64,000 nt of DNA from NCBI GenBank assembly GCA_030390025.1, contig JASTWF010000034.1, positions 1,302,001 to 1,366,000 on the forward strand. Reading direction: 5' to 3'. Position 1 is the stretch's first letter; each line of letters starts with the position of its first letter. The DNA comes from Squalus acanthias. Lineage: Eukaryota. Below the pieces are notes generated by a model that did not search any database, was not told where the DNA came from, and saw only the letters and a program-made list of their open reading frames with translations. Positions 1 through 64,000 of this stretch are shown one piece after another. A program made the position numbers and the translations under genes.

Positions 1-501
1 GTCCCAATGTTGTCATCCTGCTGCCATGTCTCTGTAATGGCTATCAGATTGTACTTATTTAATTCTATTTGCGCCATCAGTTCATCTGTTTTGTTTCGAA
101 TGCTACGTGCATTCAGATACAGAGCCTTTAATTTTGTCCTTTTATTATTTTTGTAACCTTTAGCCTTATCTGCTGATTTACTCTTAGATTTGTACTCTCT
201 ATCCCTTCCCGTCACGGTCTGTTTATCATTTCCCATATTAATACCTTTCTCTTTTGTCTTGTTTCTACTCTTTGAATTACCACATCTTCCCAGATTTGAT
301 CCCTGGCCCCCAATATTTAGTTGAAAGCCCTCTCCACCGCCCTAGTTATATGACCCTCCAGAACACTGGTCCCAGCACGGTTCAGGTGAAGACCAACCCA
401 ACGGTACAGATCCCACTTTCCCCAGTACTGGAGCTAGTGCCCCAGGAAGCAAAACCAATTTCTCCCATACCAGTCTTTGAGCTACGCATACATCTCTCTA
501 A
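1..501 (-). mobile_element. CR1-type LINE fragment (end of ORF1 esterase + start of ORF2 APE endonuclease)
   Basis: Minus strand of 1-126 reads ALYLNARSIRNKTDELMAQIELNKYNLIAITETW (APE N-terminal motif); 320-500 resembles the decayed esterase C-terminus seen at 25578-25700. Confidence 0.8.
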
Positions 502-1510
502 TTTGATGGAACAGGGTAGAGGGAGCTTTACTCTGTATCTAACCCGTGCTGTATCTGCCCTGGGAGTGTTTGATGGGTATTTGTAGAGGGAGCTTTACTC
601 TGTATCTAACCCGTGCTGTACCTGCCCTGGGAGTGTTTGATGGGTCTTTGTAGAGGAAGCTTTACTTTGTATCTAACCCGTGCTGTATCTGCCCTGGGAG
701 TGTTTGATGGGTATTTGTAGAGGGAGCTTTACTCTGTACCTAACCCGTGCTGTACCTGTCCTGGGAGAGTTTGATGGGTCTTTGTAGAGGGAGCTTTACT
801 CTGTATCTAACCCGGGCTGTATCTTCCTGGGAATATTTGAAGGGACAATGTAGAGGAAGCTTTACTTTGCATCAATCCCTGTGCTGTACCTGCCCTGGGA
901 GTGTTCGATAGGTCTTTGTAGAGGGTGCTTTACTCTGTACCTAACCCTGGCTGTACCTGCCCTGGAAATGTTTGATGTCAGTGTCCAGCAAGCTTCACTC
1001 TACATCTAAACTGTTCTGTAACTGCCCTGGCACTTTTTGATAGGACATTGTAAAGGGAGCTTTACTCTGTACCTAACCCATGCACTACTTGCCTTGCGAG
1101 TGTTAGATGGGACAGTGAAGACGGAGCTTTACTCTATATCTAACCTGTGCTGTACTTGCCCTGAGAGTGTTTGTGGGACAGTGTAGAGGGAGCTTTATTC
1201 GGTATCTAACGCGGGCTGTGCCTACCCTGGGATTGTATGATGGGATTCTGTAGAGGTATCTTAAATCTGCATCTAACCCGTGCTGTACCTGGCCTGGGAG
1301 TATTTGATGGGTCTTTGTAAAGGCAGCTTTACTCTGTATCTAACCCGTGCTGTACCTGCCCTGGGAGTGTTTGTTGGGACAGTGTAGAGGGAGCCTTACT
1401 CTGTATCTAACCCGTGCTGTACCTGCCCTGGGAGTGTTTGATGGGACAGTGTAGAGGGAGCTTTACTTTGTATTTAACCCATGCTGTACCTGCCCCGTGT
1501 GTATTTGATG
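502..1510 (+). repeat. 67-bp tandem satellite, left part
   Basis: Unit GTAGAGGGAGCTTTACTCTGTATCTAACCCGTGCTGTACCTGCCCTGGGAGTGTTTGATGGG...; AACCCG recurs at 541 and 608. Confidence 0.95.
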
Positions 1511-1566
1511 GACAAAATTGAGAGGTCGCACAACACCAGGTTATAGTCCAACAGTTTTATTTGAAA

Positions 1567-1604
1567 TCACAAGCTTTCGGAACTATCGCTCCTTCCTCAG
1601 GTGA
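1567..1604 (-). ncRNA. Minimal type-I hammerhead ribozyme in left pLTR
   Basis: Reverse complement of 7171-7208: TCAC-CTGAGGA-A-GGAGC GATA GTTCC-GAAA-GCTT-GTGA. Confidence 0.8.
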
Positions 1605-1943
1605 AGTAAATTGGATACAGAATCGTCAGAGCATATATAGATGGAAAAAAAAGCATGTGTACTTTACAATTGCAGACCAATAAATTAAATCATCCTGACT
1701 ATCTGCCGAGGTGTGATAAAGTTAATTAAGTCAGCCAGGAAGGTACCACATCAAAAGACATAGCAAGATACAACTGAGACAATGAGGTGAAGTCGCAGGG
1801 GTTCTAACGTGTCAAAAGCTGCCGTCTGTATGTAAAACGAAAAGCTTTAAAAAAAAAAAAAATTTACTTTTTTACTGGGAAAATTTTTACTTTTTTACTG
1901 GGAATCACATCTGTGAACAAGCTAACGACGACTCGAGTCCGGA

Positions 1944-4622
1944 TCACGTCATGTATCGTGACATAAACCCAAGATCCCGATTGAGACCGTCTTCATGAGT
2001 GCAGAACTTGGCTATCAGTTTCTGCTCGATGATTTTGCGTTGTCGTGTGTTTCTAAGGTTGCCTTGGAGAACGCTTACCCGCAGATCCGAGGCTGAATGT
2101 CCTTGACTGCTGAAGTGTTCCCCGACTGGGAGGTAACAATCCTGCCTGGCGATTGTTGCGCGGTGCTCGTTCATACGTTGTCTCAGTGTCTGCATGGTCT
2201 CGCCGATGTACCATGCCGCGGTGCATTCTTTCCTGCAACGTATGAGGTAGACAACGTTGGCCGAGTCACATGAGTATGTACCATGTACCTGGTGGGTAGT
2301 GTCCTCACGTGTGATGGTGGTATCTGTGTTGATGATCTGGCATGTCTTGCAGAGTTTGCCATGGCAGGGTTGTGTGGTGTCGTGGTCGCTGTTATCCTGA
2401 AAGCTGGGTAATTTGCTGCGAACGATGGTACTTCTGAGGTTAGGCGGCTGTTTGAAGGCAAGTAGTGGAGGCGTGGGGATGGCCTTAGCGAGGTGTTTGT
2501 CGTCATCGATGACATGTTGAAGGCTGCGAAGAACATGTCGTAGTTTCTCCGCTCCGGTGAAGTACTGGACGACGTAGGGTACCCTGTTGGTTGTGTCCCG
2601 TGTTTGCCTTCTGAGGAGGTCTATGCGATTTTTCGCTGTGGCCCGTCGGAACTGTCGATCGATGAGTCGAGCGTCATATCCCGTTCTTACGAGGGCGTTT
2701 TTCAGCGTCCGTAGGTGTCCATCGCGTTCCTCCTCGTCTGAGCAGATCCTGTGTATTCGCAGGGCTTGTCCATAGGGGATGGCTTCTTTAACATGGTTAG
2801 GGTGGAAGCTGGAGAAGTGGAGCATCGTGAGGTTGTCCGTGGGCTTGCGGTAGAGTGAAGTGCTGAGGTGTCCGTCTTTGATGGAGATTCGTGTGTCCAG
2901 GAATGAGACCGATTCTGAGGAGTAGTCCATGTTGAGTTTGATGGTGGGATGGAACTTGTTTATGTTATCGTGTAGTCTTTTCAGTGATCCTTCGCCATGG
3001 GTCCAAAGGAAGAAAATGTCGTCGATGTATCTGGTGTACAGCGTTGGCTGGAGGTCCTGTGCAGCGAAGAAGTCTTGCTCGAACTTGTGCATGAAGATGT
3101 TGGCGTATTGGGGTGCGAATTTGGTCCCCATGGCTGTTCCGTGTGTTTGGGTAAAAAAATGGTTGTCGAAGGTGAAGACATTGTGGTCAAGGATGAAGCG
3201 GATGAGTTGTAGGATGGCGTCTGGAGATTGGCTGTTGTTGATGTTGAGTACTGAGGCTGTTGCAGCGATGCCGTCATCGTGGGGGATACTGGTGTAGAGT
3301 GCCGATACGTCCATCGTGGCAAGGAGTGTTCCTGGTTCAACTGGTCCGTGGGTGCTGAGTTTCTGTAAGAAGTCTGTAGTGTCGCGACAGAAGCTGGGGG
3401 TTCCCTGTACGATGGGTTTCAGAATGCCCTCGACGTATCCAGAGAGGTTCTCACACAGGGTTCCATTGCCTGATACGATAGGACGTCCGGGTGTGTTGGC
3501 TTTGTGTATCTTTGGGAGGCAGTAGAAGTCTCCCACGCGGGGAGTACGTGGGATGAGAGCGCGTAGGATGTTTTGAAGGTCTGGATCGAAGGTCTTGATC
3601 AGTCTATTGAGTTGGCGGGTGTGTTCTTTGGTCGGATCTGCGGGTAGCTGTCTGTAGTGTTCCTGGTTGTCCAGTTGTCGGTATGCTTCTTTACAATAGT
3701 CCGTTCTGTTCTGTATGACGATGGCTCCTCCTTTGTCCGCTGGTTTGATGACAATGTTGCGGTTGGTCTTGAGAGCGTGGATGGCGTTGCGTTGTGCTCG
3801 GGTGACATTCTGGACTGTCTTGTGAGTGCGGCTGATGAATCTGGCGTTGATGCATTTCCTGACAGCTTGAGCATACATGTCAAGCTTGGGGCAGCGACCC
3901 TCCGGAGGGGTCCAGTTTGACTCTTTTTTCTTCGGTTGCTGCACTGCGAGTCCCTCTGTCTGCTGTTCTGGATCATTGATTGTCTCATTGGGTTTGTTGC
4001 TGACATCTTGGGATTTGTGGAAGTATTCCCGGAGCCTCATTCTCCTGATGAATTCCTCCGTGTCTGCCGCGAGACCGATGGGGTCCATTTTGGTGGTTGG
4101 GCAGAACTTGAGCCCTAGGGCGAGAACTTCGATTTCGTCTGGTTGAAGGGTATGGTCGGACAAGTTGACGATGGACTTCCCTGTGGTTGCAGCCGTGGTA
4201 CCGGGGGAGGCTTGGTTGCTGCTGGTGGTGATGCCGAGTTTCTCAAGCTTCCTGTTCTTGATGCGCATGTAGGCAGCGTAGTTCCGTTGCCTCGTCTGTT
4301 TGGTGGTGTCTCGTAACTGGTCTGCTGTGTCCTGAGCACAGGCTGAGAGCATGGACTCTATCTTGGTTTCGAGGTTGTGGCGTTTGCTGTAGAGCTGGTG
4401 TACGAGATGGTTGAGGAGTGTGCGAGAGGTACGACGGCAGAGTCTCTCAGCGTAGTCTGTGTTGTATGTCGACTTGAGTGGGTTCGTGATCTGTAGTCCT
4501 TTCGGGATCTTGTCTGCTTTCTTGCATCTCTGTAGATACTTGATGTCGGTGTCGATATGCGCGATCTTCTTGGCGATTCTCTCCACTTTGAGCCGGCAGT
4601 TTGTGGTGTCGATAGTGGTCAT
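1944..4622 (-). CDS. PLE polyprotein: reverse transcriptase + Cys linker + GIY-YIG endonuclease (apparently full length, ~892 aa)
   Basis: Uninterrupted ORF with IKPADKGG, GTAMGTKFAPQYANIFM, RYIDDIF (RT), CHGKLCKTC linker and VVYLIRC..C..AWYIGET (GIY-YIG). First ATG is at 4622 (MTTIDTTNC); the ORF-track start at 4631 lies across the inversion junction. Confidence 0.93.
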   Translation of the reverse strand: MTTIDTTNCRLKVERIAKKIAHIDTDIKYLQRCKKADKIPKGLQITNPLKSTYNTDYAERLCRRTSRTLLNHLVHQLYSKRHNLETKIESMLSACAQDTADQLRDTTKQTRQRNYAAYMRIKNRKLEKLGITTSSNQASPGTTAATTGKSIVNLSDHTLQPDEIEVLALGLKFCPTTKMDPIGLAADTEEFIRRMRLREYFHKSQDVSNKPNETINDPEQQTEGLAVQQPKKKESNWTPPEGRCPKLDMYAQAVRKCINARFISRTHKTVQNVTRAQRNAIHALKTNRNIVIKPADKGGAIVIQNRTDYCKEAYRQLDNQEHYRQLPADPTKEHTRQLNRLIKTFDPDLQNILRALIPRTPRVGDFYCLPKIHKANTPGRPIVSGNGTLCENLSGYVEGILKPIVQGTPSFCRDTTDFLQKLSTHGPVEPGTLLATMDVSALYTSIPHDDGIAATASVLNINNSQSPDAILQLIRFILDHNVFTFDNHFFTQTHGTAMGTKFAPQYANIFMHKFEQDFFAAQDLQPTLYTRYIDDIFFLWTHGEGSLKRLHDNINKFHPTIKLNMDYSSESVSFLDTRISIKDGHLSTSLYRKPTDNLTMLHFSSFHPNHVKEAIPYGQALRIHRICSDEEERDGHLRTLKNALVRTGYDARLIDRQFRRATAKNRIDLLRRQTRDTTNRVPYVVQYFTGAEKLRHVLRSLQHVIDDDKHLAKAIPTPPLLAFKQPPNLRSTIVRSKLPSFQDNSDHDTTQPCHGKLCKTCQIINTDTTITREDTTHQVHGTYSCDSANVVYLIRCRKECTAAWYIGETMQTLRQRMNEHRATIARQDCYLPVGEHFSSQGHSASDLRVSVLQGNLRNTRQRKIIEQKLIAKFCTHEDGLNRDLGFMSRYMT

Positions 4623-6830
4623 ACCCTTCAACCAGACGAAATCGAAGTTCTCGCCCTAGGGCTCAAGTTCTACCCAACCACCAAAATGGACCCCATCGGT
4701 CTCGCGGCAGACACGGAGGAATTCATCAGGAGAATGAGGCTCCGGGAATACTTCCACAAATCCCAAGATGTCAGCAACAAACCCAATGAGACAATCAATG
4801 ATCCAGAACAGCAGACAGAGGGACTCGCAGTGCAGCAACCGAAGAAAAAAGAGTCAAACTGGACCCCTCCGGAGGGTCGCTGCCCCAAGCTTGACATGTA
4901 TGCTCAAGCTGTCAGGAAATGCATCAACGCCAGATTCATCAGCCGCACTCACAAGACAGTCCAGAATGTCACCCGAGCACAACGCAACGCCATCCACGCT
5001 CTCAAGACCAACCGCAACATTGTCATCAAACCAGCGGACAAAGGAGGAGCCATCGTCATACAGAACAGAACGGACTATTGTAAAGAAGCATACCGACAAC
5101 TGGACAACCAGGAACACTACAGACAGCTACCCGCAGATCCGACCAAAGAACACACCCGCCAACTCAATAGACTGATCAAGACCTTCGATCCAGACCTTCA
5201 AAACATCCTACGCGCTCTCATCCCACGTACTCCCCGCGTGGGAGACTTCTACTGCCTCCCAAAGATACACAAAGCCAACACACCCGGACGTCCTATCGTA
5301 TCAGGCAATGGAACCCTGTGTGAGAACCTCTCTGGATACGTCGAGGGCATTCTGAAACCCATCGTACAGGGAACCCCCAGCTTCTGTCGCGACACTACAG
5401 ACTTCTTACAGAAACTCAGCACCCACGGACCAGTTGAACCAGGAACACTCCTTGCCACGATGGACGTATCGGCACTCTACACCAGTATCCCCCACGATGA
5501 CGGCATCGCTGCAACAGCCTCAGTACTCAACATCAACAACAGCCAATCTCCAGACGCCATCCTACAACTCATCCGCTTCATCCTTGACCACAATGTCTTC
5601 ACCTTCGACAACCATTTTTTTACCCAAACACACGGAACAGCCATGGGGACCAAATTCGCACCCCAATACGCCAACATCTTCATGCACAAGTTCGAGCAAG
5701 ACTTCTTCGCTGCACAGGACCTCCAGCCAACGCTGTACACCAGATACATCGACGACATTTTCTTCCTTTGGACCCATGGCGAAGGATCACTGAAAAGACT
5801 ACACGATAACATAAACAAGTTCCATCCCACCATCAAACTCAACATGGACTACTCCTCAGAATCGGTCTCATTCCTGGACACACGAATCTCCATCAAAGAC
5901 GGACACCTCAGCACTTCACTCTACCGCAAGCCCACGGACAACCTCACGATGCTCCACTTCTCCAGCTTCCACCCTAACCATGTTAAAGAAGCCATCCCCT
6001 ATGGACAAGCCCTGCGAATACACAGGATCTGCTCAGACGAGGAGGAACGCGATGGACACCTACGGACGCTGAAAAACGCCCTCGTAAGAACGGGATATGA
6101 CGCTCGACTCATCGATCGACAGTTCCGACGGGCCACAGCGAAAAATCGCATAGACCTCCTCAGAAGGCAAACACGGGACACAACCAACAGGGTACCCTAC
6201 GTCGTCCAGTACTTCACCGGAGCGGAGAAACTACGACATGTTCTTCGCAGCCTTCAACATGTCATCGATGACGACAAACACCTCGCTAAGGCCATCCCCA
6301 CGCCTCCACTACTTGCCTTCAAACAGCCGCCTAACCTCAGAAGTACCATCGTTCGCAGCAAATTACCCAGCTTTCAGGATAACAGCGACCACGACACCAC
6401 ACAACCCTGCCATGGCAAACTCTGCAAGACATGCCAGATCATCAACACAGATACCACCATCACACGTGAGGACACTACCCACCAGGTACATGGTACATAC
6501 TCATGTGACTCGGCCAACGTTGTCTACCTCATACGTTGCAGGAAAGAATGCACCGCGGCATGGTACATCGGCGAGACCATGCAGACACTGAGACAACGTA
6601 TGAACGAGCACCGCGCAACAATCGCCAGGCAGGATTGTTACCTCCCAGTCGGGGAACACTTCAGCAGTCAAGGACATTCAGCCTCGGATCTGCGGGTAAG
6701 CGTTCTCCAAGGCAACCTTAGAAACACACGACAACGCAAAATCATCGAGCAGAAACTGATAGCCAAGTTCTGCACTCATGAAGACGGTCTCAATCGGGAT
6801 CTTGGGTTTATGTCACGATACATGACGTGA
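4557..6830 (+). CDS. PLE RT+GIY-YIG, 5'-truncated second copy with chimeric 21-aa N-terminus
   Basis: Translation identical to the minus ORF from HTLQPDEIEV onward except C>Y (KFYPTT); the first 21 aa come from the antisense strand of the other arm. Confidence 0.85.
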   Translation: MRDLLGDSLHFEPAVCGVDSGHTLQPDEIEVLALGLKFYPTTKMDPIGLAADTEEFIRRMRLREYFHKSQDVSNKPNETINDPEQQTEGLAVQQPKKKESNWTPPEGRCPKLDMYAQAVRKCINARFISRTHKTVQNVTRAQRNAIHALKTNRNIVIKPADKGGAIVIQNRTDYCKEAYRQLDNQEHYRQLPADPTKEHTRQLNRLIKTFDPDLQNILRALIPRTPRVGDFYCLPKIHKANTPGRPIVSGNGTLCENLSGYVEGILKPIVQGTPSFCRDTTDFLQKLSTHGPVEPGTLLATMDVSALYTSIPHDDGIAATASVLNINNSQSPDAILQLIRFILDHNVFTFDNHFFTQTHGTAMGTKFAPQYANIFMHKFEQDFFAAQDLQPTLYTRYIDDIFFLWTHGEGSLKRLHDNINKFHPTIKLNMDYSSESVSFLDTRISIKDGHLSTSLYRKPTDNLTMLHFSSFHPNHVKEAIPYGQALRIHRICSDEEERDGHLRTLKNALVRTGYDARLIDRQFRRATAKNRIDLLRRQTRDTTNRVPYVVQYFTGAEKLRHVLRSLQHVIDDDKHLAKAIPTPPLLAFKQPPNLRSTIVRSKLPSFQDNSDHDTTQPCHGKLCKTCQIINTDTTITREDTTHQVHGTYSCDSANVVYLIRCRKECTAAWYIGETMQTLRQRMNEHRATIARQDCYLPVGEHFSSQGHSASDLRVSVLQGNLRNTRQRKIIEQKLIAKFCTHEDGLNRDLGFMSRYMT

Positions 6831-7170
6831 TCCGGACTCGAGTCGTCGTTAGCTTGTTCACAGATGTGATTCCCAGTAAAAAAGTAAAAATTTTCCCAGT
6901 AAAAAAGTAAATTTTTTTTTTTTTTTAAAGCTTTTCGTTTTACATACAGACGGCAGCTTTTGACACGTTAGAACCCCTGCGACTTCACCTCATTGTCTCA
7001 GTTGTATCTTGCTATGTCTTTTGATGTGGTACCTTCCTGGCTGACTTAATTAACTTTATCACACCTCGGCAGATAGTCAGGATGATTTAATTTATTGGTC
7101 TGCAATTGTAAAGTACACATGCTTTTTTTTCCATCTATATATGCTCTGACGATTCTGTATCCAATTTACT

Positions 7171-7208
7171 TCACCTGAGGAAGGAGCGATAGTTCCGAAA
7201 GCTTGTGA
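7171..7208 (+). ncRNA. Minimal type-I hammerhead ribozyme in right pLTR
   Basis: Stem I TCAC/GTGA, core CTGAGGA, stem II GGAGC/GTTCC, GAAA, palindromic AAGCTT in place of stem III; AATAAA follows immediately. Confidence 0.82.
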
Positions 7209-7297
7209 TTTCAAATAAAACTGTTGGACTATAACCTGGTGTTGTGCGACCTCTCAATTTTGTCCACCCCAGTCCAACACCGGCATCTCCGCATCAT

Positions 7298-8525
7298 GTA
7301 TTTGATGTGACAGTGAAGAGGGAGCTTTACTCTGTATCTAACCCGTGCACTACCTGCCCTGCGAGTGTTTGATGGGGCAGTGTAGAGGGAACTTTACTCT
7401 TTAACTAACCCATGCACTAACTGCCCAGCGAGTGTTTGATGGGACAGTGTAGAGGGAGCTTTACTCTGAACCTAACCCGTGCACTACCTGACCTGCGAGT
7501 GTTTGATGGGGCAGTGTAGAGGGAACTTTACTCTTTAACTTACCCATGCACTACCTGCCCTGGGAGTGTTGGATGCAACTGTGTAGAGGGAGCTCTACTC
7601 TATATCTAACCATTGTTCTATCTGCACTTCGTGTGTTTGATGGCACAATGTATAGTGAGCTATACTCTATATCGAACCCGTGCAGTACCTGGCCTGGGAG
7701 TGTTTGTTGGAACAGGATAGAGGGGTCTTTACTCAATATCTAACCCGTGCTGTACCTGCCCTGGGAGTGTTTGATGGGACAGGATAGAGGGGTCTTTACT
7801 CAGTATCTAACCCGTGCTGTACCTGCCCTGGGAGTGTTTGATGGGGCAGTGTAGAGGCAGCTTTACTCTATCTCTAACCATTGCTGTACCTGCCTTGGAA
7901 ATGTTTGATGGGACAGTGTAGAGGGATCTTTAATCTGTATCTAAACCGTACTGTTCCTGCCCTGTGAGTGTTTGATGGGACAGTGTAGAGGGAGCTTCTA
8001 CTCTGCATCTAACTCGTGCTGTAGCTGCCTGGGAATGCTTGTTGGGACAGTATAGAGAGAGCTTTACTCTGTATGTAACCCTTGCTGCACAATGTTTGAT
8101 GGCATAATGTGGAGAGAGCATTACTCTGTATTTAACCCGTACTCAACCTGCCCTGGGAGTGTGTTTTGGGACAGTGTAGAGGAAGCTTTACTCTGTATCT
8201 GAACCTTGCTGTACATGCCCTGGGAGTGTTTGATGGGACAGTGCAGAGGGAGCTTTACTCTGTATCTAAACCGTACTGTTCCTGCCCTGGGAGTGTTTGA
8301 TGGGACAGTGTAGAGGGAGCGTTACTCTGTATCTGAACCTTGCTGTTCCTTCCCTGGGAGTGCAAAAACGGGCAGTGTATTGTGCGCTTTACTCTATATC
8401 TAACCCATGCTGTACCTAACCTGCGAGTGTTTGATGGGACAGTGCAGAGGGATCTTTACTAAGTATCTAACAAATGCTGTACCTGCACTGGGACTGTTTG
8501 ATGGGACAGTGTAGTGGGAGCCTTA
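7298..8525 (+). repeat. 67-bp tandem satellite, right part
   Basis: Same unit as 502-1510, continuing after the PLE TSD. Confidence 0.95.
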
Positions 8526-8845
8526 TAACTCGTTATAACATTAGAATCCTTAATAAACATTTACAAAAAGTGTATAACGGGTTATTAAGGATTATAATGA
8601 TTTATAAAGGGTCATGTCCCTTTATCATATTTTGCATCACTTTGTACCCCATTCAAATCACTTTATAATCCTTTGTCAATCATTATAACACTTTATAAGC
8701 CTTTGTAGATCATTACAACCCTTTATATTCCTTAACAATTCATAACACTTTATATTCTATTATCAACCTTTATATATCATTATAATACTTTCTATTCATT
8801 TATAATAATTTATAACCCTGCATAATCCTTTATAACCCTTTATAA
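8526..8845. repeat. AT-rich low-complexity tract (TTATAA-based)
   Basis: Repeated TTTATAA/TTATAAC words. Confidence 0.6.
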
Positions 8846-8849
8846 AGCG

Positions 8850-9700
8850 TCAGGATACAACGTAGGGATGATGGGTCGGTACTCAAATTGGCAGGATGTG
8901 ACTCCTGGTGTCCGGCAGGGCTGTGTTTTTTGGCCTCAGCTATTCACAATATTTATTAATGACTTCGGTGATGTCATAGAAAGTCATATACCCAAATGTG
9001 CCGATGACACAAAGATAGGCAGCATTATAGGCAGTGTAGGTGAAACCATAAAATTACAAAGGGATTTTGACAGATTAAGGGAATGGGCAAAACTATGGCA
9101 AATGGATTTCAATGTAAGCAAATGTGAGGTCAATCACTTTGGACCCTAAAAGGAAAGAACAGGTTACTTTCTAAATGGAGAAAAGCTAAAAAGAGTGGAT
9201 GTCCAAAGAGAGTTGGGGGGTCCAGGTACATAGATCATTAAAATGTCATGGACAGGTACAGAAAATAATCAAAAAGGCTAATGGAAAGCTGGTCTTTATA
9301 TCTAAAGGACTAGATTACAAGGGGCTAGAAGTTATTCTGCAGCTATACAAAACCCTGGTTAGACCACACCTGGAGTATTGTGAGCAGTTCTGGGCACCAC
9401 ACCTTAGGAAGGATATATTGGGCTTGAAGGGAGTGCAGCACAGGTTTACCAGAATGATACCCAGACTTCAAGGATTAAGTTACGAGGAGAGATGAGGGTT
9501 CTATTCCCTAGAATTTAGAAGGTTAAGGGGTGATCTGAGCGAAGTTTTCAGGATATTAAGGGGAACAGATAGAGTAGATAGCGAGAAACTATTTCCATTG
9601 GTGGGGATACTAAGACTGGAGGCACAGTCTAAGAATTAGAGGCAGTCCTTTCAGGAGTGAAATTTGCAAACACTTCGACACACAAAGTGGGAGAAATTTG
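8850..9700 (+). mobile_element. CR1 LINE RT 3' fragment (decayed)
   Basis: GVRQGCVFWPQLFTIFIND, ADDTKIG, LYKTLVRPHLEYC; interrupted by stops/frameshifts. Confidence 0.88.
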
Positions 9701-12180
9701 GACGGTTTAGATAGAGAGATACAGAGTAAAGCTCTCTTTACACTGTCCAATCAAACGGTCCAAGGGCAGGTATAGCACCGGTTAGCGGGAGAGATACAGA
9801 GTAAAGCTCCCTTTACACTGCCCAATCAAACACTCCAAGGGCAGGTATAGCACGGGTTAGATAGAGAGATACAGAGTAAAGCTCCCATTACACTTCCCAA
9901 TCAAACAGTCCAAGGGCAGGTGCAGTATGGCTTAGAGAGAGAGATACACAATAAAGCTTCCTTTAAACTGTCCAATCAAACAGTCCAAGGGCAGGTAATG
10001 CACGGGTGAGATAGAGAGATACAGAGTAAAGCTCCCTTTACACTGCCCAATCAAACAGTCCAAGGGCAGGTATAGCACGGGTTAGATAGAGAGATACAGA
10101 GTAAAGCTCCCTTTACACTGCCCAATCAAACAGTCCAAGGGCAGGTACAGCACGGTTTAGATAGAGAGATACAGAGTAAAGCTCCCTTTACACTGTCCAA
10201 TCAAACAGCCCAAGGGCAGGTATAGCACCGGTTAGATCGAGAGATACAGAGTAAATCTCCCTTTACACTGTCCAATCAAACAGTCCAAGGGCAGGTATAG
10301 CACAGGTTAGATCGAGAGATACAGAGTTAGCTCCCTTTACACTGTCCAATCAAACAGTCCAAGGGCAGGTATAGCACAGGTAAGATAGAGAGATACAGAG
10401 TAAAGCTCCCTTTACACTGCCCAATCAAAAAGTACAAGGGCAGGTACAGCACCGGTTAGATCGAGAGATACAGAGTAAAGCTCCCTTTACACTGCCCAGT
10501 CAAACAGTCCAAGGGCAGGTATAGCACTGGTTCGATCGAGAGATACAGAGTAAAGCTCCCTTTAAACTGCCCAATCAAACAGTCCAAGGGCAGGTACAGC
10601 ACGGGTTAGATCGAGAGTAAAGCTCACTTTACACTGCCCAATTAAACAGTCCAAGGGCAGGTACAGCACCGGTTAGATCGAGAGATACAGAGTAAAGCTC
10701 CCTTTAAATTGCCCAATCAAACAGTCCAAGGGCAGGTATAGCACCGGTTAGATAGAGAGATACAGAGTAAAGCTCCCTTTACACTGCCCAATCAAACAGT
10801 CCAAGGGCAGGTATAGAACCAGTTAGAGAGAGAGATACAGAGTAAAGCTCCCTTTACACTGCCAAATCAAACAGTCCAAGGGCAGGTATACAACCGGTTA
10901 GATCGAGAGATACAGAGTAAAGCTCCCTTTACACTGTCCAATCAAACAGTCCAAGGGCAGGTATAGCACGGGTGAGATCGAGAGATACAGAGTAAAGCTC
11001 CCTTTACACTGTCCAATCAAACAGTCCAAGGGCAGGTATAGCACCGGTTAGATCGAGAGATACAGAGTAAAGCTCCCTTTAAACTGCCCAATCAAACAGT
11101 CCAAGGGCAGGTACAGCATGGTTTAGATCGAGAGTAAAGCTCACTTTACACTGCCCAATTAAACAGTCCAAGGGCAGGTACAGCACCGGTTAGATCGAGA
11201 GATACAGAGTAAAGCTCCCTTTAAATTGCCCAATCAAACAGTCCAAGGGCAGGTATAGCACCGGTTAGATCTCCCTTTACACTGCCCAGTCAAACAGTCC
11301 AAGGGCAGGTATAGCACTGGTTAGATCGAGAGATACATAGTAAAGCTCCCTTTAAACTGCCCAATCAAACAGTCCAAGGGCAGGTACAGCACGGTTTAGA
11401 TCGAGAGTAAAGCTCACTTTACACTGCCCAATTAAACAGTCCAAGGGCAGGTACAGCACCGGTTAGATCGAGAGATACAGAGTAAAGCTCCCTTTAAATT
11501 GCCCAATCAAACAGTCCAAGGGCAGGTATAGCACCGGTTAGATCGAGAGATACAGAGTAAAGCTCCCTTTACACTGCCCAATCAAACAGTCCAAGGGCAG
11601 GTATAGAACCGGTTAGAGAGAGAGATACAGAGTAAAGCTCCCTTTACACTGCCCAATCAAACAGTCCAAGGGCAGGTATAGAACCGGTTAGATCGAGAGA
11701 TACAGAGTAAAGCTCCCTTTACACTGTCCAATCAAACAGTCCAAGGGCAGGTGTAGCACCGGTTAGATAGAGAGATACAGAGTAAAGCTCCCTTTACACT
11801 GCCCAATCAAATAGTCCAAGGGCAGGTACAGCACCGGTTAGATCGAGAGATACAGAGTAAAGCTCCCTTTACACTGCCCAATCAAACAGTCCAAGGGCAG
11901 GTACAGTACAGGTTAGAGAGAGAGAGATACAGTGTAAAGCTCTCTTTACACTGTCCAATCAAACGGTCCAAGGGCAGGTATAGCACCGGTTAGGTAGAGA
12001 GATACACAATAAAGCTCCCTTTACACTGCCCAATCAAACAGTGCAAGGGCAGGTATAGCACAGGTTAGATAGAGAGATACAGAGTAAAGCTCCCTTTACA
12101 CTGCCCAATCAAACAGTCCAAGGGCACGAACAGCACGGGTTAGATATAGAGATACAGACTAAACCTTCCTTTGCACTTTC
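9701..12180 (-). repeat. 75-bp tandem satellite; inverted variant of the 67-bp unit with an 8-bp insertion
   Basis: Period 75 (ACAGAGTAAAG at 10021 and 10096); GGTTAGATAGAGAGATACAGAG vs GGTTAGATACAGAG in the reverse complement of the 67-mer; degenerate units continue to ~12400. Confidence 0.95.
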
Positions 12181-13356
12181 CACTCAAACACTCGCAGAGC
12201 AGGTACAGCGCGGGGGCATGCAAAGCTCCCTCTAATACAGGATGTGCAGCGTACAGCTCCCTTGACACTACCCAATGAAGCACAACGAGCTCGGGTACAG
12301 CATGGGATAAATACGGAATAAAGATCTCACTACAAGCAAGTGTCAAACACTCCCGGGTGTGGTACGGGCAAGATTTATCTCCGAGTTAAGCTCCGCTTAA
12401 CTTGCCAAACCTAAGGCCGAGCCTGATGGCAGATGTTGAACAGCTCCCAGAATCTGGTTAGACTCTCACCTCAGCAGAATCGTGGACTGATGGGATTCTC
12501 AGTAAAGTTCCTCACCTTTCCAATCATTGTTGAAGCTTCCCGTTTTATCCCGTCTCCGACACTGGGGTTCTCCATCCCACCGGATCTGCTCTGTGAAACC
12601 AGCGACATTTCTCGAGTCCCAGTCAGTGAGGCGATGATTCGACTTCTCTCTCTCCCCCTTCCTGAGATATTGCTCACTCCCAGAGACTGTCAATAGAAAA
12701 ATGATAAATATTAATCCCAGAATACAGGGGGAGCATTTTTCTGACCATAAATATATTCAATTTGATTATTTTTGCAATTAATCAGTGTGTTTGAATTACT
12801 TACTTTAATATTGAATAGTTCTTTTCTGTCCATTGCCCTGTTTATTGGTACTAAACTCACCCCCAGTGTCAGCTGTCACTCCAGCTCCTCCCACACTGAC
12901 ATCCCACTGATGGGCTGTAACCAGGGGCAGGGCCCTGTCTCCAGGTGACATCACACAGCAGCTAGGTAGGAACGATGTCAGAAAGCGGCCGGAGCCCCTC
13001 CCACTCGAGGTGTCACAGGGTCACATTGACCAGGCTCTGCTCCTGGTGTGCAGTCTTACTGGGCATGAACACAGGGTGTTCATCAGCCCCGTCTCCGGGA
13101 ATGAACCGGGATCCTGCCCTACATCTCTCCCGGGTTTTATTTCCATCGGTGTAAAATGGATGGCTGATTCACAATTACCCAGTTTGTACTATAGCACCTA
13201 CTAAACGTCAAACTCTACCCCAGTATTTCTTTCCTTCTCTACGTATCTGCTCCCTCACTGTCTCTGCCTCTCTCTCTCTCTTTCTCTCTCTCTCTGCAGT
13301 GAGGGATACGTCTGGGGCTGGGATCAAACTGTGCGGAAAGGATCAGAATATCAGTT

Positions 13357-13920
13357 AGCCTCGCTTCCCGCTCCCACACCATTACCTCTGGTGTCTCCCA
13401 AGGATCTCTCCTAGCCCCCCTCCTATTTCTCATCTACATGTTGCCCCTTGGTGACATCATCCAGAAACACAGTCAGTTTCCACATGTAGGCTGACGACAC
13501 CCAGCTCCACCTCACTACCTCTTCTCTCGACCCCTCCACGGTGTCTAAATTGTCAGACTGCTTGACCGACATGAGCAAAAGTTTCTCCAAGTAAATATTG
13601 GGAAGACCGAAGCCATTGTTTTCTGTCCCTAACCAACACCGTTCCCGAGCCACAGACTCAATCCCTCTCCCTAACATCTGTCTGAGGCTGAACCACACTG
13701 TTCGCAACATTAGTGTCATATTTGACCCTCGCTACCTCTCTTTCCTCCTTGAAGACGCTCATTAAAACCTTCCACTTTGACCAAGCTTTTAGTCACCTGT
13801 CCTAATTTATCCTTCTGTGGCTCGGTGTCAAAATTGTTTGTCTTAAAATAGTCCTGTGAAGCGCCTTGGGACGTTTTACTACGTTAAAGGCGCTATTTAA
13901 ATACAAGTTATTGTTGTTGT
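13357..13920 (+). mobile_element. L2 LINE fragment with 3' tail
   Basis: [24 protein letters not shown] and ADDTQL motifs; tail GTGAAGCGCCTTGGGACG...AAAGGCGCTATTTAAATACAAGTT(GTT)n. Confidence 0.8.
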
Positions 13921-13933
13921 GCATCTCTGGCTC

Positions 13934-14050
13934 TATAGAATCATAGAATGGATACAGCACAGAAGGAGACATTACGGCCCATCGAGCCCGTGCCAGCTCT
14001 CTGCAAGAGCACTTCAGCAAGTGCCACTTATCCAATCCCCTTTTGATATA
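13934..14050 (-). mobile_element. CR1 3' tail remnant (left arm of an inverted duplication)
   Basis: ATAGAATCATAGAAT terminal microsatellite; reverse complement of 20595-20712. Confidence 0.7.
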
Positions 14051-14460
14051 TTCCACACCCCTCACTGTAACAAAGATATACCCCACACCCCTCACAGTAA
14101 CTTTGATATACCCCTCACGCACACTGATATAACCCACACCCCTCACTGTAACACTGATATACCCCACACCCCTCACTGTAACACTGACATACCCCACACC
14201 CCTCACTGTAACACTGATATACCCCACACCCCTCACTATAACACTGATATACCCTACACGCCTCACTGTAACACTGGTATACCACACACCCCTCACTGTA
14301 ACACTGATATATCCCACACCCCTCACTGTAACACGGATATACCCCAGACCCCTCACTATAACACGGATATATCCCACACCCCTCACTGTAACACTGATAT
14401 ACCTCACACACCTCACTATAACACACGGAAATACACCACACCTCTCACTGTAACACACAT
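14051..14460 (-). repeat. 30-bp minisatellite, inverted short array
   Basis: Unit CCCCACACCCCTCACTGTAACACTGATATA. Confidence 0.92.
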
Positions 14461-14496
14461 ATATACCCAACAGGCCTCACAGTAACACTATGATTC

Positions 14497-14586
14497 AGTG
14501 GGGAGGCGAGCTGCATATGTAGTGGGGAGTGAGCTGCTGGTTTAGTGGGGAGGTGAGCTGCTGGTTTTGTGGGGAGGTGAGCTGTT
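14497..14586 (+). repeat. ~23-bp tandem repeat x4
   Basis: AGTGGGGAGG(C/T)GAGCTGC... repeated four times. Confidence 0.7.
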
Positions 14587-14971
14587 ATCATTCGTTGTGC
14601 TTGCCCATAAATCTCTATCAGTTTGTTCTTTACTCTCCCACACAGGAGTGTTAATTACCTGCTTATGTAACTTTCAAAACCTCACAGCTTCCAATGTCCT
14701 TCACAAAAGGGACTGATTCTCTGGCCACACTCCCCCGCAGTCCTCCAGACACCCTGCTGGCATTAAATTCAATCTTCACACTCACCCATGCTCGGCAGCA
14801 GATGTGCGTCTTTCTGGACTGTATTCTAACCTAACTTAATCCCTGGTTATTCTAGCTTAATATTGATATTATTCCATATGTAAACCAGTGTATTATATTT
14901 AATAATCTATGCATACCAATACTTACAAGAACTTTTAAAAGGTCAGCTTTCAGAGTTTATTCGCTTGCGTT

Positions 14972-15639
14972 TCACCAGGCTGGATGACCTTGTGAAACCC
15001 CCCGCACACATGGAGCAGGTGAACGGATTCTCTCCAGTTTGAACATGCTGGTGTACAATGAGGTGGGATAAGTGAATCTCTTCCCACAGTGAAAGCAACT
15101 GAACGGTCTCTCGTCAGTGTGAACTCTCTGGTGTTTCAGCAGGATGGATGACCGACTGAATCCCTTCCCACGCACGGAGCGGGTCAACAGTCTCTCCCCA
15201 GTTTGACTGCGCCGATTAATTTGCATCTCAGACGGATAATTGAATCCCTTCTCACAGTCCCCACATTCCCACGGTTTCTCCATGGTCCATCTGTCTCTCC
15301 AGGTTGGAGGATCGGTTGAAGCCTCATCCACACACAGAACACGTGTACGGTTTCTCCCCACTGTGAATGGTGCCAAGTTTTTTCAGGATGTGTAACTGGT
15401 TACAGCTCTCTCCGCAGTCAGTGCACTGGAACACTCTCGTTCAAGTGTGAATGGGTCTCAGTGCTTTCCCAGTCGCATGATGTGTAAAATCCTTTCGCAA
15501 ACACAAGAACAGAGAAAGATTTCTTCTTCCGTATTCAAAGGCCGATGATATTCAGGTCCTGATGAATCGAGTGACTCTCAGATCTTGGCGTGATGTTTGT
15601 TTTGAGTTTCTTGTCTGCAAATCCTCCACTTCTAATACC
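14972..15639 (-). pseudogene. C2H2 zinc-finger gene exon, frameshifted and decayed
   Basis: [48 protein letters not shown] in different frames; several Cys/His lost; acceptor TCCTTTTTCAG at 15640-15650. Confidence 0.82.
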
Positions 15640-15648
15640 CTGAAAAAG

Positions 15649-18600
15649 GAGGGGTGTGGGTTATATCAGTGTTACAGTGAGGGGTGTGGGGTATATCAGT
15701 GTTACAGTGAGCGGTCTGGGGTATATCAGTGTTACAGTGAGGGGTGTGGGGTATATCAGTGTGCGTGAGGGGTATATCAAAGTTACTGTGAGGGGTGTGG
15801 GGTATATCAGTGTTACACTGAGGCATGTGGGGTATATCAGTGTTACAGTGAGGGGTGTGGGGTATTTCAGTGTTACAGTGAGGGGTGTGGGGTATATCAG
15901 TGTTACAGTGACGGGTGTGGGGAATATCAGTGTTACAGTGAGGGATGTGGGGTATAGCAGTGTTACAGTGAGAGGTGTGGGATATATCAGTGTTACAGTG
16001 AGGGGTGCGTGGTATATCAGTGTTACAGTGAGGGGTGTGGGGTATATCAGTGTTACAGTGAGGGGTGTTGGGTATATCAGTGTTAGTGAGGGGTGTGGGG
16101 TATATCAGTGTTACATTGAGGGGTGTGGGCTATATCAGTGTTACAGTGAGGGGTGTGGGGTATATCAGTGTTACAGTGAGGGGTGTGGGGTATATCAGTG
16201 TTAGTGAGGGGTGTGGGTTATATCAGTGTTACAGTGAGGGGTGTGGGGTATATCAGTGTTACAGTGAGGGGTGTGGGGTATATCAGTGTTACAGTGAGGG
16301 GTGTGGGGTATATCAGTGTGCGTGAGGGGTATATCAAAGATACTGTGAGGGGTGTGGGGTATATCAGTGATACACTGAGGCATGTGGGGTATATCAGAGT
16401 TACAGTGAGGGGTGTGTGGTATTTCAGTGTTAAAGTGAGGGATGTGGGGTATATCAGTGTTACAGTGACGGGTGTGGGGAATATCAGTGTTACAGTGTGG
16501 GGTGTGGGGTATATCAGTGTTACAGTGAGAGGTGTGGTGTATATCAGTGTTACAGTGAGGGGTGTGTGGTATATCAGTGTTACAGTGAGGGGTGTGGGGT
16601 ATATCAGTGTTACAGTGAGGGGTGTGGGGTATATCAGTGTTAGTGAGGGGTGTGGGGTATTTCAGTGTTACATTGAGGGGTGTGGGCTATATCAGTGTTA
16701 CAGTGAGGTTTGTGGGGTATATCAGTGTTAAAGTGAGGGGTGTGGGGTATATCAGTGTTACAGTGAGGGGTGTGGGGTACATCAGTATGCGTGAGGGGTG
16801 TGGGATATATCAGTGTTGCATTGAGTGGTGTGGGGTATATCAGTGTTACAGTGAGGGGTGTGGGGTATATCAGTGTTACAGTGAGGGGTGTGGGGTATAT
16901 CAGTGTTAGTGAGGGGTGTGGAGTATACCAGTGTTACAGTGAGGGGTGTGGGCTATATCAGTGTTACAGTGAGCGGTGTGGGGTATATCAGTGTTACAGT
17001 GAGGGGTGTGGGGTATATCAGTGTTACAGTGAGGGGTGTGGGGTACATCAGTGTGCGTGAGGGGTGTGGGATATATCAGTCTTACAGTGAGGGGTGTGGG
17101 GTATATCAGTGTTACAGTGAGGGGTGTGGGGTATATCAGTGTTACGGTGAGGGGTGTGGGTTATATCAGTGTTACAGTGAGGGGTGTGGGGTATATCAGT
17201 GTTACAGTGAGGGGTGTGGGGTATATCAGTGTTACAGTGATGGTTGTGGGGTATATCAGTGTGCGTGAGGGGTATATAAAAGTTACTGTGAGGGGTGTGG
17301 GATATATCAGTGTTACACTGAGGCATGTGGGGTATATCAGTGTTACAGTGAGGGGTGTGGGGTATGTCAGTGTTACAGTGAGGGTGTGGGTTATATCTGT
17401 TACGGTGAGGGTTGTGGGGTATATCAGTGTTGCAGTGAGGGGTGTGGGGTATATTAGTGTTACAGTGAAGGGTGTGGGGTCTATCAGTGTTACAGTGAGG
17501 GGTGTGGGGTCTATCAGTGTTATCGTGAGGGGTGTGGGGTATATCAGTGTTAGTGAGGGGTGTGGGGTATCTCAGTGTTACAGTGAGAGGTGTGGTGTAT
17601 ATCAGTGTTACAGTGAGGGGTGTGTGGTATATCAGTGTTACAGTGAGGGGTGTGGGGTATATCAGTGTTACAGTGAGGGGTGTGGGGTATATCAGTGTTA
17701 GTGAGGGGTGTGGGGTATATCAGTGTTACATTGAGGGATGTGGGCTATATCAGTGTTAAAGTGAGGTGTGTGGGGTATATCAGTGTTACAGTGAGGGGTG
17801 TGGGGTATATCAGTGTTCCAGTGAGGGGTGTGGGGTACATCAGTATGCGTGAGAGGTGTGGGATATATCAGTGTTACAGTGAGGGGTGTGGGGTATATCA
17901 GTGTTAGTGAGGGGTGTGGGGTATATCAGTGTTACATTGAGGGGTGTGGGCTATATCAGTGTTACAGTGAGGGGTGTGGGGTATATCAGTGTTACAGTGA
18001 GTGGTGTGGGGTATATCAGTGTTAGTGAGGGGTGTGGGTTATATCAGTGTTACAGTGAGGGGTGTGGGGTATATCAGTGTTACAGTGAGGGGTGTGGGGT
18101 ATATCAGTGTTACAGTGAGGGGTGTGGGGTATATCAGTGTGCGTGAGGGGTATATCAAAGATACTGTGAGGGGTGTGGGGTATATCAGTGTTACACTGAG
18201 GCATGTGGGGTATATCAGAGTTACAGTGAGGGGTGTGTGGTATTTCAGTGTTACAGTGAGGGATGTGGGGTATATCAGTGTTACAGTGACGGGTGTGGGG
18301 AATATCAGTGTTACAGTGAGGGGTGTGGGGTATATCAGTGTTACAGTGAGGTGTGTGGGGTATATCAGTGTTAGTGAGGGGTGTGGGGTATTTCAGTGTT
18401 ACATTGAGGGGTGTGGGCTATATCAGTGTTAGTGAGGTGGGTGGGGTATCTCAGTGTTACAGTGAGAGGTGTGGTGTATATCAGTGTTACAGTGAGGGGT
18501 GTGGGTATATCAGTGTTACAGTGAGGGGTGTGGGGTATATCAGTGTTACAGTGAGGGGTTTGGGGTATATCAGTGTTACAGTGAGGGGTGTGGGGTACAT

Positions 18601-20590
18601 CAGTATGCGTGAGGGGTGTGGGATATATCAGTGTTGCATTGAGTGGTGTGGGGTATATCAGTGTTACAGTGAGGGGTGTGGGGTATATCAGTGTTACAGT
18701 GAGGGGTGTGGGGTATATCAGTGTTAGTGAGGGGTGTGGGGTATATCAGTGTTACAGTGAGGGGTGTGGGCTATATCAGTGTTACAGTGAGGGGTGTGGG
18801 GTATATCAGTGTTACAGTGAGGGGTGTGGGGTATATCAGTGTTACAGTGAGGGGTGTGGGGTACATCAGTGTGCGTGAGGGGTGTGGGATATATCAGTCT
18901 TACAGTGAGGGGTGTGGGGTATATCAGTGTTACAGTGAGGGGTGTGGGGTATATCAGTGTTACGGTGAGGGGTGTGGGTTATATCAGTGTTACAGTGAGG
19001 GGTGTGGGGTATATCAGTGTTACAGTGAGGGGTGTGGGGTATATCAGTGTTACAGTGAGGGGTGTGGGGTATATCAGTGTGCGTGAGGGGTATATAAAAG
19101 TTACTGTGAGGGGTGTGGGATATATCAGTGTTACACTGAGGCATGTGGGATATATCAGTGTTACAGTGAGGGGTGTGGGGTATCTCAGTGTTACAGTGAG
19201 GGTGTGGGTTATATCTGTTACGGTGAGGGTTGTGGGGTATATCAGTGTTGCAGTGAGGGGTGTGGGGTATATTAGTGTTACAGTGAAGGGTGTGGGGTCT
19301 ATCAGTGTTACAGTGAGGGGTGTGGGGTCTATCAGTGTTCTCGTGAGGGGTGTGGGGTATATCAGTGTTAGTGAGGGGTGTGGGGTATCTCAGTGTTACA
19401 GTGAGAGGTGTGGTGTATATCAGTGTTACAGTGAGGGGTGTGTGGTATATCAGTGTTACAGTGAGGGGTGTGGGGTATATCAGTGTTACAGTGAGGGGTG
19501 CGGAGTATATCAGTGTTAGTGAGGGGTGTGGGGTATATCAGTGTTACATTGAGGGGTGTGGGCTATATCAGTGTTACAGTGAGGGGTGTGGGGTACATCA
19601 GTATGCGTGAGGGGTGTGGGATATATCAGTGTTGCAGTGAGGGGTGTGGGGTATATCAGTGTTACAGTGAGGGGTGTGGGGTATATCAGTGTTACAGTGA
19701 GGGGTTTGCGGTATATCAGTGTTAGTGAGGGGTGTGGGGTATATCAGTGCTACAGTGAGGGGTGTGGGCTATATCAGTGTTACAGTGAGGGGTGTGGGGT
19801 ATATCAGTGTTACAGTGAGGGGTGTGGGGTATATCAGTGTTACAGTGAGGGGTGTGGGGTACATCAGTGTGCGTGAGGGCTGTGGGATATATCAGTCTTA
19901 CAGTGAGGGGTGTGGGGTGTATCAGTGTTACAGTGAGGGGTGTGGGGTATATCAGTGTTACGGTGAGGGGTGTGGGTTATATCAGTGTTACATTGAGGGG
20001 TGTGGGGTATATCAGTGTTACAGTGAGGGGTGTGGGGTATATCAGTGTTACAGTGAGGGTTGTGGGGTATATCAGTGTGCGTGAGGGGTATATAAAAGTT
20101 ACTGTGAGGGGTGTGGGGTATATCAGTGTTACACTGAGGGTGTGGGTTATATCTGTTACGGTGAGGGTTGTTGGGTATATCAGTGTTGCAGTGAGGGGTG
20201 TGAGGTATATTAGTTTTACAGTGAAGGGTGTGGGGTCTATCAGTGTACCAGTGAGGGGTGTGGGGTCTATCAGTGTTATCGTGAGGGGTGTGGGGTATAT
20301 CAGTGTTAGTGAGGGGTGTGGGGTATATCAGTGTTACAGTGAGGGTTGTGGGGTATATCAGTGTTACATTCAGGGGTGTGGGGTATATCAGTGTTACAGA
20401 GACGGGTGTGGGTTATATCAGTGTTACAGTGAGGTGTGTGGGGTATATCAGTGTTACAGTGAGGGGTGTGGGATATATCAGTGTTACAGTGAGGGATGTG
20501 GGGTATATCAGTGTTACAGTGAGGGGTGTGGGATATATCAGTGTTACACTGAGGGGTCTGTGGTATATCAGTGCTTTACAGTTAGGGCTG
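15649..20590 (+). repeat. 30-bp G-rich minisatellite with higher-order duplications
   Basis: Unit GTGAGGGGTGTGGGGTATATCAGTGTTACA; variant blocks recur at offsets of 1818 and 998 bp. Confidence 0.96.
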
Positions 20591-20594
20591 TCGA

Positions 20595-20712
20595 GTATAT
20601 CAAAAGGGGATTGGATAAGTGGGACTTGCCGAAGTGTTCTTGCAGAGAGCCGGCACGGGCTCGATGGGCCGTAAGGCCTCCTTCTGTACTATATCCATTC
20701 TGTGATTCTATA
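20595..20712 (+). mobile_element. CR1 3' tail remnant (right arm of the inverted duplication)
   Basis: GGGCTCGATGGGCCG..GGCCTCCTTCTGT..ATTCTGTGATTCTAT. Confidence 0.7.
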
Positions 20713-21501
20713 GAGCCAGAGATGTACAACAACAATGGCCCAAAAATTCATCCTGGTGCGCGAGAGTACGCACTGCGTGCACTCGCGTATTCCCTCTTCA
20801 ATTGTCGGTTTTCTGCATGCACTACGCATGCGCTGAAAACCGGCACTTCATGTCTGGTCAGTTTCATGGATCTGCGAGTAATCGCGTGGGCTGGTGATTC
20901 TGCGCGTGCGTCGGAAAATTCATGTATTTTGTGAATGAGAGTAGTGTGTGTAAGCTCCGAGCAGTTACACATTTTAAAACCAGGAGCAGCAGCCATTTAT
21001 ACATTTGCCGAGATAAGTAGGAGGAAGAAATCCTTTTGGAGTGTGGCTACTGAGGTGAGTTTTTTAAATTTGAAAGACACAAAAGTTTTAAATGAAGTCT
21101 TATATAAGTTAAGAGTTTAAAAAAAAAATTTTTAAAACGGGTTTTGACCATTTGGAGTAGTATAGCAACTGTGGGTGTGTAGAAGGCATATTTAGGTATC
21201 TATCTGTGAAAATGAAAGTTTAAAAATGAACTGTTTACGTTTCAAAAAGTTTTAAAGATGAAAATGAGTAAGTAAGTAAGTATGTATGTATGTATGTATG
21301 AATTTATGAAAATGTTACAGGTTTGGAAAATCAGCTAGGGCCGTGTGGCGGGTAGATGTGTTCCCAAGCTGATAGCGCACGTGTCCCACCATAGCCTGAC
21401 CTGATTTTATAGCCACTCACTTAACTAAAGTTACTTTAACAACTATTTCCATTTTTTCATTACAACTTTCAGTTTGAGGAGGAAGCCTGTGTGAGAGAAA
21501 G

Positions 21502-22651
21502 ATGCCCTTTTGCAATCGATTGTTCTTCCTCCTCTGTGTGATTACGTATCTGAGAATTTTCGAATACAGACAACGAATCAGACGGAGGAACCAAGCCCGT
21601 CTCCTCCAGAGAAGGAGAAACTACTACCCACCAAATAGTGTACAGGCAGAGGCTGTCATTTGAGATGCTGTCGGAGGAGCTGTGTGTGAGGAGGCTGCGC
21701 TTCAGTAAAGAGTCAATTGGCCGAATCTGTGAGATGTTACAGGAGGACCTTCAAACACGCACGAAGAACCGCAATGCATTGTCACTGAGCATGAAGGTAA
21801 CCACAGCACTGAACTTCTTTGCAAGTGGGACTTTTCAGGCAAGCACCGGTGACATTTGCAACATATCCAAGAATGCTGCGAGGGCCTGCATTCACCAGGT
21901 CACAGAAGCCATTTACCGTAGGGCTTCTGAGTTCATTAAGTATGACTTGTCTGCTCGCCATCAAAAGGAGATGGCGCTTGCATTTCATAACATTGCTGGA
22001 TTCCCCAAAGTGATTGGGGCTGTCGATGGAACCCATGTAGCATTGAAGGCACCAGGGGTTGCACCTGTGACATTTATCAACAGGAAGGGGTTTCATTCAC
22101 TGAATGTCCAGATTGTCTGTGATGCGCATCTCAGGATCTTAAATGTGAATGCAGGTAACCGTGGAAGTAATCATGACTCCTTCGTCCTCCGTAACTCTGA
22201 CTTATATGGCGTCCTCAATGCATTGCCTCCAGGATCCGCATGGATATTGGGCGACAAGGGCTACCCGCTAAGACCATGGCTGATGACTCCCTACCGCAAG
22301 ACCAATAATGAGGCTCAGGAGAGATACAACCAGGCACACGTGTCCACACGGCAAGTGGTGGAGAGGACAATTGGAGTTCTGAAATCACGCTTCCGGTGCC
22401 TGGACAGGTCAGGGGGGACCTTGCAGTATTCTCCTCAGAAAGTGGCAAAGATTGTGGTGGCCTGTTGTGCTTTGCATAACTTTGCCCTGCAGGAAGGACT
22501 GACCCTTAACGCTGCAGATGAACTACCTGCAGAAATGGAGGACGTGGACAATGCCAATGTGCCTGTGGGAAGGCATGATGGGGAAGAGCCAACTGCTGCT
22601 CAAAGTAAGGCTGCAAGGGAGCAGCTGGTAGCCAACACCTTCACGAGGTAG
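21502..22651 (+). CDS. Harbinger (HARBI1-like) DDE transposase; probable frameshift near 21636
   Basis: GAVDGTHV, ILGDKGYPL, RQVVERTIGVLKSRFRCL motifs. The ATG at 21502 opens MPFC...RRRNYYPP in another frame that would join VYRQRLSF at 21638. Confidence 0.88.
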
Positions 22652-22664
22652 TGTCGCCTTGTAC

Positions 22665-22795
22665 CTCCCGCTCCCCCTCCCCTCTCCCCCTCCCCCTCCC
22701 CTCTCCCCCTCCCCTCTCCCCATCCCCCTCCCCTCTCCCCCTCCCCCTCCCTCTCCCCATCCCTCTCCCTCTCCCCCTCCCCCTCCCTCTCCACC
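22665..22795 (+). repeat. (CCCCCT/CCCTCT)n polypyrimidine tract between the Harbinger genes
   Basis: Direct reading. Confidence 0.9.
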
Positions 22796-23297
22796 AGCAA
22801 GGCAAATAAAGGTACAGACACAATTTAAAGTGAAACAGTGCTCTTTTATTGCAGCATTACAGACTTCTGAGGTTCATTGTTGCTTTACATAGTTTATAAC
22901 TTTTCAATGTTAACTAGCTACTTTTCAACTTTGTAAACAATCGTAAACAGAAATAGGTTTTTCAAAAATTTGTTAACAGTTCTCAGTAACTTTTTTGCTT
23001 CGTTAATGCAGTAAAGACATTCAAGATGGGAAATAACTCTTTCCTATATGTAAACAAGTTTAAATGTTCAATTTTTTTGTGAAAATAAACAATTTGAATT
23101 TTTATAAAGTGACTAAAGGCTGTACTTTTTCAATGAAAAGCTAACTTTCAGTTTCAGTGTCAAATATATATATAAATAAAGAAAAATGTAAACATGTAAG
23201 TTTTAAATAAAACTAAAAAGTAAACACTTGAGAAATTTAACCACAAATAAACTATTCCTGAGGGTCAATGGATGTGCATTGTGGAACATGCAACACC

Positions 23298-24848
23298 CTA
23301 ACGTCTCTTGCGCTTTCTTGATTGCAGCATCGTTGGTGGCTCTTGGACCTGCACTGATTCTGCGCTGGGAGCAGGTAAGGTTGGTTCTGATGGAGTCACA
23401 GTAATTGCAGCAGAAATTATTCGCATGAGTCCTTCAAGAGACTCATTTATTTTACTAAGCTGCACTCCCACCAGTCCTTCAAGAGACTCATTTAATTTAC
23501 TAAGCTGCACTCCCACATCGGGTTTCTGCAACATTCCTTCAAGAAAATCATTTATTTTACTAAGCTGCACTCCCACATCGGGTTTCTGCAACATTCCTTC
23601 AAGAGACTCATTTATTTTACTAAGCTGCACTCCCACATCGGGTTTCTGCAACATTCCTTCAAGAGACTCATTTATATTCTTAAGCTCCATTCCCAGATTT
23701 CCCAATCCCTGCTTGACCAAGGTAAGACAATCAACTTCTTTCTCTGAAATAGAAGAGATCGATTGAGTCAAGCCTACAAGTTGGTGGATGTCACCATGCA
23801 TCACCTGTTCTGCTGCATATATATCTGTGTCTCCCACAGGCACTGTAGTATCAAGCTGCTGTCTGTTTGGCACAGAGCCAGATGGGCCAGGAGTTGGAGA
23901 GGAAGATTGAGAGGACCTCTCCTGCAACCCAGATTCCAGAGCCTCCATGTTTAATTCAGCAAAAACTTCCTCCTGCTGCTCCTCCACCAACACCTCACTC
24001 GCATCTCCCACTGGCTCAACATGCCCTTCACTAATGACCTCTTCGGCTGCAGACTCAACGCACTGCTCATCCCGTGACTGAGAAGTATGCTCTAAACCTA
24101 TGTAAAGGAAACAGTAAAGATTAGCAAAGGTAAAGCATGATGTGCCACATCACAGAAGCTATTCAGCACACATCACCTTTGTCGAATCGTTCATTTCCAA
24201 AGGGACATCCGCTAAGATATCCAAAGATATGCTCGAGCCTTTCCTCATGTTCGGTTAAAGCCCTTAACATGACAACACCACCGCCTGTCAGTGAACGTTC
24301 TCTGGCGTTGTGAGCAGTTTTACTCTAAAATTGAAAATGAAAATCTGAAATGTAAGGGTTTTTACACCAGAACTGCATTGGCACTCACACAGTTAACTCA
24401 GTAAGCAACTCAAAGCATTTCAATCAAGATGACATTAGCATTTTATGAGACTTGCCTGGCTACAAAAGCCACAAAAATTTATGGTAGCATCTTGTGACTT
24501 CAGTTAACTCAGCTTAGCAAACAAACACTTTTTCAAGGCTTTTCATTTTAAATGTAAAGACATTTTAACATTGACTTTTGTTATAACTATACAAACCTTC
24601 AGCGTTCGATATAAATCGCTGAATTTTTTGCGACATTGCTCAGCTGTACGTGGAATGGTCGAGGTTGCGCTCACACTTTGAGCAACCTCTTTCCACGCTG
24701 CCATTTAGCCTTTTCGCGGCGGCTTGGACTTCTGAGTTCCAATTATCCGTGAACGTTTCGATTCTACCTCGTCAAGAAGTGTACGGAGATCATCATCACT
24801 GAAATTCTGTGTTCTTTTGATAAATTGGATAGTGCTGATAGCAGCCAT
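23298..24848 (-). CDS. Harbinger Myb/SANT-like DNA-binding partner; exons 24848-24597, 24324-24177, 24097-23298; one premature TAA at 24707-24705
   Basis: Exon 1 MAAISTIQFIKRTQNFSDDDLRTLLDEVE...G*MAAWKEVAQSVSATSTIPRTAEQCRKKFSDL; exon 2 SKTAHNARERSLTGGG; GT-AG introns keep frame into ORF 23298-24011; C-terminal SRKRKRR. Confidence 0.85.
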
Positions 24849-25322
24849 TTTCGTTTGCTGATTATAAACAGTTAAATCTCTGAAAAAAATGATTTCTGTA
24901 CTTTTAAAAGTACTTAAATTACTTTAAATCTCTTTGCAAATGTTTAACATTACTCAAATTATACTAAAAATCTTTAAAAGTTTACAAAACCATGCATTTA
25001 AAACCTACTTACTGCAAATTCCACCTGAAACAGTGAGAAAACTGTGTCTCCAGCAGCTTTACAATGGCTTCAGTGGAGAAAAAAATCGGGGGCGTGGCCT
25101 ATGGAAAAGAGACCTTAATGGGCGTGTCTTCACTCCACATCGCACGCGATGCAACGCGCACGCTGCGCTGCAGGGCAGTGTGACGTCATACGCTGCCCTG
25201 CACTCAATCAGCCAGAAGATGAATTTTCAACGTGGAAAAGAGGAAACGGCAGACGCGGTATGTATTACCGCGCCTGCTCCTTACACCCGCGGGAACGGAG
25301 CCAGATGAATTTCTGGCCCAAT

Positions 25323-26310
25323 ATCCGTTAACATCAATTTGCACAGTCAATTCATCCACCTTATTACGGATAATCCTTGCATTAAGACACAGAGCCTTTA
25401 GGCTTGTTTTATTAACACACTTTGTCCTTTTAGACTTATGATTTAATATGGCCGTTTGTGTTTCTTGCCTTTATTTACTCGGATTTCCCTTATTGTTTCT
25501 CACCCTTCTCACATTTGTTTCTGACTGCATATTACTTCCCCCTGTTTCGCTACATAGGTTCCCATTCCCCTGCCATATTAGTCTAAATCCTCCCGAACTG
25601 CCTTAGCAAATATTACCCCGAGGACATCGGTTCCAGTCCTGCCCAAGTGCAGACCGTCCCTTTTGTACAGGTCCCACTTCCCCCAGAACTGGTTCCAATG
25701 CCTCAGGTATTTGAATCCCTCCCTCCTGCTCCACTGCTCAAGCCACGTATTTAATCTCGCTATCCTGTTCATGCTACTCTGATTAGCATGTGGCACTGGT
25801 AGCAACCCACAGATTACTACCTTTGAGGTCCTACTTTTCAATTTAGCTCCTAGCTCCCTAAATTCTGCTTGTATGACCTCTTCCCGCTTTTTACCTATAT
25901 CGTTGGTACCTACATGCACCACGACAGCTGGCTCTTCACCCTCCCTTTCAAGAATGTTCTGCAGCCGCTCCGAGACATCCTTGACCCTTGCAGCAGGGAG
26001 GCAACATACCATCCTGGAATCTCGGTTGCGGCCACAGAAACTCCTGTCTATTCCCCTTACAATTGAGTCCCCTATCACTATAGCTCTACCACTCTTTTTC
26101 CCGCCCTGCTGTGCAGCAGAGCCAGCCATGGTGCCATGAACCTGACTGCTGGTGCCTTCCCCTGGTAGGTCATTTCCCACAACAGTATCCAAAACGGTAT
26201 ATCTGTTTTGGAGGGAGACGACCGCAGGGGACTCCTGCACTACTTTCCTGATATTGCCCTGCCTCTTGGTCACCCATTTACTCTCTGACCAAGTCTTTAC
26301 CTGCGGTGTG
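25323..26310 (-). mobile_element. CR1 fragment: SGNH-esterase ORF1 (25578-~26300) + start of APE
   Basis: IVIGDSIVRG, VVHVGTND, DGLHL; VDELTVQIDVNGY at 25325-25360. Confidence 0.88.
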
Positions 26311-26582
26311 ACACAGGCTCCTGCGCCTGCTTTCAGTAACCGTAACATTTTCGGACATAATTGCTGGGCAGTTGGTGGGCAATTAGCCCAAATCTATAAA
26401 ATATTTAGTATTTCGCCGTCGGTGCGGATCATCTGTCAAGGCGAACCTTGACAGATCGCTGGTTCGGGATTTAGCGCATACACAAGCACATGCGAAAATC
26501 ACGAACTTGCGGTAAATTTCAAAGGTGGTATGACGGATGCTCTCTGAGTAGGTCGTCATGCCCACTGCAAAATCTGCCCCAT

Positions 26583-27080
26583 TAGCTTTAGAGGGTGTGC
26601 AGCGCAGATTCACCATAATGATACCGAGGATACAAGGGTTAAACTATGTTGAGAGGTTCTATACTCCTGGCTTGCATTTCCTCGAGTACAGAAGGTTAAG
26701 GGGTGATCTAATTCAGGTGTTTAAGATGATTACAGCATTTAATCTGGTAGAAAGAGAGAAAGTATTCCGTCTGGTGGTAGAGTACAGAACAAGGGCCCAT
26801 AACATTAAAATTAGTGCTAGGCCCTTTAAGGGTGATGTCAGGAAACTCTTCTGTACACAAAGAGTAGTGGAAACCTCGAACGTCACCCAACAGTCGGTTG
26901 GGAATAGGGCAATTGAGTATTTCCAAACAGAGATTGATAGATTTTTATTAAGCAAGGGTATTAAGAGTTACAAAATCAAGGCATATAGATGGAGTTCGGA
27001 TATCGATCAGCAATGATCGAATTGAATGGCGAAACAGGCTCATGGAGCTGAATGGCCGAGTTCTGTTCCTATGTTCCTGT
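26583..27080 (+). mobile_element. CR1 3' fragment
   Basis: ALEGVQRRFT, RRLRGDLIQVFK, tail TTCCTATGTTCCT. Confidence 0.8.
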
Positions 27081-28804
27081 ATCCTTAATCTTAGAAGTTC
27101 CTTAGATGTCCAAAAGGTGCATTTGCGCCATCTTTCGGTGAGCAATGGCCTCTCTAAAGCAGATGACTAACATTAATTCCTTTTCTATTTTGGTAGAGCA
27201 TAAATTCATAGCCTGATACAATCTCGCAAAACTGTAATAGGCCATTCCACCCGTCCTGACTGTGAAGGCTCTTTGAAAGTGTTGTACAATTGAATCCCAC
27301 AGCCCAGCTTTTACTGTAAAGCTGAAAATTAGCATCCTTCAAGTACATGCCCAATTGTTTGTTCTTATTGAATATTTTTTCACTATCTTTTCAGATAGTG
27401 CTTTTCCAATTCTAAAAATCATCTGTGTGAAAAAAATTCTACTCCGGTCCCGGTCCCTTTTACTTCTTGTCCCAATTATTTTAAATCACTGACCTCTGGT
27501 TAAGGCACCTCGAGCCTGTTCCGCCATTTAATGAGATCATGGCTGTTCATCCAAATTCAGTACCCTGTCCCTGCTTTCTCCCCATATCCCTTGGTCTCTT
27601 TAGCCTTAAGAAATGTATCTATCTCCTTCTTGAATATATTTAATGAATTGGCCTCAACTGCCTTCTGTGGTAGTGAATTCCACAGGTTCACCACTCTCTG
27701 GGTGAAGAAATGCATCCTCATCTCAGTCCTAAATGGCTTACCCATTATCCGTAGATTGTGACCCCTTGTTCTGGACTCCCCCGCCATCGGGAACATCCTT
27801 CCTTCATCTAGACTTTCTAGTCCTGTTAGAATTTTATAAGTTTCAATGAGATACCCTCTCATTCTTCTAAAGTCCAGCGAATATAAGCCCAATCGACCCA
27901 ATCTCTCTTCATACGTGATTCCTGCCATCCCAGGTATCAGTCTGGTAAATGTTCGCTGCACTCCCTCCATGGCAATAACCTCCTTCCTCAGATAAGGCGA
28001 ACAAAACTGCACACAATACTCAAGGTGTGGTCTCACCAAGGCCTTATACAACTGCAGCAAGACATCCTTGCTCCTTTACTCGTACCCTCTCGCTATGAAG
28101 ACCAACATAACATTTGACTTCTTAACCGACTGCTGCACATGCATGCTTACCTTCAGCGACTGGTGTACAAGGACTCCCAGGTCTCGTTGCACTTCCCCTT
28201 TTTCCAATCTATTCCCGTTCAGATAATAATCTGCCTTCCTGTTATTGCCACCTAAGTGGATAACCTCGCATTTATCCACATTATACTGCATCTGCCATGC
28301 ATCTGCCCAATCACCTAACCTGTCCAAATCATACTGGAGTTTCTCTGCATCATCCTCACAGCACACACGCCCACCAAGCTTTGTGTCGTCTGCAAACTTA
28401 GAGATATAACATCTATTACCCTCGTCTAGATCATTACTATATATTGTGAATAGCTGAGGTCCTAGCACCGATCCCTGTGGTACCCCACTAATAACTACCT
28501 GCCACTCGGAAAAATACCCGTTTATTCCAACGTTTTGCTTCCTGTCTGCCAACCAGTTCTCTATCCAAATCAGTACCTCACCCCCAATCCCATGTGCATT
28601 AACTTTGCACGCTAATCTCTTATGCGGGACCTTATCGAAAGCCTTCTGAAAGTCCAAATACACCACATCCACTCTTTCTTCCTTATCTATTCTACCAGTT
28701 ACATCCTTAAAAAATTCCAGTAGATTAGTCAAGCATGATGTCCCCTTTGTAAATCCATGTTGACTTTGTCACTGTTTTCCAAGTGCTCTGCTATTACATA
28801 TTTT

Positions 28805-29514
28805 GAGAAGTCGCACAACACCAGGTTCTCGTCCAACAGTTTTATTTGAAACCACAAGCTTTCGGAGCTGCTGAAGTGTTCCCCGACTGGGAGGTTACCT
28901 TCAGCAGTCAAGGACATTCAGCCTCGGATCTGCGGGTAAGCGTTCTCCAAGGCGTCCTTCGAGACATACGACAACGCAAAATCATCGAGCAGAAACTGAT
29001 AGCCAAGCTCCGCACCCATGAGGACGGCCTCAACCGTGATCTTCGGTTCATGTCACGCTACATGACGTAGAGCCATCCAGACTCGAGTAGTCGTTGGCTT
29101 GTTCGCAGATGTGATTTCCAGTAAAAAAAAGTAAAGCGTTTAAAGTTTATGGTTTTCCATACAGACTGCAGCATTTGACACATTAGACCCCCTGTGACCC
29201 CACCTCATTGTCTTAGTTGTATTCTCCTATGTCTTTGATATAATGCCTTCCTGACTGACTTGATTGTCTCTCTGCCGAGGTGTGATAAAAGGCAGTCAGA
29301 AAGATTAACTGTAGTCGTGTGACATTGTACGCTGCACAGGCATTGTTCTCTGTCTATATATGCTTTGCCGATTCGTATTCATTCACTTCACCTGACGAAG
29401 GAGCTGCAGTTCTGAAAGCTTGTGATTTCAAATAAAACTGTTGGACTATAACCTGGTGTTGTGCGACTTCCCACTTTTGTCCACCACAGTCCAACACCGT
29501 TATCTCCGCATCAT
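28805..29514 (+). mobile_element. Short PLE insertion (GIY-YIG C-terminus + pLTR) with an inverted 5' segment
   Basis: FSSQGHSASDLRVSVLQG...GLNRDLRFMSRYMT; pLTR ends ...CTCCGCATCAT; 28805-28897 is inverted pLTR/ORF sequence; TSD ATTACAT(A/C)TTTT at 28793-28804 and 29513-29524. Confidence 0.88.
29388..29425 (+). ncRNA. Minimal hammerhead ribozyme motif in PLE pLTR
   Basis: TCAC-CTGACGA-A-GGAGC TGCA GTTCT-GAAA-GCTT-GTGA. Confidence 0.7.
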
Positions 29515-32500
29515 TACATCTTTTATAATGGACTCTAGCATTTTGCCCACTATCGATGTCAGGCTTACCGATATATATATCCCCGTTTTTTCTCTACCAC
29601 CTTTATGACATAGTGGAGTTACATTAGCTACCCACCAATCCATGAGAACTTTTCCAGGGTCTATAGAATTTTGAAGGATGATCAGCAATGCATCTACTAT
29701 TTCGGGGGCCACTTCCTTAAGTACCCTTGGATGTAGATTATCAGGCCCTGGAGATTTATCGGCCTTCAATCCCATCAATTTCCCGTACACCATTTCCCTA
29801 CAAATAGTGATTTAATTCAATTCCTCCCTCTCATTAGACCCTATGTTCCCCGACATATCTGGGAGTTTAATTGTGTCCTCCTTTGTGAAGACAGAACCAA
29901 AGTATGTATTTAATTCGTCAGCCATTTCTTTGTTCCCCATTATAAATTCCCATGATTCTGACTGCAAGGGACCTACACTTGACTTCACCAATCTTGTTCT
30001 CTTCACATATCTAAGAAGCTTTTACTCTCAGTTTTTATGTTCCCTGCAAGCTTACTCTCATACTCTATTTTCCCCCTCTTAATTAACCCCTTTGTCCTCA
30101 TTTGCTGAATCCTAAACTGATCCCAATCCTCAGGTTTGCTGCTTTTTCTGGCCAATTTTTATGTCCTCTGGTTCGATCTTATGCTATCCCTAATTTCCTT
30201 TGTTAGCCACGTCTGAGTCACCTTTTTTGTTTTATTTTTATGTCAAAAAGGGATGAACAAATTCTGTAGTTCATCCATGCGATCTTTAAATGTTTGCCAT
30301 TGCCTATCCACCGTCAACCCTTTAAGTAACGCTCCCCAATCCACCCTAGCCAACTCGCGCCTCATACCATCGTAGTTTCCATTATCTAAATTCAGGACCC
30401 TAGTCTCTGAGTCAACTACTTCACTCTCCATCTTAATGAAGAATTCTATCATATTATAACCGCTAATCCCCAAGGGGCCTCGCACAAAAAGATTGCTAAT
30501 TAATCCTTTCTCATTACATAATACCCAGTCTACGATGACCTGATCTCTAGTTGGTTCCTCTACATATTTTTCCAGGAAACCATCCCGTATACACTCTAGG
30601 AAATACCTCCTCCACAGTATTGTTACTAATTTGGTTAGCCCAATCTATATGTAGATTAAAGTCACCCATGATAACTGCTGTGCCCTTATTGCACGTGTCT
30701 CTAATTTCCCGTTTAATGCCTTCCCCAACCTCAGCATTACTGTTGGGGTGTCTGTATACAACTCCCACTAACGTTTTCTGCCCCTTGTTATTTCTCAGCT
30801 CTACCCATACAGATTCCACATCATCAGAGCTAATATCCTTCTTACTATTGTGCTGATCTCCTCTTTAACCAGCAATGCTACCCCACCTCCTTTTCCTTTT
30901 TTTCTGTCCTTCCTGAATATTGAATACCCCTGGATGTTGAATTCCCATCCTTGGTCACCCTGGAGCCATGTCTCCGTACTCCCAATTATATAATATCCGT
31001 TTACATCTATTTGTGCAAGGGATATGGGGAGAAATCAGGGACATGGTAGTGAATTTTGATGATCAGCCATGATCACATTAAATGGCGTAGCAGGCTCGAG
31101 GGGCCGAATGGCCTACTCCTGCTCCTATCTTCTATGTTTCTATTTAATTCATCCACCTTATTACGAATGCTCCTCGCATTAAGACACAAAGCCTTCAAGC
31201 TTGTTTTTTTACCACTCTTAGTCCTTTTAGAATTATTATTTACTGTAGCCCTGTGTGATTTACACGCTTGATTTCTCTGCCTTCCACTTTTGCTTTCCTC
31301 CTTCCTGTCTTTTGCCTTATCCTTGCTTCCCTTTCCTCTGTTTCACGACACAGGTTCCCAACCCCTGCCAGTTTTGTTTAAATCCTCACCAACAGCCCTA
31401 GCAAACACTCCCCCTAGTGGATCGGTCCCGGTCCTGCTCTGGTGCAAACCGTCCAATTTGTACTGGTCCCACCTCCCCCAGAACCGGTTCCAATGTCCCA
31501 GGAATTTGTATGCCTCCCCCTTGCACCATTCCTCCAGCACGTGGCACCGGTAGCAATCCTGAGATTACTACCTTTGAGGTCCTATTTTTTAATTTACCTC
31601 CAAGCTCCCTATATTCAGCTTTTAGTACCTCATCCCGTGTTTTACCTATATCGTTGGTACCTATATGCACCACGACAACTGGCTGTTCACCCTCCCCCTC
31701 CAGAATGCCCTGCTGCCGCTCCGAGACATCTTTGACCCTTGCACCAGGGAGGCAACATACCATCCTGGAGTCTCGTTTTCGGCTGCAGAAACGCCTATCT
31801 ATTCCCCTTACAATAGAATCCCCTATCACTATAGCTCTCCCGCACGCTTTCCTCCCTCTTGTGCAGCAGAACCAAACATGCTGCCAACAAGTTGGTTGCT
31901 GCTGCCTTCCCCCGATAAGCCATCTCCCACAACAATATCCAAAGTGGTATATCTGTTTGAGAGTGGGATGTCCACAGGGGACCGCTGCACTACCTGCCTG
32001 CGCCTACTACTCTGCCTGGTGGTCCCCCATTCCTTTCTTGCCTGTGCAGCCTTTACCTGCGTTGTGACCAACTCCCTAAACGTGCTATCCACGATGTCCT
32101 CAGCATCGCGAATGCTCCAGTATGCATCCATTCGCAGCTCTAGCACCGCAATGCGGTCTGCCAGGAGCTGCAGCTGGATACATTTCTCGCACACATGGTC
32201 AACAGGGACACAGAAATATTCCCTATTTCCAACATAGCGCAGGAGGAGCATGCCATGGGGCTGAGCTGTGCTGCCATGACTTTTCTTTTAATTAATTTAA
32301 ATTAACTCAAATCAATACCACAAATTACATTGCAATTAAATGATATACCCAAGAGCTCTTGTATACTAGCACTCCCTGCTACACAACAGAGACCTTAGAA
32401 ATTATAACCACACACATTAGGACCTACTAAACGTTATAAACTATTAAACTTAACTGTCAAACTGCGGAGTAGTATAAATACTCACCTGGCCGTACTCACC

Positions 32501-34429
32501 CAATCAGCTGCTTCCTCCTGTCCACGTCACTTTTTGAATTGTGACGCGGCTCTGGAACGCCGCCGGCGGTCTGTGCGATTGGTTAGCCTCTGAAAAAAGG
32601 CCCGCGAAAGTGAGTTTAACTACTCACTGTGCTGCTGCTCTCTCCGCTCCCGACACTGATCTCTGCAAAAAAGCCCGCGAAAGTGAGTTGCTATGACGAG
32701 AAAGATTCCTCTGCTCGTAAACCCCTCTCAAAATATTACCAGTTAGATTATACTGTCTCTCAATGCCATTCCACACAAATTGCATTACTTCACATTTATC
32801 CGCCAAAAATTGCATCTGCCTTGTGTCTGCACATTTCACCAGTCTGTTTACGTCTCCTGATTACTGCTATTATCCTGCTCAGTATTTACGGCATTAACAA
32901 GTTTTGTATCATCCATAAAATTCGCAATTGTACTCCGTGTACCAAAGTCCATCTGGTGTATTTGTAAACAAATAAGCAATGGTCCGAATACCCTCCGCTG
33001 GCGGTGTCTACTGCATACTTCTCTCCAGTTTGAAATATATCCTTTTACCATTGCAATTTTGTATTGCGGTCCGAATCGCATTCCCTCGACAAAGTGAAGT
33101 GATAACGAATCGTGAAATAATTAGTTCGGAAATGAAATCATTGCATCGACCGGTCTGCTTCTTCACAGTAAATCAAAGATAATATTATAATACCCATTCC
33201 TTAGATTTAGTTCAGAAATATTTAAATCCCAGACAAGCAGACGCTGTCTGGAATGTTGCTCAGGGAAAATTAGCTGGAGTACCAGTCATCTCAGAAAAGT
33301 GTATTCTCACAGAGCACATTACTTTCAGACAATACGAGTTCGCACAACACTTTCAGCAGACAATGATTATTAGTGAGTTGCTATGTTGTGGACTGCACTT
33401 GCTGAAAGGGTGGTGAAAGCAGATTCAATAGTAAATTTCATAAGTAATTTGAATAAATACTTGAAGGCGGAAGATTTGCAGATTTATGGTGTACTACCAG
33501 CGGTTAGAGGGATTGATATGACGGCTATTTCAAAGAGCCGGCACGGGCAAGCTTGGTCGAATGGCCTCCTTTTGATCTCTATGATTCTATGAACAGATAT
33601 TCACAGCTGTAATGTTTCAATGGTTTTATTTTGAAACGCTCAGAGGGGTGCTAATTATATAGAATTACATTGAATTTATTACAAAGAAAGTGACAATTTG
33701 GCCCTGCTGGTCCACACCGGTGTTCATGCTACACATTGTACTTCCCTCCTACCGCCCTGCCCCGATGCGCCTCAATTATTTGCTCCCTCGTGTATACATT
33801 TAGCCTCGGCTTAGAGGCAACTATGTCACCTGCTTCAATCACTACACGGGGCAGCGAGTTCCACATTCTCAGCAATCCCTGTGTGAAGAAATTCCTCGCA
33901 AATTTCAGCTAAACCGACAACCTGCTTGCAGCAGCTCCCGAACCTACATGGGTGATGTTTCTCGTGCTAGGTAGATTGGTAGCTCAGAGAGCCAATCATC
34001 ATCACAGAGAGCTGAGTGACGGGGTTCAAAGGTCCATCTTCTGTCTCTTTCTCTCTCTCTCTCAGTCCCCCTTTACATTTATTTTAATTCCAGTCGCCTG
34101 TCCCATTTATCTGCACTGTCTCTCTCTCTCTTTCTCTCATTGCCCATTACCTCTAGTTTCCATACGATAACTTTCAACCCTCTGTCTCAATACAATTTCA
34201 CTCCCTTCCGCCCTCGCTCTCTTTTTAACTCCCTTATCCGGTCTCAACTGATTCCCCCTCGTTCCATTTCTCCATGATGCTCTCGCATTCCTTCTCTCTC
34301 TCTTTTTCTCTCCCACACCTACTTTTCATTCTTCTCTGGAGATCTGTCTTTCTCTCAAACCCTCTCTCGGACGTCTTTTGCTGCTCCCTTTAACACGGTA
34401 ATTTTCTTCCTCTGTCTGTCTGCCTGTCT

Positions 34430-34870
34430 GTGATGAATTACACATCTGGATGTGAGCAGCTCCAACTCAGGAAGCTTGACACCATTCAGGACAAAGCAGC
34501 CCGCTTGATTGGCACCTCATCCACCACCTCAAACATTCACTCGCTCCACCAGCTGCAGTGTGTACCATCTACAAGAGGCACTGCAGCAACTCACCAAGGC
34601 TTCTGCGGCAGCAGCACCCAAACCCGCGACCTCTACCACCTAGAAGGAAAAAGGCAGCAGGCGCATGGGAACACCATCCAAGTCAAACATCATCCTCACT
34701 TGGAACTATATCGCTGTTCCTTCCTCATCGCTTATCCAAATTATAGAACTCACTACATTGTTGTGCACTTTGATCGCACCGGACTCGCTGCGGTTCAATT
34801 AGAAGGCCATCGATCACCTTCTGAATGGGAAACTAGGGATGGACAGTAGTTGCCGGCCATCTCAGCGACT
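34430..34870 (+). mobile_element. Non-LTR retrotransposon 3' remnant (CR1 group); paralogous copy at ~36400-37090
   Basis: LDTIQDKAARLIG...CTIYKRHCSNSPRLLRQ. Confidence 0.65.
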
Positions 34871-35477
34871 ACCACAACGGTAATGATATCAATATTTGGG
34901 CTCCCACAAAAACAGCTCGATTATGTGAAATGTGTGACCGTCGCAGCCTCGCTGAGATTGGTTTCTAACTGCCTTCCTTTGGCAGAGGTTTAATACTTGC
35001 ACTGGTACCGGTCGCGGTGCGGGTATAGTGGAGACTTTCACCCTTTCTGATTGCATCTTCACCTGGGATAATTAGCAGCACTGGGCTTTTCAAAGCAATC
35101 ATTTCCTTGTTCCGCTCGTATCCCAAAGTAAAATCTTCGGCCTAAAACCGGACTTTGTATAGAGAACTCGAGCTGATTAAATTTCTTTGGCTCCGCCATT
35201 TGATTTGCTGCATTACATCAGCGACTACACTTCAAAAGTACGACATAGGCTGTGAAGCGCTTAAGGACATTCTGTGGTGGTGAAAGGCACTATAGAAATC
35301 CAAGACTTTATTTTTTTCTTTTCAATGAAATCACGAACTTCCCTTTTGTAGAATATCGGTATCCGATGTGAAACTGCGCTTTAACAAAGCACAATCAGCA
35401 TTGAGTTCCCAACTTGCACTGCACATGAAAATCCGCAGGTCCATTTCTAAATGTTATTTCTATTTATTTTACCACAG

Positions 35478-35768
35478 ATCCGCTAACGCCAGTGATTTTT
35501 CTTAATCAACCGACTGGGGTGTATGTAGTAGGAGAGACGGTCACCATTTCCTGCACTTTGACCGGAGATTATCGCGATAAAAAGTTCTACTTTTACAAAG
35601 ATAATCAATATCTGAAAACCGATCAAATTGTCCCAAAGAACAGCATTGGAACATTACGGGTTACCAGTACAGACCGAGGAGGGCGGTACCAGTGCGCGTA
35701 TAGAACCTCCGTTAATGGGTGGTGGTTAGTATCTCATCACAGCGATTCTGTGACGGTCACTGTAGCAG
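35478..35768 (+). CDS. Ig-domain exon 1 of a putative Ig-superfamily receptor
   Basis: TTTTACCACAG|..|GTAAGT, phase 1-1, 291 nt; GETVTISC...FYFYKD...GGRYQCAY...SDSVTVTV. Confidence 0.88.
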
Positions 35769-37707
35769 GTAAGTGACAGGGAGTAGCGATTTTTCATCTG
35801 TTTCTTTCATCGCTCATGATATTTTTTATAAAATCAGGCTTTAATCACTTTAACAAAATGAATGGTTTAATATTAGGAGAGAGGAATATAACCGAATGGG
35901 TTTTGATCTTATTGCTCAACTCGAGACTGGATCCCTGTAAAACTGGCCCCTACATTCTCCTGTTGTGAATGTATTACCAGCAAACGTCGTTACTGGATAA
36001 GGGGGTAAAATATGCAGGGGGCAATAGATATTCGTCCGCCCGTTTTATGCCCCGCCTGATTTTCTTTTCCATTTAATTATGTGTTTCAAATCGAATCGTG
36101 ACCACCTGTTTCTTGGAACCACCTAAGAAAAAAATGCTGCAGTATATGTTTCAACTATCAAAGTTTAGTGCCACAATGACAGCACGGCGCCAGGGATATT
36201 AACTCCACTGTGTGTAGCGTCACCTCAAGAATCTCTCCAGACTGACTGGCCTTGACACATTACAGGTTTCTCTGTCAGACAACAGAATCTGCGTTCCGAT
36301 ACTTTCAAAAGGACGCTGTTATGCGCGATATATTAATCTAATTACGTTGTGGTGTTCCATATCTCTCTCTGCATTGCATTTCGGCAGCACTTCACTTAAA
36401 CGGGACCTTCACCACCCAGAAGGACAAGGGCAGCAGGCGCATGGGAACAACATCACCTCTCAATTCTACTCTAACACCATCAACTAGAAATTCCACTCCA
36501 CATAATCACTGTGGCTACTAGAGGAGGTCGCTGGCGAGGAATTCTGAGGCGAATGACTCACCTCCTGACTCTGCAAAGACTTTCTAACATCTACTTGCAC
36601 AAGTCAGGTGTTTGATGGAATACTCTCCACATGCCTGGGTGAGAGCAGGTCCAACTCAGCAAGCTGGACCCTATCCAGGACAAAGCAGCCCGCTTGATTG
36701 GCAGGTCATGCACCACATTAAACATTCAGGCCGTCCACCACCGGAGCACAGTGGCTGCATTGTATACCATCTACAAAATGCACTTCAGCAACTCACCAAG
36801 GCTTATTCGGCAGCACCTCCCAAACCCGCGAACTCAACCATCTAGAAGGGAAAGCGCAGCAGGCGCATGGGAACAGCAGCACCTCCCCGTTGACCTCCAA
36901 GTAACACACCATCCTGACTTGGAAATATATCGCTGTTGCTTCATCGTCGGTCGGTCAAAATCTTAGAACTCACTGCATTGTTGTGCACTTTGACCGCACC
37001 GGACTCGCTGTGGATCAAATCGAAGGCCAGTCATCAGCTTCTGAAGAGGAAACTGGGGACGGACAGTTGTTGCCAACCATGCCAGCGACAACCACAACAG
37101 TAATGATAACAACAATTGATGGCTCACAATAACGGCTCAATTTTTTGAAATGTCTGACGGTCACAGCCCCGCTGAGATTGGTTTCTAACTGCCTTCCCTT
37201 GGCGGAGGTTTCATACTTGCACTTGTACAGGTCACCAATCGCGATGCGGGTATAATGGAGACTTTGACTCTTTTTGATCGCATCTTCACCTGGGATAAAT
37301 TAGCAGCACTGAGGATTTCCCAAGCAGCCATTTCCTTGTTGTGCTCGTATCCCAGAGTAAAATCTCTGGCCTTAAACCGGACTTTGTATAGAGAACTCGA
37401 GCAGATTTAGGTTCTTTGGCTCCGCAATTTGATTTCCTACTTTACAACAGCGACTACACTTCAAAAGTAGTAAATTGGTGGTAAAGCGCATTGAGACGTC
37501 CAGGGGTCATGAAAGGTGCTAGAGGAATGGACGTCTTTCTTTGTTTCTTTGTAATCAAATCCCGAAGTCCCCTTTTGTGGAATCTTTGCATCCGATGTGA
37601 AACTGCGCTTTAACACCGCACAATCATCATTGAGTTCCCAAATTTGCACTGTACATGAAAATCCGCAGATCCATTTCTAAATGTTATTTCTATTTATTTT
37701 ACCACAG

Positions 37708-38001
37708 GTCCGCTAACACCGCCCGTGATATCTCTTGATCAACCGACTGGGGTGTATGTAGTAGGAGAGACGGTCACCATGACCTGCACCGTGATCGGAG
37801 ATTATCGCGTTAAAACCTTCTACTTTTACAAAGATAATTAATATCTGCAAACCGATCAAATTGTCACAAAGGACAAAATTGGAAAATTCCCGGTTACCAC
37901 TAAAGGCCAAGGAGGGCGGTACCAGTGCCGATATAGAACCTCCGTCATGGGGAGGACGTTAGAATCTCAACGCAGCGAGTCTGTGACGGTCACTGAAGCA
38001 G
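37708..38001 (+). pseudogene. Ig-domain exon 2 (duplicate of exon 1) with nonsense TAA at 37839-37841
   Basis: Same acceptor context, GTGAGT donor, 294 nt; GETVTMTC...FYFYKDN*YL...GGRYQCRY; exon 1 has CAA at the homologous codon. Confidence 0.85.
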
Positions 38002-38405
38002 GTGAGTGAAAGAGAGCAGAGATTTCTCATTTTTTTCATCACTCTTCGTATGTTTATAAAATCAGGATTTAACCACTGCAACTGAATTAATGGTTTAATA
38101 TTAGGAGAGAGGAAAACAACAGGATTGGTTTTAAGAACATAAGAATATAAGAAACAGCAGCAGGATTAGGCCATTTGGTACTTCAAGCCTGCTCCGGCAT
38201 TCAGTAAGATCATTCGCAATCACCGAGAGCATCTCCTCTTTCCTGCACTATGCACATATCCCTTGATTCCCTTAATATTCAAAAAATCTATCGACCTCTG
38301 TCTTGAATATAATCAAGGACTGAGCCTTCACAGCCCCATGGGATACTGAGTGCCAAAGATTCACCATCCTCTCAGTGGAGAAATTTCTCCTCATCTCATT
38401 TCTAA

Positions 38406-40249
38406 ATGATGTGGAGATACCGGTTTTGGACTGGGGTGTGCAAATGTGAAAAGTCGCACAACACCAGGTTATAGTCCAACAGCTTTATTTAAAATCACAA
38501 GCTTTCGGAGCGCTGCTCCTTCGTCAGTTGAAGTGAAGAGATGCATATAGGCACAGCATATCTAGTCAGAGAACACTGCCAGATGATTACAGTTAATCTT
38601 TCTAACTGCCCTTTATCACACCTCGGCAGAGAGATAATCACGGCAATCAAAGGTGTGGATGGTGTCCAAACAGGTCAGTCAGGAAAACATTACATCAAAG
38701 ACAATGACGTGGGCTCACAAGGGCTCAAATCTGTCAGATGCTGGGGTCTGTATGGAAAACAAAAACTTTTTTTGCTGGAAATCACAGCAGGTCCGGCCGC
38801 ATCTGTGTAGAGAGAACAAGCCAACGACGACTCGAGTCTGGATGACTCTACGTCAGGTGGGGTTACATGTAGCGTGACATGAACCCAAGATCCCGGTTGA
38901 GGCCGTCCTCATGGGTGCAAAGCTTGGCTATCAATTTCTGCTCGACGATTATGTGTTGTCGTGTATCTCGAAGGCCGCCTTGGAGAACGCTTACCCGAAG
39001 ATCGGAGGCTGAATGTCCTTGATTGCTGAACTGTTCCCCGACTGGGAGGCAACACTCCTGCCTGGTCATTGTTGTGCGGTGTCCGTTCATACGTTGTCGC
39101 AATGTCTGCATGGTCTCGCTGATGTACCATGCTCCGGGGCATCCTTTCCTGCAACGTATGAGGTAGACAACTTTGACCGAGACACATGAGTATGTACCAT
39201 GTACCTGGTGGGTGGTGTCCTCGCGTGTGATGATGATATCTGTGTTGATGCTCTGGCATGTCTTGCAGAGGTTGCTGTCGCAGGGTTGTGTGGTGTCGTG
39301 GACGCTGTACTCCTGAAAGCTGGGTAATTTGCTGCGAACGATAGTCTGTTTGAGGTTAGGGGGCTGTTTGAAGGCGAGGAGTGGAGGCGTGGGGATGGCC
39401 TTAGCGAGGTGTTCGGCGTCATCGATGACATGTTGAAGGTTCCGAAGAACATGGCGTAGTTTCTCCGCTCTGGGGAAGTACAGGACGTTGTAGGGTACTC
39501 TGTTGGTTTTGTCCCCTGTTTGTCTTCTGAGGAGGTCTATGCGATTTCTCGCTGTGGCCCGTCGGAACTGTCGATCCACAAGTCGAGCGTCATATCCTGT
39601 TCTTACGAGGGCGTCTTTCAGCGTTTGTAGGTGTCCATCGCGTTCCTCCACGTCTGAGCAGATCCTGTGTATTCGCAGGGCTTGTCCATAGGGGATGGCT
39701 TCTTTAACGTGGTTAGGGTGGAAGCTGGGGAAGTGAAGCATCGTGAGGTTGTCCGTGGGCTTGCGGTAGAGTGAAATGCTGAGGTATCCGCCTTTGATGG
39801 AGATTCGTGTGTCAAAGAATAAAACTGATTCTGAGGAGTGGTCTATGGTGAGTTTGATGGTGGGCTGGAACTTGTTGATGTTATCGGGTAGTCTTTTCAG
39901 TGATTCTTCGCCTTTGGTCCATAGGAAGAAAATGTCGTCGATGTATCTGGTGTATAGCGTTAGTTGGAGGGCCTGTGCAGCGAAGACGTTTTGTTCGAAC
40001 TTGTGCATGAAGATGTGGGGGTATTGGGGTGCGAATTTGGTCCCCATAGCTGTTCCGTGTGTTTGGGTAAAAAACTGGTTGTCGAAGGTGAAGACATTAT
40101 GTTCAAGGATGAAGCAGATGAGTTGTAGGATGGCATCTGGATATTGGCTGTTGTTGGTGTTGAGTACTGAGGCTGTCGAAGCGATGCCGTCATTTTGGGG
40201 GATACTGGTGTTGAGTGCCGAGACGTCCATCGTGGCGAGGAGTGTTCCT
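38406..40249 (-). mobile_element. 5'-truncated PLE (older relative of the 1.5-7.3 kb element)
   Basis: Open RT C-half + GIY-YIG (38863-~40248); pLTR ends ...CTCCACATCAT; TSD ATTTCTAAATG at 38398-38408 and 40252-40262. Confidence 0.92.
38495..38531 (-). ncRNA. Minimal hammerhead ribozyme motif in PLE pLTR
   Basis: Reverse complement TCAA-CTGACGA-A-GGAGC AGC GCTCC-GAAA-GCTT-GTGA. Confidence 0.7.
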
Positions 40250-42509
40250 AAATTTCTAAATGGCCGACCCCTTAAACTGAGACTTTGGACCCTGGTTCTA
40301 GATGCACATTTCTCCACATTTTATTACATTTGCCGTGATCTTGCCCACTCACTTTGCCTGTCAATGTTACCTTGAAGCCTTCTTACATACTCCTCACAAC
40401 ATATGTTGCACCAGCTTTGTATCAACTGCAAACTTGGATATATTACAATTGATCCCTTCATCCAAATCATTGATGTAGATTGTGAATAACTGAGGCCCAA
40501 GCACTGAACCTTACGTTACCCCACTAGTTAGAGCCTGCCAACCCGAAAATGACCCTATTATTCTTCCTCTCTGTGTTCTGTCCGTTAACCAATCCTCAAT
40601 TCATGAAAATATATTATCCCCAATCCCATGTGCCCTAATGTCGTTTATTAACCTCCTGTGTGGCAAATTATCGAATGCCTTCCGAAAATCCAAATGCACC
40701 ATATCCACTGATTCACCCTTAGCTATTCTGCTAGTTAAAACCTCCAAAAACTCTAACAGATTTGTCAAACACGATTTCAGTTTCATAAATCCGTGTTAAC
40801 TTTGCCCAATACTATTATTATTTTCTAAGTGCCCATTACCATTTCCTCAATAACAGATTCGAACATTTTCCCTGTTACTGATGTCAGGCTAATTGGTCTG
40901 TGTTTCCCCGTTTGCTCTCTCCCTCCTTTCTTAAATAGTGGGGTTAGGTTTTAATCTTATTGCTCAACTCTTGACAGAATTCATGAAACATTGGGCCGTG
41001 CAATCACTCGCTGTGCACCTGTTAGCGGCAAACAGCGTTACTGGAGATAAGGGTGTGAAATTCGTCACGGGAGGGCGTGCAAAACGGGCGAAAGCGAATC
41101 GGCCGCCCGATTCACACCCGCCCGGTATCTGATTCCATTGAAGGCAGTGGGAACGGAAATCAGGCGATGAATAAAACGTGCTGACGATGTGTTATCGCCT
41201 GCTTTAGGCTACTGTAAAAGACGATTTTATACTCCATTGCGTCTGAATGTTGTGAATTCAACCCCAACGAAAAACATGAGCTCACAGTCCGCGGCGACAC
41301 TTGGAGGGTAAATCTAACCACATCCTCCAGGCGGGAAAGAGGCGGATAGGGATCGGCCTTACGTTTTAATATCCGCCCAATTATACCCTCCATTGACTTG
41401 GATGAAGTGTAATATCGTGCTAGTTTGCACTTGCCCCTGTGACTGAGTACTGACGGAATGCAGTGTTATGGAGCTGAGAGACCCGATAATTAGCGATGTG
41501 CAGATAAGATATTCTGACTGGGGAACTGCAGGCTGTCTGTTATAAACACACCAAATATGACCCTGATTTCCAAATTTTCTCCCTAAATGTCTGGAACTAC
41601 CACAGTGGAATGTTTATTGTCAAATGGCTTAATCCTGCCAGATTTTTTACTCCACTGAGTGTATATTCACCTCATGAGGCACCGCCAGGCTGGCTGGCCT
41701 TGTCAGATTACAGAGTCTCCGTCAGGTAACCGAAACTGTGTAACGTGATTCAGAAAAACATCCTGATAAGCGAAATATTTTAACTTAAGTACATTTTAGG
41801 TTTCCATATCCCTCAATGGATTGCATTTCGTCTACACCTCGAAAACCCTCGACCTTCATCATCAAAAAGGAGGGTGGCAGTAGTTGCATGGGGACAGCAT
41901 CATCTCCTAGTTCCACCTCCAATTCACACACCATCCTGACTTGGAGATATATCTGGCGTTCCTTCATCGTCGCTCGCTCAAAATCTTGGAAGTCCATACC
42001 GAACAGCATTGTGGGAGCACAAATGGGTTCAAGAAGAAGGCCGACCACCATCTTCTCAAGGGCAACTGGGGTCGGGCACTAAATGCTGGACTTGCCAGCG
42101 AAGCCCACATTCTAGAGCCCAGCAACCCTGAACTGCTTTATGTGAAATGCAACTCCACACGGTTTATGGGAGTTGCTCACTCCTTTTAATCCGTATGGCT
42201 AGACGAAATTATCAGAAATGTTAATTTCAAACGAACACTTCTTCTCCTGGTATCAAAGATGGAAATTTCAGCTTTAAGCCCAGGTTTTGGAACAAGATCC
42301 CCAAATGATTTTTTTCTGTCCAATCTCTGTTTGAAGCCTTCAATTCCACTTTTGTCGAATCTCAATCGCCATGCGAACATTTCAATTTAACACGACACAA
42401 TCGTTATTGAGTTACCAGCCTTTCATGGCACAAGAAAATGCAGAAATCCATTTCCGATCTTCTTTCCATTTATTTTACCACAGATGCGGTAACAATACCA
42501 AATATATTA

Positions 42510-43530
42510 ACGTAGAAGAATGCGACTTGATATATTTTGGTAGGAAGAACGAGGAGAGGCAATAAAAACTAAAGGGTAAAATCCTAAAGGATGTTTGTAA
42601 ACAGAGAGACCTGGAGGTATATGTGCACACATCGTTGAAGGTGGCAGGGCAGTTTGAGATACCGGTTATAAAAGCATACGGGATCCTGAACTTCTTAAAT
42701 AGTGGCATAAAGTAAAACAGCAAGGAAGTTATAATAAACTTTTATAAAACACTTTACCGGCCTCAACTGGAGTATTGTGTCTAATTCTGGGCAACGCACA
42801 TTAGGAATGGTGTGAAGGCCTCAGAGAGGGGCACAGAAGATTTACATTGACGATTCCAGGGATTACGGACTTCAGTTACGTGGACATATTAGATAAGCTG
42901 GGTTTGTTCTCCTTAGAGCAGAAAAGGTTGAGAGGAAATTTGATTTGTACAATCAGACCTGCGACCCCTGGTTACCTACCTTTCTGTCACTGGAAAAAGT
43001 TCATACTTATTTACTTTATCAAAACCCTTCACGATTTTGATCACATCTATTAAATCTCTACTCAGCCTTCTCTGCTCTGAGGAAATCAATCACAGTTTCA
43101 CCAGCCTCTCAATATTACTGAAATCCCTCATCGCTGGAAGCATTCTGGTAAATCTCCTCTACACCGTCTCTAAGGCATTGACATCCTTCCTAAAGTGTAA
43201 TGACCTAATTTGGGACACGGTATTCCTACATGGCGTCTAACCAATGATTTCTACAGCTTTAGCATATCTTCTTTGACTTTGTAGTCTCAACCTCAGTTTG
43301 ATAAAGCTTTTCTTTAAATGTTTCCTCAGCCTATCCCGCCACCTTCAACGACTTGTATATGTGCACCCCAGGTCCCGTTGTTCCTGCACCACGTTTAAAA
43401 TTGTACCATTTCGTTTATACTGTCCCTCCTCATTCTTTCTTACCAAAATGTGTCACTTCACACTTCTCTGTGTTAAATTTCTTCTGCCCCCATGTTTCTC
43501 TCAATTTCACCAGTCTGTCTATGTACTCCT
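42510..43530. mobile_element. Decayed CR1 fragments (plus then minus strand)
   Basis: LYKTL.RPQLEYCV, LGLFSLEQKRLRG and their reverse-complement equivalents. Confidence 0.7.
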
Positions 43531-43534
43531 GAAT

Positions 43535-43850
43535 TAAAAACAGAACATGCTGGAAATACTCAGCAGGCGAGACAGCATCTGTAGAGAGAGAAACAGAGTT
43601 AACAGTTCAGATTGATGACCTTTCCTCAGAACTGCAAAAAACTTCGCGATATAAAAGACTTTAAGCAAAGGCAGAGGCAGGGAAAGGGGGGAAAGGGTGA
43701 AAAGATCAAAAGGGAAGGTCTGTGATAGTTTGGAATGCTGGAAAAATTAAATGATAGATGGTCTGATTGTACAATGCAAAAGGAGATGGTATGGGACCAG
43801 TAAAGAAAGAAAAGATGGGTCTAGAAGAGGTGTAAATGGGAATAGCAGAA
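43535..43850 (-). mobile_element. pLTR remnant of a second PLE family with decayed hammerhead
   Basis: Reverse complement CAGTTCTGAGGAAAGGTCATCAATCTGAACTGTTAAC...CTCTCTACAGATGCTG; similar to 60900-60990. Confidence 0.55.
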
Positions 43851-44038
43851 TCATGTCCTCTTGATGTGTGTTGATATCCTCCTCACTGCTCAATATATTT
43901 TCGACTGTCGTGTCTTCTCCAAACTTTTCAATTATGCCCTGTTTACACAAGTTCAGCTTATTCATTTTTTGGTTCAAAAGAATAAGTCTGTATTGCATTT
44001 TGAATCGATGGTCACTACTTGTTCCTTTCGAAATACAG

Positions 44039-44335
44039 ATCTACCCAAACCAAATATATCAATGGATTCCAATGTTGTTGTGAAGAGTGGAGAATTCATC
44101 TTTAACTGTACAAGCCCCCGGGAGCTTCCTGGCATCACATTTTACTTATACCATCAAGGGGAAACGAATTACTCGGATGTCCAGCCTGCTGCTGCAGGGT
44201 GTTATTCTGTCACCTTCACCATCAGGAAAATTGATCACGCCGAAGGAGGAAATCACTCCTGTCTGTATGAAGCGGATGTGAGGGGAAGGCGGCTGACATC
44301 AGCTCTGAGTGACCCGGTACATATAACTGTAGGAG
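44039..44335 (+). CDS. Membrane-proximal Ig-domain exon
   Basis: ACAG|..|GTGAGT, 297 nt, phase 1-1; LPKPNIS...FNCTS...FYLY...GGNHSCLY...SDPVHITV. Confidence 0.88.
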
Positions 44336-45860
44336 GTGAGTGAGATTCACACAGTCTCTGTATTCATCGTACCCCAGTACAAGGAGTTTTTGAGTCATTG
44401 CTAGTCCGCATCAGATTTTCTGTTTAAGGATTAAAACTGCCGGGGAAATGACATCCAGGTGTTAAAATTCTTCTTGGACGGTGTCTCATAGGCCGCCCGC
44501 CTTAAACCCCGTTCTATTGAACTGAACAGGCGTGCGATGCGACAACGTCCGCTTTTGCCCCAGTGCCCGAATACCCTTTGAGGCTTATTCCCTTAAATGT
44601 TCGCTACTTACCGCGTGACTGATGGCAGAATTAAAGCGCTAATCGTTGAATGGTTTTACTTCTCCAACTCCGATTAAAAGTTTGATTCACTCGCTTTCTC
44701 TTGTAGTTCCTCAACGATTCTCTAATTGTCCAAGGTTGCCCCCTAGGGAAGCTGAGAAAAAAATATATCCACGTTACCGACTTTAACAAAAGGTCATTTT
44801 AACATAAAAAGCAAAAAAACCTATCAGCTGTTTGAAATATACAACAGTTCAGTCGGCCTCTGTGGAGAGAACAGGATGTTCTGACCAAGGCCCGCACCTG
44901 AAACTTTAGGTCATCTCATTCTCTCCTCGCATGAGCAGTTTTGACGCAATGACCAGAATGAAAATACCGAATTAAACTGACTAATTTACACACAGTCTGT
45001 TATATTTTTGCCGCCAGCTGGGAAGAGTCGCTTGGTCCCAGAACACGGTTAATATCCAATGAAAGAGTAAAACAATTAATGAGGCACCTAATCAATCGAA
45101 CAATGAGAATGATCTTCGTGCTGCGTCATGTTCACCCAGTGAATTGTGACGTCACCTGCGTGCCAAACCCCCGCCGACTTTATTACTGATTCGCTGATTT
45201 TGCAGCACTGATTTAATGCGGGTCTTTTATAAGAAAAACAGAGAGGAAGAGAGACAGACTTTGAACATCTGAGGCACTTTATCGAAACAGTGCAAATCCA
45301 AGGAATCGCTACAATTAAGTATCGCGAGTGTTGGAAATGCTATGTCATTTTATGTGAAGAGACAAGGGAATCTGGGGTCGTTCACCTTAGAGCAGAGAAT
45401 GTTAACGGGAGATTTAATGGAACTTTTCAACATGATGAGGGTTTACGATACAGTAGATAAGCATAAACTGATTCTACTGGCAGGAGGGTCGTTAACCAGA
45501 GGGCACAGATTTAAGATAACTGGCAAAAAACAGAGGTGAGATGAAGATTCCAAAGGGAACCGGATAAATTCTTGAAAATGAGAAAAAATGCAGGGCTGTG
45601 AGGAATGAGCAGAGTTTTGATACTAATTCTATAGCTATTTCAAAGAGCCAGCACAGGCACGATGGGCGAAATGGACTCATATCGTTCAGTGCAATTCTAT
45701 GATTTTATATCAACCTTTTAATTGCTTATTTTTTTTTTCTGTTTTGGAATTCACTCCGGATCCACTGCCTATTGCTGGCTTCCGTTAAGCTGCAGAGTAT
45801 ATATTTTGTGCAGAAACAGTTGATTAACTTGGTTCCGCTGTTTCCCTTTATCTCATTTAG

Positions 45861-45950
45861 ATAAACCCTTTGCGATGGAGGCTGGTGTTGGCTCTGCTGT
45901 GGGTCTGATTCTCATCCTTGCTCTGTTGGGTTTGTGCTTCTGGAAGAAAG
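45861..45950 (+). CDS. Transmembrane exon
   Basis: TTTAG|..|GTGGGT, 90 nt; AGVGSAVGLILILALLGLCFWKK with no charged TM residue. Confidence 0.82.
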
Positions 45951-46873
45951 GTGGGTTAAACAACATGGATTATCCGTCATTGCAGACACACAGACTAAGC
46001 TTACTGCCGCCTCTCTACTTACCCAGTACTAACAACCTCCTCCAACCATCTTCCACTGGACCCCTAACCTCGGACTGTAAATATTAGGAAATCGTAGACT
46101 GACAGGTGAAATAGCGAAGGTCGAAGCTGAAAGGGACCTGGGTAGAAATGCGTCTTTGATGGAAGCACATAACGGGAGGACTTTAATCGGCCGCCTGTTA
46201 TAGGCTCCGTCCGATATTTAGCACCATTGATTTCAATAGAATCTAGATTTAATCGTAGAATGGGCGGCTCAAACCTGCCGCCACTTTTGCGCTACTGCAT
46301 TACTTGGGCACAAATGTGTCTTGCTTGATAGTGCAAGATGGAGGATATCACATTGGCCACCTATGATATGCCCCATCTGAGGAACTGAATGTACTGTCTG
46401 GTGTACAACAGGCAGAGAGAGCGATACCGCCCATTTTGCTTCACCAGTCAAGAGCAATTCCAACCCACAGTGTCACATTATGAAGAATGATTCGAGAAAC
46501 TCCGTAATCAAGTCTGGAAGGAGACGGATGAGAGGTGATTTTGTGGAGGTGGTGCGGGTAGTACATGAATATGGAAGAGGAAAATCTGGACCACAGGCAT
46601 GGAATTAAAATTTCGTGCAGCGGAGCGGGAAATCGGCGTTGTGTACAACGGAAGTCCTGCCTGAATTCGCCCGTTGCCCACCGACGGGTTAGGTTAAAAT
46701 TACACCCTTCGTGTTTCTTCATAAAACATTTGGTGGTTGTGTCGGACAGTTATGGAGCTGGGGCAAAAGTTTCTGAGTCCGAAAGACCTTTTCTGCTCTT
46801 TGACTTTTCTGATATTCCTATTTTGTAATCGAGTATTTGGCTCAGATTTCTAACACTTACATTTTCTTCTCAG

Positions 46874-46901
46874 GGAAGCGGAGAAGCAGCAGAGAAATGT
46901 G
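46874..46901 (+). CDS. Cytoplasmic mini-exon (GKRRSSREM)
   Basis: TTTTCTTCTCAG|..|GTAAGA; phase 1-2 continues the TM frame. Confidence 0.65.
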
Positions 46902-47029
46902 GTAAGAACATTAAGTGTTGTATTTTCAATTTCATACAAACTGGACCAAGATAATGCTCAGAACCAAACGTTCCGGAAATATTGTACCCTGTATACATGG
47001 CTTCATTTGCATATTAGAAAAAAGCTCCT

Positions 47030-47790
47030 CACTCACACTCACGCACACACTCCAACACACAATTAGACGTATATACATACACACACTCACAAATACATAT
47101 ACATATATACACAGACTTGTATACATAATCACAAACATGCACACACACAACACATATATATGCTCATACGTTCATTCAAAGACACAGACATTCACTCGAC
47201 CTAAAGCATACACTCACACTCAAACACACACTCATATTAAAGCACACATACACACACTAACGCACACCCTCATGTTAAAACACACATACACACACTCAAA
47301 CACACAAACATATTAAAACACACAGACACTCAAACACACACTCATATTAAAACACACACACACACTCAAACACCCACTCATATTAAAACACACACACACT
47401 CAAACACACACTCATATTAAAACACACACACACACTCAAACACCCACTCATATTAAAACACACACACACAGTCAAACACACACTCATATTAAAACACACA
47501 CACACAGTCAAACACACACTCATATTAAAACACACACACACTCAAACACCCACTCATATTAAAACACACACACACACACGCAAACACACACTCATATTAA
47601 AGCACACATACACACACTCAAACACTCACTCATGTTAAAACATACACACACTCAAACACACACTCATATTAAAACACACATAAACACACTCAAACACACC
47701 CTCATATTAAAACAGACAGAAACACACTCATATTAAAACACACAAACACACACACAATCACACACATTCAAACACACTCAAACACTAATC
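47030..47790 (+). repeat. CA-rich tandem repeat (CACACACTCATATTAAAACACACACACACTCAAA)n
   Basis: Direct reading. Confidence 0.9.
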
Positions 47791-48348
47791 CAGGCAGGTT
47801 TCACTTACTTCAATCATTTTGCTTGCATCTGCTCTAAATCCCTTTAAATGTGTTATTATTATTCAATATCTCATTAAGCTATAGCCTTTCTCATCTGGGA
47901 TCCCATACTAACGATAGGTCAATGAGAGAAGAAATCCCTCTGTGTGCTCACTGAAACGATATCGCGAAACCGTTTGTGACGATTTCATCAAATTCTTATT
48001 TTTAGCCCAATGGAAACTGTGCGCGACAAAAAGATTATCCAACGGTAGGAAATATTCACAAACTATTTAACGGTGCCGCTCCACATGGGGAGAGTAGGAG
48101 ATAGGTCCTCATTAATCGCCCTAGGCGTCAAACAAATCATTAGTTCAAGGGCAACAAAGTAACATTCTAAGGAATAACCTGTCCTGGGGACAGTTGGATA
48201 AACACATGTTCCAGGACGTGGGCAGAGAGACACTTCTACATAGAACACGGGATCCATGTCTGAAATCAAATCAACACCTTTCTCAAGAATTTAATGACCT
48301 GTGCCATCGAAAATAAAATGATTGATTGACGATGTATGTTGTTTTAAG

Positions 48349-48392
48349 GAACACAGCGCCAGCTGGTAACCAAAGCAGTGAGACCATAACAT
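48349..48392 (+). CDS. Cytoplasmic mini-exon (WNTAPAGNQSSETIT)
   Basis: GTTTTAAG|..|GTAAGT; phase 2-1. Confidence 0.6.
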
Positions 48393-49165
48393 GTAAGTTC
48401 AGTTTTGTATTCGTGCAACCAGAATTCCTGTTAGCATTTAGCTTGTTTTGCAGTTAACGAAAAGGTATGAGACAATGTTATTACTTCATTTCTATTAACC
48501 GTTTGTAGACTTTTTATTGTATTTAGCAACACAGCTGTGAAACACATATACTGTCAATCATTCTGAAACATTTAGTGCATCTGACCAAGAATCAAAATAA
48601 ACTCCGAATTTATATTTTCATCATTCAATTAAAGTGATGTTTCAGACAGGGAGTGATGAGCGAGTGTAGTCAACAGATGCAGAGAGGATAGTCGGAAACA
48701 GATCGTTGGACCCCGGTACATAGATGTAAACCAAACCCCTATTTACTTCCGACCCACTGCGCTTATTTGTTTATAATAGGAAGTCTGATCATGCGTTGTT
48801 CAAAATATTTATATATTTACTGTAAAGTAGTAAAATAGTTGGCTAATGCTGAAGCAAGTAGAGTCGGTGATAGCATCACAGGTTTTTGCAAACATGCTGA
48901 GAAGTTGCACCACGCCACCACTGGTGGATAGCTGTAATTACAGCATGGCCAATTTCTATCGGCAGATTTTGATTCTGCAAGTGAATAGAGCAGATAATTT
49001 AAAATGGACAACGTGAAGCAAAAGTGTGACAACTGATTACAATCGGAAGTGCGTTTTTATAAAGAGCACACATAAGATTTTTATTGTACTGCTCATCGAA
49101 TTCGCAGCGCATTGGGCACGTGTTGTTCGGACTATGTAAGGATTTCAAGTGCAGAATTGCAGAGT

Positions 49166-49335
49166 CTTCTTCTTCTTAGGCAGTCACTCGGAACCGAGGA
49201 TGACTTACTTCCACACTAAAAATGAGTTCTCAGGTGACTCAGGAGTCCAATGCGGGACCTACAATCTCTGTCACAGGTGGGGCAGACGTTGGTTGAAGGG
49301 GCGGGTTGGTGGGGTGCTGGGATTGACGTGCGCTC
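49166..49335 (-). mobile_element. RTE LINE 3' end fragment
   Basis: Reverse complement resembles 55900-56070; (AAG)n tail. Confidence 0.7.
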
Positions 49336-50222
49336 ATTTCACTTTTTGCTATTCTAGGGTAGTGGATTACTGGACCAGGGTACACAGATATAATTACATT
49401 CCAATGCTGGCAGTCTTTCCATTTTGTACAATACTTCACATTTTATTATTATTTAACATGAAATTGCAAAACCATTGCCAAATTGTGAAGCGAACACATC
49501 GGGTTGGATGGAGCATCGATCTTCCTCTACAGTACAGGTTAATGTGCTATAGTGCCGCCAGTGGTGAGAAGGTGTAACTACAGTGTGAGAAATTTACACA
49601 GAATGTTTCCAGCATAAATGTTCACATAGGTTATTATAAGGAAAAAAGATTGAACAAAAAGGATGACAGAATCTTTACAACAGGAAGTAAGATTGTGTTG
49701 ACAGGTAGCAAGATGCCTGCATTATGTTAATATGCAAAAGCCATATAAATATTTTGGAATTTAGTATTTCCTTATTCAAATTGCTAAAATTATTATCATG
49801 GATAAAAATACATTAATATTGAACAATCGATACAGTTTAGCACTCATTGAGATCACAGGACATACAATAATAGACAAGCTATCGCTGCATCACTGATTTT
49901 CCGAGAAACATCAAGTCACAAAGCTCATATCCACTGCCCATGTCGAGAGAATCCTCGGCCAAACCATCCACTCCCTGGAGAAGGAGAGGAAGTGGGAAGG
50001 GAAGCTCAGCATAGGAGGTCCATTCACTTCCTATTCGGTAGTCAAATACCCATTGGTGGTTGTCAATGACCAGCTGGTTCCCACTATTGAGAGTGGAGAT
50101 TCTGTCCCATCCATATGATGATCAACAAAACCTCCATAGGCATAAAAATGTTTAATAAAAGAGGGAAATGCTTTTAGTATTTAAACATCAATCCAGCCTT
50201 TTTTGTGTTTTGTTTTATTTAG

Positions 50223-50263
50223 ATACTGTTCTTAATCTGCAAACATTGCCGAGAGAAAACGCT
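50223..50263 (+). CDS. Cytoplasmic mini-exon completing an ITIM-like motif (Y)TVLNLQTLPRENA
   Basis: TTTTATTTAG|..|GTAAGT; phase 1-0; T+AT forms a Tyr codon with the previous exon. Confidence 0.6.
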
Positions 50264-53029
50264 GTAAGTTATAAATGCACTGCGACGTTATTGTTTCCAT
50301 TGATTTTGTATTTTATCTCGCTCATTCCTGCTCCTGGAAATATGTTTCCAAATATGTTGTTGCTTTCTCTCACAGAGTTCTTGTTCTTTTGATATGTCAC
50401 AATTGTCTTGTCCAGTAATTAATATTCATGAGGCCAAATACGTTTTTGATCACACTTCAACAGGTCTTAAAACGGCGACAGAAAAATGTCCAATAAAGAA
50501 TAGTGAACGGATATCTGTTTGTCTAAGCGGATTGAACAATTTATTTCCAATAGAACACGAATCTTTGCGGGGTGAGGCGTAGATTTGCTCCCGCTATAGG
50601 AACTGAAGGGAAATGTCAGAGTTCAATTACCACGAATGCAGCTGCAAATACACTCCTGTACAACCGAATCTGGACAGTGTACAGCAGTTACAGTTTAACT
50701 CTTGGTTAATGTGTGGAATATGCAGAGCATTGTGATGTAAACAAGAATATTTTCAATTTCCCCACTGAACCGGCGTGCGGTTTCCAGGCCTTACACCCAC
50801 CATCGTTGTATCCGCCTGGAATGTTAAGTTGTCCCTTCATTTTCTGATGCAGTCAGAAATAGCCGCTGGAACCTTTGAGTTAGAGTGGGCGAAAACGGTG
50901 ATCTGGATTCAGCCGTCCATTGTAAACCCTCCCAATTTCCCTTTGCATCGAAGTCAATGTGACCGGTGGCCGAACCCTTATCGCCCCTTTAGCGCCTCTG
51001 ATCAAGTAGAAAGTTCCTACCGCTCTCTGTTTCCAGCATCTCCTGTTTCCCTGCTGCTGCTCGAGAGTCCCTTCTTGCTTTTAAACGAACAGCATTACCT
51101 GAGGTGATTACTTCATCTGAAAATGTAACTCTCAGCAGACAGTTAATACCCTGTAGAGCAGCGGAATATTCCCCGTTAACCACTGCTCAATGGAACAACG
51201 CCGCTTTTGACATTTTCGGCTTCTGCCGCGAAGCATCTGCTGATAGAATTTCGCTGAACTGTTACCAGGGTGTAGTTGTTCGATTGAATTTCTGACCAAT
51301 TGCACCGTTTATTTCAGCGTCAGCGAGACACCGTCATAACCCTCGGTGAGGACTCCGTCATTTACGCAGCGGCGAAGCTGTAGAACATTTGCAGATCTCC
51401 CGGACACCAGGCTCGCCCATCTCAACAGTGCCGGTAATGTGATGGTCATCAGCATTTCACCCATTACAATATTATCCAGAGAGACTTTGTGTTTGGAAAT
51501 AGCCATCTATAGAAATGTTATCTGAGAGAAGTGTCCGACCCCACTCCTGGCAATTAGTTTAATTTGCACCTAATTTAAACGACCATTTTGGAACATGGTA
51601 ACCAGGAGCAGGACATTCAGACCCTCGATCTTCTCTATGGAATGAGATCCTGGTTGATCTGAACCTCAACTCCATTTACCTGGATTCCGCTCAAACATTT
51701 GATACCCTGACCTAAAAAAAGCTGTTCATTCTCAATCTCGAAATCTCCTATTGTCCCCCAGCACACAGTGCTTTTATGCGGGTAAAGTTCCAAATTTCTA
51801 CAAATTTTGTGTGAAAGTGTGCTTCCTGAATTTGCTTCTGCGCGGCCTAACTCTAATTTTAAGATTAGATTGTGAAAAATTTAATTACCAGAAAAAATTG
51901 TTTAACTGTATCCAACCTATCAGATAGTTTAAACATTTTAAGGGCCATGATTAATTTACACAATTATCTCCTGCACTCAAGGGAAAACAATCCAAGTCAA
52001 TGCAACCTGTCCTCAGAATTTAACCCTCTAATCCCCGGTATCATTTTGAGGAACTGCTCTGCACCACCCCCAAAGCCAATGTATTTTTCCTGAATTACGA
52101 GGCCCTGAACTAACCGCAGTATTCCAAATTGGGTCTGACCAAGGATTTGTACAACTCAATCTTAAATTCCATCCTTTTTTTCCATGTTCATTGAGATAAT
52201 TGTGACTGAATCGCTGCTTCTGCGTAGCCGGCCGCAAAATGCAAGCTTGACCCCAATCCATGAATTTGAATAATCGATTAACCACGAGATTGGGGGTTGC
52301 AAAATTTTGCGAATACTTTCGGACACACCATGCAGCAGGAGGGAAGAAGCGGTACTTTAATAAAAATAAACCTTCTTACTAAGCTTGCACATTGCAGAAC
52401 GGATCTCACTTTGTGGAAATTAGAATAGATTAGTAAACATCATGAGCATCTTTGCCATCTCCTTTACTGCTGGAGTTTGCTCCAGGAAGTGACATCTGCT
52501 CTAAATAAATTAGTGTAAAATTTGTTTTTGCTTTTACTGACTGGGCGTTAATTTTCACCTGAGCGGAGCAGCGAAAGGTAAATATGGTGCGGAAAATCGC
52601 GCGCAACTTGAGGAACGGGATTGACTTTCCTTTCATTGATAGTAAAGGGGTTTTATTCTGTTAAAACTGTGCGATTCCACGCAGCCCCGCCAGATTTTAC
52701 TCTCTGTGCTCCGCCCGGGTGATGTTTTGTTGCAGGAAATAATTATTACTATTAACGGCATTGAAGATGATTTAATAACTTTATAAGATCATACGCGTTT
52801 GATCGTACAGCAATGGCATGCTTGCAATATCTGAATAAATGCATTACAGTTTCACAGAGGTCTATTGACACAGTAGTGGTGTTTGTGTATTTACCACAAG
52901 GCCCCATGAGATTGGAAAGTTCAACAACAACAACTTGCATTAATATCTTTTCCTTAACATAGTAAAACGGTCCAAGGCGGCTCACAGGAAAGTAATCAGA
53001 AAAAAATCGAGATCGAGACATATGAGACG

Positions 53030-53450
53030 ATATATTTTGCTTGATTCCCCTAGAGTCAAAAATCAATGCAGCTCAGCCTTGAATATGCTCAACCATTCAG
53101 CATCCACAGCCCTCTGGGGTAGAGAATTCCAAAGATTCAAAGCCATCTGAATGAAGATATTTCTCCTCATCTCAATCTTAAATGACCGGCCACTTATCCT
53201 GAGATTATGTTTCCTACTTCTGGACTCTCCAGCCTTGAGTAACAACTTCTTAACATCTGCCCTGTCAATCTCCAACAGAATTGTATTTGTTACAGTGAGA
53301 TCACCTCCCATTCTTCTAAACACCAGAGAGTACAGGCCCAATCAACACAATCTCTCCTTAGAGGACAACCTTCTCATCCCAGGAATGAATCTATTAACCC
53401 TTTGTTGCGATGCTCCAAAGGCAAGTATCTCCTTGCTCAGATAAGAAGAC
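53030..53450 (-). mobile_element. CR1 3' fragment
   Basis: GLYSLVFRRMGGDL, NLWNSLPQRAV. Confidence 0.75.
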
Positions 53451-53456
53451 CAAAAT

Positions 53457-53755
53457 TGGATGAGATGTTAAACCGAGGCCCCGCCAACCCTCTCCGGTAG
53501 ACATAAAGTTTCCCATGGCACTATTAGATAAATCGCAGCGGAGTACTCCCCGGTGTTCTGGACAATGTTTATCTCTCAACCAACATCATTAAAACAGATC
53601 ATCTCGACATTATCACATTGCTATTTCTGGGACCTTGCTGTGCAAAATTGGATGCCGCGTTTCCGACATTGCAACAGTGACTGCACTTCAAAATGTACTT
53701 CATTGACTGTAACGTGTGTACTGAGGTCGTGAAATGGAAGACTTCCTTTTTTCTT
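53457..53755 (+). mobile_element. DeuSINE-like (AmnSINE1/SacSINE1-type) SINE remnant
   Basis: GATGAGATGTTAAACCGAGGCCCCG...CCCATGGCACTATT...CTTGCTGTGCAAAATTGG; recognised from memory of the Deu domain, not aligned. Confidence 0.55.
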
Positions 53756-54253
53756 TCTACTGAAACAGGGTGGCAATACCTTTCCCCCTAAAGCGCCCTA
53801 AAAGGCCATACTTTCCGCCCTCTTTCCCGTCCAAATGTTTCCTCTAAGGGGCGGCTAAGCCGATATCGCCCATTTTACACTCGCGCCAAAAGGTAAATTA
53901 CAAACTTTGTGTGGAGCAGCGGTCAGCGGCCTTGCAAAAGCGAGATCTGAAGACTGGGCTGAAATTTGAACTGTGATTCAGAAAGTGAGAGGACCAATCA
54001 CAGGGAGCCAATGAGGAACAACAGGGGCGGCTCGCTCGCCGTGGACACCGTCACATATTCCGGCACTACCCGTTGTTGGTCCAGGCTTCGTGAACTGAGC
54101 TGTTTCCAGGAGCCTGAGATCAAGTCCTGCTGCGGTATAATTAAATCATTGGAGGCGATGAGTCTGCGGGAGAGGCGCTCAAAGAAGCAAACAGCAGCCC
54201 TCAGAGAGTAGCGCTCCCCTCTCTGTCCAAAGTTTGCGTGCTAAGCTGTCAGT

Positions 54254-54326
54254 GGGGATGTCGCTCAGTGTTAGAGCGCATGCTTTGAATGTACGAGATC
54301 TCGTGTTCTAATCTTAAGCCTCTCCA
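54254..54326 (+). pseudogene. tRNA-Ala-derived pseudogene
   Basis: GGGGATGTCGCTCAGTGTTAGAGCGCATGCTTTGAATGTA...TCTCCA; A box, anticodon and T arm mutated. Confidence 0.7.
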
Positions 54327-54741
54327 ACCACTTTGTGATGCCAATTGTGAATGTAATTTCTATTGTCTCTCACCGAAAACCAGCTGCCCAGCGATGCCGA
54401 GGGCTCACTGCTTTTAAATCGCTTTCTGTTCACAAGGTTTCTGCTCCTCTTTGAACATTTCAAAAACAGGTCTGTGGCATAAATGCAATGGCGAACGTTC
54501 AGTGTCCAAGCTGAAATCCGATCGCTGAATCAGAAAGTGCAGATGGAAGAACCACAGGGAGTCAAAAAGGAATAAGAGCAGTGGCTGCTCGCTCAGCATT
54601 GTGACGTCACACAATCCGGTCAGTATGGGACTCAGGGGGTGAAGAGCAGCTCCGGCCAATTGAATATTTCTGGAGCCACAGATGTTGGAACCTGCGGCCG
54701 TCATATAGCAACTTTCAGCAACTGTGGTTAAAACAAATGCT

Positions 54742-54793
54742 TGGAGGTGCCGGGGATTGAATTTAGGCTCGCATACCACTGAGCTACATGCAC
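54742..54793 (-). pseudogene. tRNA-Ala remnant with internal deletion
   Basis: Reverse complement ATGTAGCTCAGTGGTA...TTCAATCCCCGGCACCTCCA. Confidence 0.6.
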
Positions 54794-55269
54794 GGGACAC
54801 AATGCGAATGACATCAAGGATAGAAGGACTGAGTTCCTTACATTCTTAATGTCTTCTTAATTCTTAAAATTATCTCCATTTGTGCTCCAATTATGGACTG
54901 AAGTATGTGCACCTGATACAAGTGTGGGTGAACAGAAGAAACCAGAGCGCAGCTGTCAGTGAACTAGAAAAGTGCCGTTGAGAAGGAAGACATGGGGGTC
55001 TTCTTGGGATCTTCCCTCAGGGAAAGAGGAGACTAAGAGGTGACCTCATGGAGATCTTTAACATTATGAAGCGATTACAAACATATAATCACAGAATCTT
55101 ACAGCACAGCAGGAGCCATTCGCCCCGTCATGACTGTGCTGATGGTACCAGTACTAGGGGACACAGATTTAAGGTATTTGGCAAGAAACACAGGAGGGAC
55201 GTGTCGAAAAACTTTTTTCACGCAGTGTGAGTTGAAGACCTGGAATTTGCTGCCGAAGGAAGTGGTGGA

Positions 55270-56070
55270 ACCCGTGGACCATCTTCCATACCTCGGGTAC
55301 CTACTGTCGACTATGGCAGACGTCGATGACAAAGTTCAGCACGCCCTTCAGTGTGCCAGTGCAGCCTTCGGCCGCCTGAGTAAGATTGTTTTTGAAGACC
55401 AGTACACAAACCCAGCACCAAGCTCATGGTCTTCAGAGCAGTAGTGATACATGCCCTCCTGTTTGCTTAAGAGACATGGACGATGTAAAGCAGTCGCCTC
55501 AGAGCACTGGAGAGGTACCAGCAACGCAGCCTCCGCAAGATCCTGCAAATCCAATAGCAGGATAGGGGCACCAACGTCAGTGATCTCGCTAAGGCCAACT
55601 TCCCTGAATCGAAGATATGACCACGCTCAATCAGCTCCGATGGACGGGTCACATCGTCGGCATGACCGATACGAGACTCCCAAAACAAGCGCTCTACTCA
55701 GAGCTCCGACACGGCAAGAGAGCCCAAGTTGGGCAGAGGAAACGCTTCAAGGACACCCTCAAAGCCTCCTTGAAAAAGCGCTACACCCCCACCGGCACCT
55801 GGGAATCCTTGGCCCAAGATCGCACAAAGTTGAGGAGAAGCATCCGGGAAGGCGCCGAACACCACGAGTCTCTTTGCCGGGAGCAAACGGAAGCCATGCG
55901 CAAGGAGCGCGCGTCAACCCAAGCACCCCACCGAGCCGCCCCTTCAACCACCGCATGCCCCACCTGTGACAGAGACTATAGGTCCCGCATTGAACTCATC
56001 AGTCACCTGAGAACTCATTTCTAGTGGGGATCAAGTCATCCTCGATTCCGAGGAATGCCTAAAAAGAAGA
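55270..56070 (+). mobile_element. RTE-clade LINE 3' fragment nested in a CR1 remnant
   Basis: VDHLPYLG, QLRWTGHIV.M.DTRLPKQALYSEL..GKR..GQRKRFKDTLK, CPTC..ISHLRTH, AAGAAG tail. Confidence 0.85.
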
Positions 56071-56470
56071 ACGACGGAAGCGGATACACGCAATGTTTTC
56101 AAGGGGGGACTGGATCGGCACTTGTGGGAAATCAATTTGCAACACTACGGGGATAGAGCGGGTGAATGGGACTGACTGGTTGGCTCTACAGAGAGCCGGC
56201 ACTGTCTCGATGGGCCAAATGGCCTCCTCTGCCCTTATGAATATATGACTCTATGACTCTACGATCGGATTGGAGCACAGGGAATGTTCAACCGGGAAGT
56301 TTGGAATGGCGAACGGGTAAGCGGCTTAGCGATGGTGTGTGCGAGAGTGGCAGCAAGCGTGGCGCGGTCATTAGATTTTAAGAAATCGAAGAAAGGTTTC
56401 ATCGAAGTCTCAGATGTTGAAACTCAAAACACAACATTTTGCAGAAAACTATGGTGAAAAATTTACATTT

Positions 56471-56542
56471 TGGGGCTGTTAGGGATTGAACCTGGCACCT
56501 CGCACATGCGAAGCATGCACTCTACCACTGAACTACACCCCC
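56471..56542 (-). tRNA. tRNA-Ala(CGC), probably a pseudogene
   Basis: GGGGGTGTAGTTCAGTGGTAGAGTGCATGCTTCGCATGTGCGAGGTGCCAGGTTCAATCCCTAACAGCCCCA; 72 nt with A/B boxes, but mismatches in acceptor and T stems and loss of G3:U70. Confidence 0.72.
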
Positions 56543-56809
56543 AACCGATGATTTGAGGCATTGAAAGAGAGACGGATTGGGAGCCTTACATTTCCAATCT
56601 CCATTTGTGTTCCAGGTCTGTGCTGAAGCAGGAGCAGCTGATGCAACTGTGGGTGAAGAGAAGAATTCTGGCCTCGTCACTCCGAGAAAGAGAAAGGGGA
56701 AATGAGAATGAAGACTTGTAGAATTGTTTGGCCTCTTCGTTCTTGGATAAAGTAGACTGAGAGGAGAGCTCATGTAGGCCTTGAACATTATGGAGGTGTT
56801 AAAATCATT

Positions 56810-57570
56810 GAATATTACAGCACAACAGGGGCTAATTGTAATGTCGTGCCTATGCCGGCTATTCATCCCTCACCCCAGCGTTTTGCCAGAACCCTGCAAA
56901 TTAGTTCTTTTCCAATAAATGTCCAATTGCTTTTTGAAGTTGCTGTGGAATCTGACTCTACTATCTTTTTAGGGAACTCGTTCCTGTACTTAACAACCGT
57001 CTGTGCAACAATATATATTGCAACTATGATGTCTGGTTACCATTCCAGTTGTCAGAGGAAATAGTTTCCCTACTTGCTCTATCAAACCCCCTAATGTTTT
57101 GAATATCTCTATTAAGTCTCCCGTTAACTGTCTCTGCGATAAGGAGAACAATCCCAGGATCTCCAATCTCTCCACATAACTTTTATCCCTTAACCCTGCT
57201 ACCATTCTAGAAATCTCCACTGCACCCTCTCCAAAGCCTTGCCATTTTGCCCAAAGTTTATGCCCATAATTCAAAACAATACTCCCACTGAATCTAACCA
57301 GTGTTTTATGAATATTTAGAATAACTTATTGACTTTTCTTCTCTATTCCTCTACTGATAAAGCCAAGCATCGCATGTGCTTTTTAACAGCCGTGTCCTGC
57401 CACCTTCAAAGATTTGTCCACATACACCTCCAGATCTCTCTGTTCATGCACCCCTTTAAAATTGTACTATTTCGTTCATATTGCCTCTCCTCATTCGTCC
57501 CTACAAAATATATCACGCCACACTTCTCTGCGTTAACTTCCATCTGCCATGTGTTTTCCCATCCTTCTTG
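56810..57570 (-). mobile_element. CR1 3' fragment (decayed)
   Basis: SYVERLEILGLFSL...GDLIEIFK. Confidence 0.7.
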
Positions 57571-58245
57571 AAGGCGATCAGAGAGTCAGCAACCACAACA
57601 CTGGCCGGCAACGCATTCCAGAGGCTGACTGCTCTCTGGTAAATGTAACGCCGCCTAAAATTCAGTCTATTCCTCCCTCTGTGTCAGGCTGAGAATATAT
57701 TCTTGTTAAATTGATCGGATTGGACGGCAAGAGCAGATGGGAGATGCTGTTCAACCGGCAAACGGGGAAGCGGCGGTGAGATGGTGGGTGTGAGAGTGGT
57801 AGCAAGCGTGGCGCGGTCGATAGATTGCAAGCAATGGAAGAAACAAAATTGTAAAACTTTTGGATTCTCTGAGTAACTGAGACACAGCGCGGTTGGAGAC
57901 GTGTGAGTGAACGTAAATGTCAGCATCGAAAGTTTAAGAAGTCTGTTTGTCTGTGTCTCTCGGCTTTCCTCATTGTCTTTCTCTGACCCTCCCTTTGTGT
58001 GTCCTGAAAGTCCTTTGCTGGTTTTCTGTGTGTCATTCTGTGTCTGTCCCATTGTGGGTGGTGTAATACTGAGTGTCCTAGTGACATTATGTAGCCAGGG
58101 TGAGCCTCCCAACACATGTGTTGCTGTGTCCGGAATTCTGGGCGACTTGATGGGAATGCGATCCCTTTCAATTTAGCCTGGAGGCTTGAATATGTGTCGC
58201 TAACTCACAGCACTGACAGACAGCTAGTGATCGATAGACCCCCGC

Positions 58246-58310
58246 AGCAGAGTGGCACAGCGGAAGCATGTTAGACCCAGAGCTCGATGGATCGAAGCCA
58301 TCTTCTGCTA
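58246..58310 (+). pseudogene. Initiator tRNA-Met pseudogene lacking the anticodon loop
   Basis: AGCAGAGTGGCACAGCGGAAGC...ACCCAGAGCTCGATGGATCGAAGCCATCTTCTGCTA; iMet-specific GATCGA T loop; ~7-nt deletion removes CAT. Confidence 0.78.
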
Positions 58311-58784
58311 TTTGCATTCTTATTTGCACCAAAAAAAATCATCAATTGCTACCCAGAATCACATTGCACTTATTTTTATCACACTTTACACTTTACATAC
58401 ATGAACATACTGCTTGCAATAAGCGCAAAAACCTGCAACAAAACTTTCAAATCAATTTTATTTGCACCAACATAAGCTGCAAATGCTGCAAACAGCCTTG
58501 GCAAATGCAACCTTGGATTCCACATTCTGCACGAATTCGCTGCTGCGTTTTCCGACGTTGCAGTAATGACGACATTTGAAAACTTATCCACTGCCTGTGA
58601 AGAGCTTCAGGAACTCCCAAGGGCAAGATACCCTAGCTGTGTATACATATATATTAGCATTAGAACTTGTTTTAATGTCATAAGTTTAAAGTTGTTGGTT
58701 TAGTTTTACTTATAGTTAGCTTTTGGATTTGTTTCTTGGACAAACCAGCATTGTGGGTTAGTTACTGGACTAGTAATCCACAGC

Positions 58785-61005
58785 CTGCCCCCGAGCTTCC
58801 TTTTCACCGGTCAATTTACTTCTCTTATCCACTCCCACTCTGGCCGCTCTGTCCTCGGCCTCTGACAGTGTTCCAGCGAAGCTCAACGTAAGCTCGAGGA
58901 ACAGCACATCACCTTTCGCTTAGTCACATTACTGCCATATGAAAACGTCATCGATTTCAACGATTTCAGTCCATAATCTCTGCATCTATTTCTTTCAGTT
59001 TGCCGCTGTTGATGTTCTGCCATTATCATTTACACCTCTTCTAGACACATATTTTGCTTATTTACTTGTCCAATTAACATCTCCTTTTACTTTGTTCATA
59101 CATACCATTATGTCATTTAATCACTCCTGACTTCTACCCGATCATAGATCTTCCCTTTTGTTCTTTCCTCCCCTCCCCAGGCAGGGGGATTGTGATATAC
59201 TTGAACAAATTAATATTGAGAGGGAGGAGGTACCAGCGGTTTTAGCAGGCTTAAAAGTGGATAAATTCGGAGGCCAAGAGGAGATGAATCCCAGGCTGTT
59301 GTGTGAGGCAAGGGAGGAGATTGCAGGGGCTCTGACATAAATATTCGGAACCTCTCTGGCCACAGGGGAGGTGCCAGAGTACTGGAGAACAGCTAACGTA
59401 GTACTATTATTCAAGAAGGGTAGTAGGGATAAACCAGGGAATTACAGGCCAGTAAGTCTAACATCAGTTATAGGGAAATTATTGGAAAAAGTTCTGAGGG
59501 ACAGAATTAGTCTCCACTTGGAGAGGCAAGGATTGATCAAGGATAGTCAGCATGGCTTTGTCAGGGGGAGATCATGTCTGACCAATTTGATTTAATTTTT
59601 TAAGGGGGTAACTAGGTGTGTGAATGAGGGTGGTTTATGTGTTCTACATGGACTTCAGTAAGGCTTTTGACAAAGTCCCGCATGGGAGACTGGTCAAGAA
59701 GGTAAAAGCCCATGGGATCCAGGGCAACTTGGCACATTGGATCCAAAATAGTCTCAGTGGCAGGAGGCAGAGGGTGATGGTCGAAGGTTGTTTTTGTGAC
59801 TGGAAGCCTGTGTCAGGTGGTTTACCACAGGGATCGGTGCCGGGTCCTTTGCTGTTTGTAGTGAACATTAATGATTTAGATATGAATGTAGGAGGTATGA
59901 GCAGTAAGTTTACAGATGACTCGAAAATTGGTGGGGTGGTAAATAGCGAGGAGGGAAGCTTCAGGCTACAGGACGATATAGACGGGTTGGCCAGATGGGC
60001 AGAATAGTGGCAAATGGAATTTAAACCTGAAAAGTGTGAGGTGATGTATTTTGGGAGGCATAACAAGGCAAGGGACTGCACAATGAATGATAAGATCCTA
60101 GGAAGGAGAGAGGATCAGAGGGACCTTGGTGTGCATGTACATAGATCCCTGAAGGCAGCAGGCCAGTTAGATAAGCTATTTAAAAATGCATATGGGATAC
60201 TTGCCTTCATTAGCCGAGGCATAGAATATAACAGCAGGGTGGTTTTGATGGAGCTGTACAAAACGCTAGTTAGGCCACAGCTGGAATACTATGTGCAGTT
60301 TTGGTCGCCACACTATAGCGAGGATGTGATTTCATTGGAGAGGGTGCAGAGGAGATTCACCAGGATGTTACCTGGGCAGCAGCGCTTCAGCTATGAAGAG
60401 AGATTGGTCAAGCTGGGGTTGTTTTCCTTAGAACAGAGAAGGCTGAGGGCTGGGGGGGGGGGGGGTGCTGATTGAGGTGTACAAAATTATGAGAGGTATA
60501 GATAGGGTAGATATAAAGGAACGTTTCCCCTTGGTAGATTGGTCAAGAAACAGGGGGCATAGATTTAAGGTAAGGGGCAGGAGGTTTACAGGGAATTTGA
60601 GGAAAAACCTTTTCACCCAGTGGGTCTTTGGAATCTGGAACTCACTGCCTGAAAGGGTGGTAGAGGCAGGAACAGTCACAACATTCAAGAAGCATTTAAT
60701 TGAGCACTTGAAAAGCCACAGCTTACAAGGCTACGGATCAAGTGCTGGAAAATGAGATAAAAATAGACAGGGCTTGATGGCCGGCGCGGACACGGTGGGC
60801 CGAAGGGCCTCTTTCTGTGCAGCATAACTCTATGACTCTATGACTTCCCCTCCCCCTGCCTGTGCACTTGTTTTGCACCTGTTACGTCTCTCAATTTTTC
60901 CAGTTCTGACGAAGGATCATCGACCTCAAAGTTTAACACTGTTTCTCTCTCCACAGATGCTGTCTGACCAGTTGATTATTTCAAGCATTTTTTGTTTATA
61001 TTACA
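58785..61005 (+). mobile_element. Old PLE 3' fragment (second family) split by a CR1
   Basis: HSHS..SVLGL..CSSEAQRKLEEQHITFRL (GIY-YIG C-terminus like) at 58830-58930; pLTR resumes at 60846 with CTGACGAAGG hammerhead-like remnant. Confidence 0.6.
59179..60845 (+). mobile_element. CR1 LINE RT 3' part
   Basis: PGNYRPVSLTS, MDFSKAFDKVPH, PQGSVPGPLLF, FTDDSKIG, LVRPQLEY; (ACTCTATG)n tail; candidate TSD TCCCCTCCCC at 59169-59178 and 60846-60855. Confidence 0.9.
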
Positions 61006-61029
61006 AAAGTAATTCAGCGTTCTGACTAA

Positions 61030-61385
61030 AGATCCATAGACAAGTGTTCAAATCGAACCACGGCAACTGGGGAATTGAAATTCAGTTAATAAATCTGGAA
61101 CAACAAGGTAGCATCAGTATGGTGACCATGAAACAACCGGAGTGTCGTAAAAGCCCAACTGGTTCACTAACATCGTTTAGGGAAGTAAATCTGACGTCCT
61201 TACCTGGTCTAGCCTTTATTTGATTCCAGACCGACAGCAATGTGGTTGACTATTCACTGTCTTCTGAAATGGCCCAGCAAGCCACTCAGTTGTATCAGGC
61301 CGTTCACCACCACCTTGTCAAGGGCTATTATGGATGGCCAATAAATGCTGGCCTTGCCAGCCACGCCCACATCCCGTGAATTACT
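61030..61385 (+). mobile_element. SINE body; its probable head lies at ~58748-58785
   Basis: GTTCAAATC box-B-like start; 3' end AATAAATGCTGGCCTTGCCAGC...CCCACATCCC similar to the LINE tail at 42050-42110. Confidence 0.5.
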
Positions 61386-61734
61386 AAACTAAAATTGCCC
61401 TGTAGCTCGAAATAACTAAATGGTTAAAAGTTGTCAACACCAGGATGTTTTAGGGTTTAATGTGTCAAGATTCAATTTAGCAGACACTGTTGTTTAGGTT
61501 TTACTGAAAGTGAAGATGCGCGATTCGTTTCTGTTTACTTCTTTTTGTGGCCACATTGTGAAAGGAGCTCTTTCTTGAGAGAGGAAGAGAGACAATAGGA
61601 CAGAGTGCAAAACCAGTTAGAATCTGTAGTTTTGAAGGAAATATATTATTTCTGGGGCTGTTGTTCACAGTAAAACGTGTCATGCTATAATGAATCAGCA
61701 ATATTCATGTGGGTAAGAAGCAAAAACAACTTAT

Positions 61735-62680
61735 CAACTTATATTTATATAGCGCTTTAAAGTAATAAAACGTCGCAAGGCGCCTCATAGGAGTGTTACC
61801 AATTAAAATTGACACCGAGCCATATACGGAGATGTTGGGGCAGATGAAATAACGCTTGTTGAAAGATGTAGGCCTTTAAGGAGAGCCTTAAAGAACGACA
61901 GAGAAGTAGCGAGGTGGCGAGATTTAGGGAGGGAATTCCAGAGCTTAGCGCCTAGGCAGCTGAAGGCACGACCGGAATTGTGGAGCATTTAAAATCGTGG
62001 TTGTTCAAAAGTCCGCAATAGGTGAGGTGCAGTGTCCTCGGGCGATTTTTGGGATGGAGGAGATTACACAGATAAGGAGGGAAGAGGCCATGGAGGGATA
62101 TGAAAAAGGATGCAAATTTTGTAATCGAGGTGTTGCTTAACTAGGAGCAAATGCAGGTCAGCAAGACGGGTGAGATGCGTGAGCAGGATTGTTGTGAGTT
62201 AGATTGCGGGTGGAAGATTTATATTAACTCAAGTTTATCAAGGATAGAGCTAGGGAGGACGACCAGGAGTGCATTGGAATAGTCAAGCCCAGAGGTGATA
62301 AATGCATGGATGAGAATTCCAGCAGCAAATAAGTTGATGTACGGGTGGAAACTGGCAATAATTACAAAGGTGGAAATGGGCAGTGTTAGTGATATAATGG
62401 ATATGTGGTTGGAATCTCAATTCGTGATCAAATATAACACCATGTTTCAGAACAGACATGATCAGTTTTAGACAGTTGCCGGGAAAGAGATCGAATCAGT
62501 GGAAATGGATGAAGTTCGTGGAGTAAACCGAGGACAATGGCTTCGGGCTTCCCGATATTTAATTCGAGGAAACTTCAACTCATCCAGTACTGGATGTCGG
62601 ACAAGCAGTCTGATAGCAGGGTGTTGGTAGAGGGTTTGAAAGATGTGGAGTAGAGGTAGAGCTGGGTAGGAAATCATAAT
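61735..62680 (-). mobile_element. L2 LINE 3' fragment
   Basis: GRAFSCLGAKLWNSLP; tail ACTT..ATTTATATAGCGC. Confidence 0.72.
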
Positions 62681-62806
62681 ACGAAGACCGTAAACTTTAC
62701 TTAACAAGTTGCAGGGAGTGTAGGAATCAATAAAGATTACATTTCAACGCGGGGAAATCGCAATAACATCGTTTATTTCTCTGTCTGTCTACTGAATAAA
62801 GATACT

Positions 62807-63546
62807 GGCCCAAAAATTCGTGAGGGAGCATTCGTGCGAGGGTAAGGCTTCCCCGCGTACTCTCACTGCGCGCTGGCTTTTTCAGTCCCAGCTCGCATGA
62901 ACTTGATGTTCTGGAAAGCAGCTGTGCAGGGCTTCCGTATCCCACAGGCGCAGTTAATTCGTGCGAGCTGTGGGATCACGTGACTCAGTTAGAGCCAATG
63001 GCAGCACACCATCTTTCATTCATAGCTTTCACAGAAGTGCTGTGAAAGCTATGAAACTATACCCCCCAAAAGAACAGCCAAACCTCAATTAATTTTTTTA
63101 AAAAACCATCAAATTAATAAAATAAGTATAGTTAAATAAATTAACCATTTTAAACAAAAAATAAAATTTTTGAAAAATTTTAAATCTTTTAACAAGTTAT
63201 AAAAATAAACTTACCTGTCTTTAAAGTCTCTAAAAAAGATATACCTGTTAAAAAAATTCAAAATAATACTTAATTAACTACTTACCTTGTTAAAAGAGGG
63301 TCTTACGCCTCCTTTCTTTATGTCTAAAATGTTCCATGCTTACCTGCGCGTTCAAAGCACTAAGTGCACTGCGTGCGCACAGCCTGTAGCGCGCACGCGG
63401 TTCACCTCGGAACCGCCATCCTTTTGAATTCACCAAGTGCCGGTTTTCAGCGCATGCGCAGTGCATGCAGAAAACCGGCAATTGGAGACAGAATACGCGA
63501 GAGTACACAATGCGTACTCTGGCGTAGCGGCACTAATTTTTGGGCC
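62807..63546. mobile_element. Non-autonomous Harbinger MITE (740 bp)
   Basis: TIRs GGCCCAAAAATTCGTG / reverse complement GGCCCAAAAATTAGTG; TSD ACT at 62804-62806 and 63547-63549; subterminal region similar to 20760-20850. Confidence 0.88.
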
Positions 63547-64000
63547 ACTGTGTGTGTCAAATACAGTAAAGGGAGAAACGTCTATTTGATGTCGGAATCT
63601 ACCGCTTACACAAGGACATGAACAGCGCTATATAAATGCAAGTGGTTTATTTCAAGTGTGGGTTTACCTTGATGGGGGAGAGTCTCGGAGGGCGTGCTTG
63701 CGATTCAAATTAGGACAGGGGCAAGTAGAAGAAACCGAGTTTACAAACCAAAAATAGGAACAACACAGTGCGAAACGTGACCCATAATTAACGCAGGATG
63801 CTTTCACTTGCAATGCTTAAAGCAACTCACAACCAAAGTGAAGGGATATTTCACCGCATTCTTCAACTCTTCTCTGAATTTAGTCTGGGTCACTGCATAA
63901 ATAAAGGTGTTGGTGCAGGAGCTGAGGAGCTGGAGCATGTTTGTACTTTCTTGGAGTATAAAGCGTTGGTCATTGAAATTGAAACCTGTGAAATAAGAAT

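Follow-up and report, generated by a model that had tools for sequence, protein, structure and literature searches.

The window, a 64,000-nt stretch of the Squalus acanthias genome, contains a palindrome of about 5.8 kb (1500-7307), in which two copies of a Penelope-like element (PLE) stand head to head within a 67-bp satellite. The features of the palindrome and its flanks are the following.

502-1511, + strand: 67-bp satellite, left part, 15 units
1500-1510, + strand: 11-bp target duplication, left copy, on the satellite hot-spot site
1509-4622, - strand: left copy of the element (unit 1-3109), complete from its ATG through the short 3' end, without an upstream pLTR
1567-1604, - strand: minimal hammerhead-like motif from a motif scan, mirror of 7171-7208
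1944-4622, - strand: intact 892-aa ORF with N-terminal helices, RT (DKG, YIDD), CX4CxxC linker and GIY-YIG-type endonuclease with CCHH
4155-4619, - strand: 465-bp "spacer", made up of codons 2-156 at the 5' end of the left copy
4620-4622, no strand: head-to-head joint, a 3-nt microhomology (CAT) common to both copies
4620-7298, + strand: right copy, 5'-truncated (unit 469-3141), with the long 3' end
4686-6830, + strand: truncated, open ORF, 714 aa from the first element Met at 4686
7171-7208, + strand: minimal hammerhead-like motif (CUGANGA, stem II, GAAA, palindromic helix III)
7267-7298, + strand: 32-nt one-sided tail, which ends at the next unit's ATG
7297-7307, + strand: 11-bp target duplication, right copy
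7301-8525, + strand: 67-bp satellite, right part, 18 units, continuing the register of the left part

The element unit is 3,138 bp. When 1509-4154 was aligned with the reverse complement of 4620-7266, the 2,647 columns contained one mismatch (A at 4672 versus 4102) and one gap, which is a poly(T) run of 15 T versus 14, so the arms are not far more diverged than they had appeared by eye. The self-alignment upholds the near-perfect arms of about 2.65 kb described in an earlier sequence-only reading, with one substitution and one poly(T) indel; the 465-bp spacer and the single 11-bp target site duplication (TSD) around the structure are also as described, and the satellite is continuous across both flanks. 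The palindrome is real in the assembly and is confirmed at that level. The native ATG of the left copy is at 4622, and the right arm extends 32 nt beyond the left arm. With its start at unit 469, the right copy is missing codons 1-156 and with them the long N-terminal helices. Two open RT-endonuclease ORFs had been claimed; both frames are indeed open, but only the left one is full length. The substitution at 4672 was seen in the right arm only, and contigs from three read runs (X1, X2 and X6) all have the left-arm base.

The 892-aa protein has an RVT_1 domain match, and the DKG motif precedes the RT core. Its CX4CxxC linker (C753-X4-C758-xx-C761) is present in 93 of the 97 relatives with a GIY-YIG-like motif among the 120 listed. 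VVY790, C796/C800, YIG805, R816, H820, H836, H842, E866 and N881 are conserved in 47-48 of the 48 proteins aligned, wherever they were scored. The query itself gave no match to Pfam GIY-YIG; many of its relatives are annotated with this domain. The single ORF combines RT with a C-terminal GIY-YIG endonuclease that carries CCHH and the catalytic R, H, E and N. The closest named proteins are from sharks (at most 92% identity over 72% of the query), followed by those from turtles, ticks and echinoderms. The structure model of the 892 residues has a mean pLDDT of 89.3, with long helices predicted at residues 6-128, and a PDB sequence search with the element protein gave 0 matches. The family has the inverted copies or partial-tandem pLTRs, the 30-40 bp tail and the TSD by which PLEs are recognized. 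The element is Penelope-like and of Neptune type, the clade being assigned by motifs; the proposal of a PLE with the Neptune/Nematis Cys linker holds on the same basis (CX4CxxC before GIY-YIG). The protein matches included no reference labelled by clade. In the putative hammerhead, compared with motifs in the available text of PMC4209133, the core motif and stems I and II are present; the fold z is -1.28, and Rfam gave 0 matches.

The window also contains two further, older copies of this PLE family. One (28803-29514) is short and inverted and has a long end; the other (38403-40249) is 90% identical and has a 485-aa open frame. An open DDE_Tnp_4 transposase frame of 365 aa (21554-22651, + strand) faces a second open frame (23298-24149, - strand), and this pair (21554-24149) looks like a PIF/Harbinger-type DNA transposon. 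A 75-bp satellite occupies 9702-12209; by eye, its unit resembles the reverse-complemented 67-bp unit plus a short insertion. A 30-bp minisatellite is present at 14044-14489 and 15649-20602 in 15 and 169 copies, respectively. CR1-like LINE fragments with a GDSL-esterase-type ORF1 and RT lie at 25578-26393 and 28076-28768 (- strand). An open frame with an immunoglobulin domain (43846-44343, + strand) is probably a host-gene exon.

The 11-bp duplication contains two non-consensus satellite bases, and within window positions 1-9000 this variant is found in only two places, the two flanks. At either end of the duplication, 2 nt match the element too. The 32-nt left flank occurs once in the genome assembly, where no empty or second copy of the insertion site was found. 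The two arms have two variants in common that are absent from 97 other sampled places, and the closest other copy shows 2 differences over about 3.08 kb. These observations, together with the single duplication, bear out the earlier idea of one very recent insertion. Read runs that probably come from other individuals or species were also searched. In X1, X2 and X6 the family is present, differing from the window at many sites, and the inner and outer joints are absent; X1, X2, X9 and X13 gave neither a left-joint contig nor an empty allele, and X21 yielded no matching read. Because of the probable origin of these runs, the absence of the joints is neutral on the locus.

The 17-nt 3'-end motif of the family has 20,438 exact matches in the genome assembly, and the ORF start has 358. 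We sampled 97 ORF-start places besides the window, mostly on C1-C7. These places and the window yielded 95 blocks, of which three were joined manually where a short gap or later insertions separated their parts; three sampled places had no qualifying block. An unselected sample was obtained from the first 100 motif matches on C1, which gave 71 places after 13 duplicates were dropped, one of them without a match. The inversion of nearly the entire element had been regarded as special, and this view did not survive the census. Arms longer than those of the window were found in six of the 97 places (J32, 5,645 bp; J62, 3,549 bp; L132, 3,236 bp; L105, 3,157 bp; L073, 2,903 bp; L050, 2,863 bp), and 37 of the 70 unselected blocks are head-to-head, the longest being 2,576 bp in total. 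In J32 and J62, each strand carries a complete 892-aa ORF. L105 (C3:189060324-189070323, positions 1794-8179) is a 6.4-kb palindrome of two whole units with a spacer of about 50 bp and 31 differences between its arms (about 1% divergence); it is tighter and older than the window palindrome. Palindromes of the window's size are rare among all insertions (0/70) and ordinary among long ones. The locus is ordinary for its family, and its layout is a known one.

Other forms of the element were seen in the same samples. J32 (L032 plus L033), J62 (L062 plus L063) and L056-L058 are multi-unit insertions under one duplication, with up to about 4.3 tandem units (12 kb) and 0-3 differences from unit to unit. 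L097, L112, L127, L089 and L104 are short, internally deleted derivatives with duplications, in which the ORF start is joined to the 3' UTR; they are possible non-autonomous forms.

The two 3' ends of an inverted insertion are not alike. In the sample, 35 blocks (window included) have two outward 3' ends, and both ends are intact in 30 of them. Of these, 28 have one long and one short end, two are short-short palindromes (L127 and L078) and none has two long ends (P = 4e-7 versus 0.5). All 35 held-out inverted blocks are long-short, two damaged blocks having been set aside. Satellite junctions paired by coordinate on C1-C18 are long-short in 51 of 54 cases, short-short in three and never long-long; after cluster collapse, 42 of 44 pairs are long-short. 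The rule of one long and one short end is nearly strict across the three samples. One-ended blocks carry the short end in 44/60 cases (held-out, 26/32). Either of the two arms may be the longer one (17 versus 9 of 26).

The target is also defined. The most frequent duplication length is 12 bp, both in the first set (26/51) and in held-out non-satellite duplications (16/39); apparent duplications of 13-17 bp include bases common to the element. A five-base target motif was initially read by eye from the discovery set. In a non-redundant set of 21 sites of 12 bp, position -4 was T and position -3 was G 18 times each on the left, and 15 and 19 times, respectively, on the right. At 11 held-out sites, TG was present in 17 of the 22 half-sites; 5,000 null draws gave 1.6 on average and never more than 7, and with a shift of 1-3 the observed count drops to 0-2. 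The family target is a symmetric TG-N16-CA that encloses the 12-bp duplication. When the 67 phases of the satellite were scored for the motif, the window's site was the best at 8/10, the next reaching 6/10. Four junction pattern searches, which covered 62 of 67 spacings per orientation, gave 407, 285, 379 and 104 matches (1,175 in total), and the same 12-bp site was seen by eye in 100, 100, 100 and 97 of the 100 matches listed per search. Among nine hot-spot insertions fetched, seven have different 5' ends and two ran off the stretch; insertions with different 5' ends are independent. Some junctions were amplified with the array, 273 junctions collapsing to 161 clusters. As the satellite makes up about 0.4-1.8% of the genome, the enrichment is roughly 3- to 16-fold. 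X1 and X2, again probably from other individuals or species, each gave one contig with another junction at the window's satellite phase. The same few sites of a LINE, which we take to be CR1-like, were also hit repeatedly (L034, L042, L047, L067, L076, L078, L109, L127, L138, L164, L190, L204 and L208).

The layout, the end asymmetry, the 12-bp duplications in TG-N16-CA, the hot spot of the satellite and the 3-nt joint are all observed directly, and from them we infer the following course of events, which we consider likely. The palindrome is a single, very recent insertion of this abundant element, in which reverse transcription would have been primed at two points of the RNA, one for either end of a 12-nt staggered cut in the satellite. 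The enzyme, a putative dimer, would nick both strands with the 12-nt stagger. One 3' overhang would anneal by 1-3 nt at the short site; among held-out short ends, 14 of 14 share 1-3 nt with the target by eye. A little further downstream, at the long site, the other overhang would prime, probably on the unoccupied part of the same RNA, so that the two fixed start points would be about 35 nt apart. In the window, one cDNA would have covered a complete unit up to its ATG, and the other would have stopped after 2.68 kb. Their 3' ends would pair over CAT, and each would template the second strand of the other. The window arms would be long because both reactions ran far, and this is the only reason that we give for their length.

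Some observations weigh against this two-point priming. Genomic ends cannot separate the starts of reverse transcription from later trimming, and short-short insertions exist (2/30 and 3/54). Of 37 joints without inserted bases, 30 overlap by 1-5 nt (chance 42%). However, at 46 of the 83 head-to-head joints 1-23 bases are inserted or unaligned, which counts against joining by clean overlap. The window arms derive from one source; their common variants show a common source locus and not a common molecule. Independently inserted neighbours show differences at 14 (L039) and 40 (L103) subfamily sites. A single RNA molecule would explain why the second primer is never at the short site.

A fuller version of the two-point scheme is offered only tentatively. 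In this version, a symmetric, sequence-reading dimer would make the fixed 12-nt cut in TG-N16-CA, and one RNA, possibly circular, would be copied from two starts. The first copy would tend to stop in the tail at the second primer (in the window, exactly at the ATG), and the satellite spot would be a genome-wide landing pad. Among 108 ORF starts, 16 have the 5' end inside the 32-nt tail, with 7-9 expected; P is 0.002-0.015 under a constant hazard, an assumption that overstates the effect, and truncations were told from point variants by eye. This excess is a hint of a circular or protein-blocked template. A 5' stop exactly at the ATG was rejected as a rule: it was found in 3 of 358 exact ORF-start matches (P about 0.08-0.17, not significant alone), a fourth non-C match having been left out of the count as a point variant.

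The best surviving alternative, although we think it unlikely, is that both ends were primed at the long site, or on a tandem RNA, and that the endonuclease trimmed the tail from one end of the DNA intermediate. Resolution by the endonuclease is proposed in the accessible part of PMC8557442. Short ends fall mostly at or before unit 3110, and the short-end region of the unit is similar to the target (motif score 7/10 at unit 3094), but seven other places in the unit score at least 7/10. In addition, the position of the short end tracks the first bases of the target (about 3109 versus about 3099 by satellite orientation), as annealed priming predicts, and the PAc enzyme begins reverse transcription at two sites in vitro (PMC11167929, as far as its available text goes).

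It is less probable still that a single cDNA folded back, its 3' CAT pairing with the ATG 465 nt back, and copied itself into the second arm. The geometry of the joint permits this, self-priming is proposed in the available text of PMC3846280, and the short-short palindromes L127 and L078 exist. A fold-back from the left arm, however, offers no source for the 32-nt tail of the right arm, nor does one from the right arm account for the 465-nt spacer, unless templating took place a second time, and the long-short rule in the three samples also speaks against it. If "copied in inverted form" in the sequence-only reading means that one arm was copied from the other, it fits poorly, because the right arm has the tail and the left arm does not.

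A fold-back artefact of the library or assembly is very improbable. Near-perfect arms might suggest one, and the window is on a 6.1-Mb contig, but a mirror artefact predicts no one-sided tail, asymmetric spacer or arm differences, and no duplication with private satellite bases in an in-register satellite; moreover, the identical layout is found at all ages, up to about 1% arm divergence. Two independent insertions, plausible in that the site is a hot spot open to repeat hits, or gene conversion between older arms are the least probable readings: there is a single duplication and no target DNA at the joint, and over its whole length, spacer region and all, the left copy shows no more than 2 differences from other young copies.

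Because its full ORF has no upstream pLTR and its other ORF is truncated, the locus is probably a dead end. The promoter of PAc is supposed to lie in the upstream pLTR in the available part of PMC11167929; if this applied to the shark element, the intact ORF would have no promoter here. The palindrome had also been proposed to silence its own family and to be cruciform-prone. Judged from the DNA, a read-through transcript could fold back; about half of the family insertions are inverted, and the family kept spreading. Cruciform extrusion over a 465-bp spacer is unlikely, and the L105 palindrome with its spacer of about 50 bp persisted to about 1% arm divergence. In Drosophila, siRNAs map to inverted Penelope copies and silencing is inefficient, according to the available text of PMC3681739. 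The likeness lies in long inverted repeats that could give dsRNA.

L1 twin priming offers a parallel outside the PLEs. In that process both target ends prime, as proposed for the window; the head-to-head joint shows microhomology and there is one TSD, as observed in the window. The second primer of L1, however, anneals at variable internal sites and little is duplicated, whereas both starts appear fixed at the unit end here, and for this reason the arms duplicate each other.

Among PLEs, the closest layout is that of Pen2a of Adineta vaga, with an inverted 5'-truncated copy, a one-sided tail of 30-40 bp and a TSD (PMC3846280 and PMC8557442 Fig. 2, in the parts available). The window is of this type, head-to-head with a single TSD and a 32-nt tail at one end, and partial tandems occur elsewhere in the family. 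It differs in that the inverted copy is 2.65 kb instead of about 0.2 kb, and in that no direct pLTR precedes the full ORF. In its motifs the protein resembles Neptune and Nematis in the accessible account of PMC8557442, sharing the C-terminal GIY-YIG, the CX2-5CxxC linker (common to these two and absent in Penelope/Poseidon), CCHH and DKG. The reported bias of Neptune/Nematis is toward microsatellites, whereas this family uses a symmetric spaced motif in the 67-bp satellite and in CR1-like LINEs. PAc, a Poseidon element of Anolis carolinensis, has in vitro two RT start sites that bound the tail, and both strands are cut and extended (PMC11167929, available part). The shark family would resemble it in the two start sites bounding the tail and in the cutting and extension of both strands, and PAc has a hammerhead near the start codon, where the shark element has a putative one; a PAc dimer is predicted via N-terminal helices, and a dimer is only putative here. 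PAc differs in lacking the Cys linker, in starting about 111-118 nt inside the ORF rather than at and just before the ATG, and in its ATT/AT-rich in vitro target versus TG-N16-CA.

As far as the available portions of PMC8557442 and PMC11167929 go, PLE integration and inverted copies with a one-sided tail are an open question, and in the former the standing view is of a moderate target preference and a variable duplication length. The available text of PMC12910113 and bioRxiv 10.64898/2026.07.22.740005 holds nothing on target sites, and literature listings, with subscription journals, Repbase and supplements outside their scope, gave no symmetric spaced PLE target. In the published descriptions available, the tail is optional or often one-sided and TSD length varies, whereas here the long-short rule is near-strict, the mode is 12 bp and the motif symmetric. 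The strict end rule, the symmetric 12-bp target and the satellite hot spot are what this family adds to the known layout. The palindrome itself adds little; the family, however, is a large natural data set, in which long arms allow a test of a common template for both halves. The published in vitro assay could test its sharp predictions: that the target is defined and symmetric, that the stagger is 12 nt and that there are two starts.
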